From: Escherichia coli
GTDB lineage: Bacteria > Pseudomonadota > Gammaproteobacteria > Enterobacterales > Enterobacteriaceae
Reading direction: 5' to 3' (one strand)
DNA: 64,000 nucleotides
NCBI RefSeq assembly: GCF_044324785.1
Contig: NZ_CP172127.1
Shown here: piece after piece, positions 1-64,000 of the stretch
How the letters are laid out: every line of letters starts with the position of its first letter
How positions within the stretch are numbered: position 1 is the first letter of the stretch
Made by a program: the position numbers and the translations under genes
Notes under the pieces: generated by a model
What the model was told of the DNA's origin: nothing
Database searches by the model: none
Seen by the model: the letters and a program-made list of their open reading frames with translations, nothing else

Positions 1-122
1 CGATCGTAAGCGCCTGTTGCCTCCAGCCATTCACGACGACTGGCGGAAAGATCCAGCCGTTGTTGCTGGATCTGGCTAAGCAGTTGCGCCTTACGTCGTT
101 CACGTTCGACTTTACTGCTCAC
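1..122 (-). CDS. yqjK: Inner membrane protein YqjK, 5' part only (GTG start near 122; gene runs past the window start)
   Basis: Minus-strand translation from about 122 reads VSSKVERERRKAQLLSQIQQQRLDLSASRREW, matching recalled YqjK N-terminus; lies downstream of yqjE as in the yqjCDEK cluster. Confidence 0.6.
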   Translation of the reverse strand, partial: MSSKVERERRKAQLLSQIQQQRLDLSASRREWLEATGAYD

Positions 123-516
123 GGGACTCCTCCTCGAGCAGCTGCCGATCGTTTGCTAACTCATGGCGTGTATGGCGCAGCAAGGTGGATTTACGCGATT
201 TACGTAGCGTCCAGATACCGCCAATCAGTGCCAGTAGCAGCAACACCACGGTGGTGGCAATCATCGCATTCAGGCGATATTGCGGATCAACCGCCCAAAT
301 AATTAGCACCATCAGGCTCATAAGACCAAATGCAGCGAAAAGCATCGTCAGGCCCAGCATCAGTAAAAGTTGAAAGAGATTAGCTTTTTCCTCTTCCAGC
401 TCCACCACCGCCAGCCGCAGACGTGTTTCCACCATTTCAACCATGATGGAAACAATTCGCTGCCCGATGCCCAGAACGCTTTTACCGGGCCCTTGCGCGT
501 GATGAGTGTCCGCCAT
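112..516 (-). CDS. yqjE: DUF1469 inner membrane protein YqjE (start at internal Met of the 157-aa ORF, MADTHHAQGPG...)
   Basis: ORF 112..585; hydrophobic segments; recalled YqjE sequence; start trimmed to ATG at 516. Confidence 0.85.
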   Translation of the reverse strand: MADTHHAQGPGKSVLGIGQRIVSIMVEMVETRLRLAVVELEEEKANLFQLLLMLGLTMLFAAFGLMSLMVLIIWAVDPQYRLNAMIATTVVLLLLALIGGIWTLRKSRKSTLLRHTRHELANDRQLLEEESREQ

Positions 517-518
517 AA

Positions 519-824
519 TTAACGACGCGACAGCAGAACGCCGAGCACTACACCGATTGCAGCGCCAATGCCCACGCCCGTCCACGGGTTTTCACGCACA
601 TACTCATCGGCACGCGCTGCCGCAACACGGGTTTGTTTGGCGATGGCATCACCGGTTTCACCCAGGCGATAACGGCTCTGTTTCAGTGCCTGCTCCGCTT
701 TGCTACGAATCTTACTCAACTCTTCTTTCGACTTCTCGCCAGATGAGCTAAGTACCTCTTCCAGCGTATCGGAAAGGGATTTCAACTCAGCACGCAGATG
801 TTCCGTAGTGTGTTCTTTCGACAT
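519..824 (-). CDS. yqjD: Ribosome-associated membrane-anchored protein YqjD (ElaB/YgaM paralogue)
   Basis: 101-aa ORF MSKEHTTEHLRAELKSL... with C-terminal TM anchor; matches recalled YqjD. Confidence 0.9.
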   Translation of the reverse strand: MSKEHTTEHLRAELKSLSDTLEEVLSSSGEKSKEELSKIRSKAEQALKQSRYRLGETGDAIAKQTRVAAARADEYVRENPWTGVGIGAAIGVVLGVLLSRR

Positions 825-861
825 AGTTTTCTCCAGGTGAGTAAGTAGTGACTATTGTGAG

Positions 862-1230
862 TTAGTAGTCGCGCGCTTCCAGCTTTTTCAGCTCTTCCTG
901 CGCTTCTGCCAGTTTCCGTTCGCGTTTGGCAATCTTATCGGCATCGCCTTTTTGCTTCGCCTCGGTTAAATCTTGCTGGCGTTCCGCCACCTCATCTTTC
1001 TGCTTTGCGATTTTCTTCTGATGATCGGCACGCAGCTGGCTATCTGAACAGTTGGCCCGGACTTCACTCAGGGCTTTATTCAGACCGTCAATACGATTCT
1101 GGTTTTGGTGTTTTTCGGCATAGCTGATCTCCTTAAGGATATTTTGCTCCTTTTCCTGACACAGGGTAGTGGCATAACTACCGGCACTAAGAGCAAAGAG
1201 AGAAACAGCTAAAGCGATGCGGTATTTCAT
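862..1230 (-). CDS. yqjC: Periplasmic DUF1090 protein YqjC (signal peptide; start at MKYRIALAV)
   Basis: ORF 862..1245; N-terminal signal-peptide-like segment, Lys/Glu-rich coiled region. Confidence 0.85.
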   Translation of the reverse strand: MKYRIALAVSLFALSAGSYATTLCQEKEQNILKEISYAEKHQNQNRIDGLNKALSEVRANCSDSQLRADHQKKIAKQKDEVAERQQDLTEAKQKGDADKIAKRERKLAEAQEELKKLEARDY

Positions 1231-1376
1231 TCTTGAACCTTCCATTGTGATTCGGACCTATTACAAAGGAACGATTGTCCAGACAACGAAGCGGTAGTGT
1301 TAACCACCGCCTCATTAATCATAGACAGTTACGGTGAAATCACCAAAGTCAGTGATATGTTTCGGATAACAGGAAG

Positions 1377-1760
1377 TTATCCGAAGCGATGAGAGTTATC
1401 CCGCAACCGGGTCAGCCACTGCATAGCCTGACTATTATTGTCCTGCTGTGCAATGATGTAGCCATGGGGCAATGTTCTGTCGAGGACCGCTTTTGCGGCG
1501 GCACTCTGGTCGCTGGAGTCAAAGGTAATTAACAGAGTGTCATTTTTGGGGGTGATACTTTTGAAAGGAATGCCGTGAGCGTCAAGGTGATGCCAGATTG
1601 AAAAACCGTCTGGCATCGTTGTCCCTTGATTAACGGCACGAATCGCCAGCGTAGACTCTTGCTGGCGAACCGCGGACCAGGCCAGCAACAGTGTGCCGAC
1701 CAGAAGTAAAACAGCGCCGGACCAGGCTAGCTGGCGAAGCGACATGCGAGGTATTTGCAT
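1377..1760 (-). CDS. mzrA: Modulator of EnvZ/OmpR, MzrA
   Basis: 127-aa ORF with single N-terminal TM segment; matches recalled MzrA (YqjB). Confidence 0.9.
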
Positions 1761-1763
1761 CCC

Positions 1764-2426
1764 TTACCCCCGATTTCCATATTTCTTTTTCCATAACACG
1801 ACCAGAGAACCTGCCAGGCCAAACACCAGCAGCACCACCGGGAGCAGCATCAGGCATGACATCAGCTGGTCCTCGTACTTTAAAAATACCGGCGTTTTGC
1901 CGAGCATGTAACCCAGAGTTGTCAGGATCAATACCCACAGCAGACCGCTCATCCAGTTGAAGAACTGAAAGCGCGCGTTATTCAGCCCTGATAATCCGGC
2001 AATCGTCGGCAGCAGTGTTCTGACAAATGCAATAAAGCGACCAATTAACAGCGCCGATAAACCGTGTTTATGAAAAAGATGGTGTGCGCGTTGATGATAA
2101 TGCGCGGGTAAATGAGATAGCCAGTTTTGTACGGTGCGGGTATTGCCCAGCCATCGCCCCTGAATATAGCTGACCCAGCAACCGAGGCTGGCGGCAACGG
2201 TCAGCAGCAGAATCGTTTGCGGATAGCCCATCGCGCCTTTCGCAATCAATACGCCGACCAACACCAGTAAACTGTCGCCCGGTAAAAAGGCCGCCGGAAG
2301 CAAGCCGTTTTCAAGGAACAAAATTACAAACAAGACAAAATACAACATGCCAATCATCGACGGATTGGCCAGGGTTTCAAAATCCTGCGCCCACAGGGCT
2401 TGCAGCAATTGGGTCAAAAGTTCCAT
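1764..2426 (-). CDS. yqjA: DedA-family inner membrane protein YqjA
   Basis: 220-aa polytopic membrane ORF; recalled YqjA; gene order mzrA-yqjA. Confidence 0.9.
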
Positions 2427-2770
2427 TCATTATTCCTGGTGAATCGGTTAACGCCACGCTGGTTTTAAAAGATGCACTACCGCAATGTTATTGCTGTTTT
2501 GGTATGTTTTGCGGGTTTGATACATCAACACAGCCTGAACTATTCCCTGTTAAATCGTGAGATAAGAAAGCATTCAAAAGCATAAATTCAAATTGAATCT
2601 AATTGTAACAAAGGTCAACGTTGTTCGTTATCAAAATTACATGTCCGTGGAGTCTGATTTTGCTGATTGCAGGGGAGGGTGGCGAGAGGATTTACACAGG
2701 CTGACACTTTATACTTTTCGCTTACCGACGAAGCAAACAGGCGCATTGCAGCGCCTGTCGGATGGAAATT

Positions 2771-3547
2771 TCATTTGCCACCGCTGGTGGCCGTATCGAG
2801 ATGCACTACCGGGTTTTCTGCGAACAGATAGCGGTCGGCATTGAACTCGAAATCGTCGCTGGTTTCGTTAAATAACATGATTTTGGTGTTTTCCAGATGC
2901 TGCCACATTGCCAGCTTAGCAGCATGAGGATCTTTGCGAATTAACGCCTTGAGGATCTGATCGTGGTCATCGCACCAGTTATCGACAGTACGGGCATCAA
3001 TGTGTTCGTGTAGTTTTTTCCAGTACGGGTTATGGCTACGTTGAGTCCACATTTTTTCAACGATAGCCGCCAGGGCGGAGTTCTGCGTCGCCAGGGCTAC
3101 CTGAATGTGGAACTGCAAATCCCACTCGGAATCACGGAAGCATTGTTCGCCGCGCGCCTGCTCCTGGATGGCCATCAATTTCATGATGTCCTGTTTCGTT
3201 ACCTGAGTTGCCGCGAACTCGGCAATATTACTTTCGATGAGCTGGCGAGCCTGGAGCAACTCAAACGGACCGTAATTGGCGAATTCCATATTATTGTCCG
3301 CCGCCTGCTGATGACGCGGCTGGTTGGAAACCACGTGAATACCTGAACCTTTACGCACCTCCACATAGCCTTCAACTTCCAGCATGATGATGGCTTCACG
3401 AACTACCGTACGGCTGACGTTCTTTTCATCGGCAATAAAGCGCTCAGCAGGCAGTTTATCACCCACCAGATAGACGCCCTGTTCGATGCGCTCTTTCAGA
3501 TCAGCGGCAAGTTGTTGATACAAACGGCGTGGTTCAGTGATTTCCAT
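2771..3547 (-). CDS. exuR: Hexuronate regulon repressor ExuR (GntR family)
   Basis: ORF 2771..3562, start trimmed to [13 protein letters not shown]-terminal GntR-type HTH; next to exuT. Confidence 0.9.
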
Positions 3548-3676
3548 ATGCGCTCCAGGCATGATACGGCAGACTATATTTGTTATACCACTTTTGCGAG
3601 TTTAGCTCTACTCACAGTGATGAAAAAGCCGCCTGAGAAGGCGGCTTTGAAGGGAAACTAAAACTTACACGAAGCC

Positions 3677-4975
3677 TTAATGTTGCGGTGCAGGATCGTT
3701 ATGTGTTTCCTGCGCCACCTCAATCGCCGGTTTGTTCTGCAACACCGTCCAGATAACCAGCGCACCCAGCAGGTCAAATACTGCCAGAACTGCGAACAGC
3801 GGGCTGAAGCCGATGGTGTCAGCCAGTGCACCGACAACCAGCGCAAACAGCGTACTTGCCAGCCATGCGGACATCCCGGTTAAACCGTTCGCCGTCGCCA
3901 CTTCGTTACGACCGAACACGTCAGAAGAGAGCGTAATCAGCGCGCCAGACAGTGCCTGGTGAGCAAAACCACCGATACACAGCAGCATAATTGCGACATA
4001 CGGGTTGGTGAACAAACCGATCATACCCGGGCCAATCATCAGCACAGCACCCAGCGTTACGACCATCTTACGAGAAACGATCAGGTTAACACCAAACCAA
4101 CGCTGGAACAGCGGCGGCAGGTAACCACCGAGGATACAACCGAGGTCAGCAAACAGCATCGGCATCCAGGCGAACATCGCAATCTCTTTCAGGTTAAAGC
4201 CGTAAACTTTAAACATGAACAGCGGGATCCACGCGTTAAAAGTACCCCAGGCCGGTTCTGCCAGGAAACGCGGCAGCGCGATACCCCAGAACTGACGGTT
4301 ACGCAGGATCTGACCAACGGACATTTTCTTCGCCGTGCTCACCTGGTGCTGGGCTTCCTGACCATTAATAATATAGTCGCGTTCTTCATCGGTCAGATGC
4401 TTCTGGTCGCGCGGATGTTTATAGAAAATCAGCCATGCCATCGCCCAGATAAAGCTCAATGCACCGGAGATGATAAATGCCATCTGCCAGCTGTGCATCA
4501 CGATTGCCCATACCACCAGCGGCGGTGCAATCATCGCACCAATCGAAGAACCTACGTTAAAGTAGCCTACTGCGATGGAACGCTCTTTCGCCGGGAACCA
4601 TTCGGAGCTGGCTTTCAGACCCGCCGGGATCATCGCTGCTTCCGCGGCACCGACCGCACCACGAGCAATCGCCAGGCCACCCCAGCTACCGGCCAGCGCG
4701 GTTGCACCACAGAATACGGCCCACAGTACAGCAAACATTGCGTAACCGATTTTCGTACCCAGCACATCCAGTACATAACCTGCTACCGGTTGCATGACCG
4801 TATAAGCAGCAGAATAGGCTGCGATGATATAGGAATACTGTTGGGTGGAGATGTTTAACTCTTCCATCAGAGTTGGCGCAGCTGCCGCCACAGTGTTACG
4901 CGTCAGGTAACCAAGCACGGTGCCGAGCGTCACCAGTGCGATCATATACCAACGTAACCCTTTAATTTTACGCAT
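3677..4975 (-). CDS. exuT: Hexuronate transporter ExuT (MFS)
   Basis: ORF 3677..5095, start trimmed to MRKIKGLRWYMIALV (432 aa); 12-TM MFS-like. Confidence 0.9.
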   Translation of the reverse strand: MRKIKGLRWYMIALVTLGTVLGYLTRNTVAAAAPTLMEELNISTQQYSYIIAAYSAAYTVMQPVAGYVLDVLGTKIGYAMFAVLWAVFCGATALAGSWGGLAIARGAVGAAEAAMIPAGLKASSEWFPAKERSIAVGYFNVGSSIGAMIAPPLVVWAIVMHSWQMAFIISGALSFIWAMAWLIFYKHPRDQKHLTDEERDYIINGQEAQHQVSTAKKMSVGQILRNRQFWGIALPRFLAEPAWGTFNAWIPLFMFKVYGFNLKEIAMFAWMPMLFADLGCILGGYLPPLFQRWFGVNLIVSRKMVVTLGAVLMIGPGMIGLFTNPYVAIMLLCIGGFAHQALSGALITLSSDVFGRNEVATANGLTGMSAWLASTLFALVVGALADTIGFSPLFAVLAVFDLLGALVIWTVLQNKPAIEVAQETHNDPAPQH

Positions 4976-5355
4976 GTAAAACCTCATCGTTTTGTTATAT
5001 CCGCAGGAAGCGCGGCCATCATCCCGCCAGAGGCTGAAGATGTTAGTTACGACCGGGTAACCGAAAAAAAACCGGCACGCCCCGAACGTTGCCATGAAAG
5101 TTTCGTGCTAATTCGGCTTCCGTACCGGTTAACCCGATTCATCTAACAAATGAATGAATCGGCAATTTGCATTCCGTCGACTTATGATTTGCGACGGCAG
5201 AAAGATAACTTGTCATACAACTTTAAAAGGTGAGAGCCATCACAAATGTGGGAATATTTGTAGGGACATTACCTGACGACAGCGAGGCCAGTACTGGCGC
5301 GGCCTGCAGCGAGATTTACCACTTTGAGAGTAATTTTTTTAACTACGTTTATTGA

Positions 5356-6870
<1,515 letters not shown>

Positions 6871-6884
6871 GGTCTGGGGTTGAT

Positions 6885-8372
6885 ATGCAATACATCAAGA
6901 TCCATGCGCTGGATAACGTCGCGGTCGCTTTAGCAGATTTGGCGGAAGGCACAGAAGTCAGTGTCGATAACCAGACTGTTACGCTGCGCCAGGATGTTGC
7001 TCGTGGACATAAATTTGCGTTAACGGATATCGCAAAAGGGGCCAACGTCATCAAATATGGCCTGCCGATTGGTTATGCATTGGCGGATATTGCGGCGGGG
7101 GAACACGTTCACGCCCACAATACGCGCACGAATCTGAGCGATCTGGATCAGTATCGCTATCAACCTGATTTTCAGGATCTGCCTGCGCAAGCGGCAGATC
7201 GTGAAGTGCAGATCTATCGTCGCGCTAACGGCGATGTCGGGGTGCGCAATGAGCTGTGGATCCTGCCAACCGTGGGCTGTGTTAACGGCATCGCGCGGCA
7301 GATCCAAAATCGTTTCCTGAAAGAGACCAACAACGCCGAAGGTACCGACGGCGTGTTCCTCTTCAGCCACACCTACGGCTGCTCACAGCTGGGCGACGAT
7401 CACATTAATACCCGCACCATGCTGCAAAACATGGTGCGCCACCCGAACGCAGGGGCAGTGCTGGTGATTGGTCTGGGCTGTGAAAACAACCAGGTTGCCG
7501 CATTCCGTGAAACGCTGGGCGATATCGATCCTGAACGCGTTCATTTCATGATCTGCCAACAGCAGGATGATGAGATCGAAGCCGGGATCGAGCATTTGCA
7601 TCAGCTGTATAGCGTGATGCGCAACGATAAACGCGAGCCGGGCAAACTCAGCGAACTGAAGTTTGGTCTGGAGTGCGGTGGTTCTGACGGTCTTTCTGGT
7701 ATTACTGCTAACCCGATGCTGGGGCGTTTCTCTGACTACGTGATTGCTAACGGCGGTACTACCGTACTGACCGAAGTGCCGGAGATGTTTGGCGCAGAGC
7801 AGTTGCTGATGGACCATTGCCGCGACGAAGCAACGTTTGAAAAACTGGTCACCATGGTCAATGACTTCAAGCAGTACTTTATTGCCCATGACCAGCCGAT
7901 CTATGAAAACCCATCGCCGGGGAACAAAGCGGGCGGTATCACCACGCTGGAAGATAAATCCCTTGGCTGTACCCAGAAAGCGGGTTCCAGTGTCGTGGTT
8001 GACGTGCTGCGTTACGGCGAGCGTCTGAAAACGCCGGGGCTGAACTTGTTAAGTGCGCCGGGTAACGATGCCGTAGCGACCAGCGCCCTGGCGGGTGCGG
8101 GCTGCCATATGGTGCTGTTCAGTACTGGTCGCGGCACGCCATACGGCGGCTTTGTACCGACGGTGAAAATCGCCACCAACAGCGAACTGGCGGCGAAGAA
8201 AAAACACTGGATCGACTTTGACGCGGGTCAGCTGATCCACGGTAAAGCGATGCCGCAGTTGCTGGAAGAATTCATCGATACCATCGTTGAGTTTGCCAAC
8301 GGTAAGCAAACCTGTAACGAGCGTAACGACTTCCGCGAACTGGCGATCTTCAAAAGCGGCGTAACGCTATAA
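6885..8372 (+). CDS. uxaA: Altronate dehydratase UxaA
   Basis: 495-aa ORF MQYIKIHALDNVAVAL...; immediately downstream of uxaC (uxaCA operon). Confidence 0.95.
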   Translation: MQYIKIHALDNVAVALADLAEGTEVSVDNQTVTLRQDVARGHKFALTDIAKGANVIKYGLPIGYALADIAAGEHVHAHNTRTNLSDLDQYRYQPDFQDLPAQAADREVQIYRRANGDVGVRNELWILPTVGCVNGIARQIQNRFLKETNNAEGTDGVFLFSHTYGCSQLGDDHINTRTMLQNMVRHPNAGAVLVIGLGCENNQVAAFRETLGDIDPERVHFMICQQQDDEIEAGIEHLHQLYSVMRNDKREPGKLSELKFGLECGGSDGLSGITANPMLGRFSDYVIANGGTTVLTEVPEMFGAEQLLMDHCRDEATFEKLVTMVNDFKQYFIAHDQPIYENPSPGNKAGGITTLEDKSLGCTQKAGSSVVVDVLRYGERLKTPGLNLLSAPGNDAVATSALAGAGCHMVLFSTGRGTPYGGFVPTVKIATNSELAAKKKHWIDFDAGQLIHGKAMPQLLEEFIDTIVEFANGKQTCNERNDFRELAIFKSGVTL

Positions 8373-8396
8373 AGTCGAAATGAGTTGTTAATAAAA

Positions 8397-8432
8397 AACG
8401 GCGTTTCATAATGTGAAGCGCCGTTTGCTTTT
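8397..8432 (+). terminator. Rho-independent terminator after uxaA
   Basis: GC stem aacggcg...cgccgtt followed by T-rich run, directly after the uxaA stop. Confidence 0.55.
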
Positions 8433-8454
8433 CCAGACCTGCTAAGGATTTATC

Positions 8455-9006
8455 ATGACCGCGTATTGGCTGGCCCAGGGCGTGGGTGTCATCGCCTTTC
8501 TGATTGGTATCACAACATTTTTCAACCGTGACGAACGTCGCTTCAAAAAGCAGCTTTCGGTCTATAGCGCCGTTATTGGCGTACATTTTTTTCTTCTGGG
8601 CACCTATCCCGCCGGTGCCAGTGCCATCCTGAATGCCATTCGTACATTGATTACCTTACGCACGCGCAGCTTATGGGTAATGGCGATTTTTATTGTGCTG
8701 ACTGGCGGAATTGGCCTCGCGAAGTTCCATCATCCTGTCGAACTATTGCCGGTTATCGGCACGATTGTCAGTACCTGGGCGCTATTCCGCTGTAAAGGGC
8801 TGACCATGCGCTGCGTGATGTGGTTTTCAACGTGTTGCTGGGTGATTCACAACTTCTGGGCGGGGTCGATAGGCGGCACGATGATTGAGGGGAGTTTTCT
8901 GCTGATGAATGGTCTGAATATCATTCGTTTCTGGCGGATGCAGAAAAGGGGAATTGATCCGTTTAAAGTAGAGAAAACCCCTTCCGCCGTAGACGAAAGG
9001 GGTTAA
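8455..9006 (+). CDS. ygjV: Inner membrane protein YgjV
   Basis: 183-aa hydrophobic ORF; position between uxaA and sstT. Confidence 0.85.
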   Translation: MTAYWLAQGVGVIAFLIGITTFFNRDERRFKKQLSVYSAVIGVHFFLLGTYPAGASAILNAIRTLITLRTRSLWVMAIFIVLTGGIGLAKFHHPVELLPVIGTIVSTWALFRCKGLTMRCVMWFSTCCWVIHNFWAGSIGGTMIEGSFLLMNGLNIIRFWRMQKRGIDPFKVEKTPSAVDERG

Positions 9007-9010
9007 ACAA

Positions 9011-10255
9011 TTAATTACGCAGGGCGCTATTTGCCAGACGATCGTCTTCTGCCTGGCAAGCTGCCGCAGTGAACAGCACGTCAGTTGAAGAGTTCAGCGC
9101 GGTTTCGCAAGAGTCCTGCAATACGCCGATGATAAAGCCGACGGCAACCACCTGCATGGCGATATCGTTCGAAATACCGAACATATTACAGGCCAGTGGG
9201 ATCAGCAGCAGAGAACCCCCCGCCACGCCGGATGCGCCACAGGCACACAGAGAAGCCACTACGCTCAACAGCAGCGCTGTGGGCAGATCGACCGGAATAC
9301 CCAGCGTATTAACCGCAGCCAGCGTCAACACGGTAATGGTGATTGCTGCGCCCGCCATATTGATGGTGGCACCCAGCGGAATAGAAACGGAATAGGTATC
9401 GCGATCCAGATTCAGCTTTTCACACAGCGCCATATTCACCGGAATGTTCGCCGCAGAGCTGCGGGTGAAGAAGGCGTACACGCCGCTTTCGCGCAGGCAC
9501 AGCAGCACCAGCGGGAACGGGTTACGACGAATTTTCCACCACACCAGCAATGGGTTAACCACCAGCGCCACCAGTAACATACAGCCAACCAGCACGACCA
9601 GCAGTTGCGCGTAGCCCCACAGTGTGGAGAAACCGGTGGTTGCCAGGGTAGAAGAAACTAGACCAAAAATACCGATCGGTGCGAAGCGAATGACCAGTTT
9701 CACCATAAAGGTGACGGCATTCGACATATCGTTGATCAGGTTTTTGGTGGTCTCGTTACCGTGACGCAGTGCGAAACCGAGGCCAATTGCCCACACCAGG
9801 ATCCCGATGTAGTTACCTTTCAGCAGCGCGTCGATGGGGTTGGAAACCATGCTCATTACCAGCCCGCGCATCACTTCTACAATGCCTGACGGCGGCGAAA
9901 TATCACCCGCGCTACTGGATAAGTGCAGGGTAGAAGGGAAGGCAAAGCTGAAGACTACTGCGGCCAGAGCAGCAGAGAAGGTGCCCAGCAGATAGAGGAA
10001 CAAAATAGGGCGGATATTGGTTTTCTGCCCGTGCTGGTGGTTAGCAATAGACGCCATTACCAGCATCAACACCAGGATGGGGGCAACGGCTTTCAGTGCG
10101 CCGACGAACAAAGTACCTAACAGACCAACAGCTTCCGCCGCGGGTTTTGAGATCCATGCCAGAAGAATCCCCAGAACAAGGCCGACCAGGATTTGTTTTA
10201 CCAGGCTGCCATGAGCCAGACGCCGGAATAGCCCCGGTGAACGTTGCGTAGTCAT
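9011..10255 (-). CDS. sstT: Serine/threonine:Na+ symporter SstT
   Basis: 414-aa [24 protein letters not shown]...; DAACS-family membrane transporter. Confidence 0.95.
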
Positions 10256-10576
10256 TTTTCGATCCTTTCATTGTGTTGTCGCACATCCCTGGTGCGTTCT
10301 GTCGACGCATCTTTCAGGATGTAACAAAGTGTTTGCAAGGTCGAGTATAAGGAAAGTTACAGCTTCGGGAAGCGAAAAATGCTGGATTTTAAAGAGAGGT
10401 CATATTTTGCAACTTAATGGTTACATTTGTTTGACATAAAAATAAAGCCAACGTGCGGCTTCCAGACTGATGACAACGTCAAAAAAGTACTCGGTCAGTC
10501 CCCTCTCCCCGGAAGGGAGAGGGAGAAAACGGTGCTCATGTTGATGACAGGGTACACGGCTTAGGCAGATTAAAAA

Positions 10577-11542
10577 TCATCCAACCCGCTGCTTATCATG
10601 CCGATAATTCACCCAGGCGTTGATAATAAACGTCATCACCAGAATGCCAAACACCACGCCCAGCGAGACGGCGATTGGAATATGGTAGAAGTCGACAATC
10701 AGCATCTTGATACCGATAAACACCAGAATCACCGCCAGGCCATATTTGAGCATCGAGAAACGTTCTGCTACGCCCGCCAGCAGGAAATACATCGCACGCA
10801 GGCCGAGGATCGCAAACAGGTTTGAGGTCAGCACAATGAACGGGTCAGTGGTCACGGCGAAGATAGCCGGAATGCTATCCACGGCGAAAATCACGTCGCT
10901 CAATTCCACCAGAATCAGCACCAGCATCAGCGGCGTGGCATACAGCAAGCCATTCTTACGCACAAAGAAATGCTCGTTGTCGATGGTGTCGGTCATGCGC
11001 AAATGACCGCGCAGCCAGCGCACCAGCGGCTTGTCGCCAATGCCTGATTCATCTTCATGGGCGAGCGCCATCTTCACGCCGGTAAACAGCAGGAAGGCAC
11101 CGAAGATATACAGGATCCAGTCGAACTGCGAAATCAGCCAGCTGCCAGTGAAGATCATGATGGTACGCAGAACAATCGCCCCGAGCACGCCATACACCAG
11201 CACGCGCCGTTGTAATGCCGCCGGAACAGAGAAATAGCTGAACAACATCAGCCAGACAAAGACGTTATCGACCGCCAGCGATTTCTCAATCAGATAACCC
11301 GTGAGAAAGGCCAGTGCCTGTGGATCGGCAACGGCGCGACCTTCGGTTTGCACCAGATACCACCAGAAAGCGGCGTTAAACAGTAACGACAGCGTCACCC
11401 AGACCAGCGACCAGGCCGCAGCCTGTTTCATGGTCATGGCATGTGCCCCACGACGCCCCTGCAACAACAGGTCGATAGCCAGCATAATGGCGACAACAAC
11501 AGCGAATCCGCCCCATAGCAACGGCGTGCCGACAGTATTCAT
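10577..11542 (-). CDS. alx: TerC-family inner membrane protein Alx
   Basis: 321-aa polytopic membrane ORF; recalled Alx. Confidence 0.9.
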
Positions 11543-11599
11543 AGAAGTTCCTTACACATAAAAAAAACGGCCAACGTCGGAAGACGTCAGCCGCTGCTT

Positions 11600-11760
11600 T
11601 TTATGCATAGACCTCGCCTTCCGGCAAGGTCTCACTTACAACAAAAAAGGAATACGTCTGCGTATTCCTTTCGGGTTGCCCGGTGACCGGATGTGGTTTT
11701 TCACACATCGTAATGACGATCGACCGGCAATGAAGTTACTCCCCTTTGCAGGTAACAAAG
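11600..11760 (-). promoter_or_regulatory. alx 5' leader, probable yybP-ykoY (Mn2+) riboswitch / pH-responsive element
   Basis: Upstream of alx on the minus strand; contains the ...aaaggggagtaac... core typical of yybP-ykoY leaders; E. coli alx is known to carry such a leader; boundaries approximate. Confidence 0.45.
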
Positions 11761-11825
11761 TATGACAGACCATTCAGTCAGTCAATGGTCTGTTACATGC
11801 CTTTTACACTGCTTTACGGTAACCA

Positions 11826-12812
11826 TTATTGTTTTACGCTATCTGCCGGAAAAATCACCCCAGTCTGGCGGCGGATCTCAGTCAGCAGTTTGGCGGTGAT
11901 GCGACTGACCGCCAGCCCTGGATGATCCACCAGATGTTCATCCACCAGTTCAGCAAACAGCTCTGCTTCGTAGAGCATGGTATTAATATGCTGCGGTTGG
12001 GTGAGATCCTGCATCTGGCTGCCACGCGGCACAAAACACACTTTCTGGCATTCAGACAGTTTTTCAATCACCAGCGATCCCGCTTCGCCCTGAATCTCGC
12101 TTGCCAGGACAGAATCACTCACTTTTGAGTGCTGCAACGTAACGCTGAAATCACCGTAATCCATCACCACCACGCCGTGGGCATCTACGCCGCTTGCCAA
12201 CAAACTGGCGGTTGCCTGCACGCTTTTCGGCTCACCAAATAACGCCACCGCTGACGCCAGACAGTAAAAGCCGATATCCATAATCGAACCGTTAGAGAAT
12301 GCCGGATTAAAGGTGTTGGGATTTTCACCATCCAGGTAACGTTGATACCGCGAGGAATACTGGCAATAGTTGAAAAAGACTTTACGCAGTTTGCCGACTT
12401 TCGGCAGCGCCTGGCGCAACAGATGAAAGTTCGGCAGGTAGGCCGTTTTAAATGCCTCAAACAGCACCACCTGATTTTCCCGCGCACAGGCAATGGCGGC
12501 ATCCACTTCCGCCAGATTCGATGCCAGCGGCTTCTCGCAAATCACATGAATTTTGTGGCTAAGGAAAAGTTGTGTCTGGGAAAAGTGCAGGGCATTTGGG
12601 CTGGCAATATACACCGCGTCAATGGCATCGCTTTCTGCCATCGCTTCCAGCGAGGTAAACAGATGCTCGACAGAAAAATCATTGGCGAAGTGCTGGGCCT
12701 GCTCAAGGCTGCGGGAATAAACGGCGGTTAACTTGTATTTACCGCTCTCATGGGCGGCCTCGACGAACTGGCGAGTGATCCAGTTCGTACCAATCACAGC
12801 GAAACGTATCAT
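11826..12812 (-). CDS. ygjR: Gfo/Idh/MocA-family NAD(P)-dependent oxidoreductase YgjR
   Basis: ORF 11826..12830, start trimmed to MIRFAVIGTNWITRQF; Rossmann N-terminus. Confidence 0.85.
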   Translation of the reverse strand: MIRFAVIGTNWITRQFVEAAHESGKYKLTAVYSRSLEQAQHFANDFSVEHLFTSLEAMAESDAIDAVYIASPNALHFSQTQLFLSHKIHVICEKPLASNLAEVDAAIACARENQVVLFEAFKTAYLPNFHLLRQALPKVGKLRKVFFNYCQYSSRYQRYLDGENPNTFNPAFSNGSIMDIGFYCLASAVALFGEPKSVQATASLLASGVDAHGVVVMDYGDFSVTLQHSKVSDSVLASEIQGEAGSLVIEKLSECQKVCFVPRGSQMQDLTQPQHINTMLYEAELFAELVDEHLVDHPGLAVSRITAKLLTEIRRQTGVIFPADSVKQ

Positions 12813-12890
12813 AACGCGTGGATACTCCATAAAGGGATTCTGTCGTCAATGTAGCACGCCTTTTTCATCTTCGACGTGCGCAGATACGCA

Positions 12891-13583
12891 TTATTCTTTC
12901 GCCGGACAGCCATGCTCACTAAACGGCCCAATCATGACCGATGGCCCGAGATATTTCGGCTGGCGATGGAGGATTTTTGCGTCAATCACCGCGCTGACGC
13001 GAGCGAGTTTCTCCCGCAGTTGAGTATAAAAACCGTGCTTCATATTGAGGTCTGGCGCGTTAAAGCCGATAGCGTCGATGCCGTACTGTTTTGCCAGCCA
13101 GATGGCGCGTTGGTTATGAAATTCTTGCGAGATAATGGTGATATGGTTTTCCCCAAACACCTTTTTGGCACGCACTACCGAATCCAGCGTTGAGAATCCG
13201 GCATAGTCGCAGAAGATCACTTTCGCCGGTACGCCTTTAGCGATCAAAGCCTGCTGCATACCTGATGCTTCATCGTAATTTTTACGTCCGTTATCGCCAC
13301 TGACTAACAGCCATTTCACTTTTCCGGCGTGGTACAATGCTGCTGCGGTATCAATACGTCGGGTAAAGTAGCGATTACCCGGCCTCGCCCCCAGCAATAA
13401 ACCCACGTTACGCGCCGGAACTGCGTTGACATCGCTCCAGGTCAGCTGCTTGCTGGTGTTGACCATAACGCGATCGGCAATAAAAATGGTCGCTCCTGCT
13501 ATAAGCAACAATAAACAGCCAATCTTAAGAGTCCGGCGAGAAAAACAAATACGGAGAAGAAGGCGGGCAAAGGCGCGCAGCAT
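12891..13583 (-). CDS. ygjQ: DUF218 (YdcF-like) protein YgjQ
   Basis: 230-aa ORF with N-terminal TM segment; gene order. Confidence 0.85.
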
Positions 13584-13659
13584 GGTCGTTATCCTTAACG
13601 AAAGGGGGGAGGTCGATTTTAGGCGCTAAAGGAAGAAAAGATAACGCCTGACATCATTT

Positions 13660-14163
13660 TCAGATTTTGTCCTGCCCAAGTGACAACTGCGTTAGCCACA
13701 GCCGAGTGTCGAATTCAAGCTGGTGGTACTGCGGCTCCATATGACAGCACAATTGATAGAACGCTTTGTTATGCTCTTTCTCCTTCAGGTGCGCCAACTC
13801 GTGCACCACGATCATGCGCAAAAACGGTTCCGGCGCGTTGCGAAACACGGTAGCGACGCGGATCTCCGCCTTTGCTTTCAGCTTACCGCCCTGCACACGC
13901 GAAATAGCGGTATGTAACCCGAGCGCGTTTTTCAGCACATGGATCTTATTGTCATACATCACTTTAGTGATCGGCGGGGCATTGCGCAGAAACTGATTTT
14001 TCAGATCCTGAGTATATTGCCAGAGGGCTTTATCGGTGGCGTAGTCGTGTGTTCCCGGATAACGTTTTGCCAGCACATCGCCCAGACGCTGTTCGTTAAT
14101 CAGCGTTCGCACCTGGGAAAGTAGCTGCTCGGGATAACCCTGAAGATAAGTAAGATTGCTCAT
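13660..14163 (-). CDS. ygjP: Predicted zinc metallohydrolase YgjP (HExxH-type motif HELAHL)
   Basis: ORF 13660..14199, start trimmed to [19 protein letters not shown] motif in sequence. Confidence 0.8.
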
Positions 14164-14247
14164 AACCGCCCACGAAAAAGAGAAAAAGGGTATACTCACG
14201 CACCCTTTTCAGGGGCAACGTCGAAATTTTATCATCCAGGAGGGCCG

Positions 14248-15384
14248 ATGAGCCACTTAGACAACGGTTTCCGTTCACTGACACTACAACGTTTTCCGGC
14301 GACGGATGACGTTAACCCGCTACAGGCGTGGGAAGCGGCGGATGAATATTTGCTGCAACAGTTGGACGACACAGAAATCCGCGGCCCGGTGTTGATCCTG
14401 AATGATGCCTTTGGCGCGTTAAGTTGTGCGCTGGCGGAACATAAGCCGTACAGCATTGGCGACTCATACATCAGCGAACTGGCGACGCGCGAGAATTTAC
14501 GCCTCAACGGGATTGATGAATCGAGCGTGAAGTTTCTCGACAGCACCGCTGACTACCCGCAACAGCCGGGAGTGGTGCTGATCAAAGTACCGAAAACACT
14601 GGCATTGCTGGAACAGCAACTGCGTGCGCTGCGCAAAGTGGTCACGCCGGATGCACGTATTATTGCCGGTGCCAAAGCCCGTGACATCCACACTTCCACG
14701 CTGGAACTGTTCGAAAAAGTGCTCGGCCCGACCACCACCACACTGGCATGGAAAAAAGCGCGCCTGATTAACTGTACATTCAATGAACCGCCACTGGTCG
14801 ATGCGCCGCAGACCGTTAGCTGGAAGCTGGAAGGTACTGACTGGACTATCCACAACCATGCGAATGTCTTCTCCCGCACCGGGCTGGATATTGGCGCGCG
14901 CTTCTTTATGCAACATCTGCCAGAGAATCTCGAAGGTGAGATTGTCGATCTCGGTTGCGGTAATGGCGTTATTGGCCTGACATTGCTCGATAAAAACCCG
15001 CAGGCGAAAGTGGTGTTTGTCGATGAATCACCGATGGCGGTTGCTTCCAGCCGTTTGAACGTAGAAACCAACATGCCAGAGGCGTTGGATCGCTGCGAGT
15101 TTATGATCAACAACGCGCTCTCCGGCGTGGAGCCTTTCCGTTTTAATGCTGTGCTCTGCAACCCGCCGTTTCATCAGCAACATGCGCTGACCGATAACGT
15201 CGCCTGGGAGATGTTCCACCACGCCCGCCGCTGTCTGAAAATCAACGGCGAGCTGTATATCGTTGCCAACCGTCACCTGGATTACTTCCATAAACTGAAG
15301 AAGATTTTCGGCAACTGCACCACCATCGCCACGAATAATAAATTTGTGGTGCTGAAAGCAGTGAAGCTGGGGCGTCGTCGGTAA
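14248..15384 (+). CDS. rlmG: 23S rRNA (guanine1835-N2)-methyltransferase RlmG
   Basis: 378-aa ORF; SAM-methyltransferase motif [11 protein letters not shown]; recalled RlmG (YgjO). Confidence 0.9.
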
Positions 15385-15399
15385 GATTGGCAGCTACCT

Positions 15400-15487
15400 G
15401 CCAGATAAGGCGTAAACGCCTTATCTGGCCTACGTTCAGCACATTACCCCCAGGTCGGATAAGACGCGGCAAGCCTCGCATCCGGCA
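15400..15487. repeat. BIME: two REP elements between rlmG and fadH
   Basis: gccagataaggcgtaaacgccttatctggcctac and gtcggataagacgcggcaagcctcgcatccggcac match REP consensus types. Confidence 0.65.
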
Positions 15488-15501
15488 CTTCAATGCACAA
15501 T

Positions 15502-17547
<2,046 letters not shown>

Positions 17548-17650
17548 TTATGTGGTCGGATGAGTTCTAATTTAGCCGTCGCCGGAGAAAAGGGAAAAGG
17601 GGAGTGCGGGGTTTGTGATGGGATTCAAAAAGAATACGCCCATTGGAAAT

Positions 17651-17718
<68 letters not shown>

Positions 17719-17719
17719 G

Positions 17720-17756
<37 letters not shown>

Positions 17757-17777
17757 GGGCAGGCTACGGAGATAGTA

Positions 17778-19384
<1,607 letters not shown>

Positions 19385-19419
19385 TCAGGGGGCAGATAGT
19401 GCCGTGTTTGCTCACTGGC

Positions 19420-19594
<175 letters not shown>

Positions 19595-19595
19595 T

Positions 19596-23222
<3,627 letters not shown>

Positions 23223-23223
23223 A

Positions 23224-29481
<6,258 letters not shown>

Positions 29482-29489
29482 TTATCGGA

Positions 29490-29549
<60 letters not shown>

Positions 29550-29551
29550 TG

Positions 29552-29981
<430 letters not shown>

Positions 29982-30022
29982 AACAATCGGATGGCGACGT
30001 CGTATCTCCATCCGACTTGATA

Positions 30023-31537
<1,515 letters not shown>

Positions 31538-31819
31538 TTAACATTTGCTGTTATTTTGCACGGTTTTTGTCGGGTATGGATTTGGCGATTGCTGCGCAAA
31601 TGCACACTTTCAGGGCAACAACTGCCTGATTTTTGGGCAAGATAATTAACGTTTTCGTATAGTAACAGAGTGAAAGTATTTTAAATCAAGGGATTAGATT
31701 TATGCTTTAATCGCAAATTGCGATCTAAATCAAATTAATCAGTTAAAGATAACCGCAGCGGGGCCGACATAAACTCTGACAAGAAGTTAACAACCATATA
31801 ACCTGCACAGGACGCGAAC

Positions 31820-33340
31820 ATGTCTTCTCATCCGTATGTCACCCAGCAAAATACCCCGCTGGCGGACGATACCACTCTGATGTCCACTACCGATCTGCAA
31901 AGCTATATCACTCATGCTAATGACACTTTTGTGCAGGTGAGCGGCTATACCTTGCAGGAGTTACAGGGTCAACCGCACAACATGGTGCGTCACCCGGATA
32001 TGCCAAAAGCGGCATTTGCGGATATGTGGTTCACCCTGAAAAAAGGGGAGCCCTGGAGTGGCATCGTGAAAAATCGCCGCAAAAATGGCGACCATTATTG
32101 GGTGCGGGCCAATGCGGTACCGATGGTGCGCGAGGGAAAAATCAGTGGCTATATGTCGATTCGTACCCGGGCGACGGATGAAGAGATCGCGGCGGTGGAG
32201 CCGCTGTACAAAGCGCTAAATGCCGGACGTACCGGTAAGCGTATTCATAAAGGCCTGGTGGTGCGTAAAGGCTGGCTGGGTAAACTGCCTTCATTACCGC
32301 TTCGCTGGCGGGCGCGTGGCGTGATGACCCTGATGTTTATCTTGCTGGCGGTCATGCTTTGGTTTGTTGCTGCCCCGGTGGTGACGTATATCCTCTGTGC
32401 GTTAGTGGTATTGTTGGCAAGCGCCTGTTTTGAATGGCAGATTGTGCGCCCGATAGAAAATGTCGCCCGTCAGGCACTGAAGGTGGCGACCGGAGAGCGT
32501 AATAGTGTTGAGCATCTGAATCGCAGCGATGAGCTGGGGCTGACATTACGCGCGGTAGGGCAGCTTGGCCTGATGTGCCGTTGGCTAATTAACGATGTCT
32601 CAAGCCAGGTGTCCAGTGTCAGAAACGGCAGTGAGACGCTGGCGAAAGGCACCGATGAACTGAACGAACATACCCAGCAGACAGTTGATAACGTTCAGCA
32701 AACGGTGGCGACCATGAACCAAATGGCGGCGTCGGTGAAACAGAACTCTGCCACGGCGTCGGCTGCCGATAAACTGTCAATCACTGCCAGTAATGCGGCA
32801 GTGCAGGGCGGGGAGGCGATGACCACGGTGATCAAGACAATGGACGATATCGCCGACAGTACCCAGCGCATTGGCACCATTACTTCGCTGATTAACGATA
32901 TTGCGTTTCAGACCAATATTCTGGCCCTGAATGCGGCGGTGGAAGCGGCGCGTGCCGGCGAACAAGGCAAAGGTTTTGCAGTGGTGGCAGGGGAAGTGCG
33001 TCATTTAGCCAGCCGCAGCGCCAATGCTGCCAACGATATTCGCAAGCTGATTGATGCCAGTGCTGATAAGGTGCAATCCGGTTCGCAGCAGGTACATGCA
33101 GCCGGACGGACGATGGAAGATATTGTGGCACAGGTGAAAAACGTCACCCAATTGATCGCCCAGATTAGCCATTCAACGCTGGAACAGGCCGATGGGCTTT
33201 CCAGCCTGACCCGTGCAGTGGATGAGCTTAACCTCATCACCCAGAAAAATGCCGAGCTGGTGGAAGAGAGTGCGCAGGTGTCGGCGATGGTGAAACACCG
33301 CGCCAGCCGACTGGAAGACGCGGTGACGGTGCTGCATTAA
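31820..33340 (+). CDS. aer: Aerotaxis receptor Aer (PAS-FAD, HAMP, MCP signalling domain)
   Basis: 506-aa [37 protein letters not shown]...; C-terminal MCP signalling domain. Confidence 0.95.
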
Positions 33341-33368
33341 TCGGTATGTCGCATCCGGCAATCGGTGA

Positions 33369-33992
33369 TTAATCCAGTTGCGTAATATCAAAAGCGGCGC
33401 GGTCGATCACCGCAATGATCTTTTTTATTTGTGCATCAGTGATATCGCTCTGGTTGACGCGTAAATCCAGCACCGCTTTAAAATTATCCAGCGCCCGCTT
33501 CATTTGCGGGTTCTGGCGCAGCGCTGCGCCAACGCAACGCGCTTTGATGCGTTCTTCAATCATCTTCACCTGTTCGCGGTTTTCTTCCAGCCACTGCGCG
33601 CCTTGTTCGGTCAACGCAATCTGCTTCTTACCACCTTCCTCTTCGCGGATGGTAATCAGCGACTGCTCCTGGAGAAAATCCAGCGTCGGGTAGATGACGC
33701 CCGGGCTTGGGGTGTAATTCCCCTGGGTCAGATTTTCAATCGCTTTAATCAACTCGTAACCGTGGCTGTCATCGCGCGAGAGAATATCCAGAATCACCAG
33801 ACGCAATTCACCGTGACCAAAGAAACGCTGCCGACGACCGCCGCCGCGACCGTGGCGACCACCGCAGCATTGACCGTGTTCATGCTGGTGACCGTGTCCG
33901 CAGTGCTCGTGTTCTGACTTCTCACCTTTGCAGCAGCCCTCATGGCGTGGCTGGCCTTCATGTTTACAACACCCTTCGTGATGATGGCTCAT
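33369..33992 (-). CDS. yqjI: PadR-family regulator YqjI (NfeR) with His/Cys-rich N-terminus
   Basis: 207-aa ORF MSHHHEGCCKHEGQPRHEGCCKGEKSEHEHCGHGHQHEHGQCCGG... Confidence 0.9.
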   Translation of the reverse strand: MSHHHEGCCKHEGQPRHEGCCKGEKSEHEHCGHGHQHEHGQCCGGRHGRGGGRRQRFFGHGELRLVILDILSRDDSHGYELIKAIENLTQGNYTPSPGVIYPTLDFLQEQSLITIREEEGGKKQIALTEQGAQWLEENREQVKMIEERIKARCVGAALRQNPQMKRALDNFKAVLDLRVNQSDITDAQIKKIIAVIDRAAFDITQLD

Positions 33993-33994
33993 AT

Positions 33995-34268
33995 CAGCCT
34001 CCTTTTGCTTAATTAGATATATCTAATTTATATCTGATATGAGCATTACTGCAAGTACAAAAATGATTTTTAAACGTGAATACACCTCACATCCAGGCCG
34101 GATAATACGTTCATGCCGCATCCGACAGCCTTGCTACGACGCTGAATGTCTTCTCATACTTCAGATATATCAGTTCTACAAATCGCTTGCATTTATCATG
34201 ATTAACAATCATTATCATTTGCGAAATTTATTTAGATATATCTGATTACTATCACGAAGGCGATAACA
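33995..34268. promoter_or_regulatory. Divergent yqjI/yqjH control region with probable Fur box and repeated AGATATATCT palindromes
   Basis: aacaatcattatcatt at about 34204-34220 resembles the Fur box; GATATATC-core palindromes at about 34015-34024, 34064-34071, 34234-34243; REP-like element at about 34096-34133. Confidence 0.5.
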
Positions 34269-35033
34269 ATGAATAACTCCCCCCGCTACCCGCAGCGCGT
34301 TCGCAATGATCTGCGCTTCCGTGAACTGACTGTGCTACGCGTTGAGCGTATTAGCGCCGGTTTTCAGCGCATTGTCCTTGGCGGCGAGGCGCTGGACGGT
34401 TTTACATCGCGCGGCTTTGACGATCACAGCAAACTCTTCTTTCCTCAATCTGATGCTCACTTTGTGCCGCCAACGGTAACGGAAGAGGGTATCGTCTGGC
34501 CGGAAGGACCACGCCCACCGTCGCGTGACTATACGCCGCTGTATGACGAACTACGCCATGAACTGGCGATTGATTTCTTTATTCACGAAGGTGGCGTCGC
34601 CAGCAGCTGGGCAATGCAGGCGCAACCGGGCGATAAACTCACGGTGGCAGGTCCGCGAGGTTCGCTGGTGGTGCCAGAGGATTACGCGTATCAGCTGTAT
34701 GTCTGCGATGAATCCGGAATGCCCGCACTGCGCCGCCGCCTGGAAACGTTGAGCAAACTTGCCGTTAAACCGCAAGTTAGCGCGCTGGTTAGCGTGCGGG
34801 ATAACGCCTGCCAGGATTATCTCGCGCACCTTGATGGTTTTAATATCGAATGGCTGGCACATGATGAGCAGGCAGTAGATGCGCGTCTGGCGCAGATGCA
34901 AATCCCTGCCGATGATTACTTCATCTGGATAACCGGCGAAGGCAAAGTCGTTAAGAATTTAAGCCGCCGCTTTGAAGCGGAACAGTATGATCCACAGCGG
35001 GTACGTGCAGCGGCTTACTGGCACGCAAAGTAA
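34269..35033 (+). CDS. yqjH: Ferric-siderophore reductase YqjH (NfeF), FAD-binding
   Basis: 254-aa ORF MNNSPRYPQRVRNDLRFRELTVLRVERISAGFQRIVLGG. Confidence 0.9.
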   Translation: MNNSPRYPQRVRNDLRFRELTVLRVERISAGFQRIVLGGEALDGFTSRGFDDHSKLFFPQSDAHFVPPTVTEEGIVWPEGPRPPSRDYTPLYDELRHELAIDFFIHEGGVASSWAMQAQPGDKLTVAGPRGSLVVPEDYAYQLYVCDESGMPALRRRLETLSKLAVKPQVSALVSVRDNACQDYLAHLDGFNIEWLAHDEQAVDARLAQMQIPADDYFIWITGEGKVVKNLSRRFEAEQYDPQRVRAAAYWHAK

Positions 35034-35044
35034 CTGATATATAA

Positions 35045-35079
35045 AAAGAAAAAGGCTGACGATTTCTCGTCAGCCTTTG
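35045..35079. terminator. Bidirectional rho-independent terminator between yqjH and ileX
   Basis: Stem aggctgacga / tcgtcagcct flanked by A-run and T-run. Confidence 0.6.
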
Positions 35080-35086
35080 CTATATC

Positions 35087-35162
35087 TGGTGGCCCCTGCT
35101 GGACTTGAACCAGCGACCAAGCGATTATGAGTCGCCTGCTCTAACCACTGAGCTAAGGGGCC
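35087..35162 (-). tRNA. ileX: tRNA-Ile(CAU), lysidine-modified minor isoleucine tRNA
   Basis: Minus strand reads GGCCCCTTAGCTCAGTGGTTAGAGCAGGCGACTCATAATCGCTTGGTCGCTGGTTCAAGTCCAGCAGGGGCCACCA: 7-bp acceptor stem, CAT anticodon, encoded CCA end. Confidence 0.9.
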
Positions 35163-35286
35163 ATGGTAGCGGATTATAAAGTAACTCCGTGTCGCAATCC
35201 AGCCATTACCGCGCGCCTGCTGTTTTTATAAACAATGTATTTTCAATCCGTTATACTTTTCCTGGTGATGTTAGAAAGGAGTAAAT

Positions 35287-35793
35287 ATGGTTGAGGATAT
35301 TTTGGCTCCAGGGTTACGGGTCGTGTTTTGCGGTATCAACCCTGGGCTTTCATCCGCCGGGACTGGTTTTCCCTTTGCTCATCCGGCAAATCGCTTCTGG
35401 AAGGTGATATATCAGGCCGGGTTTACCGACCGTCAGTTGAAGCCGGAAGAGGCGCAGCATCTGCTGGATTATCGTTGTGGCGTCACCAAACTGGTAGACC
35501 GTCCAACGGTGCAAGCCAATGAAGTTTCAAAGCAAGAGCTACACGCAGGCGGGCGTAAGCTGATTGAAAAAATTGAAAATTACCAACCACAAGCGTTGGC
35601 GATTCTGGGCAAACAAGCATATGAACAGGGATTCAGCCAGCGCGGTGCACAGTGGGGGAAACAAACGCTCACCATTGGTTCGACGCAGATTTGGGTGCTG
35701 CCAAATCCCAGCGGTTTAAGTCGCGTTTCACTGGAGAAACTGGTTGAAGCGTATCGCGAGCTGGACCAGGCGCTGGTAGTGCGGGGCCTGTGA
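35287..35793 (+). CDS. mug: G/U mismatch-specific DNA glycosylase Mug
   Basis: 168-aa [41 protein letters not shown]. Confidence 0.95.
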
Positions 35794-35849
35794 AGTGCAG
35801 TGTAACGAAGTTATGAGCGGGCAAAGTACCGCTCCTTACAGATATGGGC

Positions 35850-36413
35850 TTATTCTTCCGCCAAACGGTCTCTGACTACCATAAGCGCAAATCCCAGCAG
35901 ATTTTTCCCCTTCCAGTGAGATGGCACACCGGCATGAGGATGATCTTTTGCAAGGCCAATCCCCCAGAGTTTATCCACCGGGCTGGCTTCAACCAAAATG
36001 CGGGACTGTGTATTTAGCAAGAATGTTTTCAATGCCGAATGTTGGCTAAATTTGTGATAGTTCCCTTCACAGACCAGCTCAAAGCAACTGGCTTGCCAGC
36101 GTTGTTCATCAAAGTTTGTCACCTGCCTCCCCAGCTTTTTGGCTTCTGCCGGGGTCGCCGCCGCCAGAATTCTGGCAAGCGTTTTACTGTCATTAAACAG
36201 CCGCGCTTTTCCTGCCATCATCCAGTGCTCTGCGGTAGCGTAGGTTATACCACCATAGGTAAAAGGCGAACCCTGCCACCACTGACTAAAGCAAGAGGCG
36301 GTAATTTCGTTATTCGAGGCAGGTTGATGGCCCCAGAACCACAGGTATTTCACTTTTTTCCCGGAATCAAGGGCGGAAAGAAGGGCGGGGAGAGAATAGT
36401 ATCCTTGCTGCAT
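35850..36413 (-). CDS. NADAR-domain (YbiA-like, DUF1768) protein
   Basis: 187-aa ORF with hallmarks of the YbiA/NADAR family (...GITYATAEHWMMAGKA...WGIGL...GKNLLGFALMVVRDRL); sits between rpoD and mug. Confidence 0.7.
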   Translation of the reverse strand: MQQGYYSLPALLSALDSGKKVKYLWFWGHQPASNNEITASCFSQWWQGSPFTYGGITYATAEHWMMAGKARLFNDSKTLARILAAATPAEAKKLGRQVTNFDEQRWQASCFELVCEGNYHKFSQHSALKTFLLNTQSRILVEASPVDKLWGIGLAKDHPHAGVPSHWKGKNLLGFALMVVRDRLAEE

Positions 36414-36430
36414 TGCCAGATTTCCTTAAT

Positions 36431-36454
36431 AAAAAAGCCCTCACGATGGAGGGC
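36431..36454 (-). terminator. rpoD rho-independent terminator
   Basis: Minus strand gccctccatcgtgagggc hairpin followed by U-run, just after the rpoD stop. Confidence 0.65.
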
Positions 36455-36472
36455 TTATGCATATCTTTACGA

Positions 36473-38314
<1,842 letters not shown>

Positions 38315-38508
38315 AAGACGGTATCCACACTTATTTCATGAGGTTGGTGTTGGGCGATTGACCCGATGTCCTTCAGCCGTTAACGCTGAAATCCAACGGT
38401 TGTTTACCGCCAACGATAATTACGAGGGCGTACTTATATATTTGCCGCTGCCTCTCAGTGCGGCTGTCGGGGGCTTCCCGATCGCTCTTCGGCACTTAAG
38501 CCGTTAAA

Positions 38509-40254
38509 TCACTTTTTCGCCAGCTCCTGGTTTAATGTCCAGAGCTCCAGGCGTTCTTCGTTGCTTAAACCATGCGTGCGCTCACGAGCGATTAACTCTT
38601 CCTGGCGCAGTTCAAGCAGCGAATCAAACATATGGTTGAGTGAGTCGGTGAAGGTTTGCTCAGCAATATTCTTATCTGCTATATCGTCCCACATCGACAG
38701 TTTTTCAAGGGTGGCAGCATTATTTGTACCACGATAGTGCTCTAAAAGTTGCCCGGTGGTCAGACCTGGCTGGGAGAGACAAGTGTTGACCAGTTCTCTG
38801 AATAAGCCAAGTCCAGGGAGCTTATTTTCATCCAGATTCTCAAGCGGCGGGACCAACGTCGCTAATTCTGGATTTTGCACCAGCAACCCTATAAGTATAC
38901 GCATGGTCGTGCGTTTTAGCTGCGGAACAGGGCGAGAAACGCCGCTCTCTGCCGCTTTTGGGATTAATCGTTCAAGCTGGCTGTCATCAAGTATGCCTAA
39001 TTTGTTGCCTAATTCCTGACGAAGATATATTCGCAGCGTTTCGCCCGGCACTTGCGATATCAATGGCAGTGCCAGCGTACTCAAACGTGCCCGCCCGTCA
39101 GGGGTACTCAGATCAACTTGCGGCATCAGGCTGTTAAACAGAAATGCGGAGAGCGGCATCGCCTGCTCCATCCGCGCTTCAAACGCTTCTTTACCTTCTT
39201 TTCGTACCAGCGTGTCAGGGTCTTCGCCATCAGGCAAAAACATAAAGCGTAGCTGACGACCGTCTGTCATGTAAGGCAGCGCCGTTTCCAGCGCTCGCCA
39301 TGCGGCATCGCGGCCTGCACGGTCGCCGTCATAACAGCAAATGACATTGTTGGTCGCGCGGAACAACAGTTGTATGTGGTCGGCGGTGGTTGACGTACCT
39401 AACGACGCAACGGCGTAATTAATACCGTATTGCGCCAGCGCCACCACGTCCATATAGCCTTCGACCACAAGCAGACGATTGGGTTCAGCGTTATCCTGCT
39501 GCGCTTCATAAAGACCGTAAAGCTGGCGGCCTTTATGGAAAATGTCCGTTTCCGGCGAGTTCAGGTATTTGGGGGTATCGTTGCCCAGCACGCGTCCGCC
39601 AAAACCAATCACCCGACCGCGTTTATCGCGAATGGGGAACATCACCCGCTCGCGGAAACGATCGTAACTGCGTCCCTGATCGTTAGTGACCAACATGCCC
39701 GCATCAATCAATGACTGGCGATTTTCTGGATTGCCGCCAAACCGCTTCAGGACGTTGTCCCAGCCAGGGGGGGCAAAACCAATCGCAAAGCGGGCGATAA
39801 CCTCGTGGCTTAATCCGCGTTTTTCCAGATACTGGCGCGCAGACGTGGCAACAGGTTGCTGTAAAGATTGTTGGTAAAACGTATTCAGACCGTCCATCAA
39901 CTGATAAAGCGTTTGTCGTTGATGGCGCTCGATCTGGCTGGGGCCGCTACCTGCTTCAAATGGCACTTCAAGATTGTGCATTGCTGCCAGCTCTTCGACC
40001 GTTTCGACGAACTCAAGCTTGTCGTAGTTCATCAGGAAGTCGATCGCGTTGCCGTGCGCGCCACATCCAAAGCAGTGGTAAAACTGTTTCTCACCGTTAA
40101 CGGTGAATGATGGGGTTTTCTCGTTGTGGAATGGACAACACGCGTGGAAATTCTTGCCCTGCTTTTTCAGCTTCACACGGGCATCGATCAGATCGACGAT
40201 GTCAGTGCGTGCCAGCAGATCATTAATGAATACGCGTGGGATTCGTCCAGCCAT
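38509..40254 (-). CDS. dnaG: DNA primase DnaG
   Basis: 581-aa ORF MAGRIPRVFINDLLARTDIVDLIDARVKLKKQGKNFHACCPFHNEKTPSF (zinc ribbon, TOPRIM). Confidence 0.98.
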   Translation of the reverse strand: MAGRIPRVFINDLLARTDIVDLIDARVKLKKQGKNFHACCPFHNEKTPSFTVNGEKQFYHCFGCGAHGNAIDFLMNYDKLEFVETVEELAAMHNLEVPFEAGSGPSQIERHQRQTLYQLMDGLNTFYQQSLQQPVATSARQYLEKRGLSHEVIARFAIGFAPPGWDNVLKRFGGNPENRQSLIDAGMLVTNDQGRSYDRFRERVMFPIRDKRGRVIGFGGRVLGNDTPKYLNSPETDIFHKGRQLYGLYEAQQDNAEPNRLLVVEGYMDVVALAQYGINYAVASLGTSTTADHIQLLFRATNNVICCYDGDRAGRDAAWRALETALPYMTDGRQLRFMFLPDGEDPDTLVRKEGKEAFEARMEQAMPLSAFLFNSLMPQVDLSTPDGRARLSTLALPLISQVPGETLRIYLRQELGNKLGILDDSQLERLIPKAAESGVSRPVPQLKRTTMRILIGLLVQNPELATLVPPLENLDENKLPGLGLFRELVNTCLSQPGLTTGQLLEHYRGTNNAATLEKLSMWDDIADKNIAEQTFTDSLNHMFDSLLELRQEELIARERTHGLSNEERLELWTLNQELAKK

Positions 40255-40364
40255 AGGCCCCGATTTTTAGCAATTCATAAACGAAAATAAGCCGCGCATT
40301 CCTTTCGGAAGCACGGCCTTACAACTACAACTCGGTCTGATCGGAGAGCAACGCTCTCGGGGAA

Positions 40365-40619
<255 letters not shown>

Positions 40620-40817
40620 TCAACGCCAGCTTATTTCAAAATGGTGCGGAATTTTACTGCAATTGCTGCTGCTTTGTAAAGCACCGCGGCCTTTTTTGAA
40701 AGGGACTTTTATAAGGGTGAGAAGTATACACGAGGCTTTCTCCAGGGGCGAACAAAGTTTTACATCAACCCGCATTGGTCCTACACTGCGCGGTAATAAA
40801 GCGAGGTAAAACAAGTC

Positions 40818-41831
40818 ATGCGTGTACTGGGTATTGAAACTTCCTGCGATGAAACCGGCATCGCCATTTACGACGATGAAAAAGGTTTGTTAGCCAACCA
40901 ATTGTATAGTCAGGTGAAATTGCACGCTGACTACGGCGGCGTAGTGCCTGAGCTGGCCTCCCGCGATCATGTGCGTAAAACCGTACCGTTGATCCAGGCG
41001 GCGCTAAAGGAGTCTGGTTTAACGGCAAAAGACATTGATGCTGTGGCCTATACCGCAGGCCCTGGATTAGTCGGCGCACTGCTGGTTGGCGCGACCGTGG
41101 GGCGTTCTCTGGCGTTTGCCTGGAACGTTCCGGCGATCCCTGTACACCATATGGAAGGGCATCTGTTAGCGCCGATGCTGGAAGATAACCCACCGGAATT
41201 TCCGTTTGTGGCGCTGCTGGTTTCCGGCGGTCATACGCAGTTAATCAGCGTGACTGGCATTGGTCAGTACGAGCTGCTCGGCGAGTCTATCGATGATGCG
41301 GCTGGTGAAGCGTTTGATAAAACCGCGAAGCTGCTGGGGCTGGATTATCCTGGCGGGCCATTACTGTCGAAAATGGCGGCTCAGGGTACAGCCGGGCGCT
41401 TTGTCTTCCCGCGCCCGATGACCGACCGTCCGGGGCTGGATTTCAGCTTCTCCGGCCTGAAAACCTTCGCGGCAAATACCATTCGTGACAACGGCACCGA
41501 CGACCAGACGCGTGCTGATATCGCCCGCGCCTTTGAAGATGCGGTGGTCGATACGCTGATGATTAAGTGCAAGCGGGCGCTGGATCAGACGGGCTTTAAG
41601 CGACTGGTCATGGCGGGCGGCGTGAGTGCTAACCGTACGTTACGGGCGAAGCTGGCTGAAATGATGAAAAAACGCCGCGGCGAAGTGTTCTACGCGCGTC
41701 CGGAATTTTGTACTGATAACGGCGCGATGATCGCCTATGCCGGAATGGTGCGGTTTAAAGCAGGCGCGACGGCGGATCTCGGCGTTAGCGTGCGTCCGCG
41801 CTGGCCGCTGGCGGAGTTACCGGCTGCGTAA
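40818..41831 (+). CDS. tsaD: tRNA N6-threonylcarbamoyladenosine synthase TsaD (YgjD/Gcp)
   Basis: 337-aa [35 protein letters not shown]; divergent from rpsU. Confidence 0.95.
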
Positions 41832-41873
41832 AACTATCGAGTGCCGGAGAGTTACTTCCGGCACCGTCCTTAC

Positions 41874-43337
41874 TTAAAGCAACACCACGGGCATCCACAG
41901 TAAGCCGGTAATCACCAGCAATACGAGGAATATCAGCCCAAAAATCGCCCCCAGTCGCCAGTAATCCGCCGTTGGCAGATAACCACTGCCGTAGTAAATC
42001 GGACTGGGGCCGGTGGCGTATGGTGTAAGAATGCTCCCCAGACCAATTGCCGCACCAACCATCAGGCAGAACACCGGCAGCGGGATTTCCGGCATCGCCA
42101 GCGCAGCGGCAATCATCATCGGTGCGAGGGCGGAGGTATACGCCGTGGCGCTGGCAAAGAAGTAGCGCAGCAGATAAAAGACCACAATCAACGCCACCAT
42201 CACCATCGTCGGCGAATAACCGCTTAAGCTGCCTGCTAACAGTTTGCCAAACCAGCTAATAAAACCGGTGTTGTTGAGTCCGGTAGCGAGGGTGATAAGC
42301 GAGGCCAGCCAGAAGAAAACGTTCCACGCGGCTTTATTACTGACAATGTCGTCCCAACTGATAATGCGCAGAAGCAGCATCAGCGCCACCACGCTGTAAC
42401 CGACCATCGCGGCATCGATATAATCACCGCCGAAAATCCACAGCACCAGCGCGCCTACCATCAGCCCAAGCATCCGTTTTTCACGAGAACAGAGCGGGCC
42501 CATTGCCTGCAGTTCCGTCTCTGCCCAGCGCGGCACCTGATCACCAGACTTCAGTACCGGCGGGTACAGCACGTAAGCCAGCCAGGGAACCAGCAGAACC
42601 AGTAAAATACTGAGCGGCAACATCCCGAGGAACCAGTCGCCCCAACTCAGTGTGGCGTGAGATGCGCTTTTCATCAGGCCAATTAACAGCAAGTTAGGTG
42701 CCATCGCCGTCAGGAAAATGGCGCTGGTCACGCAGTCGGCAACAATCCCCATCCACATGATGTACGAGCCAATGCTGCGTGAACTGCTGTCGTTTGGTTG
42801 TGATTGATAGAGCGGTGGCAGGTTACGGATGATGGGATAGATAATCCCCGCACCGCGCGCCGAGTTGGACGGTGTTACAGGTGCCAGGATCAGCTCGGAG
42901 AACATCACCGCATAGCCGAGAAACAGCGTACGATGCCCCATCTTTTTCACCAGAATCAGCGCGATACGTCGCCCCAGCCCGGTTTTTTCATAGCCTGTGC
43001 CAAACATAAAGGCGGCGAAAATCAGCCAGATAACCGAATTAGAAAAACCAGAAACCGCCCAGGAGAGGGATTTGGCGGTGAACTTAAAACCTGGCTGGGC
43101 GAGCTGCTCCGGGCTAAACAGCAGCCACGGCGAGAGAATGGCGATAATGGAGATACCCACCATCGCCACCACGGCACCCGGCACGGGTTCGAGGATCAGT
43201 CCAACGATCACGCCAGTAAAAACGGCAAAGTAGAGCCAGGTATGACTCTCCAGCCCTGCGGGAACCGGAATTAGAGCAATAATGGCGATGACCGCCAGCG
43301 GCGCAAGGTATCGCCACCATTCAGTGGAAGGTTTCAT
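41874..43337 (-). CDS. ttdT: L-tartrate/succinate antiporter TtdT
   Basis: 487-aa polytopic membrane ORF downstream of ttdAB. Confidence 0.9.
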   Translation of the reverse strand: MKPSTEWWRYLAPLAVIAIIALIPVPAGLESHTWLYFAVFTGVIVGLILEPVPGAVVAMVGISIIAILSPWLLFSPEQLAQPGFKFTAKSLSWAVSGFSNSVIWLIFAAFMFGTGYEKTGLGRRIALILVKKMGHRTLFLGYAVMFSELILAPVTPSNSARGAGIIYPIIRNLPPLYQSQPNDSSSRSIGSYIMWMGIVADCVTSAIFLTAMAPNLLLIGLMKSASHATLSWGDWFLGMLPLSILLVLLVPWLAYVLYPPVLKSGDQVPRWAETELQAMGPLCSREKRMLGLMVGALVLWIFGGDYIDAAMVGYSVVALMLLLRIISWDDIVSNKAAWNVFFWLASLITLATGLNNTGFISWFGKLLAGSLSGYSPTMVMVALIVVFYLLRYFFASATAYTSALAPMMIAAALAMPEIPLPVFCLMVGAAIGLGSILTPYATGPSPIYYGSGYLPTADYWRLGAIFGLIFLVLLVITGLLWMPVVLL

Positions 43338-43385
43338 CGTGTTATGCCTGCGAAAAAGGAGAGGGGGTGAGCCTCTCCGGGAGGG

Positions 43386-43991
43386 TTATTTGATGTAGTG
43401 GACGTGCTCGCAAATCTCTTCCACGATGGGATCGCGGCGTTCGGCGAACAGCTTTTTGTTTTCGGCTATCAGGTTGTTGCCGTGGGTATCAATAGAGACA
43501 ATCAGCGGACCGAACTCTTTGACCCGGCAGACCCACAGCGACTCCGGCATCCCGAGTTCTGTCCAGTGCACTTCTTCAATCTCTTCCACCTGGGTTGCCG
43601 CCAGTACTGCGCAGCCTGCCGGGAAAATCACATGCAGCGCCTTGAATTTCTGGCAGCCTTCTTCGGTCAGCGGCCCCATTCCGCCTTTGCCGACCACCAG
43701 TTTCACGCCGGTCTGTTCGATAAATTCACGTTCAAAACTTTCCATACGCATACTGGTTGTCGGGCCGACGGATACCATCTCCCATTTGTCGCCGTTTTTG
43801 CGCACGATGGGGCCAGCGTGGAAAATCGCTTTGCCGTTGAGATCGTAAGGGATCGGACGTTTCAGTTCGATCAAGCGGCGGTGACAAACGTCGCGGCAGG
43901 TTACCAGCGTACCGGTCAGGTAGATCACATCGCCGACGCGAATATCTTGCAGATCTTCAGCTTTGATCGGGGTTGTCAGGATCTTTTTCAT
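43386..43991 (-). CDS. ttdB: L(+)-tartrate dehydratase beta subunit TtdB
   Basis: 201-aa ORF; fumarate hydratase class I C-terminal-like; overlaps ttdA stop. Confidence 0.9.
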
Positions 43992-44899
43992 AACGCGCTC
44001 CGGGTGTGAGACAGATTTTCAAAGGTGAGATCGGCATGAACCAGCAGTGTGCCGCGACGATGCGCCCAGCAGCCTGTAGAAACAGCAACGCCGATGGTTG
44101 ACGGATGGCGGGCGGCAGATTCGATATGTACGCCCATCACTGAACTGTTGCCAGTCAGCCCTTGTGGACCAATCCCCAGACGGTTGAGTCCTTCTTCCAG
44201 GCGTACTTCCAGCTCTGCCGCTTTTGGATTTGGATGGCGGCTGCCAATCGGGCGCAAAATGGCTTTACGCGAGAGCACTGCGGCGGTTTCCACCGAGGTG
44301 GCGATGCCCACGCCTACCAGTACCGGTGGACAGGCGTTTACGGCGAGGGTGGAGATATTTTCGAAGACGAATTTCACCACGCCTTCGTATCCTTCCGACG
44401 GCATTAACACTTTCGAACGACCAGGTAGTGTGCAGCCGCCGCCTGCCATGTAAACTTCGATTTCCGCATCGTCACCGTCGGGGATGATATCCCAAGTGAC
44501 CCACGGTACGCCGCTGCCGGTATTTTTGCCGGTGTTCACTTCGTCAAAAATTTCTACCGCATTGTGACGCAGTGGCGCTTTGACGGTTGCCTCTTCCACG
44601 GCTTGCTTAAGAATGCTTTGCAGCTCGCCAAGCAGTGGGAAACGGGAACCGACCTTAACAAAAAACATGATTTCGCCGGTGTCCTGGCAGGCCGGGCGAT
44701 TCAGGTCGATTGCTTTTTGCATGTTGTCGAACATCGTGTGGTAGATGATTTTCCCCATCGACGACGTTTCGGCATCCTTTAGCTGTTTTAGTTTGTCCAC
44801 CACGTCATCGGGCATTCGGGTAGAAATCATGGCGGTAAAGTTAGCGACAATCTCCGTCAACTTATTCACTGCCTGTTGCTTATTACTTTCGCTCATCAT
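43988..44899 (-). CDS. ttdA: L(+)-tartrate dehydratase alpha subunit TtdA
   Basis: 303-aa ORF; Fe-S hydro-lyase alpha-type. Confidence 0.9.
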
Positions 44900-45105
44900 G
44901 GCAACTCCAGTTTATGTATTTGTCTGGAAAAATTCACCGCCACAAACTACCACTAAAAATGTGGTTTTATATTTTTTGCCGCCGTGAATATGTAATTCAC
45001 AGTTCGTGAATCAACGCGAAAATAAGAATGAATATTGCGCCAGAGCAGGGAATGGCAATGTTTTGCGAAATACACTGCGCTTATCACAACTGCGGATAAT
45101 TAACG

Positions 45106-46038
45106 ATGCTGAATAGCTGGCCTTTAGCCAAAGATTTGCAGGTACTGGTAGAAATCGTCCACAGCGGGAGTTTTAGCGCCGCAGCGGCGACGCTTGGGCA
45201 AACGCCTGCATTTGTCACCAAGCGGATCCAAATCCTTGAAAATACGCTGGCAACAACGCTGCTGAACCGCTCCGCTCGCGGCGTGGCGCTGACTGAAAGT
45301 GGCCAACGTTGTTACGAGCATGCGCTGGAAATCCTCACCCAATATCAGCGACTGGTCGATGACGTTACGCAAATCAAAACGCGCCCGGAGGGGATGATTC
45401 GTATTGGCTGTAGTTTTGGTTTTGGGCGCAGCCATATTGCGCCAGCTATTACCGAACTGATGCGCAATTATCCTGAGTTACAAGTGCATTTTGAATTGTT
45501 CGATCGGCAAATTGATTTAGTGCAGGATAATATTGATCTGGATATTCGTATTAATGACGAAATTCCTGATTATTATATTGCGCATCTTTTGACAAAAAAT
45601 AAACGAATATTATGTGCTGCACCTGAGTATCTGCAAAAATATCCGCAGCCACAATCCTTGCAGGAATTAAGTCGTCATGACTGTCTGGTGACCAAAGAGC
45701 GTGATATGACCCACGGAATATGGGAGTTGGGGAACGGTCAGGAGAAAAAATCGGTGAAGGTAAGCGGGCACCTTTCCTCCAATAGTGGTGAGATTGTGCT
45801 GCAATGGGCGCTGGAAGGAAAAGGAATTATGCTGCGTTCTGAGTGGGATGTTTTGCCGTTTCTGGAGAGTGGCAAACTGGTGCGAGTATTGCCGGAGTAT
45901 GCACAAAGCGCCAATATCTGGGCTGTTTACCGGGAGCCGCTCTATCGCAGCATGAAATTACGTGTCTGCGTGGAATTTCTGGCGGCATGGTGCCAGCAAC
46001 GGCTGGGCAAGCCCGACGAAGGCTATCAGGTTATGTAG
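45106..46038 (+). CDS. ttdR: LysR-family activator of ttdAB, TtdR
   Basis: 310-aa ORF with N-terminal LysR HTH; divergent from ttdA. Confidence 0.88.
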
Positions 46039-46050
46039 ACTCGCGAAAAA

Positions 46051-46668
46051 TCACTCAGGATCCTTTTCGCGCTTTCTTTTGAATTTCGTCCAGATTTTTG
46101 TCTCTTGACGACGCCACAGACGCTGGATGTTGTCATGATGGCGCAGCAGGATCAGGCATGAGAGCATCGAAACCGGGAAGGTGAATTGTGGTTTAAACCA
46201 CCAGACGTAAAACGGAGCAATCAGTGCACTTACAATCGCTCCCAGCGACGAGTATCCGCTCAATAGCACGGTCAGTAACCAGGTTCCCGCCATTACTCCG
46301 GTGAGATCCCAGCCAATTGGTGCGATGGCACCAAAAGCGGTAGCAACGCCTTTTCCTCCTTTAAAACCGAAGAAAACGGGCCAGATGTGTCCAAGGCAGG
46401 CGGCGATGGCAATTAAGCCTAGCCAGAAGGGGCTGACACCTAATTCATACGCGCCCCAGACGGGCAACATTCCTTTCAGAACGTCGAAAATCAGTACTGC
46501 TACGGCTGCTCCCTTGCCACCGATACGTAACACATTGGTTGCGCCTGGATTGCCGGAGCCGCTGGTTCGCGGATCGGGCAGCCCACACAAGCGGCAAACC
46601 AGAATGGCACTGGAAATGGAGCCGCAGAGGTACGCGATGAGGATCATTCCAGGCGCGATTGCACTCAT
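46051..46668 (-). CDS. plsY: Glycerol-3-phosphate acyltransferase PlsY
   Basis: 205-aa membrane [48 protein letters not shown]. Confidence 0.92.
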
Positions 46669-46772
46669 AAGCTGTTCCGTTTTGAAAATTCGTGTTCAAC
46701 GATGAATCTGTGGATAATACGCACATTTCGCCGGAAGTGGTATCCGGTTAGCCAAAAAGCAGGCAGGACGTG

Positions 46773-47141
46773 ATGGATATTGTATTTATAGAGCAACTTT
46801 CGGTAATCACCACTATTGGTGTTTACGACTGGGAACAGACCATCGAACAGAAGTTAGTGTTCGATATCGAAATGGCGTGGGATAACCGTAAAGCGGCGAA
46901 AAGTGATGATGTGGCGGATTGCCTCAGTTACGCTGACATTGCAGAAACGGTGGTCAGCCATGTTGAGGGAGCGCGTTTTGCGTTGGTGGAGCGCGTGGCG
47001 GAAGAGGTGGCAGAATTACTGCTAACACGCTTTAACTCACCGTGGGTACGTATCAAACTCAGTAAGCCAGGCGCGGTGGCACGTGCCACGAATGTCGGCG
47101 TCATTATTGAGCGTGGCAATAATCCTAAAGAAAATAATTAA
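46773..47141 (+). CDS. folB: Dihydroneopterin aldolase FolB
   Basis: ORF 46770..47141, start at ATG 46773 (MDIVFIEQLSVITTIGVYDWEQTIEQK). Confidence 0.92.
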   Translation: MDIVFIEQLSVITTIGVYDWEQTIEQKLVFDIEMAWDNRKAAKSDDVADCLSYADIAETVVSHVEGARFALVERVAEEVAELLLTRFNSPWVRIKLSKPGAVARATNVGVIIERGNNPKENN

Positions 47142-47231
47142 TTTTACAGTTATAAAACCAAACGGCTATAACCGAGTCTTATTGCAGTATTTTTGACGAG
47201 CAATACATTTTTATTATTTAGGGGTTTATTG

Positions 47232-48053
47232 ATGAGCGATATGCACTCGCTGCTGGTAGCGGCAATATTGGGTGTGGTCGAAGGATTGACAGAATTTCTG
47301 CCGGTATCCAGCACAGGCCACATGATTATTGTCGGTCATTTGTTGGGATTTGAGGGAGATACGGCGAAAACCTTTGAAGTGGTGATCCAGTTAGGATCGA
47401 TTCTGGCTGTGGTTGTCATGTTCTGGCGACGTCTGTTTGGGCTGATCGGTATTCACTTTGGTCGCCCGTTGCAGCACGAAGGAGAAAGCAAAGGCCGTTT
47501 AACGCTGATCCACATTCTGCTTGGCATGATCCCGGCGGTGGTGCTGGGGTTGTTATTCCATGATGCTATCAAGTCCTTGTTTAATCCGATAAATGTGATG
47601 TATGCGCTGGTCGTTGGCGGTTTGTTGCTGATTGCCGCCGAATGCCTGAAACCAAAAGAACCGCGTGCGCCGGGTCTCGATGATATGACCTATCGTCAGG
47701 CGTTTATGATTGGTTGCTTCCAGTGTCTGGCGCTGTGGCCGGGTTTCTCTCGCTCCGGGGCGACCATTTCAGGTGGGATGCTGATGGGCGTGAGCCGTTA
47801 CGCTGCTTCCGAGTTCTCGTTCCTGCTGGCGGTGCCGATGATGATGGGTGCAACGGCGCTCGATCTCTACAAAAGCTGGGGCTTCCTGACAACCGGCGAT
47901 ATCCCGATGTTTGCCGTTGGGTTTATCACCGCTTTTGTGGTGGCGCTGATAGCGATTAAAACCTTCCTGCAATTGATTAAGCGCATTTCGTTTATCCCTT
48001 TCGCCATTTATCGCTTTATTGTGGCGGCTGCGGTGTATGTCGTGTTCTTTTGA
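47232..48053 (+). CDS. uppP: Undecaprenyl-diphosphatase UppP (BacA)
   Basis: ORF 47193..48053, start trimmed to [30 protein letters not shown] (273 aa). Confidence 0.92.
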
Positions 48054-48133
48054 TTGAGGAATAGTGTCGGATATGACGCTTGTGCGTCTTATCCGACCTG
48101 GCCGGTGTCTGCAATATATTGAAATTCAAGTGC

Positions 48134-49372
48134 TTAATCAGGCTTTGGGCAACGTTGTTCCTTCCAGTTGGCTACCGCCGCAATCCGCCGTCGGGTCAGC
48201 TCCTCGCGAATCTCCACACCTTTAAATCCCGCTTCAACGACCGCTTTTGTCGGCACTGACTGCGCCACTTCCCAGGCTTCGCGCAACCAGCGGCCTTGCG
48301 GGTAGTCCGCTGATTCAAAACCGGTTCTGCCGCGCACGTCAGCCTCGCTGGTCAGCGCCAGTTGCTCGACACGCTGCGGTTTACGCCAGGCGTCAATGGA
48401 ATCAAATAATTTGACGATGGTTTTTGGGTTCAGCATTGGGAAGGTGTGGATGAGATCGTGAAACTCAGCCACCAGTCGGGCTAAATCGCGAATTTCATTT
48501 GGCACGCGCAGACGCTGGCATAGTTGTTCCACTAACTTCACACCCGCCGGGCCATGACCATGATGACGCGGCCAAAGTTCTGGCGGCGTCAGTCCTTTAC
48601 CGAGATCGTGGCATAGCGTTGCGAAACGGACATCGACCTGCGGACTCAGCATCGCCGCCATTGAGAGCGTCATTAAGGTGTGAATACCGGTGTCGATTTC
48701 CGGATGCCACCTGGCAGGGGCCGGAACGCCAAACAGGGCGTCAATTTCCGGGAATAAAACGCGCAGTGCGCCGCAATCACGCAGTACCTGGAAGAACACC
48801 TGGGGATTGCGGGTAGTGAGGGCGCTTTCCGTCTCTTTCCACACCCGTTCAGGCGTCAGGTGTTCCAGTTCACCCGCGTGGATCATCTCGCGCATCAGCG
48901 CCAGAGTTTCATCGGCAATACGAAAACCGAGGTGGGCATAACGCGCAGCAAAACGCGCCACGCGCAGTACGCGTAACGGATCTTCGCCAAAAGCGGGGGA
49001 AACATGGCGCAACAGACGATTTTGCAGATCGCCCAGACCGTTGTACGGGTCGATAATCTCGCCGTTATCGTCCTGGGCCAGCGCATTAATGGTCAGATCG
49101 CGCCGCTTAAGATCATCTTCCAGCGTGACATCCGGTGCGGCATAGCAGGTAAAACCGGTGTAACCGGAACCGGATTTCCGTTCGGTTCGTGCCAGCGCAT
49201 ACTCTTCATGGGTTTGCGGATGCAGAAAAACAGGAAAATCGCGGCCTACCTGCTGGTAGCCCGCGTCGAGCATCTCCTGTGGCGTACTGCCGACTACTAC
49301 CCAATCTCTGTCTTTGACCGGTAGCCCTAACAATGCATCCCGAACAGCACCACCGACCAGATAAATCTTCAC
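48134..49372 (-). CDS. cca: CCA-adding tRNA nucleotidyltransferase Cca (HD domain)
   Basis: 412-aa [31 protein letters not shown]. Confidence 0.95.
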
Positions 49373-49435
49373 GCCATCATCCCTTCGTCAAATACACAAT
49401 TCCTAATAATAAGACAGTGCAACGAAGAAGGCGAT

Positions 49436-50056
49436 TTAGTTCATCCAGCGATCTTTACGTTTACGCGTTGGGATCAGGTGCGGCAGTACCAGGCCGAGCA
49501 GCAAGCCAAGCCCCAGCACGCCACCGCCATACATAAACCACTGCATGATGATGGTGCGCTGTTTGTCATCCAGCTGTACGCTGGCGGCATCGACCTTTTT
49601 CTGCGCGACAATCAGCTCGTTTTTCAGTTTCTGATTTTCTTCTTTTAACCCGTTGATCACGCTGTCGCTCTGCGCCACTTTTTGCTGCATTTCTGCGGTG
49701 CGCTGATTCCAGGTGTTATCGATATTGGTGAGCTTATCGGTCAGGGTTTTGACCTGATTTTCCAGATCTGGCACACGGGAGCGCAGGCTTGGCTCTGTGC
49801 TAAGTTGTTTCAACGGGATCCAGGCGGTACGGCCAGAGCTGTCTTTCACCTGGGCATAATTGGTGTTGGCGTCAGTTTGTAATAAGGTCACTTCCTCGCC
49901 GGCGTTAACCGTGCCCACGAGGCGATAATGGTCTCCCGGACCGCTACGGACCCAGGTGTTCAGTTCGTCAGAAACATAGCGCGTTTCTTCAGCGTGTGAG
50001 ACGGCAGTCGCGCTAAGTGCGAGTAAAGTTAATCCGATCAGGCGTAATTTTGGCAT
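49436..50056 (-). CDS. ygiM: SH3-domain membrane protein YgiM
   Basis: 206-aa ORF with signal peptide, central coiled region, C-terminal TM. Confidence 0.9.
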   Translation of the reverse strand: MPKLRLIGLTLLALSATAVSHAEETRYVSDELNTWVRSGPGDHYRLVGTVNAGEEVTLLQTDANTNYAQVKDSSGRTAWIPLKQLSTEPSLRSRVPDLENQVKTLTDKLTNIDNTWNQRTAEMQQKVAQSDSVINGLKEENQKLKNELIVAQKKVDAASVQLDDKQRTIIMQWFMYGGGVLGLGLLLGLVLPHLIPTRKRKDRWMN

Positions 50057-50297
50057 CAGGCTGTCGTTATTGTCATGGAAAGTGGAACGATAGTAGTGGC
50101 ATCAGTGTCGCTACGCAAAGCATTCGACATCAATCGGAATCCTCTGTGTCAGGTCTTGCCACTGCTTCAAACTTTTACGCCCGTCAAATTGCCCGTTGCA
50201 TGGCAATTTGGCGCAAAATACTATCTACTGACAAAAAAGATCGCATTAAGTTCGCCGTTCATCGTCACTTATGTGACATAACCGATAAGTAAAGGCT

Positions 50298-51599
50298 ATG
50301 GCTCAGGAAATCGAATTAAAGTTTATTGTTAATCACAGTGCCGTTGCGGCGCTGCGTGACCATCTCAATACGCTGGGCGGCGAGCACCATGACCCCGTGC
50401 AGTTGCTGAATATTTACTACGAAACGCCGGATAACTGGCTGCGTGGGCACGACATGGGCCTGCGTATTCGTGGCGAAAACGGTCGCTATGAGATGACCAT
50501 GAAAGTTGCAGGAAGAGTGACAGGCGGCTTACACCAGCGCCCGGAATATAACGTGGCGTTGAGCGAACCGACGCTCGACCTGGCGCAGTTACCGACGGAA
50601 GTCTGGCCGAATGGCGAATTGCCTGCCGATCTCGCTTCCCGCGTACAACCGCTGTTCAGCACCGATTTTTATCGCGAAAAGTGGCTGGTAGAGGTCGATG
50701 GTAGCCAAATTGAAATCGCCCTCGACCAGGGGGAAGTGAAAGCGGGGGAATTTGCTGAGCCTATCTGCGAGCTGGAACTGGAACTGCTTAGCGGCGACAC
50801 GCGCGCGGTGCTGAAACTGGCGAACCAACTGGTATCGCAAACCGGATTACGCCAGGGCAGCCTGAGCAAAGCGGCGCGTGGCTATCATCTGGCGCAGGGC
50901 AATCCCGCGCGTGAAATCAAACCGACCACCATTTTGCATGTTGCGGCAAAAGCTGATGTGGAACAGGGGCTGGAAGCGGCGCTCGAGCTGGCGTTAGCGC
51001 AATGGCAGTATCATGAAGAACTGTGGGTACGTGGCAACGATACGGCGAAAGAGCAGGTGCTGGCAGCCATTGGCCTTGTTCGCCATACGCTGATGCTGTT
51101 CGGTGGCATTGTGCCGCGTAAAGCGAGCACTCACTTACGTGATTTACTGACTCAATGCGAAGCGACCATCGCTTCTGCGGTGTCTGCCGTAACGGCGGTC
51201 TACTCTACCGAAACGGCAATGGCGAAGCTGGCGTTGACCGAATGGCTGGTAAGCAAAGCCTGGCAGCCGTTTTTAGATGCCAAAGCGCAGAGTAAAATGA
51301 GCGATTCCTTCAAACGCTTTGCCGATATCCATCTTTCCCGCCATGCCGCTGAACTGAAAAGCGTTTTCTGCCAGCCGTTGGGCGATCGCTACCGTGACCA
51401 GTTGCCACGCCTGACGCGTGATATTGACTCAATCCTGTTGCTGGCGGGTTACTACGATCCTGTCGTCGCGCAAGCCTGGCTGGAGAACTGGCAGGGGCTG
51501 CGTCACGCTATTGCGACCGGACAACGCATTGAAATTGAACATTTCCGTAATGAGGCAAACAATCAGGAACCGTTCTGGTTGCACAGCGGAAAACGTTAA
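50298..51599 (+). CDS. ygiF: Inorganic triphosphatase YgiF (CYTH-CHAD)
   Basis: 433-aa [27 protein letters not shown] (CYTH signature EIELKF). Confidence 0.9.
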
Positions 51600-51621
51600 T
51601 CAGGCAAGGATAAAATCGCTT

Positions 51622-54462
51622 ATGAAGCCGCTCTCTTCACCATTACAGCAGTACTGGCAGACCGTTGTTGAGCGGCTGCCAGAGCCTTTAGCCGAGGAAT
51701 CACTTAGCATACAGGCGAAGTCAGTACTTACTTTCAGTGATTTTGTGCAGGACAGCGTGATTGCGCATCCAGAGTGGCTGACGGAACTGGAAAGCCAACC
51801 GCCGCAGGCCGACGAATGGCAGCATTACGCTGCCTGGTTGCAGGAGGCGCTCAGTAATGTGAGTGACGAAGCCGGGTTAATGCGCGAGCTGCGGCTATTC
51901 CGGCGGCGCATTATGGTGCGCATCGCCTGGGCGCAAACGCTGGCACTGGTTACTGAAGAGAGCATTTTGCAGCAGCTCAGTCATCTGGCGGAGACGCTGA
52001 TTGTTGCGGCGCGTGACTGGCTGTATGACGCCTGCTGCCGCGAGTGGGGAACGCCGTGCAATGCGCAGGGCGAAGCGCAACCGCTGCTGATTTTAGGCAT
52101 GGGTAAGCTGGGTGGCGGGGAATTGAATTTCTCCTCAGATATCGATCTGATTTTTGCCTGGCCGGAACATGGTTGTACCCAGGGCGGACGCCGGGAACTG
52201 GATAACGCCCAGTTTTTTACCCGCATGGGGCAGCGGCTGATTAAAGTGCTGGATCAACCAACGCAGGATGGCTTCGTCTATCGCGTGGATATGCGACTGC
52301 GTCCGTTTGGCGAAAGTGGCCCGCTGGTGCTGAGCTTTGCGGCGCTGGAAGATTATTACCAGGAGCAGGGGCGCGACTGGGAGCGTTACGCGATGGTCAA
52401 GGCGCGGATTATGGGCGATAGCGAAGGCGTCTATGCTAACGAGTTGCGTGCGATGCTGCGCCCGTTTGTTTTCCGTCGTTACATCGATTTCAGCGTGATT
52501 CAGTCGCTGCGCAACATGAAAGGAATGATTGCCCGTGAAGTGCGTCGACGCGGTTTGACCGACAACATCAAACTTGGCGCAGGCGGCATTCGCGAAATTG
52601 AATTTATCGTCCAGGTGTTCCAGCTCATTCGCGGCGGGCGTGAACCGTCGCTGCAATCGCGCTCTTTACTGCCAACGCTCAGCGCCATTTCCGCGCTGCA
52701 TCTGCTTTCTGAAAACGATGCTGAACTATTGCGAGTGGCGTATCTGTTCCTGCGGCGTCTGGAAAACCTGCTGCAAAGCATTAACGACGAACAAACCCAG
52801 ACGCTTCCTTCTGATGAGCTTAACCGTGCGCGGCTGGCGTGGGCGATGGACTTTGCTGACTGGCCGCAACTGACCGGGGCGCTGACCGTACATATGACCA
52901 ATGTGCGTCGGGTGTTTAATGAATTGATTGGCGACGATGAAAGTGAAACTCAGGAAGAGTCGCTGTCGGAACAGTGGCGTGAGCTGTGGCAGGATGCGTT
53001 GCAGGAAGATGACACCACGCCAGTGCTTGCGCATCTTAGCGAGGATGATCGCAAACAGGTGCTAACGCTGATTGCTGATTTTCGCAAAGAGCTGGATAAG
53101 CGTACCATCGGGCCGCGCGGGCGTCAGGTGCTCGACCATCTGATGCCGCATCTGCTAAGTGATGTCTGTGCGCGTGAAGACGCTGCTGTCACGCTGTCGC
53201 GCATTACCGCCTTGCTGGTGGGAATTGTTACCCGCACTACCTATTTAGAATTGCTCAGTGAATTCCCCGCGGCGCTTAAGCATTTGATTTCTCTGTGTGC
53301 CGCATCGCCGATGATTGCCAGCCAGCTAGCGCGTTATCCATTATTGCTGGACGAACTGCTCGATCCAAACACTCTCTACCAACCGACGGCGACGGATGCC
53401 TACCGTGATGAACTGCGCCAGTATTTGCTGCGCGTGCCGGAAGATGACGAAGAACAACAGCTTGAGGCGCTGCGTCAGTTCAAACAGGCGCAACTGTTAC
53501 GTATTGCGGCAGCGGATATCGCCGGTACGCTACCGGTAATGAAAGTGAGCGATCACTTAACCTGGCTGGCGGAGGCTATGATAGATGCCGTCGTTCAGCA
53601 GGCGTGGGTTCAAATGGTTGCCCGCTACGGTAAGCCAAATCACCTGAACGAACGCGAAGGGCGTGGTTTTGCGGTGGTCGGCTACGGCAAGCTGGGCGGC
53701 TGGGAGTTAGGCTACAGTTCCGATCTTGACCTGATCTTCCTCCATGATTGCCCGATGGATGCGATGACTGACGGCGAGCGGGAAATCGACGGGCGACAGT
53801 TTTATCTGCGTCTGGCGCAACGCATTATGCATCTGTTCAGTACGCGAACCTCTTCCGGCATTTTGTATGAAGTGGATGCACGGTTGCGTCCGTCCGGGGC
53901 GGCGGGAATGCTGGTGACATCCGCAGAAGCGTTTGCCGATTATCAGAAAAACGAGGCCTGGACGTGGGAACATCAGGCGCTGGTGCGTGCGCGTGTAGTG
54001 TACGGCGATCCGCAGCTCACCGCGCACTTTGACGCAGTACGCCGGGAGATTATGACGCTGCCGCGCGAAGGCAAAACCCTGCAAACAGAAGTGCGGGAAA
54101 TGCGCGAGAAAATGCGTGCCCATCTCGGCAATAAACATCGCGATCGCTTTGATATCAAAGCCGATGAAGGCGGAATTACCGATATCGAATTTATTACTCA
54201 ATATCTGGTGTTGCGCTACGCTCATGAAAAACCGAAGTTAACGCGCTGGTCAGACAACGTGCGCATTCTGGAACTACTGGCGCAAAACGACATTATGGAA
54301 GAGCAGGAAGCGATGGCGCTGACCCGTGCTTACACGACGCTGCGCGATGAACTTCATCATCTGGCATTACAGGAATTGCCGGGCCATGTGTCGGAGGATT
54401 GCTTCACCGCAGAGCGTGAACTGGTGCGGGCAAGCTGGCAGAAGTGGCTGGTGGAAGAATGA
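51622..54462 (+). CDS. glnE: Glutamine synthetase adenylyltransferase/deadenylase GlnE
   Basis: ORF 51418..54462, start trimmed to ATG 51622 ([19 protein letters not shown], 946 aa); two nucleotidyltransferase domains. Confidence 0.95.
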
Positions 54463-54509
54463 AGTATGGTATTATCGCGCGCAAATTTTGAATCTCTCAG
54501 GAGACAGGA

Positions 54510-55943
54510 ATGAAAGTAACGCTGCCAGAGTTTGAACGTGCAGGAGTGATGGTGGTTGGTGATGTGATGCTGGATCGTTACTGGTACGGTCCCACCAGCC
54601 GTATCTCGCCGGAAGCGCCGGTGCCCGTGGTTAAAGTAAATACCATCGAAGAACGTCCGGGCGGCGCGGCTAACGTGGCGATGAATATCGCTTCTCTCGG
54701 TGCTAATGCACGCCTGGTCGGGTTGACGGGCATTGACGATGCGGCGCGCGCGCTGAGTAAATCTCTGGCCGACGTCAACGTCAAATGCGACTTCGTTTCT
54801 GTACCGACGCATCCGACCATCACCAAATTACGGGTACTTTCCCGCAACCAACAGCTGATCCGTCTGGATTTTGAAGAAGGTTTCGAAGGGGTTGATCCGC
54901 AGCCGCTGCACGAGCGGATTAATCAGGCGCTGAGTTCGATTGGCGCGCTGGTGCTCTCTGACTACGCGAAAGGTGCGCTGGCAAGCGTGCAGCAGATGAT
55001 CCAACTGGCGCGTAAAGCGGGCGTTCCGGTGCTGATTGATCCAAAAGGTACCGATTTTGAGCGCTACCGCGGCGCTACGCTGTTAACGCCGAATCTCTCG
55101 GAATTTGAAGCTGTTGTCGGTAAATGTAAGACCGAAGAAGAGATTGTTGAACGCGGCATGAAACTGATTGCCGATTACGAACTCTCGGCTCTGTTGGTGA
55201 CCCGTTCCGAACAGGGTATGTCGCTGCTGCAACCGGGTAAAGCGCCGCTGCATATGCCAACCCAGGCGCAGGAAGTGTATGACGTTACCGGTGCGGGCGA
55301 CACGGTGATTGGCGTCCTGGCGGCAACGCTGGCTGCGGGTAATTCACTGGAAGAAGCCTGCTTCTTTGCCAATGCGGCGGCAGGCGTGGTGGTCGGCAAA
55401 CTGGGGACATCCACGGTATCGCCGATCGAGCTGGAAAATGCAGTACGTGGACGTGCAGATACCGGCTTTGGTGTGATGACCGAAGAGGAACTGAAGCTTG
55501 CTGTAGCGGCGGCGCGTAAACGTGGTGAAAAAGTGGTAATGACCAACGGTGTCTTCGATATCCTACATGCCGGGCACGTCTCTTATCTGGCAAATGCCCG
55601 CAAGCTGGGTGACCGCTTGATTGTTGCCGTCAACAGCGATGCCTCCACCAAACGGCTGAAAGGGGATTCCCGCCCCGTTAACCCGCTCGAACAGCGTATG
55701 ATTGTGCTGGGCGCACTGGAAGCGGTCGACTGGGTAGTGTCGTTTGAAGAAGACACGCCGCAGCGCTTGATCGCCGGGATCCTGCCAGACCTGCTGGTGA
55801 AAGGTGGCGACTATAAACCAGAAGAGATTGCCGGGAGTAAAGAAGTCTGGGCCAACGGCGGCGAAGTGTTGGTGCTCAACTTTGAAGACGGTTGCTCGAC
55901 GACCAACATCATCAAGAAGATCCAACAGGATAAAAAAGGCTAA
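54510..55943 (+). CDS. hldE: Bifunctional D-beta-D-heptose 7-phosphate kinase / heptose 1-phosphate adenylyltransferase HldE
   Basis: 477-aa [44 protein letters not shown]. Confidence 0.95.
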
Positions 55944-56022
55944 CCGGAAAGCGGTTCACAGATCTCGCTTCGAACCTGGCAGGCCTATTGACGCTGTTGT
56001 TTTTTCAACCTAGAGTAAAGGA

Positions 56023-56166
56023 ACAAGGGTAAGGGAGGATTTCTCCCCCCTCTGAATTGGTTGTTAATAAGCCTGGAAACTTACTAGTAACAACACAATC
56101 AGTATGATGACGAGCTTCATCATAACCCTTTCCTTCTATAAGGCCCCTTCCTCGGGAGGGGCTTTC
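56023..56166 (+). ncRNA. Sib-family antisense sRNA (SibD/SibE-like), copy 1
   Basis: Near-consensus promoter TTGACG-17 nt-TAGAGT at 55988-56016; transcript would fully cover the ibs ORF on the opposite strand; GC hairpin + U-run at about 56142-56165; ends approximate. Confidence 0.55.
56064..56123 (-). CDS. Ibs-family hydrophobic toxin peptide (19 aa, MMKLVIILIVLLLVSFQAY), copy 1
   Basis: Minus-strand ATGATGAAGCTCGTCATCATACTGATTGTGTTGTTACTAGTAAGTTTCCAGGCTTATTAA; typical Ibs length and composition. Confidence 0.7.
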   Translation of the reverse strand: MMKLVIILIVLLLVSFQAY

Positions 56167-56398
56167 CCGTTTCAGCTCCTTGCTGACTCCCCGATTGTTG
56201 ATGAGCGCCAGACCCCGCGCAACGCTTTCCCAGAGGCAGTTTTCCTTTCCCCGAGCGGTCACGCAAAACGTTGCAACAGCCTGATCATTTGCACCTTTTA
56301 GCGGAACGCAGATATAAAAAATCCCCGGTTTTTTGGGCCAGGGATATGTGTTAATGAAACCTTCTTGACGCTGTTTTTTTTTCAACCTAAAGTAAAGG

Positions 56399-56542
56399 AA
56401 CAAGGGTGAGGGAGGATTTCTCCCCCCTCTGATTGGCTGTTAGTAAGCGTGGAAACTTATCAGTAACAACACAATCAGTATGATGATGAGCTTCATCATA
56501 ACCCTTTCCTTATACAAGGCCCCTTCTTCGGGAGGGGCTTTC
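56399..56542 (+). ncRNA. Sib-family antisense sRNA, copy 2
   Basis: Promoter TTGACG-17 nt-TAAAGT; hairpin + U-run at about 56518-56541; antisense to second ibs ORF; ends approximate. Confidence 0.55.
56440..56499 (-). CDS. Ibs-family hydrophobic toxin peptide (19 aa, MMKLIIILIVLLLISFHAY), copy 2
   Basis: Minus-strand ATGATGAAGCTCATCATCATACTGATTGTGTTGTTACTGATAAGTTTCCACGCTTACTAA. Confidence 0.7.
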   Translation of the reverse strand: MMKLIIILIVLLLISFHAY

Positions 56543-56737
56543 CCGTTTCAGCCCCTTGCTGACTTCCCGATTGTTGATGAACGCCGGACCCCGCGCAATG
56601 CTTTCCCAGAGGCAGTTTTGCCTTCCCCGAGCGGTCACGCAAAATGCTGCAACAGCCCGATCATTTGCACTTTTTATCGGAACGCAGATATAAAGAATCC
56701 CCGGCTTTTTGGGCCAGGGATGTTCATAGTTGAAAAT

Positions 56738-58257
56738 TTATTCTACGTTTTCTGCGACGGGAGTTGTTGAGGTTAAGGGGGAAGTCAATGCCGCCAGCGA
56801 GCCGCCTGAAACGCCAATTTCATTGAGTAAGGAGTCAATCAGCGGTGCTTGTGTGCGGTAAGAGAGTGCGGCTGATAACGCTTGTTCCGCCAGGTTTCCG
56901 CCCCCCACATTACCCGTGTTTGCATCACCCGCAGCGCTGCCACGATTCAGACCATCGACCTGAATAATCTTGATACCGTCAATAGATTTCATCGGCTCAA
57001 CGGATTTTTCTATTACCGCAGGTAGCGCCTGCAACAAGGCCAGTTTGAATTTAAGGCTGGTTTGTTCATCAGAAAGTACGTTGATAGCATCGTTCAGCGC
57101 ACGTTGTGCTTCTGCTTCCGCCAGACCCTTTTTACGTGTAGCTTCGGCTAACTCAACGATAGCCGCCGCCTGCATCTCTGCGGCTTCTTTTTCTGCTTTT
57201 GCCCGGACAGTCAGTTCAACTGCTTTGGTTTCTGCATCCTGCGCGGCAGCGATTAGGGCAACTTGTTTAGCACGATCGGCTTCTGCGGTCTGGCGAGTGG
57301 TTTCTACGTTTTGTTGGGCGCTTACTGCTTCTGCGAGTGCAAGGTTAGCACGCGCTTCTGCCTGGGACTGTTGTTCCGATTTGGCGGCAATAGCGATCGA
57401 TTTCGTCTGGTTGGCGATTTCGGTGACCTGCTGCTGTTCGATCTCTTTAATGCGAACTTCACGTTCAGCTTCAACTTTTCTGGAACGGACGGCCTGTTCG
57501 CGGTCGATTTCCGTTTCCTGAATCTGTCGTTCAGCCAGAATTCGCGTCTGCTCTGCTTCCCGACGACGCTCGGCCTCAAAAGCTGCAATTTTCGCATTCT
57601 GCTCAGCGGTACGGGTTTTAACCTGCTGCTCCTGTTCAAGCGTCATAAACGCTTCTTGTTGTTCAATCTCCAGCTTCCGCGAAAGCGCATCACGATTTTT
57701 CTCACGCACCGCAACTTCTACATCCTGTTCAACTTCGTTACGTTCGCGACGACGGCGCTCCGTCTCCTGCGTCAGCTTGGTTAAACCTTCGGCGTCAAAG
57801 GCGTTGTTAGGATTGAAATGTTCTTTCGACGTCTGGTTAAAGTTGGTAAGTGAAACGCTTTCCAGTTCCAGACCGTTTTTCGACAGATCTTCAGCTACGG
57901 TATTTTGTACTCCCTGCACGAAGTTCTCGCGGGTATCCTGTAACTCATGCATGGTCATTTGTGCAGCTGTTGCACGGAGGGCATCGACGAATTTATCTTC
58001 AACCAACATACGTAAATCTTCTGGTGATAGCGTGCGTTGCCCCAACGTTTGGGCAGCGGTGGCAATCCCTTCTACTGAAGGTTTTACCCGCACAAAGAAA
58101 GCGACTACTACATCGACGCGCATACGATCTTTCGTAATCAGGCTATCAATGGTTGAGCGGCTGACTTCCAGCTTCAGAGTATTCATATTGATGGGGATTA
58201 TTTCATGAAAGATCGGCATCACGATTGCGCCACCGCTCATTACCACTTTTTGCCCAC
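56738..58257 (-). pseudogene. yqiK: yqiK (flotillin/SPFH-family protein), C-terminal 503 codons, separated from its 5' end by an IS insertion
   Basis: ORF 56738..58246 begins VVMSGGAIVMPIFHEIIPINMNTLKLEV, continuing the reading frame that starts at 59465 on the far side of the IS. Confidence 0.85.
58249..58257. repeat. Target-site duplication, left copy (TTTGCCCAC)
   Basis: Identical 9-mer at 59315-59323 directly flanks the other inverted repeat. Confidence 0.8.
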
Positions 58258-59314
58258 GGCTTTGTTGAATAAATCAGATTTCGGGTAAGTCTCCCCCGTA
58301 GCGGGTTGTGTTTTCAGGCAATACGCACGCTTTCAGGCATACCTGCTTTCGTCATTTTGTTCAGCGCTCGTACCAGGGCCATAGCCTCCGCAACCTGACC
58401 ATCGTAGTCACGCAGCGTCAGTGAACCCCCGAACAGCTGTTTTACCCGGTACATCGCCGTTTCCGCTATCGAGCGACGGTTGTAATCTGTTGTCCATTTC
58501 CACCGCGCATTACTCCCGGTCATTCGCTGATTAGCCACTGCACGGTTACGGTCTGCATATTCACCGGGCCAGTAACCCGCACCTTTTCGGGGAGGGATAA
58601 GCGCGCTGATTTTCTTACGCCGCAGTTCATCGTGACATAGCCGGGTATCGTAAGCGCCATCGGCGGCGGCTGACCTGATTTTCCGGTGGGTTTGCCGGAT
58701 TAACCCGGGGAAGGCCTCTGAGTCCGTAACGTTGTTCAGCGACAGGTCAGCGCAGATGATTTCATGTGTTTTACTGTCAACGGCGAGATGCAGCTTACGC
58801 CAGATACGGCGGCGTTCCTGGCCATGCTTTTTGACTTTCCACTCGCCTTCACCGAAGACCTTCAGCCCGGTGGAATCAATTACCAGGTGTGCGATTTCAC
58901 CCCGGGTGGGCGTTTTGAAACTGACATTAACCGACTTTGCCCGCCTGCTGACACAGCTGTAATCCGGGCAGCGTAGCGGAACGTTCATCAGAGAAAAAAT
59001 GGAATCAATAAAGCCCTGCGCAGCCCGCAGGGTCAGCCTGAATACGCGTTTAATGACCAGCACAGTAGTGATGGCAAGGTCAGAATAGCGCTGAGGTCTG
59101 CCTCGTGAAGAAGGTGTTGCTGACTCATACCAGGCCTGAATAGCTTCATCATCCAGCCAGAAAGTTATGGAGCCACGGTTGATGAGGGCTTTATTGTAGG
59201 TGGGCCAGTTGGTGATTTTGAACTTTTGCTTTGCCACGGAACGGTCTGCGTTGTCGGGAAGATACGTGATCTGATCCTTCAACTCAGCAAAAGTTCGATT
59301 TATTCAACAAAGCC
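58258..59314 (-). mobile_element. IS903-family insertion sequence (IS5 family, IS903 group), 1057 bp
   Basis: Perfect 18-bp terminal inverted repeats GGCTTTGTTGAATAAATC (58258-58275; complement at 59297-59314); length and ends match recalled IS903/IS102; flanked by 9-bp direct repeat. Confidence 0.9.
58314..59237 (-). CDS. IS903-family DDE transposase (307 aa from GTG; ORF track extends it to 322 aa from TTG at 59282)
   Basis: Protein ...KFKITNWPTYNKALINRGSITFWLDD...DGAYD...; fills the element between the inverted repeats. Confidence 0.85.
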   Translation of the reverse strand: MAKQKFKITNWPTYNKALINRGSITFWLDDEAIQAWYESATPSSRGRPQRYSDLAITTVLVIKRVFRLTLRAAQGFIDSIFSLMNVPLRCPDYSCVSRRAKSVNVSFKTPTRGEIAHLVIDSTGLKVFGEGEWKVKKHGQERRRIWRKLHLAVDSKTHEIICADLSLNNVTDSEAFPGLIRQTHRKIRSAAADGAYDTRLCHDELRRKKISALIPPRKGAGYWPGEYADRNRAVANQRMTGSNARWKWTTDYNRRSIAETAMYRVKQLFGGSLTLRDYDGQVAEAMALVRALNKMTKAGMPESVRIA

Positions 59315-59323
59315 TTTGCCCAC
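59315..59323. repeat. Target-site duplication, right copy (TTTGCCCAC)
   Basis: Matches 58249-58257. Confidence 0.8.
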
Positions 59324-59465
59324 CTAAACCAGTACGAACAAAAGCTTGCTCTGCCGAAGCGCGACGATAGAGCCTGGCGAAAATAATTCCAATAATAAAC
59401 AGAATGCATACGGCAATAATCGCGGTAAACATCCAGGAGGGCACAGAATTAACAATATCATCCAT
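59315..59465 (-). pseudogene. yqiK: yqiK 5' fragment (first 50 codons, including the N-terminal membrane anchor)
   Basis: Minus strand from ATG 59465: MDDIVNSVPSWMFTAIIAVCILFIIGIIFARLYRRASAEQAFVRTGLGGQ, then runs into the IS inverted repeat. Confidence 0.85.
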
Positions 59466-59491
59466 TATTAAATTTCCTTTTGATTAATAAA

Positions 59492-60121
59492 TTACAATAT
59501 TTGGGGCCAGGGATTGTTTTCCGCCAAATATCGCGTTGCAGAAAGTCGGCAAATAATTAACACTTTGTCTCCTTTAGTGAAAATTTTTCCTTCTTCAGGC
59601 TCCAGTAGTAAATAATGTATTTGGCCAAATTGATCGGTGAGTTTTCCTTCGCAGGGATTACCTGAAGTGGCCTGATGACCGGTAATTAACGCCATGCTAC
59701 CAATATATTCTTCTTCTGTAATAGCTGAACTATGGTCGCGTGGAATCCAGGGCGCAACTATTTTACCGGTATAATGCACCGCAATAATCGTAAACAGTAA
59801 ACTGACAGGAACCACGAACAGGTTCGAAAGTGGTGATTGCCAGACCATGATGCAGGCATGCTGCAACAGGATGCCAATAAGACCAAAAAAACCAGCCAGT
59901 AAGCAGAGAACGACGAGAGCTGGCAATCTTCCGATATTGAGATAATGAAGTGCCTGGCTAATATGACCTGTGGTTATGGAATCATAATGGTCAAGATGTG
60001 CATCAAGAGCACCGGAGAGCATGTGACCGCAGATAAGCGCAAAAATTTCTAAAAGGCCGATCAACAGTACAAAGGAAATAGCGAAAAGATAAGGGGTATT
60101 ATAGTCGGCGAATAAAATCAT
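59492..60121 (-). CDS. yqiJ: NfeD-like inner membrane protein YqiJ
   Basis: 209-aa [40 protein letters not shown]; immediately upstream of yqiK. Confidence 0.9.
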
Positions 60122-60389
60122 ATGTCACTCCAATGTCCATTTAGTGACGCAATATTTACTTTGGGATAGTTTCCTTGCTTACATTTATCTTTGTTAATAA
60201 TAACACATGTTAGAGAAGTTCTGGAAGAGAAAGTCTTTTAATATGGTTTTTTATTTTTCACTAAAAAGTGTGATCGGGGACAATATATTTACGCACGTTA
60301 TGTTTAAAGGCACTACACTGATTGGGGAATACTGAAATCAGAAAAAGCATATGGCCTTAAAAGGTATGCGATAACCGGAGGATGTGCTT

Positions 60390-60590
60390 ATGGATCATAG
60401 TCTTAATTCTTTAAATAATTTCGATTTCCTGGCGCGTAGTTTTGCCAGAATGCACGCAGAAGGTCGCCCGGTCGATATTCTGGCCGTTACTGGTAACATG
60501 GATGAAGAACATAGAACCTGGTTTTGCGCACGTTATGCCTGGTATTGCCAACAGATGATGCAAACCAGAGAACTTGAATTAGAACACTGA
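60390..60590 (+). CDS. glgS: GlgS (surface composition regulator)
   Basis: ORF 60384..60590 (GTG), start trimmed to ATG 60390: [59 protein letters not shown] aaccggagga upstream. Confidence 0.88.
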
Positions 60591-60624
60591 TATTACGGGC
60601 CGTCTGGCCCGTTTTTGTGTTGCT

Positions 60625-60924
60625 TTATTCTGCTTTATCAATAGGCGGGATAGCCGGAGGAGATTGAAGATCTGCTACCGAATTATTGCGCGCTTCCAGT
60701 TCACTGATGCGCTGCTCTAGTAATGCCAGTTTCTCACGAGTCCGTAACAGGACTTGCGTCTGTACGTCGAATTCTTCGCGGCTCACCAGATCGAGACGCG
60801 TCAGCTGCGCTTGTAGGGTTTGGCGGATTTTTTTCTCCACATCTTCCCCGAACTCCCTGATTCCTTTAGGCATTGATTCGTGAACCTGGCGAGCGATTTG
60901 CTCAATTTTTTTCGGGTCAATCAT
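60625..60924 (-). CDS. ubiK: Ubiquinone biosynthesis accessory factor UbiK (YqiC)
   Basis: ORF 60625..60984, start trimmed to [35 protein letters not shown]; coiled-coil. Confidence 0.8.
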
Positions 60925-61039
60925 TGTAGTTTCCCTGTACTGATAGGTGTTGAGTGCCATTGTAGTGCGATAAGGGTAAGTCATAAACCAGAATTATGTG
61001 AAGCTATGCGTTGCTGCCGCTAATCATTAGCGTTATAGT

Positions 61040-61215
61040 GAATCCGCTTATTCTCAGGGCGGGGCGAAATTCCCCACCGGCGGTAAATCAACTCAGTTGA
61101 AAGCCCGCGAGCGCTTTGGGTGCGAACTCAAAGGACAGCAGATCCGGTGTAATTCCGGGGCCGACGGTTAGAGTCCGGATGGGAGAGAGTAACGATTCTG
61201 TCGGGCATGGACCCG
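61040..61215 (+). promoter_or_regulatory. FMN riboswitch (RFN element) in the ribB leader
   Basis: Conserved RFN blocks agggcggggcgaaattccccaccggcggtaa ... agcccgcgagcg ... ggtgtaattccgg ... gccgacggttagagtccggatgggagaga upstream of ribB. Confidence 0.75.
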
Positions 61216-61297
61216 CTCACGTTATTTTGGCTATATGCCGCCACTCCTAAGACTGCCCTGATTCTGGTAACCATAATTTTAGTGAGGTTTTTTTACC

Positions 61298-61951
61298 ATG
61301 AATCAGACGCTACTTTCCTCTTTTGGTACGCCTTTCGAACGTGTTGAAAATGCACTGGCTGCGCTGCGTGAAGGACGCGGTGTAATGGTGCTTGATGATG
61401 AAGACCGTGAAAACGAAGGCGATATGATCTTCCCGGCAGAAACCATGACCGTTGAGCAGATGGCGCTGACCATTCGCCACGGTAGCGGTATTGTTTGCCT
61501 GTGCATTACTGAAGATCGCCGTAAACAACTCGATCTGCCAATGATGGTAGAAAATAACACCAGCGCCTATGGCACCGGTTTTACCGTGACCATTGAAGCG
61601 GCTGAAGGTGTGACTACCGGTGTTTCTGCCGCTGACCGTATTACGACCGTTCGCGCAGCGATTGCCGATGGCGCAAAACCGTCAGATCTGAATCGCCCAG
61701 GCCACGTTTTCCCACTTCGCGCTCAGGCTGGTGGTGTACTGACGCGTGGCGGCCATACTGAAGCGACTATTGATCTGATGACGCTGGCAGGCTTTAAACC
61801 GGCTGGTGTGCTGTGTGAGCTGACTAATGACGATGGCACGATGGCGCGTGCACCAGAGTGCATTGAGTTTGCCAATAAACACAATATGGCGCTCGTGACT
61901 ATTGAAGACCTGGTGGCATACCGTCAGGCACATGAGCGTAAAGCCAGCTGA
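61298..61951 (+). CDS. ribB: 3,4-dihydroxy-2-butanone 4-phosphate synthase RibB
   Basis: 217-aa [53 protein letters not shown]. Confidence 0.96.
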
Positions 61952-61984
61952 AAACCGCTGCTTAATTTACTGCCTTAATCAAGA

Positions 61985-62019
61985 AACCGAAGTTGTAGCA
62001 GGCTTCGGTTTTTATTTTT
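61985..62019 (+). terminator. ribB rho-independent terminator
   Basis: Stem aaccgaag...cttcggtt followed by tttatttttc. Confidence 0.65.
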
Positions 62020-62212
62020 CCCTGCTATGTAAGATGTTAATTCCGCTTCTCTTTCTATGAGAAAATTTCATTAATATCAGGCATTCTTTTTCATTATGAT
62101 CAAAATCATATAATTGTTCCGTTATTATGCGACCATATGAATATATCCGAAAAAGGATATGTGAAATTTATGCGCTAAATGTTTAGTATTGTTAAATATT
62201 AAGGGTAAAAGG

Positions 62213-62383
62213 ATGTTTATCGCCTGGTACTGGATTGTATTGATTGCTCTGGTTGTGGTGGGTTATTTCCTGCATTTGAAACGATATTGTCGGGCGTTTC
62301 GCCAGGACAGAGACGCCCTGCTTGAAGCGCGGAACAAATACTTAAACAGTACGAGAGAAGAGACAGCCGAAAAGGTAGAATAA
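62213..62383 (+). CDS. Hypothetical small membrane protein (56 aa, one predicted TM helix)
   Basis: ATG 62213 preceded by aaggg Shine-Dalgarno-like sequence; MFIAWYWIVLIALVVVGYFLHLKRY... hydrophobic helix then charged tail; not recognised. Confidence 0.4.
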   Translation: MFIAWYWIVLIALVVVGYFLHLKRYCRAFRQDRDALLEARNKYLNSTREETAEKVE

Positions 62384-62440
62384 GACTTTAGTGAAGCTGA
62401 CAGAAGTTGTCCATGCGCTGGACAACTTCTGATGTTGCTT

Positions 62441-63214
62441 TTAACCAATTCCCGCCGTTTGTAGCAGCACTAAACTGAATCCCATCACTGACATTCCACA
62501 TAGTACGCCATAGCTGGGGTTATTATTGGGGTCAATCTCTTTGGCGAGCGGCATTAATTCATCAACCGAGAGCGCCACCATAATTCCTGCAACCGCCGCC
62601 ATGATTGCCGCCATGACCACCGGAGAAATCATGCTACCGAGGATTAACCATGCCAGCACACCACCAAGAATTTCTGCCAGTCCGGAAATCCCCGCCCACA
62701 GAATCGCGGTACGTTTCGATCCTGTTGCAGCGTAAACCGGCCCTGCAACCGCCAGACCTTCAGGAATATTGTGCAACGCTACGGCCAGGGCGATACCAAA
62801 TCCCAGCTCCAGGTTGCTGCTCGCCGTGACAAAGGTGGCAATCCCTTCCGGGAAGTTATGCAGACTGATGCCGAGAGTGAGCAGAATGGCTGTGCGCTTG
62901 ATCGATTTTGGCAACGGCTGCACCGATTTTTGCATTAAATCCTGCGGATGTGCATGTGGCAACATGCGGTCTAGACCAAAATAGCCAAGCAGACCGAAGA
63001 TAAACATTCCATAACCCAACACAGGCGACATTCCTTCGGCGGCTAGTGCGGCAGGAAGCATTTCCATTAATGAGATGAGCAACATGATCCCCGCCGCAAA
63101 TCCTAGCGAAAACGCCAGTAAGCGGTTCGAGGGTTTTTGCCCGAGAACGCCGAGAAACGCGCCAATAAACGTGGCTGCCCCCGCCAGTATGGTCAGAATG
63201 AGAGGTACTGACAT
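62441..63214 (-). CDS. zupT: Zinc transporter ZupT (ZIP family)
   Basis: ORF 62441..63256, start trimmed to [22 protein letters not shown] (257 aa). Confidence 0.92.
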
Positions 63215-63329
63215 CGACAACTCCTTATAAATCTTCACCTTCAGGCAGATCGTCAAAATAACTGATGATCATCATCATTGTTATCCGGGTTCTTACTCCG
63301 CCGAACAAGCGTATTGTGAGGATATCAAA

Positions 63330-64000
63330 ATGACACCTTTAGTTAAGGATATCATCATGTCTTCAACACGTATGCCAGCATTGTTTTTAGGTCACGGTAG
63401 TCCGATGAACGTGCTGGAAGATAATTTGTATACCCGCAGCTGGCAGAAGTTGGGGATGACATTGCCACGCCCGCAAGCGATTGTGGTGGTTTCGGCTCAC
63501 TGGTTTACCCGTGGAACAGGAGTGACCGCGATGGAGACGCCGCCCACGATTCATGACTTTGGTGGCTTCCCGCAGGCGCTGTACGATACGCATTATCCTG
63601 CTCCGGGTTCGCCTGCGCTGGCACAGCGTCTGGTTGAGCTGTTAGCGCCGATCCCGGTGACGCTGGATAAAGAAGCCTGGGGCTTTGACCACGGTTCCTG
63701 GGGCGTGCTGATTAAGATGTATCCTGACGCGGATATCCCGATGGTGCAGTTGAGTATCGACAGTAGCAAACCTGCCGCCTGGCATTTCGAAATGGGGCGC
63801 AAACTGGCAGCGCTGCGAGATGAAGGAATAATGTTGGTCGCCAGCGGTAACGTGGTGCATAACCTGCGCACAGTGAAGTGGCACGGTGATAGTTCACCGT
63901 ATCCGTGGGCGACGTCGTTTAATGAGTATGTGAAAGCGAATCTGACGTGGCAAGGGCCGGTAGAGCAGCATCCTCTGGTGAATTATCTCGACCATGAAGG
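63330..64000 (+). CDS. ygiD: 4,5-DOPA dioxygenase extradiol-like protein YgiD, 5' part (runs past window end)
   Basis: Open frame from ATG 63330 (MTPLVKDIIMSSTRMPALFLGHGSPMNVLEDN...) to the window end; alternative start at ATG 63357; not in ORF track because no stop lies in the window. Confidence 0.85.
   Translation, partial: MTPLVKDIIMSSTRMPALFLGHGSPMNVLEDNLYTRSWQKLGMTLPRPQAIVVVSAHWFTRGTGVTAMETPPTIHDFGGFPQALYDTHYPAPGSPALAQRLVELLAPIPVTLDKEAWGFDHGSWGVLIKMYPDADIPMVQLSIDSSKPAAWHFEMGRKLAALRDEGIMLVASGNVVHNLRTVKWHGDSSPYPWATSFNEYVKANLTWQGPVEQHPLVNYLDHE

Follow-up and report, generated by a model that had tools for sequence, protein, structure and literature searches.

We are highly confident that the 208-nt stretch upstream of alx (11750-11543, minus strand) is the alx-type Mn2+ riboswitch leader of that gene, the RNA also known as SraF or PRE, and that it works by the mechanism proposed below. 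This is known biology, and we claim nothing biologically new. An earlier note on the window (by which we mean the whole 64-kb stretch of DNA that was analysed) had identified a yybP-ykoY Mn2+ riboswitch here and had called it known biology. Our analysis bears this out: L1, L3, P1.1 and P3/P4 are conserved or covarying, and control by Mn and pH is documented in the literature. The note's description of the leader as "typical" of yybP-ykoY is only partly right. The family features are there, but the aptamer is a three-way junction without P2, its L3 is divergent and a terminator lies inside P4. The alx leader is a variant family member that has already been described, and the features in which it departs from the family (the Rfam score and the four-way junction) lie outside the ligand pocket.

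The leader RNA was first detected as the sRNA SraF and later characterised as a pH-responsive element, PRE (PMC9472077). In reporter assays alkaline pH increases alx transcription 5-fold and translation 68-fold, 500 µM Mn increases them 2.7-fold and 21-fold, and a deltaPRE construct responds to neither Mn nor pH (PMC10197570). The 68-fold alkaline response is lost in the mutant A37U, in which the Mn-coordinating adenosine is changed; pH therefore acts through Mn (PMC12153347). The alx aptamer has been described as a three-way junction without P2 and with a terminator in P4, and its type of L3 as confined to Enterobacterales (PMC12153347). The alx-type three-way junction is treated as a subclass of the family and not as an exclusion from it (PMC12153347, PMC12934788). 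Terminators B and D and the anti-terminator stem C/D have been described (PMC3874183, PMC9472077), with in vitro termination of about 43-46% at the first (about 108 nt) and about 10-13% at the second (about 190 nt) (PMC9472077). For the alx aptamer, a crystal structure (9JGM) is cited in a 2026 preprint, along with docking that smFRET shows to be stabilised by Mn and an L2 capping loop (C19.G23) that is sensitive to pH (PMC12934788). Mn binding, the reporter responses, the termination efficiencies and the crystal structure are all taken from this literature. The published E. coli element and the one in the window are the same; nothing of substance differs.

Position and parts of the leader

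Positions 11400-11900 of the window match E. coli strain N3 with 100% identity, and are found with at least 95% identity in 5419 of 5426 complete E. coli genomes. In 5419 of the 5426 the alx locus carries the annotation "TerC family membrane protein Alx", with ygjR and alx as the annotated flanking genes. We placed +1 at 11750 by fitting the published numbering (A11, U35, A37, A137; PMC12153347) to the sequence, and no other +1 fits. With this start, the published positions A11, U35, A37, A114 and A137 map exactly onto the window and the AUG falls at +209 (11542). The complete riboswitch element is 11543-11750 on the minus strand. The interval given in the earlier note, 11600-11760, contains the entire aptamer (11750-11623) and hairpin P5, but it leaves out the P6 terminator (11595-11566, U-tract to 11560) and the RBS (11553-11548). 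The parts of the locus are listed below in the direction of transcription; nt refers to leader numbering.

11826-12830, minus: ygjR coding sequence (Gfo/Idh/MocA family), upstream neighbour on the same strand as alx (ORF list and RefSeq annotation)
11765-11793, minus: conserved 10-bp hairpin with a 9-nt loop, stem 11793-11784/11774-11765, putative ygjR terminator (fold and covariation)
11759-11785, minus: putative alx promoter, -35 TTGACT 11785-11780 and -10-like CATACT 11764-11759 (published numbering and conservation)
11623-11750, minus: Mn2+ aptamer, alx type, three-way junction, nt +1 to +128 (RNAalifold, pair counts, own covariance model)
11737-11749, minus: P1.1 5' strand (nt 2-8) and L1 5' strand GGAGUA (nt 9-14; A11 = 11740), invariant in 69/69 leaders
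11728-11736, minus: P1.2 5' strand (nt 15-18) and the 5 nt C19-G23 in place of P2, the "L2 capping loop" (alignment, RNAalifold; PMC12934788)
11680-11727, minus: left leg, made up of P3.1 (nt 24-34/62-71), L3 (35-41) and P3.2 (42-61) (compensated pairs in P3.1 and P3.2)
11639-11678, minus: P4, or hairpin B, nt 73-112 (covariation; the base CAAC/GUUG covaries)
Within P4, minus: intrinsic terminator B, core stem nt 83-102 and U103-108 (11648-11643) (terminator scan 11672..11645)
11624-11637, minus: 3' shell, made up of the P1.2 3' strand (nt 114-117), L1 3' strand GAGA (118-121) and P1.1 3' "switch" strand CCUUGC (122-127)
11609-11632, minus: P5, or hairpin C, 10 bp, nt 119-128/133-142, loop GGAA (MFE fold)
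11615-11623, minus: 5' strand of anti-terminator stem C/D (the P5/P6 helix), nt 128-136 (covariation; PMC3874183)
11560-11595, minus: P6, or hairpin D, intrinsic terminator, nt 156-185 with a U-tract to nt 191 (terminator scan 11595..11566)
11578-11586, minus: 3' strand of stem C/D, nt 165-173, overlapping the P6 loop and 5' arm (covariation)
11540-11553, minus: RBS AAGGAA, nt 198-203 (11553-11548), and AUG (11542-11540) (MFE fold: paired with the L1 5' strand in E. coli)
10577-11542, minus: alx coding sequence (TerC family, 321 aa), the regulated gene (ORF list and RefSeq annotation)

Two small minus-strand ORFs overlap the leader, one of 35 aa (11601-11708) and one of 45 aa (11636-11773). 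Both were rejected as leader peptides: one starts upstream of +1, and the other starts inside P3.2 with an AUG that is not conserved (where E. coli has GAUGUG, others have GGUGCG or GAAGCG). Elsewhere in the window, Rfam 15 matches at gathering thresholds are two tandem copies of the SIB antitoxin sRNA (55988-56138 and 56365-56514, plus strand; 141.8 and 150.2 bits), an FMN riboswitch aptamer (61046-61194, plus strand; 120.9 bits) and a tRNA gene (35090-35162, minus strand; 73.1 bits) whose anticodon loop CUCAUAA contains a CAU anticodon.

Comparative evidence for the aptamer fold

The core motif that the earlier note had reported upstream of alx is indeed present. It reads AAAGGGGAGUAAC on the minus strand at 11747-11735, 5' of alx (the plus strand at 11736-11750 is gttactcccctttgc). 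The AAAGGGGAGUAAC 5' strand pairs with GAGACCUUGC at 11633-11624, the 3' partner stretch being GUGAGACCUUGC at 11635-11624. In the window, GGGGAGTARC-N85-115-GAGACC as a composite pattern is found once, compared to 0.00 expected occurrences in 100 shuffles. Both strands of L1 can be recognized, GGGGAGUA on the 5' side, which agrees with the RF00080 L1 consensus UUGGGGAGUAGC, and GAGA(CC) on the 3' side.

Our comparative sample consists of 80 alx loci from about 35 Enterobacterales genera. Protein similarity, at 78-99% identity, was the only criterion by which they were chosen. The element lies 5' of the TerC-family gene alx here and in 78 of the 80 orthologue loci, and in the same 78, L1, the L3 block UCGUCAUUACG and GAGACCUUGCC are kept upstream of the gene. 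We aligned 69 distinct compact alx aptamers and ran RNAalifold on them without any structural hint. The resulting consensus has 30 pairs, 13 of which show compensatory changes. It recovers P1.1 (2-8/122-127), the L1 internal loop, P1.2 (15-18/114-117), P3.1 (24-34/62-71, with a one-nucleotide bulge), a 7-nt L3 on the 5' side (35-41), P3.2 (42-47/56-61) and a P4 closed by 73-76/109-112. This fold, obtained without bias, is the published three-way junction.

The "extended pairing potential" of the earlier note is thus borne out by the 30 pairs and their 13 compensations, and also by two controls. In the 69 leaders 99.2% of the aptamer cells are paired, compared to 25-41% when the pairing partners are slid, and 94 cells in aptamer helices are doubly changed, compared to 14+-3 in shuffles. 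A covariance model that we built from the alx-type alignment (R1) gives this leader 118.7 bits, the leader being itself a training member.

All 13 compensated pairs fall in P3.1, P3.2 and P4. The pairs G2-C127 to G8-C122 of P1.1 can form in 69 of 69 leaders, yet they are invariant and therefore show zero covariation. Because P1.1, L1, P1.2 and the 3' strand G112-C128 do not vary (both AAAGGGGAGUAAC and GUGAGACC, at 11635-11628, are the same in all 69 leaders), there is no covariation to speak for or against these elements. P1.1 closes the aptamer, and its 3' strand is shared with P5 of the expression platform in the MFE fold, as would be expected of a switch helix; the 3' shell can pair either with nt 2-8, as in the consensus fold, or alternatively within P5.

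L3 reads UCAUUAC (nt 35-41, 11716-11710), with the Mn-coordinating A37 at 11714, and its core G34 U35 C36 A37..A40 C41 G42 is invariant in the 69 leaders. U35-C41 stay unpaired between the covarying helices P3.1 and P3.2, while the 3' strand is continuous (C61, C62), which makes L3 an asymmetric loop. We did not find P2 or a four-way junction: the gap between P1.2 and P3.1 is 5 nt (C19-G23) in all 69 leaders. A gap of this size means that there is no P2 and that the junction is three-way. Together, the comparative data provide independent support for the published three-way-junction fold and for stem C/D, which is discussed below.

The B. subtilis ykoY (meeY) and yybP riboswitches and the L. 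lactis yoaB riboswitch belong to the same yybP-ykoY family. They have four-way-junction aptamers and act mostly through terminators and antiterminators. As ykoY also encodes a TerC-family protein, the pairing between the riboswitch and the TerC gene family is ancient. Another comparison is the E. coli mntP (yebN) aptamer (RF00080, PDB 4Y1M). Like alx, it has an L1 of GGGGAGUA(G/A)C and GAGACC, a P1.1 helix that serves as the switch, helices P3.1, P3.2 and P4 and an L3 with a conserved A on the 5' side, and it is a translational ON switch by which Mn2+ regulates an Mn exporter (PMC12153347). Unlike alx, mntP has P2 and hence a four-way junction, its L3 is ACAUACU instead of UCAUUAC, it has no terminator in P4, its expression platform is a different one and it does not by itself respond to alkaline pH. 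The two aptamers are not mutually detectable by covariance models.

Within the alx type, P4 is hypervariable. A terminator-like P4, with a GC-containing stem and a U-run (11643-11672 here), is found in only 11 of 79 leaders: in Escherichia, some Citrobacter, Pseudocitrobacter, Kluyvera, Leclercia and Raoultella-like leaders. In the other leaders P4 can be anything from a 5-bp mini-hairpin to about 60 nt. REP- or ERIC-like insertions of about 170-370 nt occur at P4, 300-460 nt upstream of the ATG, in leaders from E. albertii (L005), Siccibacter colletis (L014) and "Enterobacter pulveris" (L037). In these three leaders L1, L3 and the 3' shell are intact; in E. albertii the P4 hairpin is duplicated along with the repeat insertion. 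P4 seems to be a site where insertions are readily tolerated. Other ERIC-like elements, about 130-150 nt long, sit in the expression platform, after or within P6, in Phytobacter diazotrophicus (L027) and Erwinia persicina (L047), where more than 300 nt separate the aptamer from the start codon. The element can also be lost. In Atlantibacter sp. RC6 (L025), at about -110 to -1 from the ATG, L1 (GGGGAGUC) is fused directly to CUUGCCGGAAGGCGAG, the aptamer core having been deleted between repeated CUUGCCG, a natural loss of the sensor. In Rouxiella aceris (L076) the aptamer core is absent and only a P6-like terminator hairpin is left.

Expression platform, proposed mechanism and promoter region

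Left unconstrained, the leader takes the OFF state as its MFE fold (-97.0 kcal/mol), about 16 kcal/mol more stable than the fold in which the aptamer is enforced (-80.6 kcal/mol). In the OFF fold the left leg is intact, the 3' strand of P1.1/L1 is held in P5, a long P6 carries the terminator (its extended stem spans nt 143-197, 11608-11554) and the freed L1 5' strand pairs with the RBS region (nt 198-208). The terminator scan picked out two terminator-like sites, 11672..11645 at P4 and 11595..11566 at P6.

In an alignment of 70 distinct expression platforms, 91.8% of P5 cells are paired with an invariant core, and 95.7% of P6 cells are paired with 2 compensated pairs; P5 is present in 57 of 73 orthologue MFE folds. 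The third helix, stem C/D (128-136/165-173), has 99.4% of its cells paired, compared to 45-64% when slid, and 3 compensated pairs, among them G130-C171<->A-U in 11 sequences. Stem C/D and the P5+P6 pairings are mutually exclusive. In the OFF fold the nucleotides of stem C/D form the P5 and P6 loops. That the two loops covary is direct evidence, drawn from comparison, that the alternative ON structure exists.

The pairing between L1 and the RBS is a different matter. In E. coli, for which RBS occlusion by this pairing has been published, the duplex has -8.6 kcal/mol and a z-score of -2.2, whereas the mean z over 79 leaders is -0.12. Conserved occlusion of the RBS by L1 was not found across genera: of 73 orthologue MFE folds, 17 have the SD paired to L1 and 30 leave it unpaired. 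Because the pairing is not conserved, we do not claim occlusion as a general step. Among the 79 leaders the P6 terminator and stem C/D are universal, unlike the L1-RBS pairing (11540-11553 with 11733-11743).

These observations fit the following mechanism. Nucleotides 1 to about 128 fold into the three-way-junction aptamer, with P1.1-L1-P1.2 as one leg and P3.1-L3-P3.2, stacked on P4, as the other, and Mn2+ is held between L1 (GGAGUA/GAGA) and L3 (UCAUUAC, A37), as the literature on binding indicates. In the OFF state, without Mn2+, P5 would capture the 3' strand of P1.1/L1, the terminator hairpin P6 would form and the L1 5' strand set free in this way would, in E. coli, cover the RBS. Alkalinity of the cytoplasm raises Mn2+, and at high pH the aptamer is also more sensitive to it. 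With Mn2+ bound, P1.1 would stay closed and nt 128-136 could pair with 165-173. The stem C/D formed in this way would break P6 and leave the RBS open, so that Alx, a TerC-family Mn exporter, is made. The choice between ON and OFF would be made co-transcriptionally, and the two internal intrinsic terminators in P4 and P6 would lower read-through. The parts of this scheme that we computed ourselves are the motifs, the covarying aptamer helices, the exclusion between P5+P6 and C/D, the terminator-like hairpins and the MFE OFF fold. To some extent the E. coli mechanism may hold in other genera as well.

According to the earlier note, a ygjR terminator hairpin precedes the leader. A hairpin is there, about 30 nt past the ygjR stop, and it is a real conserved structure. 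Across 77 leaders 67.4% of its cells are paired (33-42% slid), 85 cells are doubly changed (42+-7 in shuffles) and its covariation score is 0.305, compared to 0.11-0.13. Its role as a terminator is less certain. In E. coli the region has a fold z-score of only -1.27 and no strong U-tract, the terminator scan does not call the hairpin, and it overlaps the -35/-10 elements of alx; nevertheless, a terminator function is a reasonable inference.

The hairpin encloses the alx -35 box. In the same 77 leaders the TTG of the -35 is invariant and the following A nearly so, and T44, A45 and T49 of the -10 region are invariant. A -35/-10 pattern is present in 71 of 78 leaders. These hexamers probably form the alx promoter. 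A simple promoter scan found no minus-strand promoter, because the -10 match is too weak and the spacer is short. The putative ygjR terminator and the alx promoter are superimposed (11759-11793), with the U-rich tail of the hairpin doubling as the -10 region.

The Rfam model, rival readings and annotation

The earlier note had proposed to check its call by an Infernal scan with the Rfam yybP-ykoY model, and to take the lack of a covariance-model hit as refutation. The scan indeed fails. RF00080 gives no match in the window at the Rfam 15 gathering threshold and none when the 451 bases around the leader (11450-11900) are searched at E<=10, it has 0 matches on 20 alx-type leaders of different species, and PGAP annotates no riboswitch at alx. 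The weak Rfam matches to STnc370, STnc240, RydC and ncS011 (E 0.4-9) were dismissed, as they reflect only the two terminator hairpins. For a positive control we took the mntP leader of E. coli K-12: RF00080 matches its aptamer with 41.6 bits (E 5.7e-10), short of the gathering score of 45. The displayed model ("Manganese", 177 positions) has the L1 5' strand unpaired, followed by P2, P3/L3 and P4, without P1 pairs, and it needs P2. The misses on alx and on 20 orthologous leaders, the sub-threshold mntP and the silence of PGAP make the negative scan a blind spot for the subclass. The RF00080 miss at alx is a false negative, and a systematic one for the alx type; the Rfam score reflects the limits of the RF00080 model and not those of the alx RNA. 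As a refutation, a missing hit is unsound, because it would wrongly reject a correct call and RF00080 under-scores even mntP. In the reciprocal direction, an R1 search of the mntP locus with default filters found nothing. With filters off the top match was the mntP aptamer, at a non-significant 5.9 bits (E 0.17) and aligned only via P1.1/L1/P1.2.

One could argue from these searches that the alx leader has no yybP-ykoY kinship at all and that the GGGGAGUA/GAGACC likeness is convergent or due to chance. The missing RF00080 match, the non-significant reciprocal match, the lack of P2 and the different L3 all point in this direction. Yet we give this reading next to no credence. The motif pair is not expected by chance (0.00 in shuffles), and alx and mntP share the same order of elements: L1 5' strand, P3.1, a 5'-side L3 with CAU..AC, P3.2, P4 and GAGACC. 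The gene family under control (TerC/YkoY) is the same too. In the filters-off search of the mntP locus the alx model picks out the mntP aptamer as its best match, via P1.1/L1/P1.2, RF00080 has no P1 pairs and scores even the crystallised mntP aptamer below threshold, and the Mn response and structures have been published.

It is also conceivable that the leader responds purely to pH: alkaline pH would lengthen RNA polymerase pausing at two sites and so steer the fold without a ligand, and the yybP-ykoY likeness would be vestigial. This is the original PRE model, in support of which the pause-site mutants A132G, C135U and A137G raise expression (PMC3874183), and the 2026 preprint describes a direct pH effect on the aptamer via the L2 loop (PMC12934788). 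However, alkaline pH shortens the pauses instead of lengthening them (PMC9472077), at neutral pH Mn is by itself enough to raise translation 21-fold (PMC10197570) and A37U abolishes the 68-fold alkaline response (PMC12153347). L1 and L3 are also invariant across about 35 genera, as is expected of a ligand pocket. The model is highly unlikely, and as the sole mechanism it is largely refuted. A stand-alone sRNA as the main product seems to us extremely improbable. In that case the terminated RNA of about 108 or 190 nt would act in trans and the effect on alx would be secondary. SraF was first detected as an sRNA (PMC9472077), and two efficient internal terminators yield discrete short RNAs. But the literature cited here on the alx leader reports no trans target of SraF, 78 of 80 orthologues have the element directly 5' of alx, the terminator inside P4 is found in only 11 of 79 leaders, and the phenotypes of deltaPRE and A37U are cis effects.

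For annotation, the alx leader should be labelled as an Mn2+ (yybP-ykoY, alx-type) riboswitch at 11543-11750, minus strand, with internal terminators that end near 11643 and 11560. Pipelines that take "no covariance-model hit" as refutation would discard the alx riboswitch, although it has been studied experimentally and a crystal structure of it is cited in published work. As to the evolution of the subclass, we offer a tentative idea that we regard as possible but doubtful. In most Enterobacterales the alx-type switch might work mainly as a terminator/anti-terminator (P6 versus stem C/D), while L1-RBS occlusion and the P4 terminator might be later additions in Escherichia-, Citrobacter- and Kluyvera-like lineages, and the ygjR hairpin might couple read-through from ygjR to the activity of the alx promoter.

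What the first reader, a model, noticed from the sequence alone, without database searches (positions are those of the whole stretch)
15385..15501. No higBA module between rlmG and fadH; only a BIME
rlmG and fadH are separated by just 117 bp made of two REP elements. From memory, K-12 carries the higB-higA toxin-antitoxin pair in this interval, so the absence marks this as a non-K-12 background and another REP-associated variable junction.
Basis: inference. Interest (0 to 1): 0.3.

Follow-up and report, generated by a model that had tools for sequence, protein, structure and literature searches.

The report
Empty higBA site, one BIME left
In this E. coli strain the small gap between the rlmG and fadH genes holds only a common palindromic repeat pair, whereas K-12 carries the higB-higA toxin-antitoxin genes there; about one complete E. 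coli genome in five has the same empty version, so this is an ordinary, already documented strain difference.

Summary
rlmG (14248-15384, +) and fadH (15502-17520, -) converge on a 117-bp gap made of two inverted REP hairpins, which together form one BIME. No HigB or HigA coding sequence occurs anywhere in the 64-kb window. K-12 MG1655 has fadH-higA-higB-rlmG at this site.

Among 5,426 complete E. coli genomes:
- 2,825 carry full higBA.
- About 1,550 carry a decayed higB plus an intact higA.
- About 1,000 (18-19%) have the empty junction, including UTI89, S88, APEC O1, SMS-3-5 and the type strain ATCC 11775.

All alleles share the BIME after rlmG. The cassette starts directly after ...GCATCCGGCA. 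It ends at a second BIME or a remnant of one, which closes with the same 10 bases. That second BIME is complete in E. whittamii, partial in some E. coli, and a 22-nt stub in K-12.

The empty allele is what deletion between these direct repeats would leave. Deletion is favoured over insertion, but the direction is inferred, not shown.

Across Enterobacteriaceae this gap holds variable REP content and occasional cargo. The polymorphism and the principle are already known, so interest is low.

The parts
14248..15384 (+). rlmG, 23S rRNA m2G1835 methyltransferase; stop codon TAA at 15382-15384
   Evidence: ORF list; NF011577 885 bits over residues 1-378; annotated rlmG in matching genomes
15385..15501 (.). 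117-bp convergent intergenic gap. This is the empty allele of the higBA site and contains one BIME.
   Evidence: The same 117-bp junction occurs in UTI89, S88, APEC O1, ATCC 11775 and SMS-3-5.
15400..15433 (-). REP1. It reads GTAG + palindrome on the minus strand, so it is an iREP with CTAC at 15430-15433 on the plus strand. The 14+14 stem is perfect, with a 2-nt gap between the arms. It starts 15 nt after the rlmG stop codon.
   Evidence: Inverted repeat I2, 100% complementary; pattern search with 0 expected by chance; sub-threshold Rfam naRNA4 match, a REP-derived RNA family by my recollection, 33.5 bits, E 6e-4; folds as a 13-bp hairpin on both strands
15434..15449 (.). Short head-to-head linker between the two REPs (GTTCAGCACATTACCC)
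   Evidence: Sequence. It is the same as the linker of the left BIME in occupied alleles N3, MSB1_4I and SCU-176.
15450..15487 (+). REP2, an imperfect palindrome. The GTAG position reads CCAG (15450-15453), so the tag is degenerate. It ends in GCATCCGGCA (15478-15487), the 10-nt sequence repeated at the far end of the higBA cassette in occupied alleles.
   Evidence: GTAG is intact in the orthologous REP of strain E69 (L011). Junction alignment.
15487..15488 (.). Junction point. In occupied alleles the 614-938 bp higBA cassette lies between these two bases.
   Evidence: Alignment of the window with K-12-like, N3, Nissle and MSB1_4I alleles, and with SCU-176
15488..15501 (.). 14-nt tail CTTCAATGCACAAT between REP2 and the fadH stop codon. 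It is identical to the tail that follows the right-hand BIME in occupied alleles MSB1_4I and SCU-176, and differs from the K-12 tail CTTCAAATAACGAT.
15502..17520 (-). fadH, NADPH-dependent 2,4-dienoyl-CoA reductase; stop codon complement at 15502-15504
   Evidence: ORF list; annotation of matching genomes; 98% identity to K-12 FadH

Best explanation
The 117 bp are a single BIME: two REP hairpins placed head-to-head, sitting in the shared 3' region of the convergent genes rlmG and fadH. This is the empty allele of a multi-allelic site.

In the occupied form, rlmG is followed by the same BIME (call it BIME_L), then the higB-higA operon with its own promoter, then a second BIME in the same orientation (BIME_R) or a remnant of it, then fadH. 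Recombination or replication slippage between the two direct repeats removes the cassette and leaves one BIME. At minimum the repeat is the shared GCATCCGGCA. Where BIME_R survives, it is about 50 nt at roughly 86% identity.

The window carries this deletion product. Its lineage most likely received it, or its nearest relative lost it, within a roughly 5-kb homologous-recombination tract.

The deletion leaves both neighbouring genes with a REP hairpin 14-15 nt beyond their stop codons, as in K-12. The expected effects on mRNA 3'-end protection and translation-coupled regulation are therefore unchanged. The only functional consequence is loss of the HigB mRNA interferase and the HigA repressor.

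What is shown: the anatomy, the allele series, the repeat boundaries and the frequencies. What is inferred: the direction (deletion rather than insertion), the recombination mechanism and the role of the REP hairpins in RNA.
For: 1. The same left BIME follows rlmG in every allele. The cassette starts right after ...GCATCCGGCA and ends at ...GCATCCGGC(A/G), followed by the fadH tail.
2. E. whittamii has full higBA flanked by two complete BIMEs in direct orientation (L010).
3. E. coli MSB1_4I and SCU-176 keep a partial BIME_R, and their tail CTTCAATGCACAAT is identical to the window's.
4. K-12 keeps only a 22-nt stub of BIME_R.
5. higA is present at this site in an E. albertii-like Escherichia (L008, 96% aa identity) and in E. 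whittamii. Diverged higBA (HigB 64-69% identity) lies at the same site and in the same orientation in Pseudocitrobacter, a Citrobacter sp. and strain RIT691. Occupancy therefore predates E. coli.
6. Other alleles show independent decay: a 5' deletion of higB in about 1,550 genomes and a 3' deletion in SCU-176.
7. The closest genome over 24 kb, N3, is occupied. It has 0 differences per kb at 11-13 kb and 20-22 kb but 13-42 per kb across 13-18 kb.
8. Empty alleles have a uniform length of 115-117 bp.
9. Both hairpins fold more stably than shuffled sequence, z = -3.8 and -2.8.
Against: - Most other Enterobacteriaceae genera have rlmG and fadH adjacent without higBA: 64 of 74 species loci have a gap of 150 bp or less. 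At family level the empty state may therefore be ancestral, and higBA may have arrived by insertion at least once.
- BIME_L and BIME_R are too similar, and the diagnostic positions too few, to map a crossover point.
- In K-12-type alleles only 10 nt of repeat remain, so a deletion from that haplotype would be a microhomology event rather than homologous recombination.
- No allele-by-phylogeny reconstruction was possible with these tools.
- The RNA-level roles of the REP hairpins rest on literature recalled from memory and were not tested here.
Confidence: 0.72

Rival explanations
1. The empty BIME-only junction is the ancestral state. higBA, together with a copy of the BIME, was inserted next to the resident BIME in the lineages that now carry it, K-12 included. 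The window simply never had it.
For: - 64 of 74 species-level loci across Enterobacteriaceae have a gap of 150 bp or less and no higBA.
- Cryptic-clade 'E. coli' genomes L009 and L011 are empty with one BIME.
- TA modules are known to move horizontally (established knowledge).
- The junction sequence alone is symmetrical with respect to insertion and deletion.
Against: - higA or higBA lies at exactly this site in E. whittamii and the E. albertii-like L008, and in diverged form in three other genera.
- An insertion would need to duplicate an 85-95-nt BIME, and no known mechanism does that.
- The allele series shows progressive decay: BIME_R goes from complete to partial to a stub, and higB carries 5' or 3' deletions.
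- Occupied alleles carry the window's exact 14-nt tail.
Confidence: 0.2
2. The REP-associated transposase TnpA_REP (RAYT) cut and rejoined the two BIMEs, excising the cassette enzymatically rather than by homology-driven recombination.
For: TnpA_REP cleaves and recombines BIME DNA in vitro, and BIME copy number varies between strains at a given locus (PMC3333891, read). The boundaries lie at REP ends.
Against: - The junction (GGCA|CTTC) is not at the reported cleavage motifs, CC|T in the iREP or GCC|TAC (PMC3333891).
- In the window REP1 is a perfect palindrome and REP2 lacks GTAG. Each of these changes abolished binding or cleavage in that study.
- TnpA_REP has not been shown to delete kilobase-scale cargo.
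Confidence: 0.05
3. The missing higBA is an artefact of assembly, with the two flanking BIMEs collapsed into one, and the real strain carries the cassette.
For: Direct repeats can collapse in short-read assemblies (general knowledge).
Against: - Roughly 1,000 complete (finished) genomes show the same junction with an identical 117-bp length, including reference strains UTI89, S88, APEC O1, IHE3034 and ATCC 11775.
- The repeats are under 100 nt and flank about 900 bp of unique sequence, which ordinary reads resolve.
Confidence: 0.02

Closest known systems
REP / BIME elements of E. coli (Gilson, Bachellier and Hofnung; Ton-Hoang et al. 2012, PMC3333891)
   Same: - Two 30-40-nt palindromes in inverse orientation, separated by a short linker.
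- CTAC/GTAG tag on REP1.
- Extragenic position between convergent genes.
- Dozens of near copies per genome.
- Inter-strain variation at the locus.
   Different: - REP1 is a perfect palindrome here, whereas the K-12 ortholog has the usual stem mismatch.
- The GTAG of REP2 has mutated to CCAG.
- By the in-vitro rules of PMC3333891, this copy is probably no longer a TnpA_REP substrate.
higBA (ygjNM) type II toxin-antitoxin locus of E. coli K-12 (Christensen-Dalsgaard et al. 2010, PMC2814082)
   Same: The chromosomal address, between rlmG and fadH, is the one K-12 uses for higBA.
   Different: The window has no higB, no higA, no higBA promoter or operator, and no remnant of any of them.
The fadH-rlmG polymorphism described for AIEC and UPEC strains (PMC7232551)
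   Same: That paper reports complete HigBA at the fadH-rlmG intergenic region in K-12 and HS, and an orphan higA in CFT073 and NRG857c. This is the same variable site.
   Different: The window shows the third state, fully empty. The passages I read from that paper do not mention it, but it is present in many published reference genomes.

Membership tests
REP element | 30-40-nt palindrome able to form a stem-loop | tested here: met
   REP1 at 15400-15429 has 14+14 nt, 100% complementary. REP2 at about 15452-15487 is an imperfect hairpin. Fold z-scores are -3.8 and -2.8.
REP element | Conserved GTAG tetranucleotide at the foot of the palindrome (CTAC for an iREP), as defined in PMC3333891 | tested here: inconclusive
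   REP1 has CTAC at 15430-15433, so the feature is met there. REP2 has CCAG where the ortholog in L011 has GTAG, so it is degenerate in the window.
REP element | High copy number, dispersed through the genome | tested here: met
There is another REP-like site in the window at 19615-19644.
REP element | Extragenic location | tested here: met
   It lies wholly between the rlmG stop codon (15384) and the fadH stop codon (15502).
BIME | [quoted passage not shown] | tested here: met
   The order is iREP (CTAC), a 16-nt linker, then REP, in head-to-head arrangement.
BIME-2 subtype (y + z2, short linker, tandem copies) | Specific y and z2 consensus sequences plus the S linker | not tested
   The consensus sequences are in a figure that the library does not hold. 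A short linker and y-like REP1 suggest BIME-2 or an atypical BIME, but only one copy is present here.
TnpA_REP (RAYT) substrate | A REP with GTAG and a stem mismatch, both required for binding and cleavage in vitro (PMC3333891) | tested here: not met
   REP1 keeps GTAG but has no stem mismatch. REP2 has a mismatch but no GTAG. Activity itself cannot be tested with these tools.
higBA type II toxin-antitoxin module | A HigB toxin ORF (PF09907) followed by a HigA HTH antitoxin ORF | tested here: not met
   K-12 HigB and HigA match PF09907 and PF01381. tblastn of both against the whole window gives no hit better than E = 1.
Rho-independent terminator | G+C-rich stem followed by a run of T | tested here: not met
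   No terminator-like site was found on either strand in 15200-15700. The hairpins lack a T tract.

The most novel reading that the evidence does not exclude
The rlmG-fadH convergent gap may be a conserved, REP-seeded exchange point across Enterobacteriaceae. The observed contents are higBA, a DUF1266 gene, a DUF3289 + DUF943 pair, and tandem REP arrays of up to 5 units. On this reading, small cargo is gained and lost through the flanking BIME direct repeats. Decay of one flanking BIME, as in K-12, then 'locks in' the toxin-antitoxin cassette by removing the substrate for its deletion.
Probability: 0.3. Interest if true: 0.35.

Novelty: already known. Interest (0 to 1): 0.12.

Why it matters
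It matters little beyond strain typing. The locus is a clean example of how REP/BIME repeats bound a small accessory cassette, and of how a chromosomal toxin-antitoxin module can be lost without harm. This fits the view that such modules are dispensable. For annotation, the 117-bp gap is a genuine allele and not a missed gene. For K-12-based reasoning, HigBA cannot be assumed present in B2/ExPEC-type backgrounds.

Tried and rejected
- **Rfam, region 14900-16000, E-value mode.** Only sub-threshold hits to naRNA4, which I recall as a REP-derived RNA: 33.5 bits against a gathering score of 59.5. There is no distinct RNA gene.
- **Promoter and terminator consensus scan.** Nothing on either strand.
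- **Mechanical ORFs overlapping the gap.** These are 15387..15695 (+), 15242..15493 (-) and 15444..15569 (-). All are antisense overlaps of rlmG or fadH, with no support as genes.
- **REP annotation in NC_000913.3.** The feature table returned only CDS rows, so REP status was tested by copy number instead.
- **Counting empties with a 237-nt junction query.** It also joined the 614-bp-insert allele.
- **Counting empties with a 120-nt junction query.** It also matched occupied alleles that keep BIME_R, such as SCU-176. The empty count is therefore given as a range, 995-1,049, derived.
- **Mapping the crossover point from linker variants.** Too few diagnostic positions. L009's linker resembles BIME_R and the window's resembles BIME_L, which hints at more than one event but does not prove it.
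- **Text support for the rule that a REP within 15 nt of a stop codon lowers expression.** Nothing was found in the library. The point is kept as recalled knowledge only (Liang, Rudd and Deutscher 2015).

Full report
**1. The observation**

The window has a 378-aa ORF at 14248..15384 (+) and a 672-aa ORF at 15502..17520 (-). The first matches the RlmG equivalog NF011577 end to end, at 885 bits against a cutoff of 468. The second is annotated fadH in every matching E. coli genome and is 98% identical to K-12 FadH. The genes converge, and the gap is 15385..15501, 117 bp, exactly as reported.

The gap holds two REPs:
- A perfect 14+14 palindrome, GCCAGATAAGGCGT/ACGCCTTATCTGGC, at 15400-15429, followed by CTAC at 15430-15433.
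- After a 16-nt linker, an imperfect palindrome in the opposite orientation, ending in GCATCCGGCA at 15478-15487.

A REP-type pattern hits REP1 with zero matches expected from shuffles. Rfam gives only sub-threshold hits to naRNA4, which I recall as a REP-derived RNA. By the definition in Ton-Hoang et al. 2012 (PMC3333891), two REPs in inverse orientation with a linker form a BIME.

K-12 HigB and HigA find nothing anywhere in the 64-kb window.

**2. The K-12 comparison**

NC_000913.3 is annotated fadH (b3081), higA (b3082), higB (b3083), rlmG (b3084), consecutively. The K-12 derivative NEB Turbo shows rlmG, 283 bp, higB (315 nt), higA (417 nt), 44 bp, fadH. The locus was named higBA (ygjNM) and shown to encode a RelE-like, translation-dependent mRNA interferase by Christensen-Dalsgaard et al. 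(PMC2814082). The window flanks are 96.2% and 94.5% identical to MG1655, so the background is non-K-12 by sequence too.

**3. Population picture**

I used the K-12 higBA sequence (728 nt) as a query against 5,426 complete E. coli genomes.
- 2,825 genomes (52%) have the full module.
- 4,377 have some part of it, so about 1,552 (29%) carry a decayed form. This is typically a 78-nt 3' remnant of higB plus an intact higA, as in Nissle 1917.
- 1,049 have none.

Nearly all genomes (5,402) have rlmG and fadH within about 1 kb of each other, so the genomes with no higBA are essentially all empty junctions. A second estimate gives at least 995: 2,547 genomes, minus 1,552. The empty allele therefore has a frequency of about 18-19%.

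The empty allele occurs in UTI89, S88, APEC O1, IHE3034, NU14, SMS-3-5 and the type strain ATCC 11775. From my own knowledge these are mostly phylogroup B2 and F. Further E. coli alleles exist:
- MSB1_4I has 5'-deleted higB plus an extra partial BIME after higA.
- SCU-176 has 3'-deleted higB plus a nearly complete second BIME.

**4. Anatomy of the junction**

In every allele the same BIME follows the rlmG stop codon, and the cassette begins immediately after ...CGCATCCGGCA. At the other end the cassette finishes in REP sequence that again ends GCATCCGGC(A/G), followed by a 14-nt tail and the fadH stop codon. The right-hand REP sequence varies:
- Complete BIME in E. whittamii (L010) and in the E. 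albertii-like Escherichia sp. MOD1-EC7003 (L008).
- Partial BIME in MSB1_4I and SCU-176.
- A 22-nt stub, GCCGGATGCGTTGCATCCGGCG, in K-12.

The cassette therefore sits between direct repeats, and the window sequence equals 'left BIME + right tail'. The window's tail, CTTCAATGCACAAT, is identical to the tail after BIME_R in MSB1_4I and SCU-176 and differs from the K-12 tail CTTCAAATAACGAT. Its REP1 variant and linker are those of the left BIME in N3, MSB1_4I and SCU-176. The simplest reading is deletion between BIME_L and BIME_R, with the crossover at or near the terminal GCATCCGGCA, on a haplotype that still had BIME_R.

**5. Direction of the event**

I fetched the rlmG locus from 80 species-level genomes. 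Both genes could be placed in 74 of them.

| Gap between rlmG and fadH | Loci |
|---|---|
| -4 nt (overlapping stops) | 15 |
| 150 bp or less, including the 15 above | 64 |
| 151-500 bp (mainly tandem REP arrays, up to 5 units) | 4 |
| over 500 bp | 6 |

Five of the six largest gaps contain higA or higBA:
- E. whittamii.
- The E. albertii-like L008, with HigA 96% identical but higB replaced by a DUF1266 gene.
- Pseudocitrobacter faecalis, a Citrobacter sp. and strain RIT691, with HigB 64-69% identical, in the same orientation and with a recognisably homologous upstream region.

Within Escherichia, occupancy is therefore old and the E. coli empties are most simply derived. At family level the empty, or even zero-gap, state may be older still. 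I rate deletion at about 0.7 and primary absence at about 0.2.

**6. How the window's strain got its allele**

The best match to the first 24 kb of the window among all complete genomes is only 98.9%, to strain N3, which is occupied. Per-kilobase differences to N3 are 0 at 11-13 kb and 20-22 kb but 13-42 across 13-18 kb, the stretch from ygjP through rlmG to fadH. One of the two lineages therefore replaced about 5 kb by homologous recombination, and the higBA state travelled with that tract. This fits a model in which deletion happened rarely and the allele then spread by recombination.

**7. Function of what remains**

On either strand the RNA folds into two hairpins that are more stable than shuffled controls. 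There is no T-tract terminator and no promoter. REP1 begins 15 nt after the rlmG stop codon, and REP2 ends 14 nt before the fadH stop codon. K-12 keeps a hairpin at the same distances.

From established knowledge, not tested here, REP hairpins protect upstream mRNA from 3' exonucleases. REPs within about 15 nt of a stop codon have also been reported to reduce expression through ribosome stalling (Liang, Rudd and Deutscher 2015, recalled; I could not retrieve the text). On this basis the deletion should not change rlmG or fadH expression. Its consequence is loss of HigB and HigA.

**8. Details of the BIME**

Relative to K-12 (GCCGGATGCGGCG...CGCCTTATCCGGC), the window's REP1 has four substitutions. 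All of them preserve or perfect base pairing, which is the signature of quasi-palindrome correction by template switching (an inference). REP2 has CCAG where strain E69 has GTAG. In vitro, TnpA_REP needs both the GTAG and a stem mismatch (PMC3333891). This BIME is therefore probably inert as a transposase substrate, which argues against the RAYT-excision rival.

**9. Verdict**

The finding is real and correctly interpreted, but ordinary. It is a common allele of a known variable TA site bounded by REP/BIME repeats. The added value here is the allele series, the frequencies, and the flanking direct-BIME architecture that explains the clean 117-bp product. Novelty: already known. Interest: low.

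Noticed in passing
window 17521-19660 (ORF 17825..19366, minus strand): The other side of fadH is also variable. The window has a 513-aa ORF between fadH and ygjK, with no Pfam match and what look by eye like about three internal repeats. K-12 lacks this ORF entirely and has REP copies there instead. A REP-like site sits at 19615-19644. The ORF is annotated 'hypothetical protein' in strain VCSW7 and is frameshifted in N3.
   Followed up: partly
window 15400-15429: REP1 is a perfect 14+14 palindrome, whereas the K-12 ortholog has the usual stem mismatch. The four substitutions all keep or create base pairs, which looks like templated quasi-palindrome correction. By PMC3333891, a perfect stem abolishes TnpA_REP binding.
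   Followed up: partly
window 1-24000: No complete E. coli genome among 5,426 is more than 98.9% identical over these 24 kb. Divergence from the nearest genome (N3) is mosaic: 0 differences per kb at 11-13 kb and 20-22 kb, against 13-42 per kb at 13-18 kb. This indicates a recombination tract centred on rlmG-fadH.
   Followed up: partly
L003 (Nissle 1917) 2197-2687; L089 (SCU-176) 636-1169: About 29% of complete E. coli genomes keep an intact higA next to a decayed higB. The common form has a 324-bp deletion that also removes the higBA promoter and operator region. SCU-176 instead lacks the higB 3' part. These are orphan antitoxins of unknown expression.
   Followed up: partly
L008 5333-6130; L007 1630-2276; L059 5297-6680: The same rlmG-fadH gap carries other cargo in other taxa. 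There is a DUF1266 gene in place of higB, with higA kept, in Escherichia sp. MOD1-EC7003. In E. albertii NBRC 107761 the same ORF is interrupted by sequence that I recognise from memory as an IS10-type end. Enterobacter sp. kpr-6 has an AT-rich DUF3289 + DUF943 gene pair flanked by REPs.
   Followed up: partly
L031 5132-5516; L032 5132-5601; L060 5132-5590: In some Citrobacter and Enterobacter species the gap holds tandem arrays of 4-6 near-identical BIME or REP units (372-457 bp). In 15 species the two stop codons overlap, with no gap at all. REP load at this junction is therefore highly labile.
   Followed up: no

Follow-up and report, generated by a model that had tools for sequence, protein, structure and literature searches.

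Two conserved palindromes and a Fur-box-like array in the divergent nfeR–nfeF spacer of an Escherichia coli genome

The spacer analysed here is the already characterised control switch between nfeR (yqjI) and nfeF (yqjH), and we describe no new biology; what the comparative data define is its operator, TAGATATATCTA, plus an 11-bp-offset repeat at one of the two sites (site II). Divergent control of the two genes very probably works through NfeR bound to the two outer palindromes of the spacer (sites I and II) and through a Fur array over the nfeF core promoter, with a REP element carried along as a passenger. The region ties nickel stress and iron status to iron release from siderophores.

The window, a stretch of 64,000 nucleotides, contains the two genes and the features collected in Table 1. 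The ends of the flanking open reading frames, at 33992 and 34269, delimit a spacer of 276 bp (33993-34268), exactly as the initial annotation had it, with nfeR on the minus strand on one side and nfeF on the plus strand on the other. In NfeR, the PadR domain (PF03551, E 2.5e-15) occupies residues 67-136 and is preceded by a tail whose residues 1-50 are rich in His and Cys; among NfeR homologues the wHTH region is nearly invariant and the N-terminal tail variable. The protein is 99% identical to E. coli NfeR, and NfeF, with FAD_binding_9 and SIP domains, is 98% identical to its K-12 counterpart. Of 5426 complete E. coli genomes, 5421 match a 1665-bp nfeR–nfeF segment at 95-99% identity along 80% or more of its length, and there the matched segment carries the annotation NfeR and NfeF. 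These matches, their annotation and the PadR, FAD_binding_9 and SIP domains bear out the original naming of the pair as yqjI and yqjH. No NCBIfam family scored above cutoff for either protein, and among solved structures the matches were distant PadR proteins only, with none of NfeR or of an NfeR–DNA complex.

Table 1. Features of the nfeR–nfeF region (window coordinates). Sequences and positions are as observed; promoter and operator roles are predictions.
Feature	Positions	Strand	Description
aer	31820-33340	+	Window neighbour; 3′ end faces the nfeR 3′ end
nfeR (yqjI)	33369-33992	-	207-aa ORF; PadR-family repressor, His/Cys-rich N-terminal extension
Probable nfeR ribosome-binding site	33998-34003	-	AGGAGG, read from sequence; putative function
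Site II	34011-34028		18-bp perfect palindrome AATTAGATATATCTAATT, core GATATATC at 34016-34023; candidate NfeR operator, nfeR promoter
Site II extension	34029-34035		TATATCT, direct repeat of 34018-34024 offset by 11 bp; overlaps predicted nfeR -10
Predicted nfeR promoter	34027-34054	-	-35 TTGCAG (34054-34049), 16-nt spacer, -10 TATAAA (34032-34027)
Decayed REP	about 34095-34128		Escherichia-specific insertion; homologous to the intact K-12 REP
Middle octamer	34164-34171		GATATATC; lineage-specific full palindrome of conserved half-site TATATC (34166-34171)
Predicted nfeF promoter	34187-34215	+	-35 TTGCAT (34187-34192), 17-nt spacer, -10 CATTAT (34210-34215)
Fur-box-like array	34198-34222		Overlaps the predicted nfeF core promoter including its -10
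Alternative nfeF promoter prediction	34201-34230	+	TTAACA (34201-34206), 18-nt spacer, ATTTAT (34225-34230); from PMC3946193
Site I	34234-34243		10-bp perfect palindrome AGATATATCT, 35 bp 5′ of the nfeF ATG; candidate NfeR operator
Probable nfeF ribosome-binding site	34256-34260	+	GAAGG; putative function
nfeF (yqjH)	34269-35033	+	254-aa ORF; siderophore-interacting, NADPH-dependent ferric-chelate reductase

The corresponding region of K-12 has the same genes in the same orientation, and the two spacers share a mean column identity of 93% (K-12 MG1655). No base differs between the two in the outer palindromes, the site II extension, the Fur block or either -35 region. The K-12 spacer is longer (287 bp) owing to an 11-bp indel beside the REP; K-12 also has an intact REP hairpin, GACATATC as its middle element and a spacing of 230 bp between the two sites, whereas in the window the REP is decayed, the middle element is GATATATC and the spacing is 219 bp.

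Control of yqjH by Fur and YqjI, which had been proposed for this spacer at the outset, finds ample agreement in the literature. In E. coli, nfeF is under repression by NfeR, which nickel lifts; in K. pneumoniae, deletion of nfeR derepresses nfeF 85-fold, and nfeR affects virulence in an insect model (PMC7981267). Nickel also induces nfeR (PMC9508795). The yqjH gene is a member of the Fur regulon with a putative Fur motif and is derepressed in a fur mutant (PMC9501238, PMC3212961, PMC9508795). Our literature search found no secondary source that gives NfeR footprint coordinates or an operator sequence. In work on K-12 that appeared in J Bacteriol in 2011 (Wang, Wu and Outten) and 2014 (Wang et al.), YqjI was reportedly located on inverted repeats in both promoters, with two sites, one per promoter, and with a footprint that is extended at that of yqjI; these sites are said to lie ~200 bp apart and to cooperate, both being needed for full repression, and the REP elements are said to be dispensable.

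Four copies of GATATATC occur in the window, at 34016, 34164 and 34235 and, inside mug, at 35406; 0.48 copies would be expected by chance, and none of 100 shuffles reached four. The initial annotation had counted three core palindromes in the spacer, and all three are there, but the one it placed at about 34064 was off by 100 bp: we inspected the sequence at 34064 and found nothing motif-like, and the true position is 34164. The outer two copies extend to the perfect palindrome AGATATATCT (34015-34024 and 34234-34243). The middle copy reads AGATATATCA (34163-34172), so that it is palindromic over its 8-bp core only.

Canonical PadR-family operators, such as those of PadR and LmrR, are of the ATGT-N8-ACAT type. 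This type is absent from the spacer, which has a single match with one mismatch (34146-34161), and the total of 16 one-mismatch matches in the window falls below the chance mean of 23. The candidate NfeR operator is unlike it, being a compact palindrome of A and T only. NfeR also differs from typical PadR proteins in its metal-binding His/Cys tail, which they lack; what it shares with the canonical proteins is a dimeric winged-helix repressor and a palindromic operator that overlaps the promoter, with divergent or adjacent targets.

For the comparison across Enterobacteriaceae, a profile of twelve NfeR homologues yielded 80 loci from a one-genome-per-species set representing more than 25 genera. 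The divergent nfeR/nfeF arrangement is found in 77 of 81 loci, the other four being interrupted by contig ends. Spacers are about 235-240 bp long outside Escherichia (with shorter and longer exceptions) and 274-287 bp within it. In 14.9 kb of these spacers GATATATC occurs 127 times, versus 6 times in 326 kb of flanking sequence, which is an enrichment of more than 400-fold; only one of 77 loci has fewer than two copies. The outer palindromes keep fixed distances to the genes: site II lies ~20 bp from the start of nfeR, and site I precedes that of nfeF by about 34 bp.

An alignment of 63 spacers, expressed in window coordinates, gave a phylogenetic footprint with islands at TAGATATATCTAATTTATATCT (34014-34035), TGCAAG (34050-34055), TATATC (34166-34171), CTTGCA (34186-34191), CAATCATTATCATTT (34206-34220), TTTAGATATATC (34231-34242) and the nfeF ribosome-binding block, CACGAAGGC; the stretch from 34060 to 34160, REP included, is unconserved. 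The proposal that the palindromes are YqjI operators, and as such conserved among enterobacterial orthologues, survives this comparison for the two outer ones, and the Fur block is conserved as well, but the middle one is not conserved as a palindrome, only as a half-site.

The core of site II is near-invariant over the 63 aligned spacers and occurs in 76 of 77 loci; 51 of 81 loci share an identical 18-mer here, TATATCTAATTTATATCT, and ATTTATATCT recurs at +11 from site II in nearly all loci. RpoD holoenzyme bound the spacer in gSELEX, for which TTGCAA-16-TATAAA was predicted as the yqjI promoter (PMC3946193). The TTGCAG-16-TATAAA that we infer for nfeR matches that listing, and the conserved TGCAAG fits its -35. 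If so placed, the promoter would have its -10 within the site II extension and its start point inside the palindrome, an arrangement that suits autorepression: NfeR on site II and on the TATATCT offset by 11 bp would cover both. The CTCC(T) block of the probable nfeR ribosome-binding site is conserved in most genera.

An 11-nt perfect inverted repeat, GCTCATATCAG at 33987-33997 and CTGATATGAGC at 34034-34044, brackets site II asymmetrically, with one arm over the nfeR start codon. It is present in K-12 and is not conserved outside Escherichia.

At the other end of the spacer, TTTAGATATATC, which includes most of site I, matches in at least 90% of the aligned spacers, and site I usually starts 28-37 bp before the nfeF ATG (in a few cases up to about 46 bp). 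We also considered a repeat offset by 11 bp at site I (TATC, 34250-34253), like that of site II, and rejected it; it is not conserved outside Escherichia. About 90% or more of the spacers retain CTTGCA and CATTAT, on which the predicted nfeF promoter is based. A consensus promoter and terminator scan of the spacer returned nothing at threshold, and the RpoD holoenzyme gSELEX prediction for nfeF is a different one, TTAACA-18-TTTTAT (PMC3946193). With TTGCAT-17-CATTAT, the Fur array would lie over the promoter's spacer and -10 and site I at ~+12 to +21, and with the TTAACA-18 alternative site I would fall at the start point. Because the two predictions differ and match the consensus weakly, it is uncertain where site I lies with respect to the start point; on either one, Fur and NfeR would each overlap or abut the core promoter.

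The Fur-box-like string aacaatcattatcatt occupies 34204-34219, which leaves 49 bp between it and the nfeF ATG, and confirms the earlier report of such a site just 5′ of yqjH, albeit with a modest consensus match. Enterobacterial Fur boxes have a 19-bp consensus, GATAATGATAATCATTATC, built of overlapping hexamers. The best match here is 14/19 at 34204-34222 on the minus strand, followed by 13/19 at 34198-34216 and at 34204-34222 on the plus strand, so that overlapping matches of 13-14/19 are offset by 3 and 6 bp. Since 61 of 2000 shuffled spacers (3%) reach at least 14/19, the match is modest by consensus count, and for this reason our Fur call leans mainly on the literature and on the near-invariance of the block CAATCATTATCATTT, which matches in at least 90% of the 63 aligned spacers. 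As with other Fur boxes, the array would cover the core promoter of a gene for iron assimilation, in a block conserved across genera; given its only moderate consensus score, we treat it as a candidate site.

These features suggest how the switch may work. An NfeR dimer would most likely sit on the two outer palindromes with a GATATATC core. At site I, which would coincide with the nfeF start point or lie shortly downstream, it would block nfeF transcription. Nickel or iron on the His/Cys-rich N-terminal tail would weaken DNA binding and so derepress both genes. Independently, Fe2+-Fur would bind over the nfeF core promoter, which would make nfeF iron-responsive as well. We consider it very improbable that the main protein on the palindromes is not NfeR but another, such as PepA or an AT-preferring nucleoid protein. 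The nfeF/nfeR spacer was the sole site in the K-12 genome bound by PepA in genomic SELEX in vitro (PMC8249747), and FlhDC gSELEX also gave a strong peak there (PMC9962212), but gSELEX peaks do not resolve the bound sequence; the motif, moreover, goes together with nfeR (76 of 77 loci) and hardly occurs in flanking sequence, and the nfeR deletion by itself is what brings the 85-fold derepression of nfeF.

The distance between sites I and II has its mode at 184 bp (183-186 bp in 38 of 61 spacers); in Escherichia it is 217-230 bp, longer because of the REP insertion. The comparison across genera shows the 184-bp spacing to be the ancestral state and the REP to be an insertion confined to Escherichia. 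The near-constant separation would fit the published idea of cooperation, possibly through a DNA loop; as Escherichia tolerates 217-230 bp, any looping geometry is not strictly constrained. A Rayleigh analysis of the site spacing gave R = 0.51 for a period of 11 bp and 0.28 for 10.5 bp, values that we judged unreliable, since several periods were scanned and the cluster at 182-186 bp inflates them. Repressors that loop DNA between two operators (GalR, DeoR, AraC, LacI) offer a parallel in that here, too, two candidate operators ~180-230 bp apart flank or overlap divergent promoters. Wang et al. (2014) reportedly found the two NfeR sites to cooperate. For the NfeR pair the spacing is strongly conserved, it showed no robust helical periodicity, and the DNA loop is a putative one.

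A few loci depart from this spacing. Much shorter distances between sites I and II (96-97 and 120 bp) occur in L021 and L030 (Enterobacter), L017 (Silvania), L039 and L044; in L021 and L030, site II is a cluster of three motif copies at 11-bp intervals (positions 17, 28 and 39). Enterobacteriaceae bacterium LSJC7 (L057) has a spacer of 537 bp, and its site I and the predicted start of nfeF are 331 bp apart, which points to either an insertion or a wrongly called start codon.

The REP-like element noticed in the initial annotation is real, but it has decayed and lost its hairpin. It aligns, with substitutions, to the K-12 REP, GGCCGGATAAGGCGTTCACGCCGCATCCGGC, and so is homologous to it in sequence, yet its hairpin has a folding energy of -4.6 kcal/mol (z -0.17) versus -14.7 kcal/mol (z -3.55) in K-12 and is not the stable imperfect hairpin of a REP; the copy in the window is a decayed remnant. 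Its columns are not conserved outside Escherichia, and it would be a passenger insertion in that genus. We took a 68-aa open reading frame at 34039-34245 to be spurious because it spans this non-conserved insertion. A permissive Rfam scan of the spacer found no RNA family. The indel beside the REP (at about 34128-34135, in comparison with locus L001) consists of GAGTAATGATG, which is present in K-12; its 11 bp, about one helical turn, account for the step in site spacing from 230 to 219 bp. Other REP-type copies occur elsewhere in the window, among them one at about 33345-33365 (CGCATCCGGC at 33350-33359), in the short gap that separates aer and nfeR at their 3′ ends.

The middle octamer behaves differently from sites I and II. 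Among the loci compared, the full GATATATC at this position is found only in the window, in E. albertii and in three Mangrovibacter species. While sites I and II are invariant, the middle element is GACATATC in K-12 and GATGTTTC in another E. coli; by exact match of a 40-mer around it, the window allele is present in 667 and the K-12 allele in 1923 of 5426 complete E. coli genomes. What is shared more widely is part of it: at 40-90 bp 5′ of site I, TATC is present in 58 of 61 spacers and TATATC in 40 of 61, mostly at 63-66 bp, and in other genera this half-site is followed by an A-tract and then by the nfeF -35, CTTGCA. Because the palindrome is polymorphic, degenerate in K-12 and a half-site elsewhere, we regard it as a candidate only; judged by these alleles, this third palindrome is no conserved operator but an elaboration, variable among strains, of a half-site that is conserved.

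Two explanations of the half-site can be weighed, and because its distance to the -35 is as fixed as that to site I, contact with NfeR and a role in the promoter are not separable by position. One is that TATATC and the A-tract 5′ of the nfeF -35 are promoter architecture, either an UP-element-like contact for the alpha subunit of RNA polymerase or the site of another factor, and that the likeness to a full NfeR palindrome in this strain is incidental. On this we are evenly divided: an A6 tract lies directly 5′ of the conserved CTTGCA in nearly all genera, and conservation does not extend to the left half of the palindrome, but TATATC is an exact NfeR half-site, conserved beyond what an AT-rich UP element requires, and in Escherichia the A-tract is disrupted while TATC is usually kept.

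The other explanation is that this strain has a third functional NfeR operator in the middle octamer; together with site I, which follows 71 bp further on, it would enclose the nfeF promoter, and in other genera the TATATC half-site would be an auxiliary NfeR contact. We find this possible, if rather unlikely. Its core is identical to those of sites I and II, and the match to site I extends to 11 nt, perfect and inverted (34161-34171 versus 34235-34245); the half-site is as widespread as described, at a distance of 63-66 bp that corresponds to about six helical turns, and the full octamer arose independently in Mangrovibacter. Yet the element is degenerate in K-12, whose allele is the more frequent of the two in complete genomes, and lost in another E. 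coli, with sites I and II invariant throughout, and other genera conserve the half-site alone. The published work of Wang et al. reportedly describes two sites only.

A more general form of this idea would have the nfeF promoter bracketed across Enterobacteriaceae by the TATATC half-site (63-66 bp 5′ of site I, at ~-50) and site I, with site II ~184 bp away as the distal point of a three-point nucleoprotein loop or wrap. We think this unlikely; were it true, E. coli alleles with the full palindrome and those with the degraded one, as in K-12, would differ in how tightly nfeF is repressed. In the reading that we favour, with NfeR on the two outer palindromes, the middle octamer would be a polymorphic completion of the TATATC half-site by the -35/UP region of nfeF.

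The surroundings of the spacer hold some further observations. Beyond nfeF, the window also carries mug and rpoD. A tRNA gene at 35087-35162 on the minus strand, called by ARAGORN as tRNA-Met (CAT anticodon), corresponds to ileX, tRNA-Ile(CAU), in the K-12 annotation. A gene for a 187-aa NADAR-domain protein (35850-36413, minus strand) separates mug from rpoD, its direct neighbour in K-12; the NADAR gene is found in only 62 of 5426 complete E. coli genomes, SMS-3-5 included, at only 93% identity. The nfeR–nfeF segment, for its part, is at least 99% identical in one complete E. coli genome only, that of strain N3. Given the rarity of the NADAR gene and the identity of this segment, a divergent Escherichia lineage is the probable source of the window.

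Follow-up and report, generated by a model that had tools for sequence, protein, structure and literature searches.

The open reading frame (ORF) between rpoD and mug in the window, i.e. the whole stretch of 64,000 nucleotides of Escherichia coli DNA analysed here, encodes a stand-alone NADAR protein, which belongs to the SCO5665-like group with an N-terminal extension and is not an orthologue of YbiA. The gene, its locus and its chemistry have already been published under the name of "sigma-70-linked" stand-alone NADAR, and the version in the window is a new allele of this known, biochemically characterised gene and resembles that of E. fergusonii. We consider it likely that the product is a functional sigma-70-linked NADAR N-glycohydrolase acting on nucleic-acid ADP-ribose, expressed by read-through from an old polymorphic locus.

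Cihlova and co-workers (2024, Toxins 16:208, PMC11125620) sorted the NADARs of E. coli into four subtypes, one of which is a stand-alone NADAR encoded with rpoD, dnaG and rpsU in EPEC O127:H6 and other pathotypes. The protein that they expressed, "EPEC NADAR (residues 1-187)", removes ADP-ribose from guanosine and not from thymidine in ssDNA, and it rescues DarT1 toxicity partly or weakly (PMC11125620). The accession given for the E. coli stand-alone NADAR in the supplement of that paper, WP_001183948.1, belongs to the protein that the E2348/69 annotation places between rpoD and mug. This protein shares with that of the window the rpoD-mug locus, a length of 187 aa and all contact residues (see below) and is 94.7% identical to it in amino acid sequence, while the differences at 10 of the 187 positions (12, 17, 33, 35, 54, 78, 109, 112, 137 and 149) spare the contacts. 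A 2026 paper (PMC12945103) assigned "E. coli NADAR" and SCO5665 of Streptomyces coelicolor to the same family, NADAR, and reported that the NADAR and YbiA families also remove cytidine-linked ADP-ribose, in ssDNA and ssRNA, whereas DarG1 and the phage NADARs do not.

Assignment of the ORF behind rpoD

Table 1. Coordinates of the NADAR gene, its neighbours and associated elements in the window
Feature	Position	Strand	Basis and remarks
NADAR-family CDS, stand-alone "sigma-70-linked" subtype	35850..36413	-	ORF list; ATG to TAA, 187 aa
Shine-Dalgarno-like AAGGA	36423..36427	-	direct reading; 9 nt 5' of the NADAR ATG
rpoD intrinsic terminator	36428..36456	-	terminator scan and folding; between rpoD and the NADAR start
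rpoD (sigma-70)	36473..38314	-	ORF and homologous-locus annotation; same-strand upstream neighbour
mug (G/U mismatch DNA glycosylase)	35287..35793	+	ORF; convergent downstream neighbour of NADAR
NADAR-mug spacer, 56 bp between stop codons	35794..35849	.	6-bp hairpin GAGCGG...CCGCTC, T-run not clear
Haplotype-specific segment	35787..36469	.	blastn breakpoints 35786 and 36470; alignment; genome counts

The ORF codes for a single-domain protein directly 3' of rpsU-dnaG-rpoD, an arrangement matched in E2348/69 and SMS-3-5. Its ATG at 36413 follows the rpoD stop codon at 36473 on the same strand, with a spacing of 59 bp, and the RpoD protein of the window is 100% identical in amino acid sequence to that of SMS-3-5. 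On the other side mug is intact, and ileX (tRNA-Ile CAU, 35087..35162) lies beyond it in a K-12-like order. The final codon of mug encodes Leu, vs Arg in K-12, because the variable segment starts at that codon. The terminator scan called no terminator in the NADAR-mug spacer. In E2348/69 the annotation lists the mug gene beside NADAR as a pseudogene, in which a stop codon interrupts the frame at Q121 (locus L083, 994-1500).

An earlier note on this DNA had described a 187-aa ORF downstream of the rpoD terminator and convergent with mug, which is present exactly as listed in Table 1, and had seen NADAR hallmarks in its translation. The latter reading is borne out by profile, fold and residue evidence. 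The Pfam profile NADAR (PF08719, DUF1768) matches the protein with E=1.5e-53 and 181.9 bits (cut-off 35.1) over profile positions 7-162 of 163. An AF2 model built from 20 homologues reached a pLDDT of 94.3 and a pTM of 0.90, and a Foldseek search with this model returned only two significant matches from the PDB, namely 8BAU (E=5.7e-11, TM 0.75) and 2B3W (TM 0.71/0.77).

The top structural match, 8BAU, is the NADAR protein of Phytophthora nicotianae with ADP-ribose (Schuller et al. 2023, PMC11543638), in which the ADP-ribose contacts and catalytic residues are E43, K50, R79, W89, R93, E125, D130 and W133. Seven of these eight residues are kept in the window protein as E62, K69, R96, W106, E142, D147 and W150 (window NADAR numbering) and are invariant in the alignment of 20 homologues. 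The chain numbering of 8BAU is shifted by two with respect to the publication, and all eight residues fit this shift. The eighth residue, the pyrophosphate contact R93, is replaced by C110, and Cys is found there also in the other orthologues from Escherichia and Citrobacter; the P. nicotianae protein differs further in its overall sequence (~30-40% identity) and in the build of its N-terminal extension. E142, which aligns with E125 of 8BAU, occupies the position that defines the subfamilies: Glu is found there in YbiA and stand-alone NADARs, Asp in the DarT1-linked and His in the phage NADARs (PMC11125620, PMC11543638).

The N-terminal extension carries the motifs FW27GH and SQW45W, which the non-YbiA homologues, including those from Streptomyces and Bacteroidota, share with a conservation of at least 90% and which YbiA lacks. 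SCO5665 (ScNADAR), the partner of the guanine/cytosine ADP-ribosyltransferase ScARP (PMC12945103), belongs to the same NADAR branch as the window protein, and Streptomyces homologues are 55-60% identical to the latter over nearly the full length. Assuming a constant offset, W53, W71, E87, K117, E167, D172 and W175 of SCO5665 would correspond to W27, W45, E62, K92, E142, D147 and W150; W27 and W45 are thus the putative counterparts of the two Trp residues (W53 and W71) for which base binding has been proposed. The genomic context of SCO5665 is unlike that of the window NADAR, and a ScARP-like transferase is not known in E. coli.

Intact orthologues of 185-187 aa are present in five genera, and the window gene shows a dN/dS of 0.09-0.10 against the alleles of SMS-3-5 and E2348/69. 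The gene is under purifying selection; a pseudogene or a chance ORF was rejected on the grounds of dN/dS and of the conservation across homologues.

The earlier note had called the protein NADAR/YbiA-like and had connected it with both ADP-ribose and riboflavin intermediates. Its placement in the NADAR family stands, as does the link to ADP-ribose, which is documented by the experiments with the E2348/69 orthologue, whereas the protein is not an orthologue of YbiA, and the activity on riboflavin intermediates is known for YbiA and its plant homologues and not for the orthologue. K-12 YbiA (b0798; 2B3W) has the core fold (TM 0.71-0.77), the Glu at the subfamily-defining position and the match to TIGR02464 in common with the window NADAR, but it lacks the ~25-residue N-terminal extension (FWGH/SQWW) and is reported to be unable to rescue DarT1 toxicity (PMC11125620). 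Orthology was rejected because the two proteins are only 32% identical and YbiA is encoded at another locus (rhlE/ybiA/dinG/ybiB in K-12, not rpoD-mug).

A role of the window protein in metabolite damage control, as for K-12 YbiA, is unlikely in our view. The NCBIfam model TIGR02464 (riboflavin biosynthesis intermediates N-glycosidase) matches it with 160.8 bits (cut-off 73.7), which makes a small-molecule substrate possible, and names pointing the same way are in circulation: some RefSeq records call the orthologue ybiA, and protein-cluster sources use "N-glycosidase YbiA" and "ribA/ribD-fused uncharacterized protein". TIGR02464, however, scores YbiA (169.5 bits) and the window NADAR alike despite their low identity and therefore does not discriminate between the subfamilies, while the riboflavin-intermediate activity is cited for YbiA and plant homologues only (PMC11543638, PMC12945103), and the orthologue of the window protein has a demonstrated nucleic-acid de-ADP-ribosylase activity. 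The two activities can coexist.

NADARs are known to act as DarT1 antitoxins (PMC11125620, PMC11543638), the PADLOC model PDC-M42C matches the window protein with 132.6 bits, and the partial rescue from DarT1 by the E2348/69 orthologue would also fit an antitoxin or immunity component of an anti-phage or toxin-antitoxin system (DarTG1-like, YarT-YbiA-like or PADLOC PDC-M42). We nevertheless regard such a role as very unlikely, since both neighbours, rpoD and mug, are core genes, none of the genera examined has an ART-like ORF next to the gene, and the catalytic position is occupied by Glu (E142) and not by the Asp of DarT1-linked NADARs. Membership of a defence system was rejected: one component alone of the multi-gene candidate PDC-M42 was matched, the score with the model NF053876 ("NADAR family anti-phage protein") is 33 bits, far under its cut-off of 240, and no toxin is adjacent. 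The anti-phage context mentioned in the earlier note is accordingly not seen at this locus, where neither a toxin nor a defence partner adjoins the gene.

DarG1 of E. coli C7, a DarT1-linked NADAR, belongs to the same superfamily and catalyses in vitro the reaction on guanosine-ADPr that the E2348/69 NADAR also carries out, but it is characterised by a catalytic Asp, a large basic N-terminal extension, an adjacent DarT1 and efficient rescue, none of which is seen for the window NADAR; its neighbours (rpoD and mug) and the Glu in the catalytic position likewise set it apart from the DarTG1 antitoxins (BC4488 family). The weak rescue by the orthologue suggests that the guanine-ADPr made by DarT1 may not be the natural substrate.

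The rpoD terminator and expression of the NADAR gene

The terminator scan and folding revealed a hairpin between rpoD and NADAR with a G+C-rich stem of 8 bp (36456..36435), followed by the T/U-run UUUUUUAUU. The hairpin ends 21 nt 5' of the NADAR ATG, and the Shine-Dalgarno-like AAGGA (36427..36423) and the ATG are both accommodated within these 21 nt. An equivalent hairpin with a U-run lies 13-21 nt 5' of the start codon in SMS-3-5, E2348/69, E. fergusonii, Superficieibacter, Citrobacter sp. NCU1 and Intestinirhabdus alba, and sequence comparison shows AGGA or GGAG in the remaining genera at the position equivalent to AAGGA. Because the loop lengths differ between genera, the sequences were folded singly; one compensatory change, from an A-U to a G-C pair, was found among them. 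The stem (8 bp) is shorter than that of the terminator in K-12 (10 bp).

No sigma-70-like promoter was found on the minus strand between positions 35200 and 37200, in a crude scan that could miss a promoter inside the 3' end of rpoD. The published description of the NADAR gene as "integrated into a conserved operon" with rpoD (PMC11125620) needs a qualifier, since the gene lies behind the terminator of the operon and any co-expression must be due to read-through. Such read-through from the rpoD operon is plausible from the arrangement of the sequence elements. The position directly behind the terminator together with the lack of a recognisable promoter of its own makes a low expression of the gene, sustained by rpsU-dnaG-rpoD transcripts that run past the terminator, the most likely situation.

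Polymorphism of the rpoD-mug interval and the mosaic allele of the window

In MG1655 a stretch of 78 bp with no annotated gene separates rpoD (3213047..3214888) from mug (3214967..3215473), and a gene-free spacing of 78 bp is found also in NBRC 3301, in agreement with the earlier note, which expected the interval to be short in K-12 and to lack this gene. In the window the interval measures 679 bp, and the alignment shows the 78 bp of K-12 to be unrelated to it: homology with K-12 ends within the last codons of mug and restarts 3 nt past the rpoD stop codon (alignment and blastn). The 78-bp spacer of K-12 folds as a REP-like palindrome plus a terminator with a 10-bp stem, and it is this unrelated REP and terminator sequence that takes the place of the segment 35787..36469 in K-12 and in ~99% of E. 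coli.

Comparison of the rpoD-mug interval across genomes agrees with the proposal of a strain-variable accessory gene beside rpsU-dnaG-rpoD. The NADAR gene is present in 62 of the 5,426 complete RefSeq E. coli genomes (1.1%), with a single chromosomal copy in each, and the same 62 genomes are the sole records among the 5,426 that cover at least 80% of a mug-NADAR-rpoD query. The carriers include SMS-3-5 and EPEC E2348/69. STEC O157:H7 has been named among the carriers of stand-alone NADAR (PMC11125620); at odds with this, the gene is absent from an O157:H7 strain sampled among the complete genomes, and the label O157:H7 was not found among the 60 carriers listed.

The allele of the window was not found in any of the 5,426 complete RefSeq E. 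coli genomes searched, and the exact window protein occurs on 296 NCBI contigs labelled E. coli. The complete E. coli genome closest to the window has 97.6% identity across 15 kb including NADAR; for a 4.8-kb flank the best match among complete E. coli is strain N3, which lacks the NADAR gene (99.1%), and the next-best records reach ~98.5%. The closest relative of the window NADAR is the allele of E. fergusonii, with 97.0% identity at the nucleotide and 98.4% at the amino acid level, whereas the adjacent mug genes are just 83.6% identical. Against the E. coli-type allele the NADAR gene shows a dS of 0.25, compared with 0.03-0.11 in the flanks.

A mosaic structure is evident from the informative sites, defined as positions where SMS-3-5 and E. 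fergusonii differ. In the flanks (dnaG, rpoD and mug) the window follows SMS-3-5 at 183 sites and E. fergusonii at 16, while inside NADAR it follows SMS-3-5 at 8 and E. fergusonii at 27 (p=2e-17, Fisher's exact test for the split between flanks and NADAR). The E. fergusonii-like tract spans from ~36471 to ~36015. An E. fergusonii-like allele within E. coli-like flanks suggests homologous recombination and not a mobile element.

Beyond E. coli, the order rpoD-NADAR-mug is conserved in E. fergusonii, represented by six complete chromosomes with the E. fergusonii-type allele, and in Superficieibacter, Citrobacter sp. NCU1 and R56 and Intestinirhabdus, with aa identities of 79%, 75-77% and 74%, respectively. 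These cross-genus identities of NADAR are within the range of those of mug (76-87%). More remote NADAR homologues (55-63%) from Serratia silvae, Chitinophaga and Streptomyces reside in other genomic contexts. A scan of species representatives missed E. fergusonii, which carries NADAR; its absences (Salmonella, Klebsiella and others) are therefore unreliable and were not used, and the distribution would fit both ancestral presence with many losses and recombinational spread. The simplest reading of the comparisons would be an old locus that most E. coli have lost, with the REP/terminator sequence in its place, and whose alleles were swapped between Escherichia lineages by homologous recombination.

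It is extremely improbable that the gene is a recent foreign insertion (i.e. mobile-element cargo) or a functionless, decaying remnant. A carrier frequency of just 1.1% of complete E. coli genomes and a dS between E. coli NADAR alleles (0.25) above that of the flanks (0.03-0.11) could be taken in this sense, but the position and the upstream terminator are shared by five genera, the reading frames are intact throughout and dN/dS is ~0.09. Origin from a mobile element was rejected: the borders of the segment are free of direct and inverted repeats, of IS and of integrase, the composition is genome-like (GC 50.2% and GC3 52.1% for NADAR, GC 52.2% for the window), and a search of 72,556 plasmids and 50,697 phage records gave no relatives with >60% identity.

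Past mug/ileX, replaced regions are found in some NADAR genomes, which suggests that ileX is an integration hotspot. The locus from GCA_044082415.1, which has the window NADAR allele, contains a CbtA/CbeA toxin-antitoxin island beyond mug/ileX (L086, 4426-6564); a locus with the E. fergusonii-type allele has phage-like genes for a capsid protease and a D5 primase there (L091, 8426-12564), and further loci with this allele have selB and glycine-reductase-like genes.

The window differs from K-12 also in other places. Between fadH and ygjK (17680-19612) there are ~1.9 kb not present in K-12, with an ORF (17825..19366, minus strand) whose product, 513 aa long, has three repeats within it (...INLINxxTD...VNELxVAMTNAL...FSGHTITFT...). 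No Pfam or PADLOC matches were found for this protein; 269 of the 5,426 complete E. coli genomes have it, under the name of "hypothetical protein". The K-12 toxin-antitoxin pair higB-higA (~930 bp) is missing between rlmG and fadH (~15480), and the K-12 fimbrial cluster yqiGHI-ygiL (~6.6 kb, with IS2 in K-12) is absent between glgS and ubiK (~60621-60694). An insertion of 1,058 bp (58258-59314) splits yqiK, leaving a yqiK ORF of 502 aa, and contains an ORF (58314..59282, minus strand) for a 322-aa transposase, which we take to resemble the IS903 group of the IS5 family.

Predicted function and implications

By analogy with its characterised relatives, the window NADAR would cleave the N-glycosidic bond between ADP-ribose and a nucleobase (N2 of guanine, and also cytosine) in ssDNA and RNA and thereby restore the unmodified base. 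The pyrophosphate of ADP-ribose is predicted to be bound by K69, R96, W106 and W150 and the distal ribose by E62, E142 and D147, while W27 and W45 in the N-terminal extension would hold the modified base. A likely role for an enzyme of this kind, produced at a low level, would be the protection of nucleic acids against guanine/cytosine ADP-ribosyltransferases of phages, competitors or other loci. The rpoD-mug locus may be regarded as an old presence/absence polymorphism, in which most E. coli have the REP-plus-terminator haplotype and alleles probably move among Escherichia lineages via homologous recombination at the conserved flanks.

A more speculative and on balance doubtful extension is that "rpoD - leaky terminator - NADAR" is a regulatory device, with the polymorphism kept by toxin selection and the alleles exchanged. 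If this were true, a low, growth-coupled dose of a de-ADP-ribosylase would be tied to the macromolecular-synthesis operon, and NADAR would serve in the housekeeping repair of ADP-ribosylated G/C in ssDNA/RNA at replication forks, primers and transcripts. The presence or absence of the gene (apparently common in E. fergusonii, ~1% in E. coli) would then be maintained by putative G/C ADP-ribosylating toxins, and its alleles would be exchanged between Escherichia species through homologous recombination.

As the existence, the position and the in vitro chemistry of the gene have been published, little is added here by way of discovery. What our analysis contributes is the terminator found across genera, the wider synteny, the strong purifying selection, the frequency of 1.1% and the inter-species mosaic allele. 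Natural carrier and non-carrier strains with near-identical flanks exist for comparison, and these details should make it easier to test why a de-ADP-ribosylase adjoins the gene for sigma-70 and what it protects against.

Follow-up and report, generated by a model that had tools for sequence, protein, structure and literature searches.

The spacer between hldE and yqiK in the window (the whole 64-kb stretch of Escherichia coli DNA that was analyzed) harbors two tandem Sib/Ibs modules, which are almost certainly type I toxin-antitoxin systems situated at the chromosomal locus of K-12 sibE and sibD. By collinearity with the annotated genomes of E. coli N3 and K-12, hldE extends from 54510 to 55943 on the plus strand and the stop of yqiK, on the minus strand, is at 56738; the order hldE-unit 1-unit 2-yqiK is common to the window, K-12 and N3. 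The features of the two modules are as follows.

55988-56016, plus strand: sib-1 promoter, -35 TTGACG (55988-55993), 17-nt spacer, -10 TAGAGT (56011-56016)
56023-56167, plus strand: Sib-1 antitoxin RNA, 145 nt, +1 = A, at the K-12 sibE position, predicted by homology
56064-56123, minus strand: ibs-1 toxin ORF, 19 codons and stop, MMKLVIILIVLLLVSFQAY; Shine-Dalgarno GGAAAGG, complement of 56127-56133
56140-56166, plus strand: Sib-1 terminator hairpin, 11 bp, G+C-rich, -19.3 kcal/mol (45-nt segment), then CCCGUUUC
56185-56222, minus strand: putative ibs-1 promoter, -35 TTGCGC (56222-56217), 17-nt spacer, -10 AACAAT (56199-56194), start at about 56185-56188
56315-56345, minus strand: internal copy of the yqiK-type intrinsic terminator, AUCCCUGG...CCGGGGAU then UUUUUUAU, between module 2 and the ibs-1 promoter
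56365-56393, plus strand: sib-2 promoter, -35 TTGACG, 17-nt spacer, -10 TAAAGT
56400-56543, plus strand: Sib-2 antitoxin RNA, 144 nt, +1 = A, at the K-12 sibD position, predicted by homology
56440-56499, minus strand: ibs-2 toxin ORF, 19 codons and stop, MMKLIIILIVLLLISFHAY; Shine-Dalgarno, complement of 56503-56509
56561-56598, minus strand: putative ibs-2 promoter, -35 TTGCGC (56598-56593), -10 AACAAT (56575-56570), start at about 56561-56564
56691-56721, minus strand: yqiK intrinsic terminator, 9-bp stem, -17.5 kcal/mol (49-nt segment), z -4.4, last element of repeat unit 2

The original prediction described two direct repeats of about 376 bp, and the units indeed recur every 376 or 377 bp. 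The repeat consists of a 68-nt segment (55988-56055/56365-56432, 96% identity, spacing 377) and a 300-nt segment (56056-56355/56432-56731, 90% identity, spacing 376). Aligned over about 359 shared columns, the two units show 27 differences (about 92% identity), and the window contains no other repeat of 100 nt or more.

The Rfam covariance model SIB_RNA (RF00113), whose curated gathering score is 56 bits, matches the plus strand twice, at 55988-56138 (141.8 bits) and at 56365-56514 (150.2 bits), both times over its full length (model positions 1-147 of 147). The scan that had been suggested as a check on the prediction therefore supports it. The ends of Sib-1 and Sib-2 were mapped by homology from the annotated K-12 sibE and sibD transcripts; the predicted RNAs agree with the anticipated length of about 145 nt, and each of them contains, in antisense, the entire ibs ORF of its module and the Shine-Dalgarno site of the translation-initiation region.

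The predicted single-sequence folds have energies of -54.7 and -57.0 kcal/mol (z -4.9 and -4.1) and reproduce the published architecture of Sibs: a closing P1 stem, the TRD1 loop, an AUGAUGA/UCAUCAU hairpin, the single-stranded TRD2 and a terminator. In an alignment of 74 Sib sequences from Escherichia, Citrobacter, Salmonella, Kluyvera and others, compensatory double changes keep the pairing in half of the consensus pairs (9 of 18). The central hairpin is invariant in this alignment because the sequences were selected with a fixed core pattern. The most variable columns are those of TRD1, TRD2, the ibs 3' UTR and the hairpin loop.

The TRD1/TRD2 recognition and the cognate specificity of Sibs have been described in K-12 (PMC2943612), and the working of the pair proposed here is transposed from the K-12 studies of SibC/ibsC. 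On the minus strand, each 376-bp unit would produce, from a weak promoter, an mRNA of about 160 nt encoding a hydrophobic Ibs peptide of 19 residues; on the plus strand, a strong sigma-70 promoter would drive the synthesis of a Sib of about 145 nt, perfectly complementary to the full ibs ORF, to its Shine-Dalgarno site and to the greater part of the leader. The first contact between a Sib and its cognate ibs mRNA would involve two exposed target-recognition regions, TRD1, the loop predicted to be complementary to the 3' end of the ibs ORF, and TRD2, the single-stranded stretch predicted to be complementary to the translation-initiation region of ibs. The pairing would then spread, which would block translation and lead to the degradation of the duplex, so that no toxin would be made. 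If the level of Sib dropped, Ibs would enter the inner membrane and cause depolarization or a decrease in ATP. IbsC depolarizes the membrane (PMC8309996) and, according to a preprint, Salmonella IbsA inhibits ATP synthase (bioRxiv 10.1101/2025.05.26.656083).

SibC/IbsC, which has been dissected experimentally, shares with the window modules the P1 stem, the TRD1 loop, the TRD2 single strand, the terminator and an antisense RNA that covers the ORF and the Shine-Dalgarno site (PMC2943612). It differs in being present as a single copy, at fau-serA, in its toxin, which ends in FSAY, and in its Sib, which is 73-75% identical to those of the window. The Ldr/Rdl and Zor/Orz systems also combine a small hydrophobic toxin with an antisense RNA antitoxin and are also duplicated within one intergenic region (PMC2887945). 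However, their sequences are unrelated, and their antitoxins overlap the toxin mRNA only partly; Sib, in contrast, spans the entire ORF and the translation-initiation region (PMC2943612).

Both near-consensus sigma-70 promoters that had been proposed (TTGACG, 17 nt, TAGAGT or TAAAGT) are found on the plus strand, and a sigma-70 promoter scan returned three sites in the region, compared to 0.7 expected from shuffled sequence. The 35 bp that precede the +1 of sib-1 are identical to those of K-12 sibE, and the sib-2 promoter is one spacer base apart from the 35-bp minimal promoter of K-12 sibD. In K-12, the +1A and the minimal promoter have been shown to yield NAD-capped SibD and SibE (PMC12956327). 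Since both window promoters keep these two elements, by analogy Sib-1 and Sib-2 are expected to be NAD-capped. As for the hairpin and U-run terminator of the original prediction, the strong 11-bp hairpin is present, but the U-run CCCGUUUC is weak and broken, and the preceding UUU is paired within the stem. A consensus terminator scan of the region did not call it. Each Sib thus has its own sigma-70 promoter and a predicted RNA of about 140 nt that ends at an intrinsic terminator with a weak U-run.

The hexamers of the putative ibs promoters are weak and were not called by the promoter scan of the region, but their position is kept across genera, and in Chimaeribacter and Hafnia the hexamers are near consensus. 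A TTTGCG box upstream of the ibs promoters is also conserved. The 5' end of the ibs mRNA has been reported to overhang the 3' end of the Sib by 18 nt (PMC2943612). The yqiK terminator would insulate ibs-2 against read-through from yqiK; a copy of it lies upstream of each ibs promoter, and both toxin genes may be shielded in this way. A further terminator-like call, for a minus-strand hairpin at 55942-55956, by the hldE stop, was discounted because the hairpin has little stability (-5.2 kcal/mol, z -0.8).

Translation of the minus-strand ORFs gives precisely the two 19-codon hydrophobic peptides of the original prediction, MMKLVIILIVLLLVSFQAY and MMKLIIILIVLLLISFHAY. They fit the 69 distinct family peptides that were collected, and both, with 19 residues, agree with the length (18-19 residues), the high hydrophobicity and the MMK/R...(I/V)S(F/L)xxY pattern of Ibs toxins. 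The genes had been said to differ at four positions: the substitutions V5I, V14I and Q17H are correct, but the total is five nucleotides, with two silent changes (codons L13 and Y19) instead of one. The C-termini are ...FQAY in Ibs-1 and ...FHAY in Ibs-2. It had also been claimed that automated ORF calling misses these genes. On the contrary, both Ibs CDSs carry a RefSeq annotation in essentially all E. coli genomes, and identical peptides in N3 bear the name "type I toxin-antitoxin system Ibs family toxin". The feature table of N3, the one non-K-12 record inspected, contains no entry for a sib RNA. A scan of NCBIfam, which has no Ibs HMM, with Ibs-1 and Ibs-2 and short in-frame upstream extensions gave noise matches only (E 0.02-0.6), and a full-text literature search with four Ibs peptide strings retrieved no paper.

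Other frames are open in the spacer, two on the plus strand (56104-56301, 65 aa; 56480-56770, 96 aa) and two of 48 codons on the minus strand (56120-56266; 56496-56642), and there is next to no chance that they are real genes. They are uninterrupted in the two units as well as in N3, and the stop of the 48-codon ORF overlaps the ibs start (ATGA), which is a typical layout for translational coupling. However, the plus-strand frames are shortened to 59 and 27 aa in K-12, and those of sibA-C have 27-42 aa and unrelated tails. The 65- and 96-aa ORFs were rejected because their frames are interrupted both in K-12 and in sibA-C; the original prediction likewise considered the plus-strand ORFs spurious. 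The 48-codon ORFs were rejected because both K-12 units have 1-nt indels inside the frame (alignment columns 157 and 200) and because the ORF begins at a TTG located upstream of the mapped ibs transcription start. The recent duplication accounts for the fact that all of these frames are open in the window units.

The window modules and K-12 sibE/ibsE and sibD/ibsD (b4611/b4666, b4447/b4664) have in common the hldE-yqiK locus, the orientation, the tandem units of 375/376 bp and the transcript lengths. The promoter, the 5' end and the unit junction correspond to sibE in copy 1 and to sibD in copy 2. The 5' signature bases and the junction show that the copies are positional orthologues of K-12 sibE/ibsE and sibD/ibsD, whose chromosomal position and flanking genes they share. 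The assignment to SibD/SibE-IbsD/IbsE made from the sequence alone is right as regards position, flanks and promoters, but not as regards the segments that determine specificity. Indeed, the alignment to sibD and sibE gives 92-93% identity between the Sib RNAs, but the TRD1 of both window copies matches neither K-12 copy (4-5 mismatches), and the TRD2 types are swapped: that of copy 1 resembles D (1 mismatch) and that of copy 2 is E (0 mismatches). Compared by position, copy 1 has 4 TRD1 and 2 TRD2 mismatches to SibE, and copy 2 has 5 and 3 to SibD. The toxins end in FPTY (IbsE) and FAAY (IbsD) in K-12 instead of FQAY and FHAY; by position, Ibs-1 differs from IbsE at 4 residues and Ibs-2 from IbsD at 3. 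Judged on these sequences, the window copies are best called different alleles at the K-12 sibE and sibD positions.

These alleles are rare in E. coli. Out of about 5,400 matching records, 211 match Sib-1 and 32 match Sib-2 with at least 99% identity, compared to 2057 for K-12 sibE and 1979 for K-12 sibD. Over 20 kb, no complete E. coli genome is more than 97.4% identical to the window, and none of the GTDB representatives is a close match. The same QAY/HAY pair is found in E. coli N3 (NZ_CP031609), where the 794-bp spacer is 98.9% identical to that of the window (nine substitutions), Sib-2 is 100% identical and both Ibs peptides are the same. In N3 yqiK is intact, whereas in the window it is interrupted and already inactivated by an IS. 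The window allele types also occur in other Escherichia species. Escherichia sp. E1V33 has, at a locus of the hldE-yqiK type, a tandem pair with a spacing of 376 bp in which ...SFQAY comes first and ...SFHAY second, as in the window; the peptides differ from those of the window at positions 4 and 14. In E. whittamii and Escherichia sp. MOD1-EC7003, the first copy alone was recovered, and it is of the same QAY type as in the window. An introgression of the QAY/HAY haplotype from E1V33 is unsupported, the window spacer being 92.8% identical to that of E1V33 compared to 93.3% to that of K-12.

There is very little chance that one or both copies are decaying relics, i.e., repeats without expression or toxicity. 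Disrupted Ibs ORFs do occur at several Sib loci of other genera (e.g., in C. sedlakii, Citrobacter MGH106 and UBA5654), some E. coli genomes have a single unit at the hldE-yqiK locus, and the adjoining yqiK is already lost to an IS. However, both ibs ORFs of the window are intact, with start, Shine-Dalgarno and stop, the sib promoters are the same as functional ones of K-12 or nearly so, no structure-forming stem is disrupted, and the substitutions between the copies avoid the invariant columns of the family. L11 is reported to be important in Salmonella IbsA and V5 in IbsC (bioRxiv 10.1101/2025.05.26.656083; PMC8309996). Both window peptides keep L11; Ibs-1 also keeps V5, which Ibs-2 replaces conservatively by I, and this too argues against relics.

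The copies differ mainly in TRD1 (3 bases) and TRD2 (2 bases), and therefore each Sib should stay specific for its own ibs. K-12 SibD and SibE are further apart, with 5 TRD1 and 3 TRD2 base differences. The longest identical run was dropped as a measure of specificity, because the conserved flanks dominate it and make it uninformative, and predicted TRD duplex energies were used instead. For TRD1, cognate duplexes have predicted energies of -37 to -42 kcal/mol, the window cross-pairs -25.2 and -28.2, and the K-12 non-cognate pairs -6.7 to -27.7. For TRD2, the corresponding values are about -26 to -32, then -23.8 and -19.6, and -13.7 to -22.4 kcal/mol. Two cross-pairs, Sib-2 TRD1 on ibs-1 (-28.2) and Sib-1 TRD2 on ibs-2 (-23.8), are beyond the K-12 non-cognate range; because of this and of the few TRD differences, strict cognate specificity is not assured.

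The modules might then not be orthogonal, one Sib, most likely Sib-2, also repressing the ibs of the other copy, in which case the pair would be a partly redundant unit instead of two independent systems. We consider this unlikely. It is consistent with the 3 TRD1 and 2 TRD2 mismatches, fewer than in every K-12 non-cognate pair except SibC against the TRD1 of window copy 2, with the energy of Sib-2 TRD1 on ibs-1, which exceeds that of the strongest K-12 non-cognate pair (-27.7 kcal/mol), and with the recognition of K-12 ibsA by non-cognate Sibs (PMC2943612). However, three changed nucleotides in TRD1 plus a change in TRD2 sufficed to abolish repression in K-12 (PMC2943612), the cross-pairs are predicted to be about 10 kcal/mol less stable than the cognate duplexes, and it is precisely in the TRDs that the divergence of the two copies is concentrated, which is what one would expect from maintained specificity.

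The locus is the known sibE/sibD site of E. coli with a minority allele pair and is in that respect ordinary. As stated by the original prediction, the arrangement is not new, and RefSeq already contains the exact toxin peptides. The interest is low because nothing at this locus is new in kind, and the significance beyond correct annotation is small. A by-product is the precise coordinates of transcripts, promoters and terminators where Sib RNAs are probably otherwise unannotated. The names SibD and SibE carry across strains by position only, and the cognate-pair rules of K-12 cannot be assumed for the allele pair of the window, because the segments that determine specificity are polymorphic.

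At the first position (on the hldE side), the toxin is of the PTY type in K-12 and E. albertii and of the QAY type in the window, N3 and E1V33; at the second (on the yqiK side), it is of the AAY type in K-12 and E. albertii and of the HAY type in the window, N3 and E1V33. Both allele classes are thus found in more than one Escherichia species. A tentative reading, more doubtful than probable, is that each hldE-yqiK position holds at least two old allelic classes, which couple RNA specificity and toxin C-terminus; in a weaker variant of it, Sib-2 would cross-repress ibs-1. If true, this would mean that alternative Sib/ibs specificities are maintained over the long term or exchanged by recombination, and that the last residues of the toxin vary by selection on RNA-RNA recognition (TRD1), not on the peptide.

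The spacer between hldE and yqiK carries two tandem modules, each made of a Sib RNA (a plus-strand antisense antitoxin) and of an ibs gene, which encodes a 19-residue hydrophobic toxin on the minus strand. Module 1 (Sib-1/ibs-1) lies on the hldE side and module 2 (Sib-2/ibs-2) on the yqiK side, with the following features:

54510-55943, plus strand: hldE, upstream flank
55988-56016, plus strand: sib-1 promoter, TTGACG-17-TAGAGT
56023-56167, plus strand: Sib-1 RNA, 145 nt, mapped by homology, starting at an A 7 nt past the -10 hexamer
56064-56123, minus strand: ibs-1 ORF, translating to MMKLVIILIVLLLVSFQAY
complement of 56127-56133, minus strand: ibs-1 Shine-Dalgarno site, GGAAAGG
56222-56217 (-35, TTGCGC) and 56199-56194 (-10, AACAAT), minus strand: putative ibs-1 promoter, 17-nt spacer, start at about 56185-56188
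56315-56345, minus strand: internal terminator between the modules, upstream of ibs-1, a copy of the yqiK terminator (56345-56321 plus UUUUUUAU)
56365-56393, plus strand: sib-2 promoter, TTGACG-17-TAAAGT
56400-56543, plus strand: Sib-2 RNA, 144 nt, mapped by homology, starting at an A 7 nt past the -10 hexamer
56440-56499, minus strand: ibs-2 ORF, translating to MMKLIIILIVLLLISFHAY
complement of 56503-56509, minus strand: ibs-2 Shine-Dalgarno site, GGAAAGG
56598-56593 (-35, TTGCGC) and 56575-56570 (-10, AACAAT), minus strand: putative ibs-2 promoter, 17-nt spacer, start at about 56561-56564
56691-56721, minus strand: yqiK terminator, upstream of ibs-2 (56721-56697)
56738, minus strand: yqiK stop, other flank

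The pair is a known system, with the same kind of module, locus and mechanism, and public annotation already includes its exact peptides. The stretch aligns collinearly with K-12 (95.6% identity along 4.5 kb) and N3, another E. coli strain (NZ_CP031609; 98.3% along 5.3 kb). K-12 annotates hldE-sibE/ibsE-sibD/ibsD-yqiK at the same site, which is the arrangement named in the original prediction. The spacer is matched in all but one of 5,426 complete E. coli genomes, with Ibs CDSs annotated by RefSeq under the match, and two N3 CDSs annotated "Ibs family toxin" are exactly the window peptides; the window therefore holds the known sibE/sibD locus. The idea that automated ORF calling misses the module does not hold for current RefSeq, which calls the Ibs CDSs. 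The Sib RNA genes are unannotated in the full record of N3, the one strain other than K-12 inspected for this.

The tandem repeats that had been read from the sequence are recovered by the repeat finder as two direct-repeat families, 55988-56055/56365-56432 (68 nt, 96%) and 56056-56355/56432-56731 (300 nt, 90%). The spacings are 377 and 376 bp because of a 1-nt indel. The two units differ at 27 of about 359 shared columns, and this duplication is the sole repeat of at least 100 nt within the 64-kb window.

The SIB_RNA model (RF00113), run with Rfam at the gathering threshold over the whole window, gives two full-length matches, at 55988-56138 (141.8 bits) and 56365-56514 (150.2 bits), for a gathering score of 56; the Sib identity thus stands. 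The model runs from the -35 hexamer to a point short of the terminator and so does not delimit the transcript, whose ends were placed by alignment to the annotated K-12 sibE and sibD RNAs. Both predicted sigma-70 promoters are found by the promoter scan, which detects three promoter-like sites in the region (0.7 expected from shuffles). The predicted fold energies are -54.7 kcal/mol for Sib-1 (z -4.9) and -57.0 kcal/mol for Sib-2 (z -4.1). Both folds have the published architecture: a closing stem AAGGGU/ACCCUU, a long arm with the loop of TRD1 (a target-recognition region, as is TRD2), an AUGAUGA...UCAUCAU hairpin, a single-stranded TRD2 and an 11-bp terminator hairpin at the end. The hairpin of the proposed terminator is thus present, but its U-run is weak: the hairpin is followed by CCCGUUUC, and the preceding UUU is paired within the stem, so that the run is interrupted. 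The consensus terminator scan did not call this terminator.

In an alignment of 73 distinct members of the family, variation is highest in the ibs 3' UTR, in TRD1, in the hairpin loop (codons 2-4) and in the distal part of TRD2. Little or no change is seen in the promoter hexamers, in the P1 stem or in the complement of the Shine-Dalgarno site. The consensus fold of 74 sequences keeps 18 pairs, 9 of which show compensatory changes; the sample was picked by a fixed core pattern, which makes the central hairpin invariant by construction.

Each Sib transcript encloses the entire ibs ORF and its Shine-Dalgarno site. The two peptides are exactly those first read from the sequence, and so are the substitutions V5I, V14I and Q17H, but the ORFs differ at five nucleotides rather than four: G13A (V5I), A39G (silent, L13), G40A (V14I), G51C (Q17H) and T57C (silent, Y19). 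The putative ibs promoter hexamers are weak. The starts that they imply lie within 3 nt of the position reported by Han et al., who placed the ibsC and ibsD starts 18 nt past the Sib 3' end (PMC2943612). When the sequences upstream of ibs in many genera are aligned, the hexamers occupy a fixed position, as TTGACC...TATAAC/T in Chimaeribacter and TTGCTT...TGTAAT in Hafnia, which supports the assignment. Each 376-bp unit closes with a minus-strand intrinsic terminator, the second being that of yqiK and the first its duplicate. In the duplicate, a G-to-A change gives a 9-nt loop and a weaker hairpin (-11.6 vs -17.5 kcal/mol). Since a terminator precedes each toxin gene, read-through from upstream should be blocked.

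A TTTGCG box (plus-strand CGCAAAA at 56262-56268 and 56638-56644, read as TTTTGCG on the ibs strand) sits roughly 80 nt upstream of each putative ibs start, usually as the beginning of a short inverted repeat. Nearly all Sib/Ibs units of Enterobacteriaceae have the box, and those of Hafnia and Chimaeribacter lack it. Its distance to the ibs ATG is fixed per sub-family (143-145 nt in most D/E-like units, 139 in C-like, 157-160 in A/B-like, 135 in a Kluyvera variant). The box may serve to regulate transcription of the toxin.

Two plus-strand ORFs of 65 and 96 aa are rejected as genes, in line with the suspicion that they were spurious: in K-12 their frames stop after 59 and 27 aa, and in sibA-C they diverge. 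On the minus strand, an ORF of 48 codons ends in a stop that overlaps the start of ibs (ATGA); it is open in both window units and broken by indels in both K-12 units.

An IS903B element of 1057 bp (58258-59314) interrupts the flotillin gene yqiK, beside the array. The element has terminal inverted repeats of 18 bp, GGCTTTGTTGAATAAATC, and is flanked by a target duplication of 9 bp, TTTGCCCAC, at 58249-58257 and 59315-59323; the yqiK ORF that remains has 502 codons instead of 553. Lineage divergence was assessed on window 30000-50000 and 53763-60000. None of the 5,426 complete E. coli genomes exceeds 97.4% identity to the rpoD-dnaG-aer-ttdT stretch; judged by identity, the window is from a divergent Escherichia lineage. 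Identity to K-12 is 95.6% along hldE-sib-yqiK, vs 99.1% beyond the IS (yqiK 5' end and yqiJ), which suggests a recombination mosaic. Other features are:

35087-35162, minus strand: tRNA with anticodon CAT, tRNA-Met according to ARAGORN, probably ileX by synteny with K-12
58314-59282, minus strand: IS903B transposase ORF
60384-60590: ORF at the glgS position
60625-60984: ORF at the ubiK position
61046-61194, plus strand: FMN riboswitch (RF00050, 120.9 bits), preceding a 217-codon ORF
61298-61951, plus strand: this 217-codon ORF, at the ribB position

The glgS-position ORF directly adjoins the ubiK-position ORF, as in N3. The ygiL-yqiGHI fimbrial cluster, which in K-12 presumably lies between the two genes, appears to be missing.

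Screening a single genome of each GTDB species with a sequence pattern finds the Sib core at 68 loci, in Escherichia, Citrobacter, Salmonella, Kluyvera, Pseudocitrobacter, Phytobacter, Hafnia psychrotolerans and Chimaeribacter. The window order (…SFQAY, then …SFHAY) recurs in the 376-bp tandem pair of Escherichia sp. E1V33, and the first copy is of the QAY type in E. whittamii and Escherichia sp. MOD1-EC7003, whereas the types in E. albertii are those of K-12 (…FPTY, then …FAAY). Each allele class thus occurs in more than one species, which may result from old polymorphism or recombination. The window spacer is no nearer to E1V33 (92.8%) than to K-12 (93.3%). At four loci of other genera, in C. 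sedlakii (L025), Citrobacter sp. MGH106 (L058) and Enterobacteriaceae UBA5654 and UBA3516 (L032 and L036), the Ibs ORF lacks a stop codon or is frameshifted and reads through to 37-50 aa next to a Sib core that looks intact; such ORFs are candidates for toxin genes in decay.

By extension from K-12, each Sib would be constitutively expressed and would repress its cognate ibs mRNA, which would then be degraded. SibC recognizes ibsC via two independent domains: TRD1 (+46 to +68), a loop that pairs inside the ORF, and TRD2 (+99 to +115), which is single-stranded and pairs with the translation-initiation region; swapping both shifts specificity from ibsC to ibsD (PMC2943612). From this contact the pairing spreads. 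Over-production of IbsC depolarizes the membrane within minutes (PMC8309996), and Salmonella IbsA is reported to bind the F0 a and b subunits and to lower ATP (preprint, bioRxiv 10.1101/2025.05.26.656083). SibC, SibD and SibE are NAD-capped, which needs +1A (the transcript start base) and a 35-bp minimal promoter (PMC12956327). The sib-1 promoter is identical to that of K-12 sibE, the sib-2 promoter differs from that of sibD by one spacer base, and both transcripts start with A, so the same capping is expected, by analogy, for Sib-1 and Sib-2.

The two copies differ at three TRD1 and two TRD2 positions, fewer than SibD and SibE (five and three). The predicted duplex energies are:

TRD1, cognate pairs: -37 to -42 kcal/mol
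TRD1, window cross-pairs: -25.2 (Sib-1 on ibs-2) and -28.2 (Sib-2 on ibs-1) kcal/mol
TRD1, K-12 non-cognate pairs: -6.7 to -27.7 kcal/mol
TRD2, cognate pairs: about -26 to -32 kcal/mol
TRD2, window cross-pairs: -23.8 (Sib-1 on ibs-2) and -19.6 (Sib-2 on ibs-1) kcal/mol
TRD2, K-12 non-cognate pairs: -13.7 to -22.4 kcal/mol

From these energies, Sib-1 and Sib-2 likely discriminate between ibs-1 and ibs-2. Two cross-pairs, TRD1 of Sib-2 on ibs-1 and TRD2 of Sib-1 on ibs-2, fall slightly beyond the K-12 non-cognate range, on account of which repression across the two modules is given a small chance, although it seems unlikely.

Over the RNA, Sib-1 and Sib-2 each share 92-93% identity with SibD and with SibE, and a column-by-column comparison of the two window and two K-12 units gives a mosaic. 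Copy 1 matches sibE, and copy 2 matches sibD, at the promoter, 5' end and unit junction; on these sequence features they are positional orthologues. In TRD2, however, copy 1 resembles SibD (1 mismatch) and copy 2 is identical to SibE, and TRD1 of both copies is unlike that of every K-12 Sib (3-7 mismatches). Since TRD1 overlaps codons 13-19, the toxin ends differ as well: ...VSFQAY (copy 1) and ...ISFHAY (copy 2), compared to ...LSFPTY (IbsE) and ...VSFAAY (IbsD).

The window alleles are a minority in E. coli. At 99% identity or more, Sib-1 is found in 211 records and Sib-2 in 32, compared to 1979 for K-12 sibD and 2057 for sibE, and just 42 of the 5,428 records that match the spacer reach 95% identity across its full length. 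The sole non-trivial point of this locus is thus a minority allele pair whose specificity determinants are unlike those of the K-12 reference.

Follow-up and report, generated by a model that had tools for sequence, protein, structure and literature searches.

The window analysed here, a stretch of 64,000 nucleotides of Escherichia coli DNA, carries the yqiJ-yqiK gene pair, the second gene of which is split by a complete insertion sequence (Table 1). The gene order matches that of E. coli, with yqiJ lying directly upstream of yqiK and the pair located between glgS and the ibs/sib repeats plus hldE. The yqiJ product has exactly the YQIJ_ECOLI sequence and contains the Pfam domains YqiJ_N and YqiJ_OB. 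The first-pass annotation had described the yqiJ-yqiK operon as disrupted, which is correct for yqiK but not for yqiJ. A function of yqiJK as a defence system was rejected, as PADLOC gave no match for this pair.

Table 1. Features at the interrupted yqiJ-yqiK locus (positions in the window).
Feature	Position	Strand	Description	Basis
SIB RNAs	55988-56138 and 56365-56514			
3' remnant of yqiK	56738..58257	-	codons 51-553: most of Band_7, coiled-coil region, Flot	
Target-site duplication, copy 1	58249..58257	.	TTTGCCCAC, i.e. GTGGGCAAA in gene orientation; yqiK codons 48-51	
Complete IS903B	58258..59314	-	1057 bp; transposase co-oriented with yqiK	sequence reading, repeat finding, pattern search
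IRR	58258..58275	+	inner edge straddled by in-frame TGA 58276-58274	
IS903B transposase gene	58314..59237	-	GTG start, 307 aa + stop	ORF list, profile search, motif positions
IRL (transposase-start side)	59297..59314	-	GGCTTTGTTGAATAAATC	repeat finding, pattern search
5' remnant of yqiK	59304..59465	-	53 aa, i.e. 50 native residues + RLC; TGA stop inside IRL	
Target-site duplication, copy 2	59315..59323	.	TTTGCCCAC	
yqiJ (NfeD-like / OB-fold partner)	59492..60121	-	intact, first gene of the yqiJK pair	

The inserted element is IS903B, which belongs to the IS903 group of the IS5 family. Its perfect 18-bp inverted repeat is found exactly twice in the window, in inverted orientation and once per element end, while 0.05 matches are expected by chance even when three mismatches are allowed. 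The likeness of the two ends extends imperfectly to 33 nt (79%). We take this repeat to be the canonical IS903 inverted repeat, an assumption corroborated by the identity of the element to annotated IS903B copies. The single long open reading frame of the element, on the minus strand, encodes 307 or 322 amino acids; the longer form starts at an in-frame TTG at 59282 and is annotated by PGAP in the retrieved E. coli records (969-nt CDS). The transposase matches profile NF033579 (transpos_IS5_2) from position 1 to 289 of 289 with 357.4 bits, for a cut-off of 140 bits, and presents the motifs VIDSTG (D121), ADGAYD (D193) and IAETAM (E259), corresponding to the DDE residues as numbered in IS903. 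The exact 307-aa protein occurs on at least 1000 contigs, under the NCBI name 'IS5-like element IS903B family transposase'. DNA identity is 100% over 1057 bp to RefSeq-annotated IS903B copies, which stand in here for the ISfinder reference, and identical copies are present on plasmids of E. coli, Klebsiella, Enterobacter, Citrobacter and Shigella. Repeat finding, pattern search, profile search and DNA identity thus confirm what the first-pass annotation had read from the letters, namely an IS903-family element of this length with perfect terminal repeats and a DDE transposase.

The flanking direct repeat noted earlier was also recovered, as a perfect 9-bp copy of TTTGCCCAC adjoining both ends of the element. 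With 3 copies in the window versus 0.8 expected, the 9-mer is not rare by itself, but it abuts both inverted repeats, as expected of a target-site duplication, and 9 bp is the duplication length of IS903 (Table 1 of PMC2577343). The same table gives WTTYA-N9-TRAAW as the preferred IS903 target, a tendency and no requirement. Measured against the motif in that table, the site at yqiK codons 48-51 hardly looks like a textbook preferred target: by hand count its flanks, CACTT and CTAAA, agree at 4 of 10 positions, and two other IS903B sites discussed below agree at 8 of 10 (ST167) and 6 of 10 (isolate 23).

The assembler could also have misplaced an IS copy into yqiK, since IS903B is multicopy in this genome, such repeats are prone to misassembly, and the short-read contig breaks inside IS903B. 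We consider this barely conceivable. A misplaced repeat would create no perfect 9-bp duplication of yqiK sequence, and the yqiK-IRL junction is present at 100% identity in an independent short-read contig (Logan contig L004, SRR31073010), which is 100% identical to positions 59286-64000 of the window and ends 29 nt inside IS903B. The same fusion peptide is recorded from two sources, an NCBI genome and a Logan run. No exact match to a 40-mer spanning the right junction was present in species-representative genome contigs.

The insertion point lies after nucleotide 151 of yqiK, with the break at codon 50/51. Deleting positions 58258-59323, i.e. the element and one repeat copy, gives back an open reading frame of 1662 nt (553 aa) reading ...TGLGGQKVVMSGGAIVMPIF..., as had been anticipated. 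The restored protein shows 99.1% amino-acid and 95.4% nucleotide identity with K-12 YqiK (WP_001311137.1), with a dN/dS of 0.026 and a dS of 0.20. It contains a Band_7 domain (PF01145, residues 39-192, E 1.9e-18) and a Flot domain (PF15975, residues 406-530, E 1.2e-40), and comparison with PDB sequences gave no match at E <= 0.001. Its N-terminal transmembrane segment has been described (PMC10434171); here Kyte-Doolittle hydropathy averaged over 19 residues is highest for the segment starting at residue 12 (mean 2.98), and the hydrophobic stretch covers approximately residues 12-30. The break is located 12 residues into the Pfam Band_7/SPFH domain. The anchor is indeed split from the SPFH body after codon 50, as the first-pass annotation stated, but not cleanly, because the cut falls inside the Band_7 envelope.

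The low dN/dS shows that yqiK was under purifying selection, and together with the absence of any other lesion it points to a recent event. The 445-bp segment spanning the yqiJ-yqiK junction, once restored, is 100% identical to that of sampled intact genomes. This segment is uninterrupted in 5396 of 5426 complete E. coli genomes, so that empty sites are found in thousands. The best match among complete E. coli genomes reaches 97.8% identity over the 16-kb flank and 98.5% over yqiK.

What can be made from the interrupted gene depends on its two remnants. The 5' remnant keeps the native Shine-Dalgarno sequence (pairing energy -5.6 kcal/mol), and the exact 53-aa peptide is on record in E. coli as a 'hypothetical protein' (WP_395765607.1 / XJR00887.1). 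The 3' remnant comprises an open reading frame of 502 aa from a GTG (56738-58246, minus strand), a product for which exact look-up gave no record. It had been proposed that this product could be translated from an IS-borne or an internal start. The first option is excluded, since the TGA at 58276-58274 in IRR closes the yqiK frame, and the next in-frame start is the native GTG of codon 52. Internal starts do exist, but with weak ribosome-binding sites, the pairing energies being -2.6 kcal/mol for GTG52 and -3.6 for ATG54; ATG61 has a moderate Shine-Dalgarno-like match (-5.1 kcal/mol). The 3' remnant is accordingly predicted, from its sequence features, to be devoid of an efficient start codon. 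Transcripts starting at the yqiJ and transposase promoters would probably read through into the 3' fragment: the transposase gene has the same orientation as yqiK, and a search of the minus strand between the transposase stop and the fragment (58314-58246) detected no terminator-like site. In the IS, a promoter scan of the minus strand gave a single weak sigma-70-like site (59222-59193, 9 of 12 positions), which is no more than shuffled sequences give.

The likeliest outcome would be a null yqiK allele accompanied by a 53-aa anchor peptide, with loss of YqiK function as the probable consequence. Some cytosolic YqiK truncated at its N-terminus could still be made from ATG61, at a low level. A stronger version of this idea is that the allele is not a plain knock-out, and that the read-through mRNA yields an anchor-less YqiK of approximately 493-502 aa, from GTG52, ATG54 or ATG61, with altered or dominant-negative activity. 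The co-orientation and the unterminated junction would allow it, the pairing at ATG61 is near the native value, and in other genomes where an IS interrupts the gene, PGAP annotates similar 3' fragments as CDSs of a 'flotillin family protein'. We nevertheless find this very improbable: the starts nearest to the junction are weak and none is borne by the IS, the fragment would be without the anchor and the first 12-22 Band_7 residues, and even intact yqiK is poorly expressed, YqiK-GFP from the native K-12 locus being undetectable (PMC10434171).

Independently of this strain, the AT-rich 445-bp segment formed by the 3' end of yqiJ and the 5' end of yqiK is split in 45 of the 5426 complete E. coli genomes, versus 3 genomes for each of two equal-length control segments of yqiK. 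An additional control segment, in yqiJ, was dropped, since copies on plasmids and second copies on chromosomes confounded it. From -140 to +280 relative to the yqiK ATG, IS1 or IS903B has inserted independently at least about 11 times. In an ST167-like clone (e.g. NZ_CP025627), IS903B is in the yqiJ-yqiK spacer in the same orientation and, unlike here, leaves the yqiK open reading frame intact; in isolate 23 (NZ_OW848980), it is at +229 of yqiK, again oriented as in the present strain. MB10 (NZ_CP073988) carries IS1 at +142, and the duplication CTGGTTTAG directly adjoins GTGGGCAAA of this strain, so that two different ISs have used abutting 9-bp targets. The insertions in the ST167-like clone, isolate 23 and MB10 have different 9-bp targets and are therefore independent events. 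Two IS1 insertions share the identical offset +38 in opposite orientations. All three IS903B insertions at yqiJ/yqiK are co-oriented with yqiK, and IS1 is co-oriented in 29 genomes (approximately 15 distinct place lengths) and opposite in 7 (7 lengths); this is not significant, and no orientation bias is claimed.

Two other classes of shortened YqiK peptides were set aside. The 52-aa '...GGQKW' peptides (P0003), seen on 207 contigs, are what a -1 slip in the A5 run of codons 50-51 would produce. A frameshift hot spot at this run was rejected, as many neighbouring genes are fragmented in the four carrier genomes that were inspected, and long-read homopolymer error is the likelier origin. The '...GLDRKSVV' peptide (P0002) is an artefact, resulting from fusion to the Illumina adapter AGATCGGAAGAGCGTCGTGTAG.

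The recurrent IS insertions could mean that the knock-out of yqiK was positively selected, for example through altered motility or envelope-stress behaviour, and that the 5' insertions in other lineages reflect this selection. The excess over the control segments and the number of independent events speak in its favour, and better swimming of a yqiK-deficient mutant has been reported, as cited in PMC7824781 and PMC10434171. However, yqiK itself is untouched by several of the recurrent insertions, located in the spacer or in yqiJ (the ST167 clone, FDAARGOS_1281, WCHEC), and the direction of the effect is inconsistent among them. The long-term dN/dS argues that the protein is normally kept, and only about 1% of genomes are affected. 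IS1 has a preference for AT-rich DNA, which suits the low-GC yqiJ/yqiK zone. With 36-38% GC versus 49-55% in the rest of yqiK, the zone also suits the A/T-rich target flanks of IS903 (PMC2577343). Positive selection for the knock-out is thus rather unlikely. We are equally doubtful of the broader proposal that the AT-rich stretch of approximately 420 bp, reaching from the yqiJ 3' end to about yqiK codon 95, would be a multi-IS hot zone in which insertions are kept because rewiring or loss of YqiK is advantageous in some lineages, including the multidrug-resistant ST167-like clone, this allele being then a case of convergent evolution and no random hit.

A single, recent and simple transposition of IS903B into yqiK, leaving an effectively yqiK-null strain with an intact yqiJ, is very probably the correct explanation. 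A plasmid-type IS903B would have moved to the chromosomal yqiK in one step, by the staggered cutting of 9 bp and the subsequent repair that are typical of IS903. From the native yqiK start, translation now ends after 53 residues at the TGA in IRL, giving the anchor peptide alone, and the 502 remaining codons have at their disposal no IS-borne start and only poorly placed internal ones. The effect on fitness is presumably near neutral, because deletion mutants of K-12 grow without defect, the quadruple SPFH mutant among them (PMC10434171).

In practical terms, yqiK should be marked in this genome as a pseudogene interrupted by IS903B, and the XJR00887.1 protein be recognized as the 5' remnant of yqiK followed by three IS-encoded residues. 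Being in effect a yqiK-null, yqiJ-plus mutant that arose naturally, the strain can be used to look for phenotypes of this poorly understood flotillin/NfeD pair. The identity with plasmid-borne IS903B shows the ongoing traffic of a resistance-plasmid IS into the chromosome. For population genomics, the clustering of independent IS1 and IS903B insertions where yqiJ meets yqiK is a modest curiosity, and a possible test case for separating target choice from selection.

The restored locus resembles the known E. coli YqiK/YqiJ pair, a flotillin-like SPFH protein with its NfeD-like partner, in its 553-aa length, its anchor, its Band_7 and Flot domains, and the position of yqiJ directly upstream. As present in this strain, yqiK differs from it by the splitting of the open reading frame into 53-aa and 502-aa parts, which makes it a pseudogene of the family. 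IS903B is known to inactivate genes in Enterobacteriaceae, for example, in Klebsiella, mgrB, leading to colistin resistance (PMC10513040), and wbaZ, leading to phage resistance (PMC9769513). Those events involve the same element and mechanism: mobilised from resident plasmids, IS903B inserted simply in a chromosomal gene that is not essential, or immediately upstream of it. They come with a clear selected phenotype, whereas no selective agent is known for yqiK, and K-12 deletion mutants grow normally (PMC10434171). With its length, perfect inverted repeats, 9-bp duplication and 307-aa DDE transposase, the element is like the IS903B copies on enterobacterial plasmids and chromosomes, and nothing within it departs from the reference copies; the insertion site alone is particular to this strain. 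Current understanding is unchallenged by yqiK::IS903B, in which a known element has caused, by a known mechanism, an ordinary gene knock-out.

Direct reading of 56500-60300 found the 18-mer GGCTTTGTTGAATAAATC and its exact reverse complement enclosing a 1057-bp segment in yqiK. Within the 64-kb window this 18-mer occurs at these two sites only, with 3 mismatches allowed (chance expectation 0.05), and a repeat finder extends the inverted arms, imperfectly (79%), to 33 nt. A copy of TTTGCCCAC touches each end of the element. This 9-mer is not rare alone (3 copies in the window versus 0.8 expected); placed against both inverted repeats, it matches the look of a target-site duplication. Removal of 58258-59323 gives a 1662-nt ORF of 553 aa with the junction ...TGLGGQKVVMSGGAIVMPIF..., as expected from the continuous yqiK frame claimed in the first-pass annotation. 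Direct reading, repeat finding, pattern search and in-silico deletion all reproduced the coordinates and sequences of that annotation, with both inverted and direct repeats present.

Positions of the features discussed (window coordinates, or offset from the yqiK ATG for IS1)
Feature	Position	Strand or genome	Remark
IS903B element	58258-59314	-	
Right inverted repeat	58258-58275		GGCTTTGTTGAATAAATC
Left inverted repeat	59297-59314		
Direct repeat copies	58249-58257, 59315-59323		TTTGCCCAC
SIB antitoxin RNAs, tandem pair	55988-56138, 56365-56514	+	Rfam RF00113, 142 and 150 bits
FMN riboswitch	61046-61194	+	Upstream of ribB; standard feature
tRNA gene	35090-35162	-	Standard feature
IS1	-140	19KM1863	
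IS1	-89	WCHEC000837	With deletion
IS1	yqiJ-yqiK spacer	FDAARGOS_1281	
IS1	+38	ET776	Co-oriented
IS1	+38	strain H1	Opposite orientation
IS1	+142	MB10	Duplication CTGGTTTAG adjoins the window's GTGGGCAAA
IS1	about +252	EC21Z-151	
IS1	about +280	HNSQ2209	With deletion reaching yqiH
IS1	+551	PSJ-23	

The minus-strand ORF of the element matches NF033579, the NCBIfam IS5-family transposase model, over its full length (357 bits, cut-off 140). Its 307-aa product, read from GTG 59237, is identical to a protein named 'IS5-like element IS903B family transposase' at NCBI and recorded on at least 1000 contigs. It carries D121 in VIDSTG, D193 in ADGAYD and E259 in IAETAM, which we take to be the catalytic residues of the IS903 transposase. 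IS903B copies on E. coli, Klebsiella, Enterobacter, Citrobacter and Shigella plasmids match the full 1057 bp at 100% identity; a copy is found on more than 5000 plasmids, 3037 of them from Klebsiella. The published duplication length for IS903 is 9 bp (Table 1, PMC2577343). The window contains a single IS903B copy, and all tests of IS903B membership that could be run placed the element there. Its target fits the preferred IS903 motif weakly (4 of 10 positions), this motif being a tendency and not a requirement. The IS903-family assignment made earlier is thus confirmed by transposase profile, exact protein match and DNA identity, and the element is a bona fide plasmid-type IS903B that is apparently functional.

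The exact 53-aa fusion peptide is recorded as WP_395765607.1 / XJR00887.1, 'hypothetical protein ACHP5S_20530 [Escherichia coli]', and is also present in the Logan assembly of SRR31073010. One contig of that assembly matches window 59286-64000 at 100% identity, ending 29 nt into the IS. Because it crosses the junction between yqiK and the left inverted repeat, it provides independent short-read support for it, and its stop inside the IS implies multiple copies of the element in the genome. The junction 40-mer had no match among species-representative genomes. Other truncated products were set aside. Peptides of 52 aa ending in '...GGQKW' (207 contigs) are consistent with a -1 slip within the A5 run that lies at the insertion site (58247-58252, codons 50-51); a real frameshift hot spot was rejected, as the four carrier genomes inspected contain many other fragmented genes, and homopolymer sequencing error is the likely source, or else intra-sample heterogeneity. 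Many Logan contigs end at yqiK codon 50. None of them contains IS sequence, and they most likely break at the same A-run. Peptide P0002 is an artefactual fusion to an Illumina adapter.

The restored protein has its top hydrophobic segment at residues 12-30, and Pfam domains Band_7/SPFH (39-192) and Flot (406-530); compared with K-12 YqiK, 5 of its 553 residues are different. The corresponding alleles share 95.4% nucleotide identity (dS 0.20, dN 0.005), and the low dN/dS of 0.026 indicates that the protein is kept by purifying selection. The gene is strongly mosaic in E. coli (56738-58257), with deeply diverged nucleotide alleles and a nearly constant protein: the 5' 445 bp are 100% identical to many genomes, and the mid-gene 445 bp are 90-95% identical to most (3343 of 5423 records). 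The restored ORF has no lesion other than the IS, which, together with the identity of the IS to circulating copies and the perfect duplication, points to a recent insertion. yqiK is present here as a pseudogene of the YqiK flotillin family.

Gene order is standard (hldE, two SIB/ibs repeats, yqiK, yqiJ, glgS, ubiK, FMN riboswitch, ribB). The repeats between hldE and yqiK are of the sibD/sibE type, with ibs toxin genes expected on the strand opposite the SIB RNAs, and they account for two near-identical spurious ORFs there (~65 aa and 96 aa). ubiK directly follows glgS (60591-60624), the yqiGHI fimbrial cluster of K-12 being missing from this lineage, as it is from strains XJ6.1 and EC21Z-151. 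Over the 16 kb of flanking core genes at 40000-56000 (ttdT to hldE) the best identity among complete RefSeq E. coli genomes (n=5426) is 97.8%; judged on this, the source lineage, labelled E. coli in XJR00887.1, seems absent or rare among them, and its genome is not part of that set.

The insertion leaves both the native start of yqiK and the Shine-Dalgarno sequence before it unchanged, and reading from there gives 50 yqiK codons followed by AGG CTT TGT TGA, that is, a 53-aa anchor peptide. In the 3' fragment, a TGA within the right inverted repeat (58276-58274) closes the yqiK frame, and the first in-frame start past it is the GTG at codon 52, native to yqiK, so there is no IS-borne start. The first-pass annotation had proposed an anchor-less product from an IS-borne or internal start; the former is excluded by the closed frame, and internal starts do exist. 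Anti-Shine-Dalgarno pairing energies are -2.6 (GTG52), -3.6 (ATG54) and -5.1 kcal/mol (ATG61), and -5.6 kcal/mol for the native start. The transposase gene has the same orientation as yqiK and no terminator-like site was found after it, which makes a read-through mRNA plausible; efficient translation of the 3' fragment is not plausible. Its product would be without the anchor and the first 12-22 Band_7 residues. The insertion falls inside the SPFH domain and not at a boundary between the anchor and that domain. The yqiJ-yqiK operon had also been called disrupted; this applies to yqiK, split by the IS, and not to YqiJ, which is intact and identical to YQIJ_ECOLI. We conclude from the sequence that the strain carries a null allele of yqiK, with presumed loss of function, and keeps yqiJ.

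In K-12, deletion of yqiK, and even quadruple SPFH deletion, causes no growth defect, and YqiK-GFP is undetectable from the native locus (PMC10434171). PMC7824781 relays second-hand that a yqiK mutant swims better. On these grounds, a small fitness effect of yqiK loss is expected. Homologs of yqiJ with 97-99% identity to the chromosomal gene are present at 31 plasmid places in E. coli (e.g. NZ_AP027857.1 and NZ_JBSWBI010000004.1). This agrees with PMC8549364 and PMC7824781, which place yqiJ/yqiK on IncB/O/K/Z and blaCMY-2 plasmids. A chromosomal knock-out could be complemented by such a copy.

Among 5426 complete RefSeq E. coli genomes, 20 carry IS903B at the yqiJ/yqiK locus, none at the site of the window. 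In isolate 23 (NZ_OW848980) it lies at +229 of yqiK (duplication GCTTCAGAG), and in a 19-genome ST167-like clone (e.g. NZ_CP025627) in the 26-bp yqiJ-yqiK spacer (duplication TTAATAAAT), leaving yqiK intact. Both are co-oriented with yqiK, and the alignment shows them to be two further independent events. When equal-length 445-bp segments were compared by how often they are split into two separate places, the restored yqiJ-3'/yqiK-5' junction segment was split in 45 of the 5426 genomes, and the mid-yqiK and 3' segments in 3 each, these counts being per genome and not per phylogenetically independent event. Much of the remainder is IS1 near the yqiK 5' end (29 genomes in one orientation, 7 in the other). 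The stretch from -140 to +280 of the yqiK ATG contains IS1 or IS903B insertions from at least about 11 independent events.

Window 59300-59600 (yqiJ 3' end, spacer and yqiK 5' end) is an AT-rich zone in which ISs have landed recurrently in E. coli, with a GC content of 36-38% versus 49-55% in the rest of yqiK. IS1 prefers AT-rich targets, which fits this low-GC zone. So does the IS903 target motif, for which PMC2577343 gives A/T-rich flanks. Selection is a less likely explanation of the clustering at yqiJ/yqiK. Some of the insertions break yqiK, some yqiJ and some neither, and the share of genomes affected is only about 1%; the zone is therefore most simply read as dispensable DNA that serves as a mutational landing zone.

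These clustered independent insertions are the sole mildly interesting extension of the finding, whose practical value lies in correct pseudogene annotation and in a natural yqiK-null strain. The anatomy of the insertion offers nothing new, and the finding is both correct and ordinary. The mechanism of yqiK::IS903B is the same as in the known IS903B knock-outs of mgrB and wbaZ in Klebsiella (PMC10513040, PMC9769513).

Follow-up and report, generated by a model that had tools for sequence, protein, structure and literature searches.

Direct adjacency of glgS and ubiK in an Escherichia coli chromosome: a probably ancestral junction lacking the ygiL-yqiGHI fimbrial operon of K-12

Background

Two related chaperone-usher fimbrial operons have been described in the chromosomal neighbourhood of ubiK (yqiC) and ribB in Escherichia coli. 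One of them, known as the 'Yqi' fimbriae or ExPEC adhesin I (EA/I) of B2 ExPEC and APEC (Antao et al. 2009, PMC2771359), comprises the genes of a major subunit, an usher, a chaperone and an adhesin, and occupies, in strain APEC O1, the interval of yqiD and ribB, at a distance of about 1 kb from the junction of ubiK and glgS. The other is the ygiL-yqiGHI operon of K-12, which lies at that junction itself; the gene order in MG1655 is glgS, yqiI, yqiH, yqiG, ygiL and ubiK, and the usher gene yqiG holds an IS2 transposase at the 5' end. In the chaperone-usher catalogue of Wurpel et al. (2013, PMC3559732) two related and mutually exclusive operons are distinguished, 'Yqi', associated with phylogroup B2, and 'Yqi-like', associated with phylogroups A, B1, D and E, and the island polymorphism between glgS and ubiK is already known from that work. 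The EA/I paper (PMC2771359) was set aside as a direct comparator, since it treats another operon than that of K-12.

In this work we focused on the glgS-ubiK junction in a stretch of 64,000 nucleotides of E. coli DNA, hereafter called the window, in which the two genes are convergent neighbours. We compared the junction with those of K-12, of other complete E. coli genomes and of other enterobacterial species, and considered how the difference from K-12 may have arisen.

Methods

Species-representative genomes were scanned with the UbiK protein of the window, which resulted in 80 loci. Among 5426 complete E. coli genomes, direct adjacency of glgS and ubiK was scored when the junction segment was uninterrupted, and the island was scored as carried when glgS plus yqiI-yqiH-yqiG were covered by at least 80%. 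The spacer alignment contained 13 sequences, coming from three E. coli, E. albertii, a divergent Escherichia, four Citrobacter, Salmonella arizonae, Raoultella, Klebsiella and Superficieibacter. Searches, alignments and shuffling controls are given below with the results that they produced.

Results

The glgS-ubiK pair and its spacer

A sequence-only reading of the window had placed glgS directly beside ubiK, about 34 bp apart, and on re-reading both the coordinates and the quoted sequence proved exact (Table 1). GlgS matches the Pfam family GlgS (PF08971) over residues 1-66 of 66 with 153.9 bits (cut-off 32.2, E = 1e-45), and residues 1-78 of UbiK match the BMFP family (PF04380) with 96.2 bits (cut-off 37.2). 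The divergently oriented ribB gene and its FMN riboswitch are found immediately upstream of ubiK, which is the genomic context of ubiK/YqiC. The spacer is also 34 bp long in E. coli N3, O157:H7 and APEC O1.

A scan with Rfam gave no RNA family inside the glgS/ubiK spacer, the only matches nearby being the FMN riboswitch and two SIB antitoxin RNAs (RF00113, 142 and 150 bits) at 55988..56138 and 56365..56514. The latter correspond to ibs/sib type I toxin-antitoxin repeats and lie between hldE and yqiK, as they do in K-12.

Table 1. Features of the glgS-ubiK junction and its surroundings (window positions, except in the last line, where positions are those of the loci named)
Feature	Position	Strand	Description and basis
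glgS	60390..60590	+	ATG at 60390, 66 aa + stop; ORF list, annotated in matching RefSeq genomes
glgS 3' end and hairpin, strongly diverged from K-12	60548..60621	.	13/74 mismatches, vs 1/348 just upstream
glgS/ubiK spacer	60591..60624	.	34 bp between convergent stop codons, TATTACGGGCCGTCTGGCCCGTTTTTGTGTTGCT; read directly
Hairpin ACGGGCC-GTCT-GGCCCGT	60595..60612	+	7-bp stem with 6 G-C pairs, 4-nt loop; terminator scan
T-run TTTTTGTGTT	60613..60622	+	immediately follows the hairpin; expected U-tract of a glgS transcript
Stretch without detectable K-12 counterpart	60622..60683	.	62 bp: last 3 bp of the spacer, ubiK stop and about the last 19 codons
ubiK (yqiC)	60625..60924	-	99 aa + stop; ORF list; 300-bp ubiK in N3, O157:H7 and APEC O1 annotations
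ubiK codons about 41-80, diverged from K-12	60684..60803	.	22/120 mismatches, then 0/247 further on
FMN riboswitch	61046..61194	+	ahead of ribB; Rfam RF00050, 120.9 bits
ribB	61298..61951	+	ORF list, 100% tblastn self-match, annotation in relatives
ribB-yqiD intergenic region, empty Yqi (EA/I) site	61952..62212	.	261 bp; APEC O1 annotation for comparison
yqiD	62213..62383		ORF list; zupT after it
ribB-side operons in other genera	L011 3011..7901; L016, L020, L023, L024, L026, L029-L031, L055, L074, L076; L088 2934..7908		

A conserved hairpin between the two stop codons

The terminator-like hairpin with a T-run that had been noticed in the spacer is present there, the stem-loop being followed by TTTTTGTGTT. 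It begins 4 nt past the glgS stop codon and ends 12 nt short of that of ubiK. On the glgS strand both sequence marks of an intrinsic terminator were found, a GC-rich stem-loop after the stop codon and a U-tract. On the minus strand, which is that of ubiK, the sequence after the hairpin is AATATCAG instead of a U-tract, and the 3' flank reads AAUAUCAG.

The pattern scan alone was not significant: it found 2 terminator-like sites in 1.2 kb, where shuffled sequences would yield 1.1. A 54-nt stretch folds at -19.2 kcal/mol, corresponding relative to shuffles to z = -3.7 on the plus strand and z = -4.3 on the minus strand. The stem is unchanged in 12 of the 13 enterobacterial spacers aligned, which display eight different loops. 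Covariation is nearly absent from this alignment (one pair) because the stem does not vary; with an invariant stem next to a variable loop and variable flanks, the support for the hairpin is thus its conservation.

Judged from these features, the hairpin and U-tract most likely constitute the intrinsic terminator of glgS. For ubiK the same hairpin, devoid of a U-tract on that strand, would act at best as a weak terminator or as a protective 3' hairpin: efficient termination of ubiK at this site is doubtful, and the structure may only stabilise the 3' end of the transcript. The element resembles Rho-independent terminators between convergent genes in its GC-rich 7-bp stem, its 4-nt loop and its glgS-strand U-tract, but differs from them in having a U-tract on one strand only, and a truly bidirectional terminator is therefore unsupported in the lineage of the window. 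Some Citrobacter spacers contain T-runs on both sides of the hairpin.

Comparison with the fimbrial island of K-12

In K-12 glgS and ubiK are not adjacent: the ygiL-yqiGHI genes and the IS2, which the sequence-only reading had placed between yqiC (ubiK) and glgS, form a 6.6-kb block at exactly this place in MG1655. The window, from which the fimbrial yqiGHI/ygiL cluster had been reported missing, does lack it, as only 34 bp separate the two genes and tblastn with the four K-12 proteins YgiL, YqiG, YqiH and YqiI (E <= 1e-3) detected no homologue in the whole 64 kb; the same search served as a check for fimbrial remnants and found none. A Yqi-like operon, i.e. usher, chaperone, adhesin and major subunit genes between ubiK and glgS, is hence not found in the window, and since K-12 carries the ygiL-yqiGHI::IS2 block there, the two differ in their chaperone-usher fimbrial content.

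Homology to K-12 stops at window position 60621, which leaves 3 bp to the ubiK stop codon, and it restarts at 60684 inside ubiK. In place of the 62 bp of the window, K-12 has a block of 6627 bp (11423..18049 of locus L001), which is made up of the island and the K-12 UbiK tail. The island of ETEC-2264, which is free of IS2, measures 5.3 kb, and its junctions are identical to those of K-12, which indicates a single insertion event. The GC content of the K-12 island is 40.1%, versus 51.5% for its neighbourhood, and the island looks foreign in character. The K-12 and window loci have in common the chromosomal site, glgS, the hairpin and codons 1-77 of ubiK, and their flanks are the same beyond about 75-120 bp from the junction; they differ in that all four fimbrial genes and IS2 are missing from the window.

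Diverged flanks and the UbiK tail

Close to the junctions the divergence between K-12 and the window reaches about 18% (Table 1). On the glgS side, the stretch with a single mismatch consists of glgS and its leader, and the strongly diverged stretch spans the end of glgS plus the hairpin. On the ubiK side, the UbiK protein is identical in the window and K-12 up to residue 77 despite the nucleotide mismatches. In the junction-proximal stretches the window agrees with N3, O157 and APEC O1, and these sequences are nearer to E. albertii than that of K-12 is. The 3' 120 bp of K-12 ubiK are only 82-84% identical to the Escherichia sequences compared, and the corresponding segment of the window is 87% identical to that of E. 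albertii.

UbiK has 96 residues in K-12, with the tail NRSTEIKKQPDPETLPPTL, and 99 residues in the window, with another C-terminal tail; the switch falls immediately past the conserved BMFP domain. The tail of the window is of the PAIPPVD type, as in Citrobacter, Salmonella and Enterobacter, and that of K-12 is not. Carriers of the island have the 96-aa UbiK; the boundary of the indel extends into ubiK. Global alignments of the K-12 tail with the ancestral one, evaluated against 2000 shuffles, gave p values of about 0.04-0.25, which is not significant.

From this pattern, we suggest that the island would have entered E. coli by homologous recombination with short flanks from the 3' ends of ubiK and glgS. 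The donor would have been more distant and would already have had the operon after ubiK, and the insertion would have given the carrier strains another UbiK C-terminal tail. No island donor with adjacent ubiK and ygiL was present among the 80 species loci.

The junction in other enterobacterial species

Wherever glgS is present among the 80 loci, it is located directly downstream of ubiK and in convergent orientation. This layout was seen in E. albertii, a divergent Escherichia, eight Citrobacter, S. enterica arizonae, Raoultella, Klebsiella, Superficieibacter and Pseudocitrobacter, and in none of the 80 species loci were fimbrial genes found between ubiK and glgS. In most of the 15 spacers read, a hairpin of the form ACGGGCC-loop-GGCCCGT lies 7-15 nt past the ubiK stop codon and is followed by the glgS stop codon. 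As both this order in the spacer and the UbiK tail agree, the window is colinear with the outgroups at the base level.

The synteny comparison that the sequence-only reading had proposed thus shows the island in K-12 and direct adjacency in O157:H7, APEC O1 and the outgroup genera, and because the latter have the same junction, the absence of the island can be regarded as the ancestral-type state. The window would represent the ancestral enterobacterial arrangement, a convergent gene pair around one conserved GC-rich hairpin, and the ygiL-yqiGHI operon of K-12 would have entered this junction later, by horizontal transfer, in a subset of E. coli. The lineage of the window would either never have carried the island or have an ancestral-type allele.

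Distribution of the two operons in E. coli

The island was carried by 3269 of the 5426 complete E. coli genomes, and the related Yqi/EA-I operon by 993 of them. The absence of the fimbrial genes had been taken for a strain-level difference in adhesin content; a difference from K-12 it is, but not a peculiarity of the strain, since glgS and ubiK are directly adjacent in 2062/5426 genomes (about 38%), including O157:H7 TX 265-1 and the B2 strain APEC O1. The island polymorphism is a lineage-level one.

E. coli N3, O157:H7 TX 265-1 and APEC O1 have the same gene pair, the 34-bp spacer, the 99-aa UbiK and GlgS WP_001296424.1, and their junctions show no substantial difference from that of the window. 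N3, whose junction is equally empty, is 99.9% identical to the window over 851 bp. The junction of O157:H7 TX 265-1 (L083) is empty although Wurpel et al. (PMC3559732) tie the Yqi-like operon to phylogroups A, B1, D and E.

The four-gene Yqi/EA-I operon is likewise not found between yqiD and ribB in the window, where there are only 261 bp and no homologue; in other genera, the K-12 Yqi-like proteins do detect operons beside ribB, with identities of 31-57%. APEC O1 shares the 34-bp junction with the window but possesses the EA/I operon that the window lacks. The window therefore belongs to the class that has neither the Yqi-like nor the Yqi/EA-I operon. If the mutual exclusion described in PMC3559732 holds, we infer that roughly a thousand of the 5426 genomes belong to this class.

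Operons resembling ygiL-yqiG-yqiH-yqiI were found just past the 3' end of ribB in several Citrobacter, Enterobacter, Lelliottia, Pseudocitrobacter and Klebsiella (31-57% protein identity; Table 1), a position that coincides with the one occupied in APEC O1 by the EA/I 'Yqi' operon. Because several genera carry the operon there, the ribB side seems to be both the more widespread location of this fimbrial type and the older one, to which the ubiK-glgS site of K-12 would be an exception.

Other features of the window

The flotillin gene yqiK is interrupted by an IS903-type element (IS5 family) of 1057 bp at 58258..59314, with terminal inverted repeats GGCTTTGTTGAATAAATC... and a 9-bp target duplication, TTTGCCCAC, at 58249..58257 and 59315..59323. 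Its transposase of 322 aa matches the Pfam families DDE_Tnp_1_5 and DDE_Tnp_1. IS903B in yqiK was found in only 3 of the 5426 complete genomes, and since these are only 96.4% identical to the window over the segment, their insertions and that of the window are probably independent.

Three further differences from K-12 were observed. A 1.9-kb segment between fadH and ygjK (17680..19612), missing in K-12, holds an ORF of 513 aa on the minus strand (17825..19366) with three internal repeats (...NLINADTD...) and no Pfam match; the segment is present in 251 of the 5426 complete E. coli genomes, with no annotation other than 'hypothetical protein'. The interval between mug and rpoD, only about 80 bp long in K-12, contains in the window an ORF of 187 aa with a NADAR domain (PF08719), at 35850..36413 on the minus strand. 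Conversely, about 930 bp of K-12 containing the higB-higA (ygjN-ygjM) toxin-antitoxin genes have no counterpart in the window, at about 15478..15487.

The identity between the window and K-12 ranges from 94.5 to 98% block by block. Over 36500..58200 (21.7 kb) the closest complete E. coli genome is that of N3 with 98.3%, the others being at most 97.7% identical. As no complete genome exceeds 98.3% over these 21.7 kb, the window seems to come from a lineage of E. coli that is deep-branching or poorly sampled.

Discussion

Taken together, the best explanation, to which we assign a probability of roughly 0.8, is that the window displays the ancestral junction, that the island was acquired later by horizontal transfer, that the Yqi/EA-I operon is lacking as well, and that the hairpin is likely the terminator of glgS.

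The empty junction could also stem from a secondary loss, in a lineage which once had ygiL-yqiGHI between ubiK and glgS and from which the operon was deleted, for example via an IS. Island-bearing genomes are after all the majority (3269/5426), erosion of the island by IS elements is known, with IS2 in K-12 and IS1 in E8, and the window lineage has active IS elements close by, with an IS903-type element in yqiK. However, the junction is base-for-base colinear with those of E. albertii, Citrobacter and Salmonella, the UbiK tail of the window is the ancestral one and not the island-linked 96-aa tail, and there are neither fimbrial nor IS remnants in the spacer and no fimbrial ones in the 64-kb window. 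What a deletion leaves behind can be seen in the deletion derivative E8, where IS1 lies between stubs of yqiI and ygiL, and where UbiK is of the 96-aa K-12 type. All of these marks (stubs, IS1 and the 96-aa UbiK) are missing from the window, which makes a secondary deletion very unlikely; no scar, be it residual island or IS sequence or the 96-aa UbiK allele, was found, and spacer and tail align with the outgroups.

An island-bearing ancestor might instead have regained an empty junction by homologous recombination with an island-free E. coli. Over its 851 bp the junction segment shares 99.9-98.8% identity with that of many E. coli, and for the adjoining 21.7 kb the identity to complete genomes does not exceed 98.3%, with every genome except one at or below 97.7%; as the identity of the junction exceeds that of this neighbour, its history could differ from that of its surroundings, and recombination breakpoints near the junction are evident in K-12. 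Such a replacement nevertheless appears unlikely, as there is no positive sign that the island was ever in the lineage, the short and conserved glgS and ubiK genes are expected to lie above the regional mean similarity, and the junction is equally empty in N3, the closest genome. A collapse or drop of the fimbrial block during assembly deserves virtually no credit, given that the identical 34-bp junction is found in single BLAST pieces of the 2062 complete genomes and in the outgroup species.

Returning to the ancestral junction with a later insertion, a possible corollary is that K-12, and not the window, has the unusual allele, the island having replaced a UbiK tail of the PAIPPxD type by an unrelated or highly diverged tail of 19 residues and having separated ubiK from the hairpin, and that UbiK function, or read-through from ubiK into ygiL-yqiGHI, could differ between strain types. 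We consider this proposal, as a whole, quite unlikely.

Conclusions

The observation tells which of two related, mutually exclusive fimbrial operons a strain has. The window has neither operon, like the O157:H7 genome examined, and in the absence of both the Yqi-like and the Yqi/EA-I operon it has neither of these fimbrial adhesin systems, which is routine pan-genome variation. The 'missing' genes would correspond to a derived insertion in K-12-like strains rather than to a loss in the window, and since this insertion is linked to another UbiK C-terminus, the K-12 UbiK used in biochemical work would not be the ancestral form of the protein.

Follow-up and report, generated by a model that had tools for sequence, protein, structure and literature searches.

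yqiD, a conserved gene for a predicted small membrane protein in the ribB–zupT spacer of Escherichia coli

Within the window, a 64,000-nucleotide stretch of an Escherichia coli genome, the short reading frame at positions 62213–62383 of the plus strand is almost certainly yqiD (EcoCyc b4756), an E. coli gene with a translated product of 56 residues. yqiD is a real and conserved gene for a predicted small membrane protein, already named and its product already detected experimentally, and there is nothing new in it as a discovery; having been named, shown to be translated and present in the reference annotation since 2018, it carries no weight in that respect. YqiD belongs to the many small proteins of E. 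coli that have been validated without having an assigned function, and the comparisons reported here provide several handles for its study: a sharply conserved cytoplasmic motif, a conserved palindrome upstream of the gene, and a close linkage to zupT that is nevertheless not universal.

Identity and coding status of the reading frame

When mapped in K-12 J53 and in the strain closest to ours, the RefSeq coding sequence yqiD ('protein YqiD', WP_000469266.1) coincided exactly with window positions 62213–62383, and the 56-residue translation of this interval (MFIAWYWIVLIALVVVGYFLHLKRYCRAFRQDRDALLEARNKYLNSTREETAEKVE) was identical both to the RefSeq protein and to the YqiD sequence in Table 1 of PMC6001520. 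Compared with K-12 YqiD (b4756, WP_000469266.1; PMC6001520), the sequence, the flanks and the coordinates of the coding sequence were all the same, as expected of the same gene in another strain. The preliminary description of this DNA had called the reading frame unassigned, which was mistaken, given the RefSeq entry at the same coordinates and the identical published sequence. A megablast search found the ribB–zupT spacer in 4,432 of 5,426 complete E. coli genomes, and among the records listed every full-length match had 'yqiD: protein YqiD' annotated beneath it.

The name comes from VanOrsdel et al. (2018, Proteomics 18:1700064; PMC6001520), whose Table 1 places yqiD at 3183381–3183551 of NC_000913.3, gives its length as 56 amino acids and lists zupT and ribB as its neighbours. 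In that study YqiD was among the 36 of 80 candidates seen by immunoblotting of chromosomally SPA-tagged strains, was seen in rich medium when made from its own locus, and was also positive in a tetracycline ribosome-profiling screen (PMC6001520). Two of the checks proposed in the preliminary description, ribosome profiling and a comparison with curated small-protein lists, are thereby answered: the first gave a positive signal and the second found the protein already catalogued. The EcoCyc identifier b4756 is cited for yqiD in a 2026 paper (PMC13273102). Most of the literature retrieved under the name 'YqiD' concerns B. subtilis yqiD (ispA) or is a misprint of YqjD, and a literature search combining zupT, ribB and 'small protein' found no paper.

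The frame runs from an ATG at 62213 to a TAA at 62381–62383, as originally described, and the start codon is conserved across the aligned genomes. About 7–8 nucleotides before the ATG lies a Shine-Dalgarno sequence, AAGGG (62201–62205, plus strand), whose AAGG is invariant in 10 genomes and which has GGA/AGG-rich equivalents in distant homologues; the ribosome-binding site that had been judged plausible thus held up. The length of the frame was of no help, because an ATG-initiated reading frame of at least 56 codons arose in 812 of 5000 mononucleotide shuffles (16%) of the 489-nt intergenic stretch, and we discarded length as coding evidence. Instead, we compared the window with loci from the second E. 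coli allele, E. albertii, Salmonella enterica, four Citrobacter lineages and two further relatives. Over ungapped codons 1–42 of these 10 genomes the mean pS was 0.71 (saturated) and the mean pN 0.14, dN/dS was 0.03–0.25 where it could be computed, and the variable alignment columns at the three codon positions numbered 20/15/36. This bias toward synonymous substitution, which had been suggested as a check, favours a real gene. When Intestinirhabdus, Phytobacter and Kosakonia were added, frame +1 alone was free of internal stops in 13 of 13 genomes. Thus, the yqiD reading frame is under purifying selection and, because conservation is decisive where length alone is uninformative, its coding status is settled; the selection also lends indirect support to the synthesis of the protein.

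Other ways of reading the same DNA fared poorly. We rejected a gene in any of the five other frames, on either strand, because stops interrupt those frames in most genomes, and a longer form beginning at a TTG at 62189, because a 1-nt insertion just before the ATG breaks its frame in Salmonella and C. amalonaticus. The frame could also have been a chance opening in a spacer whose true role is non-coding, as a terminator, a leader or a small RNA. In favour of a chance opening are the 16% of spacer shuffles that yield such a length and a nearby sub-threshold match to the Rfam family STnc240 at the ribB terminator; this reading has, however, next to no probability in view of the saturated synonymous sites and strong purifying selection, the single open frame in 13 genomes, the conserved start codon and Shine-Dalgarno sequence, and the experimental sighting of the protein (PMC6001520). 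Moreover, a search of Rfam at a permissive threshold placed no RNA family on the reading frame; its only hits were an FMN riboswitch ahead of ribB and the weak STnc240 match. We regard the reading as effectively refuted already, and the original description of a genuine small gene with its own ribosome-binding site, encoding a predicted single-pass membrane protein, as right.

The locus, its neighbours and the extent of the family

The coding sequence of the upstream neighbour ribB (61298–61951, plus strand), identified as an open reading frame and by the RefSeq annotation of the equivalent positions, is followed by a hairpin resembling an intrinsic terminator (61982–62013, plus strand), with 13 pairs and then the T-run ATTTTTCCCT, which parts yqiD from ribB transcription. 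yqiD begins 262 nucleotides past the ribB stop codon. On its other side lies zupT (62441–63214, minus strand), which was identified in the same way and has a Zip-family gene in the same place in relatives. The placement of the frame downstream of a ribB terminator and convergent with zupT was therefore correctly described. Between the stop codons of yqiD and zupT a 13-bp hairpin (62401–62431) has a predicted folding energy of −24.2 kcal/mol (z = −5.1), and none of 200 shuffles folds as well; it is probably a terminator common to the two convergent genes. In the variant E. coli allele a different hairpin occupies this site.

Some features of the surrounding DNA are recorded here for completeness. 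An FMN riboswitch (RF00050, 120.9 bits) lies upstream of ribB at 61046–61194, as expected and as also annotated in RefSeq. The STnc240 match mentioned above (a Salmonella sRNA family; 61950–62020) scored 29 bits against a gathering score of 55 and overlaps the ribB stop codon and terminator; this stretch at the end of ribB may be a 3′-UTR-derived RNA. Further upstream, glgS (68 aa, 60384–60590) directly adjoins ubiK/yqiC in the window (60384–60984), as it does in strain FHI_NMBU_03. In K-12 the ygiL-yqiGHI fimbrial operon stands between glgS and ubiK/yqiC, and this interval may be another variable fimbrial site nearby.

In Escherichia, Salmonella, Citrobacter, Kosakonia and one metagenome lineage, yqiD is directly convergent with a Zip-family (zupT) gene, beyond which lies ygiD. 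The yqiD homologue of a close E. coli relative is likewise directly convergent with a Zip-family gene, and in Phytobacter a minus-strand reading frame of the same size, matched by size and position alone, occupies the zupT position. Upstream of yqiD the neighbour differs by genome, being ribB, a four-gene chaperone-usher fimbrial operon or an assT-dsbL-dsbI cluster. That zupT is kept in convergent orientation while the upstream genes change suggests a linkage of yqiD to zupT.

The same loci showed further rearrangements. In two distant lineages the homologues (P0117 and P0113; L047 1498–1722, L049 3951–4112 and L050 4001–4162) have as their downstream neighbour ygiC, a glutathionylspermidine-synthase-like gene, with no zupT-ygiD between. 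In both variant-allele strains that we inspected a chaperone-usher fimbrial operon stands directly upstream of yqiD (L051 3697–8650), filling the ribB–yqiD gap in L051, and assT-dsbL-dsbI lies between ygiD and ygiC (L051 11202–14371; in L052 only dsbI and dsbL appear before the end of the locus). In Salmonella and some Citrobacter the assT cluster sits instead between ribB and yqiD. Because the fimbrial and assT clusters are placed differently from genome to genome, the flanks of yqiD-zupT-ygiD seem to be an insertion hotspot. We also encountered an apparent ZupT::YqiD fusion (P0124), in which residues 1–72 of ZupT are in frame with the C-terminal two-thirds of a YqiD homologue and are followed by a convergent zupT 3′ end (L046 1499–1876). 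We set it aside because it occurs on only one metagenome contig, of 2 kb, and the arrangement there suggests that a segment was inverted or wrongly assembled.

The YqiD family is small and confined to a few genera of Enterobacteriaceae. A word-indexed search of 5.8 billion proteins returned 108 clusters and a profile search 149 clusters; an exhaustive profile search of 1.84 billion representatives at 50% identity returned only 24 matches, and a GTDB scan of one genome per species found 30 loci. The named sources were Escherichia (coli, albertii, whittamii and others), Salmonella, many Citrobacter, Intestinirhabdus, Kosakonia, Phytobacter/Metakosakonia and a few 'Enterobacter sp.'; Klebsiella and named Enterobacter species were absent from the named sources in both the GTDB scan and the profile search. 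Several homologues carry the NCBI/UniRef label 'DUF4051 domain-containing protein'. No DUF4051 model in Pfam matched either YqiD or the proteins that NCBI names DUF4051, and the model is probably missing from the release used. Searches of Pfam, NCBIfam, PADLOC and PHROGs gave only sub-threshold matches, driven by the hydrophobic helix, and a PDB sequence search gave no match at an E-value below 0.3.

Within E. coli the gene is a single copy per genome, and it is present in essentially all complete genomes. It occurs there as two deeply diverged alleles, both of 56 residues and about 66–69% identical (L003 2119–2289, L051 9220–9390 and L052 3220–3390), with a dS of ~1.6 between them, equal to the level between genera. 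The K-12-like allele was found in 4,432 complete genomes and the divergent allele in 989 more; the latter (~18% of complete E. coli genomes) is labelled only 'hypothetical protein'.

The upstream spacer and a candidate operator

Between the ribB hairpin and the start of yqiD lies an AT-rich spacer (62014–62212, plus strand; 26–31% GC), which is presumed to hold the yqiD promoter and 5′ leader and whose last ~120 nucleotides are conserved across genera. The sole promoter-like site that we found on the plus strand was TTAATA-18-TATGAT (62071–62100), and such sites are no more numerous here than in shuffled sequence. Overlapping it, ~115 nucleotides upstream of the yqiD start, is the palindrome TATGATCAAAATCATA (62095–62110), whose first hexamer is the −10 element of the predicted promoter. 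The columns of the palindrome are invariant, and it is kept in Escherichia, Salmonella, Citrobacter and Intestinirhabdus whatever gene lies upstream. In 38 of 50 loci ATGATCRAAATCAT precedes the yqiD start by a nearly constant distance, and the variant E. coli allele has ATGATTGAAATCAT at the palindrome site. In the Enterobacter sp. kpr-6 group a related sequence, ATGATCGGTGTCAT, occurs in an otherwise unrelated GC-rich leader. The palindrome looks like an operator, and we treat it as a candidate. Its core resembles a pair of FNR-type half-sites (aTGAT-N4-ATCAt). When we searched the literature for the palindrome sequence, the only papers found were eukaryotic and unrelated. In a scan for TGAT-N4-ATCA we also saw a second palindrome, TGATGATCATCATCA, at window positions 63263–63277 in the divergent promoter region of zupT and ygiD.

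From this layout we infer that yqiD would be transcribed from a promoter of its own in the AT-rich spacer, after the ribB terminator, and that its transcript would end at the hairpin common with convergent zupT. Consistent with a separate transcription unit, yqiD has the ribB terminator upstream and a strong hairpin downstream, and the conserved leader and palindrome persist even though the upstream gene differs between genomes. Two reports bear on its expression. A 2025 preprint names four genes, yqiD being one, whose expression is altered by cis variants according to GWAS, a promoter model and reporter fusions alike. In EAEC 042, three tested genes, with 'orf3334, DUF4051 family' among them, were more highly expressed in an aar mutant; going by the family label, orf3334 would be the yqiD orthologue.

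Predicted topology, proposed function and comparison with known small proteins

The description of a hydrophobic N-terminal helix and a charged C-terminal tail agrees with the residues themselves: residues 2–20 of YqiD (FIAWYWIVLIALVVVGYFL) have a mean Kyte-Doolittle hydropathy of 2.43, residues 21–35 contain 5 K/R against 2 D/E, and a tail of mixed charge follows. The protein has one hydrophobic segment of membrane length with a charge bias at its flank, as in single-pass proteins. The predicted transmembrane helix (codons 2–22, 62216–62278, plus strand) opens with the conserved aromatic stretch W5-Y6-W7 and was delimited by hydropathy, conservation and pLDDT. With an 18-sequence alignment, AlphaFold2 modelled one continuous helix over residues 2–55 with a mean pLDDT of 73, rising to 84–88 over the first twenty residues. 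By the positive-inside rule, YqiD would be a single-pass inner-membrane protein with its N terminus out and its C terminus in, so arranged that ~4 residues would be periplasmic, residues ~2–22 would span the membrane and a helical tail of ~34 residues would extend into the cytoplasm. The papers searched contained neither fractionation nor reporter-fusion results for the protein.

Conservation was strongest just inside the predicted membrane segment. Among 18 close sequences M1, I3, W5, Y6, W7, Y18, H21, K23, R24, A28, R30, D32, R33, D34, A35 and L36 are invariant and C26 nearly so, and the last ~15 residues vary freely. A distant set (30–48% identity) retains A28 and R30 in every sequence and R24, R33 and A35 in nearly all. 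The juxtamembrane motif KRYCRAFRQDRDALL (codons 23–37, 62279–62323, plus strand) is the best conserved part of the family, and pN/pS was 0.14 in the cytoplasmic core versus 0.26 in the membrane helix. Because the lowest pN/pS and the most invariant residues are found there, the motif would be the likeliest functional surface. Cys26 is substituted in the homologues P0078, P0116 and P0117 and His21 is not kept in distant members, and a metal site is therefore not a feature of the YqiD family.

Of the mechanisms considered we tentatively favour one, which we draw by analogy and which still falls clearly short of an even chance: YqiD would be a bitopic inner-membrane protein whose conserved juxtamembrane motif binds a larger protein. 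As in those small membrane proteins of enterobacteria that have been characterised, there would be no catalytic capacity; YqiD would bind a larger inner-membrane or membrane-associated protein and tune the activity or stability of that protein, the contact surface being the motif K-R-Y-C-R-A-F-R-Q-D-R-D-A-L-L and not the membrane helix. To our knowledge, every small membrane protein of this size that has been characterised works through a larger protein to which it binds.

ZupT is a weak candidate for the partner, and the only one suggested by position. On a more specific reading, YqiD would be a dedicated modulator of ZupT, an importer of zinc and other divalent cations, or a metal-responsive partner that uses His21 and Cys26, by analogy with small proteins known to tune transporters. 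The convergent Zip-family neighbour is indeed kept across genera while the upstream neighbour changes, one hairpin is common to yqiD and zupT, the two genes overlap by 4 nucleotides in one locus (L010), and the 18 close sequences keep H21 and C26 without or almost without exception. However, convergent orientation gives no co-regulation, the yqiD family is limited to a few Enterobacteriaceae genera, P0113 and P0117 adjoin ygiC without zupT, the cysteine and histidine are lost in several members, and the adjacency may only reflect a narrow family that never moved. The convergent orientation and the hairpin between the genes rule out co-transcription of yqiD with zupT, and co-regulation with a target, one of the marks of transporter regulators of the MgtS/AcrZ type, is thus lacking for the pair. 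We consider a dedicated role at ZupT unlikely. More unlikely still would be the fuller scheme, in which YqiD, a small membrane protein under regulation, influences metal transport by way of ZupT and has its expression controlled by a dimeric regulator via TATGATCAAAATCATA; if true, zinc import in the Escherichia-Salmonella-Citrobacter group would be tied to oxygen or metal status.

The type I toxins, such as Hok, Ldr, Ibs and TisB, are short hydrophobic peptides whose translation is normally repressed, which have an overlapping or adjacent antisense RNA and which are often present in several copies. YqiD resembles them in being a short hydrophobic peptide encoded by an intergenic gene, and could be imagined as a toxin-like membrane peptide that is kept from translation and damages the membrane when made, a reading to which the charged tail, the conserved leader of ~100 nucleotides and the AT-rich setting would also lend themselves. 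We nevertheless judge it highly improbable. Unlike the toxins, YqiD made from its own locus is readily detected in rich medium, ribosome profiling also gave a positive signal (PMC6001520), and its gene is a single copy per genome. Rfam returned no antisense or toxin RNA family at the locus, neither an antisense frame nor a partner gene is conserved, and the strongest conservation lies in the cytoplasmic motif rather than in the hydrophobic helix.

The proposal that YqiD binds a larger protein can instead be set beside AcrZ, MgtS, MgrB, KdpF and CydX, small inner-membrane proteins of enterobacteria that modulate larger membrane proteins and that were long missed by annotation. Compared with these, YqiD is of similar size, has one predicted membrane helix and has no enzymatic domain. 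It differs from them in sharing no sequence similarity with any of them, in not being co-transcribed with a candidate partner, and in having as its best conserved part not the membrane helix but a charged cytoplasmic motif.
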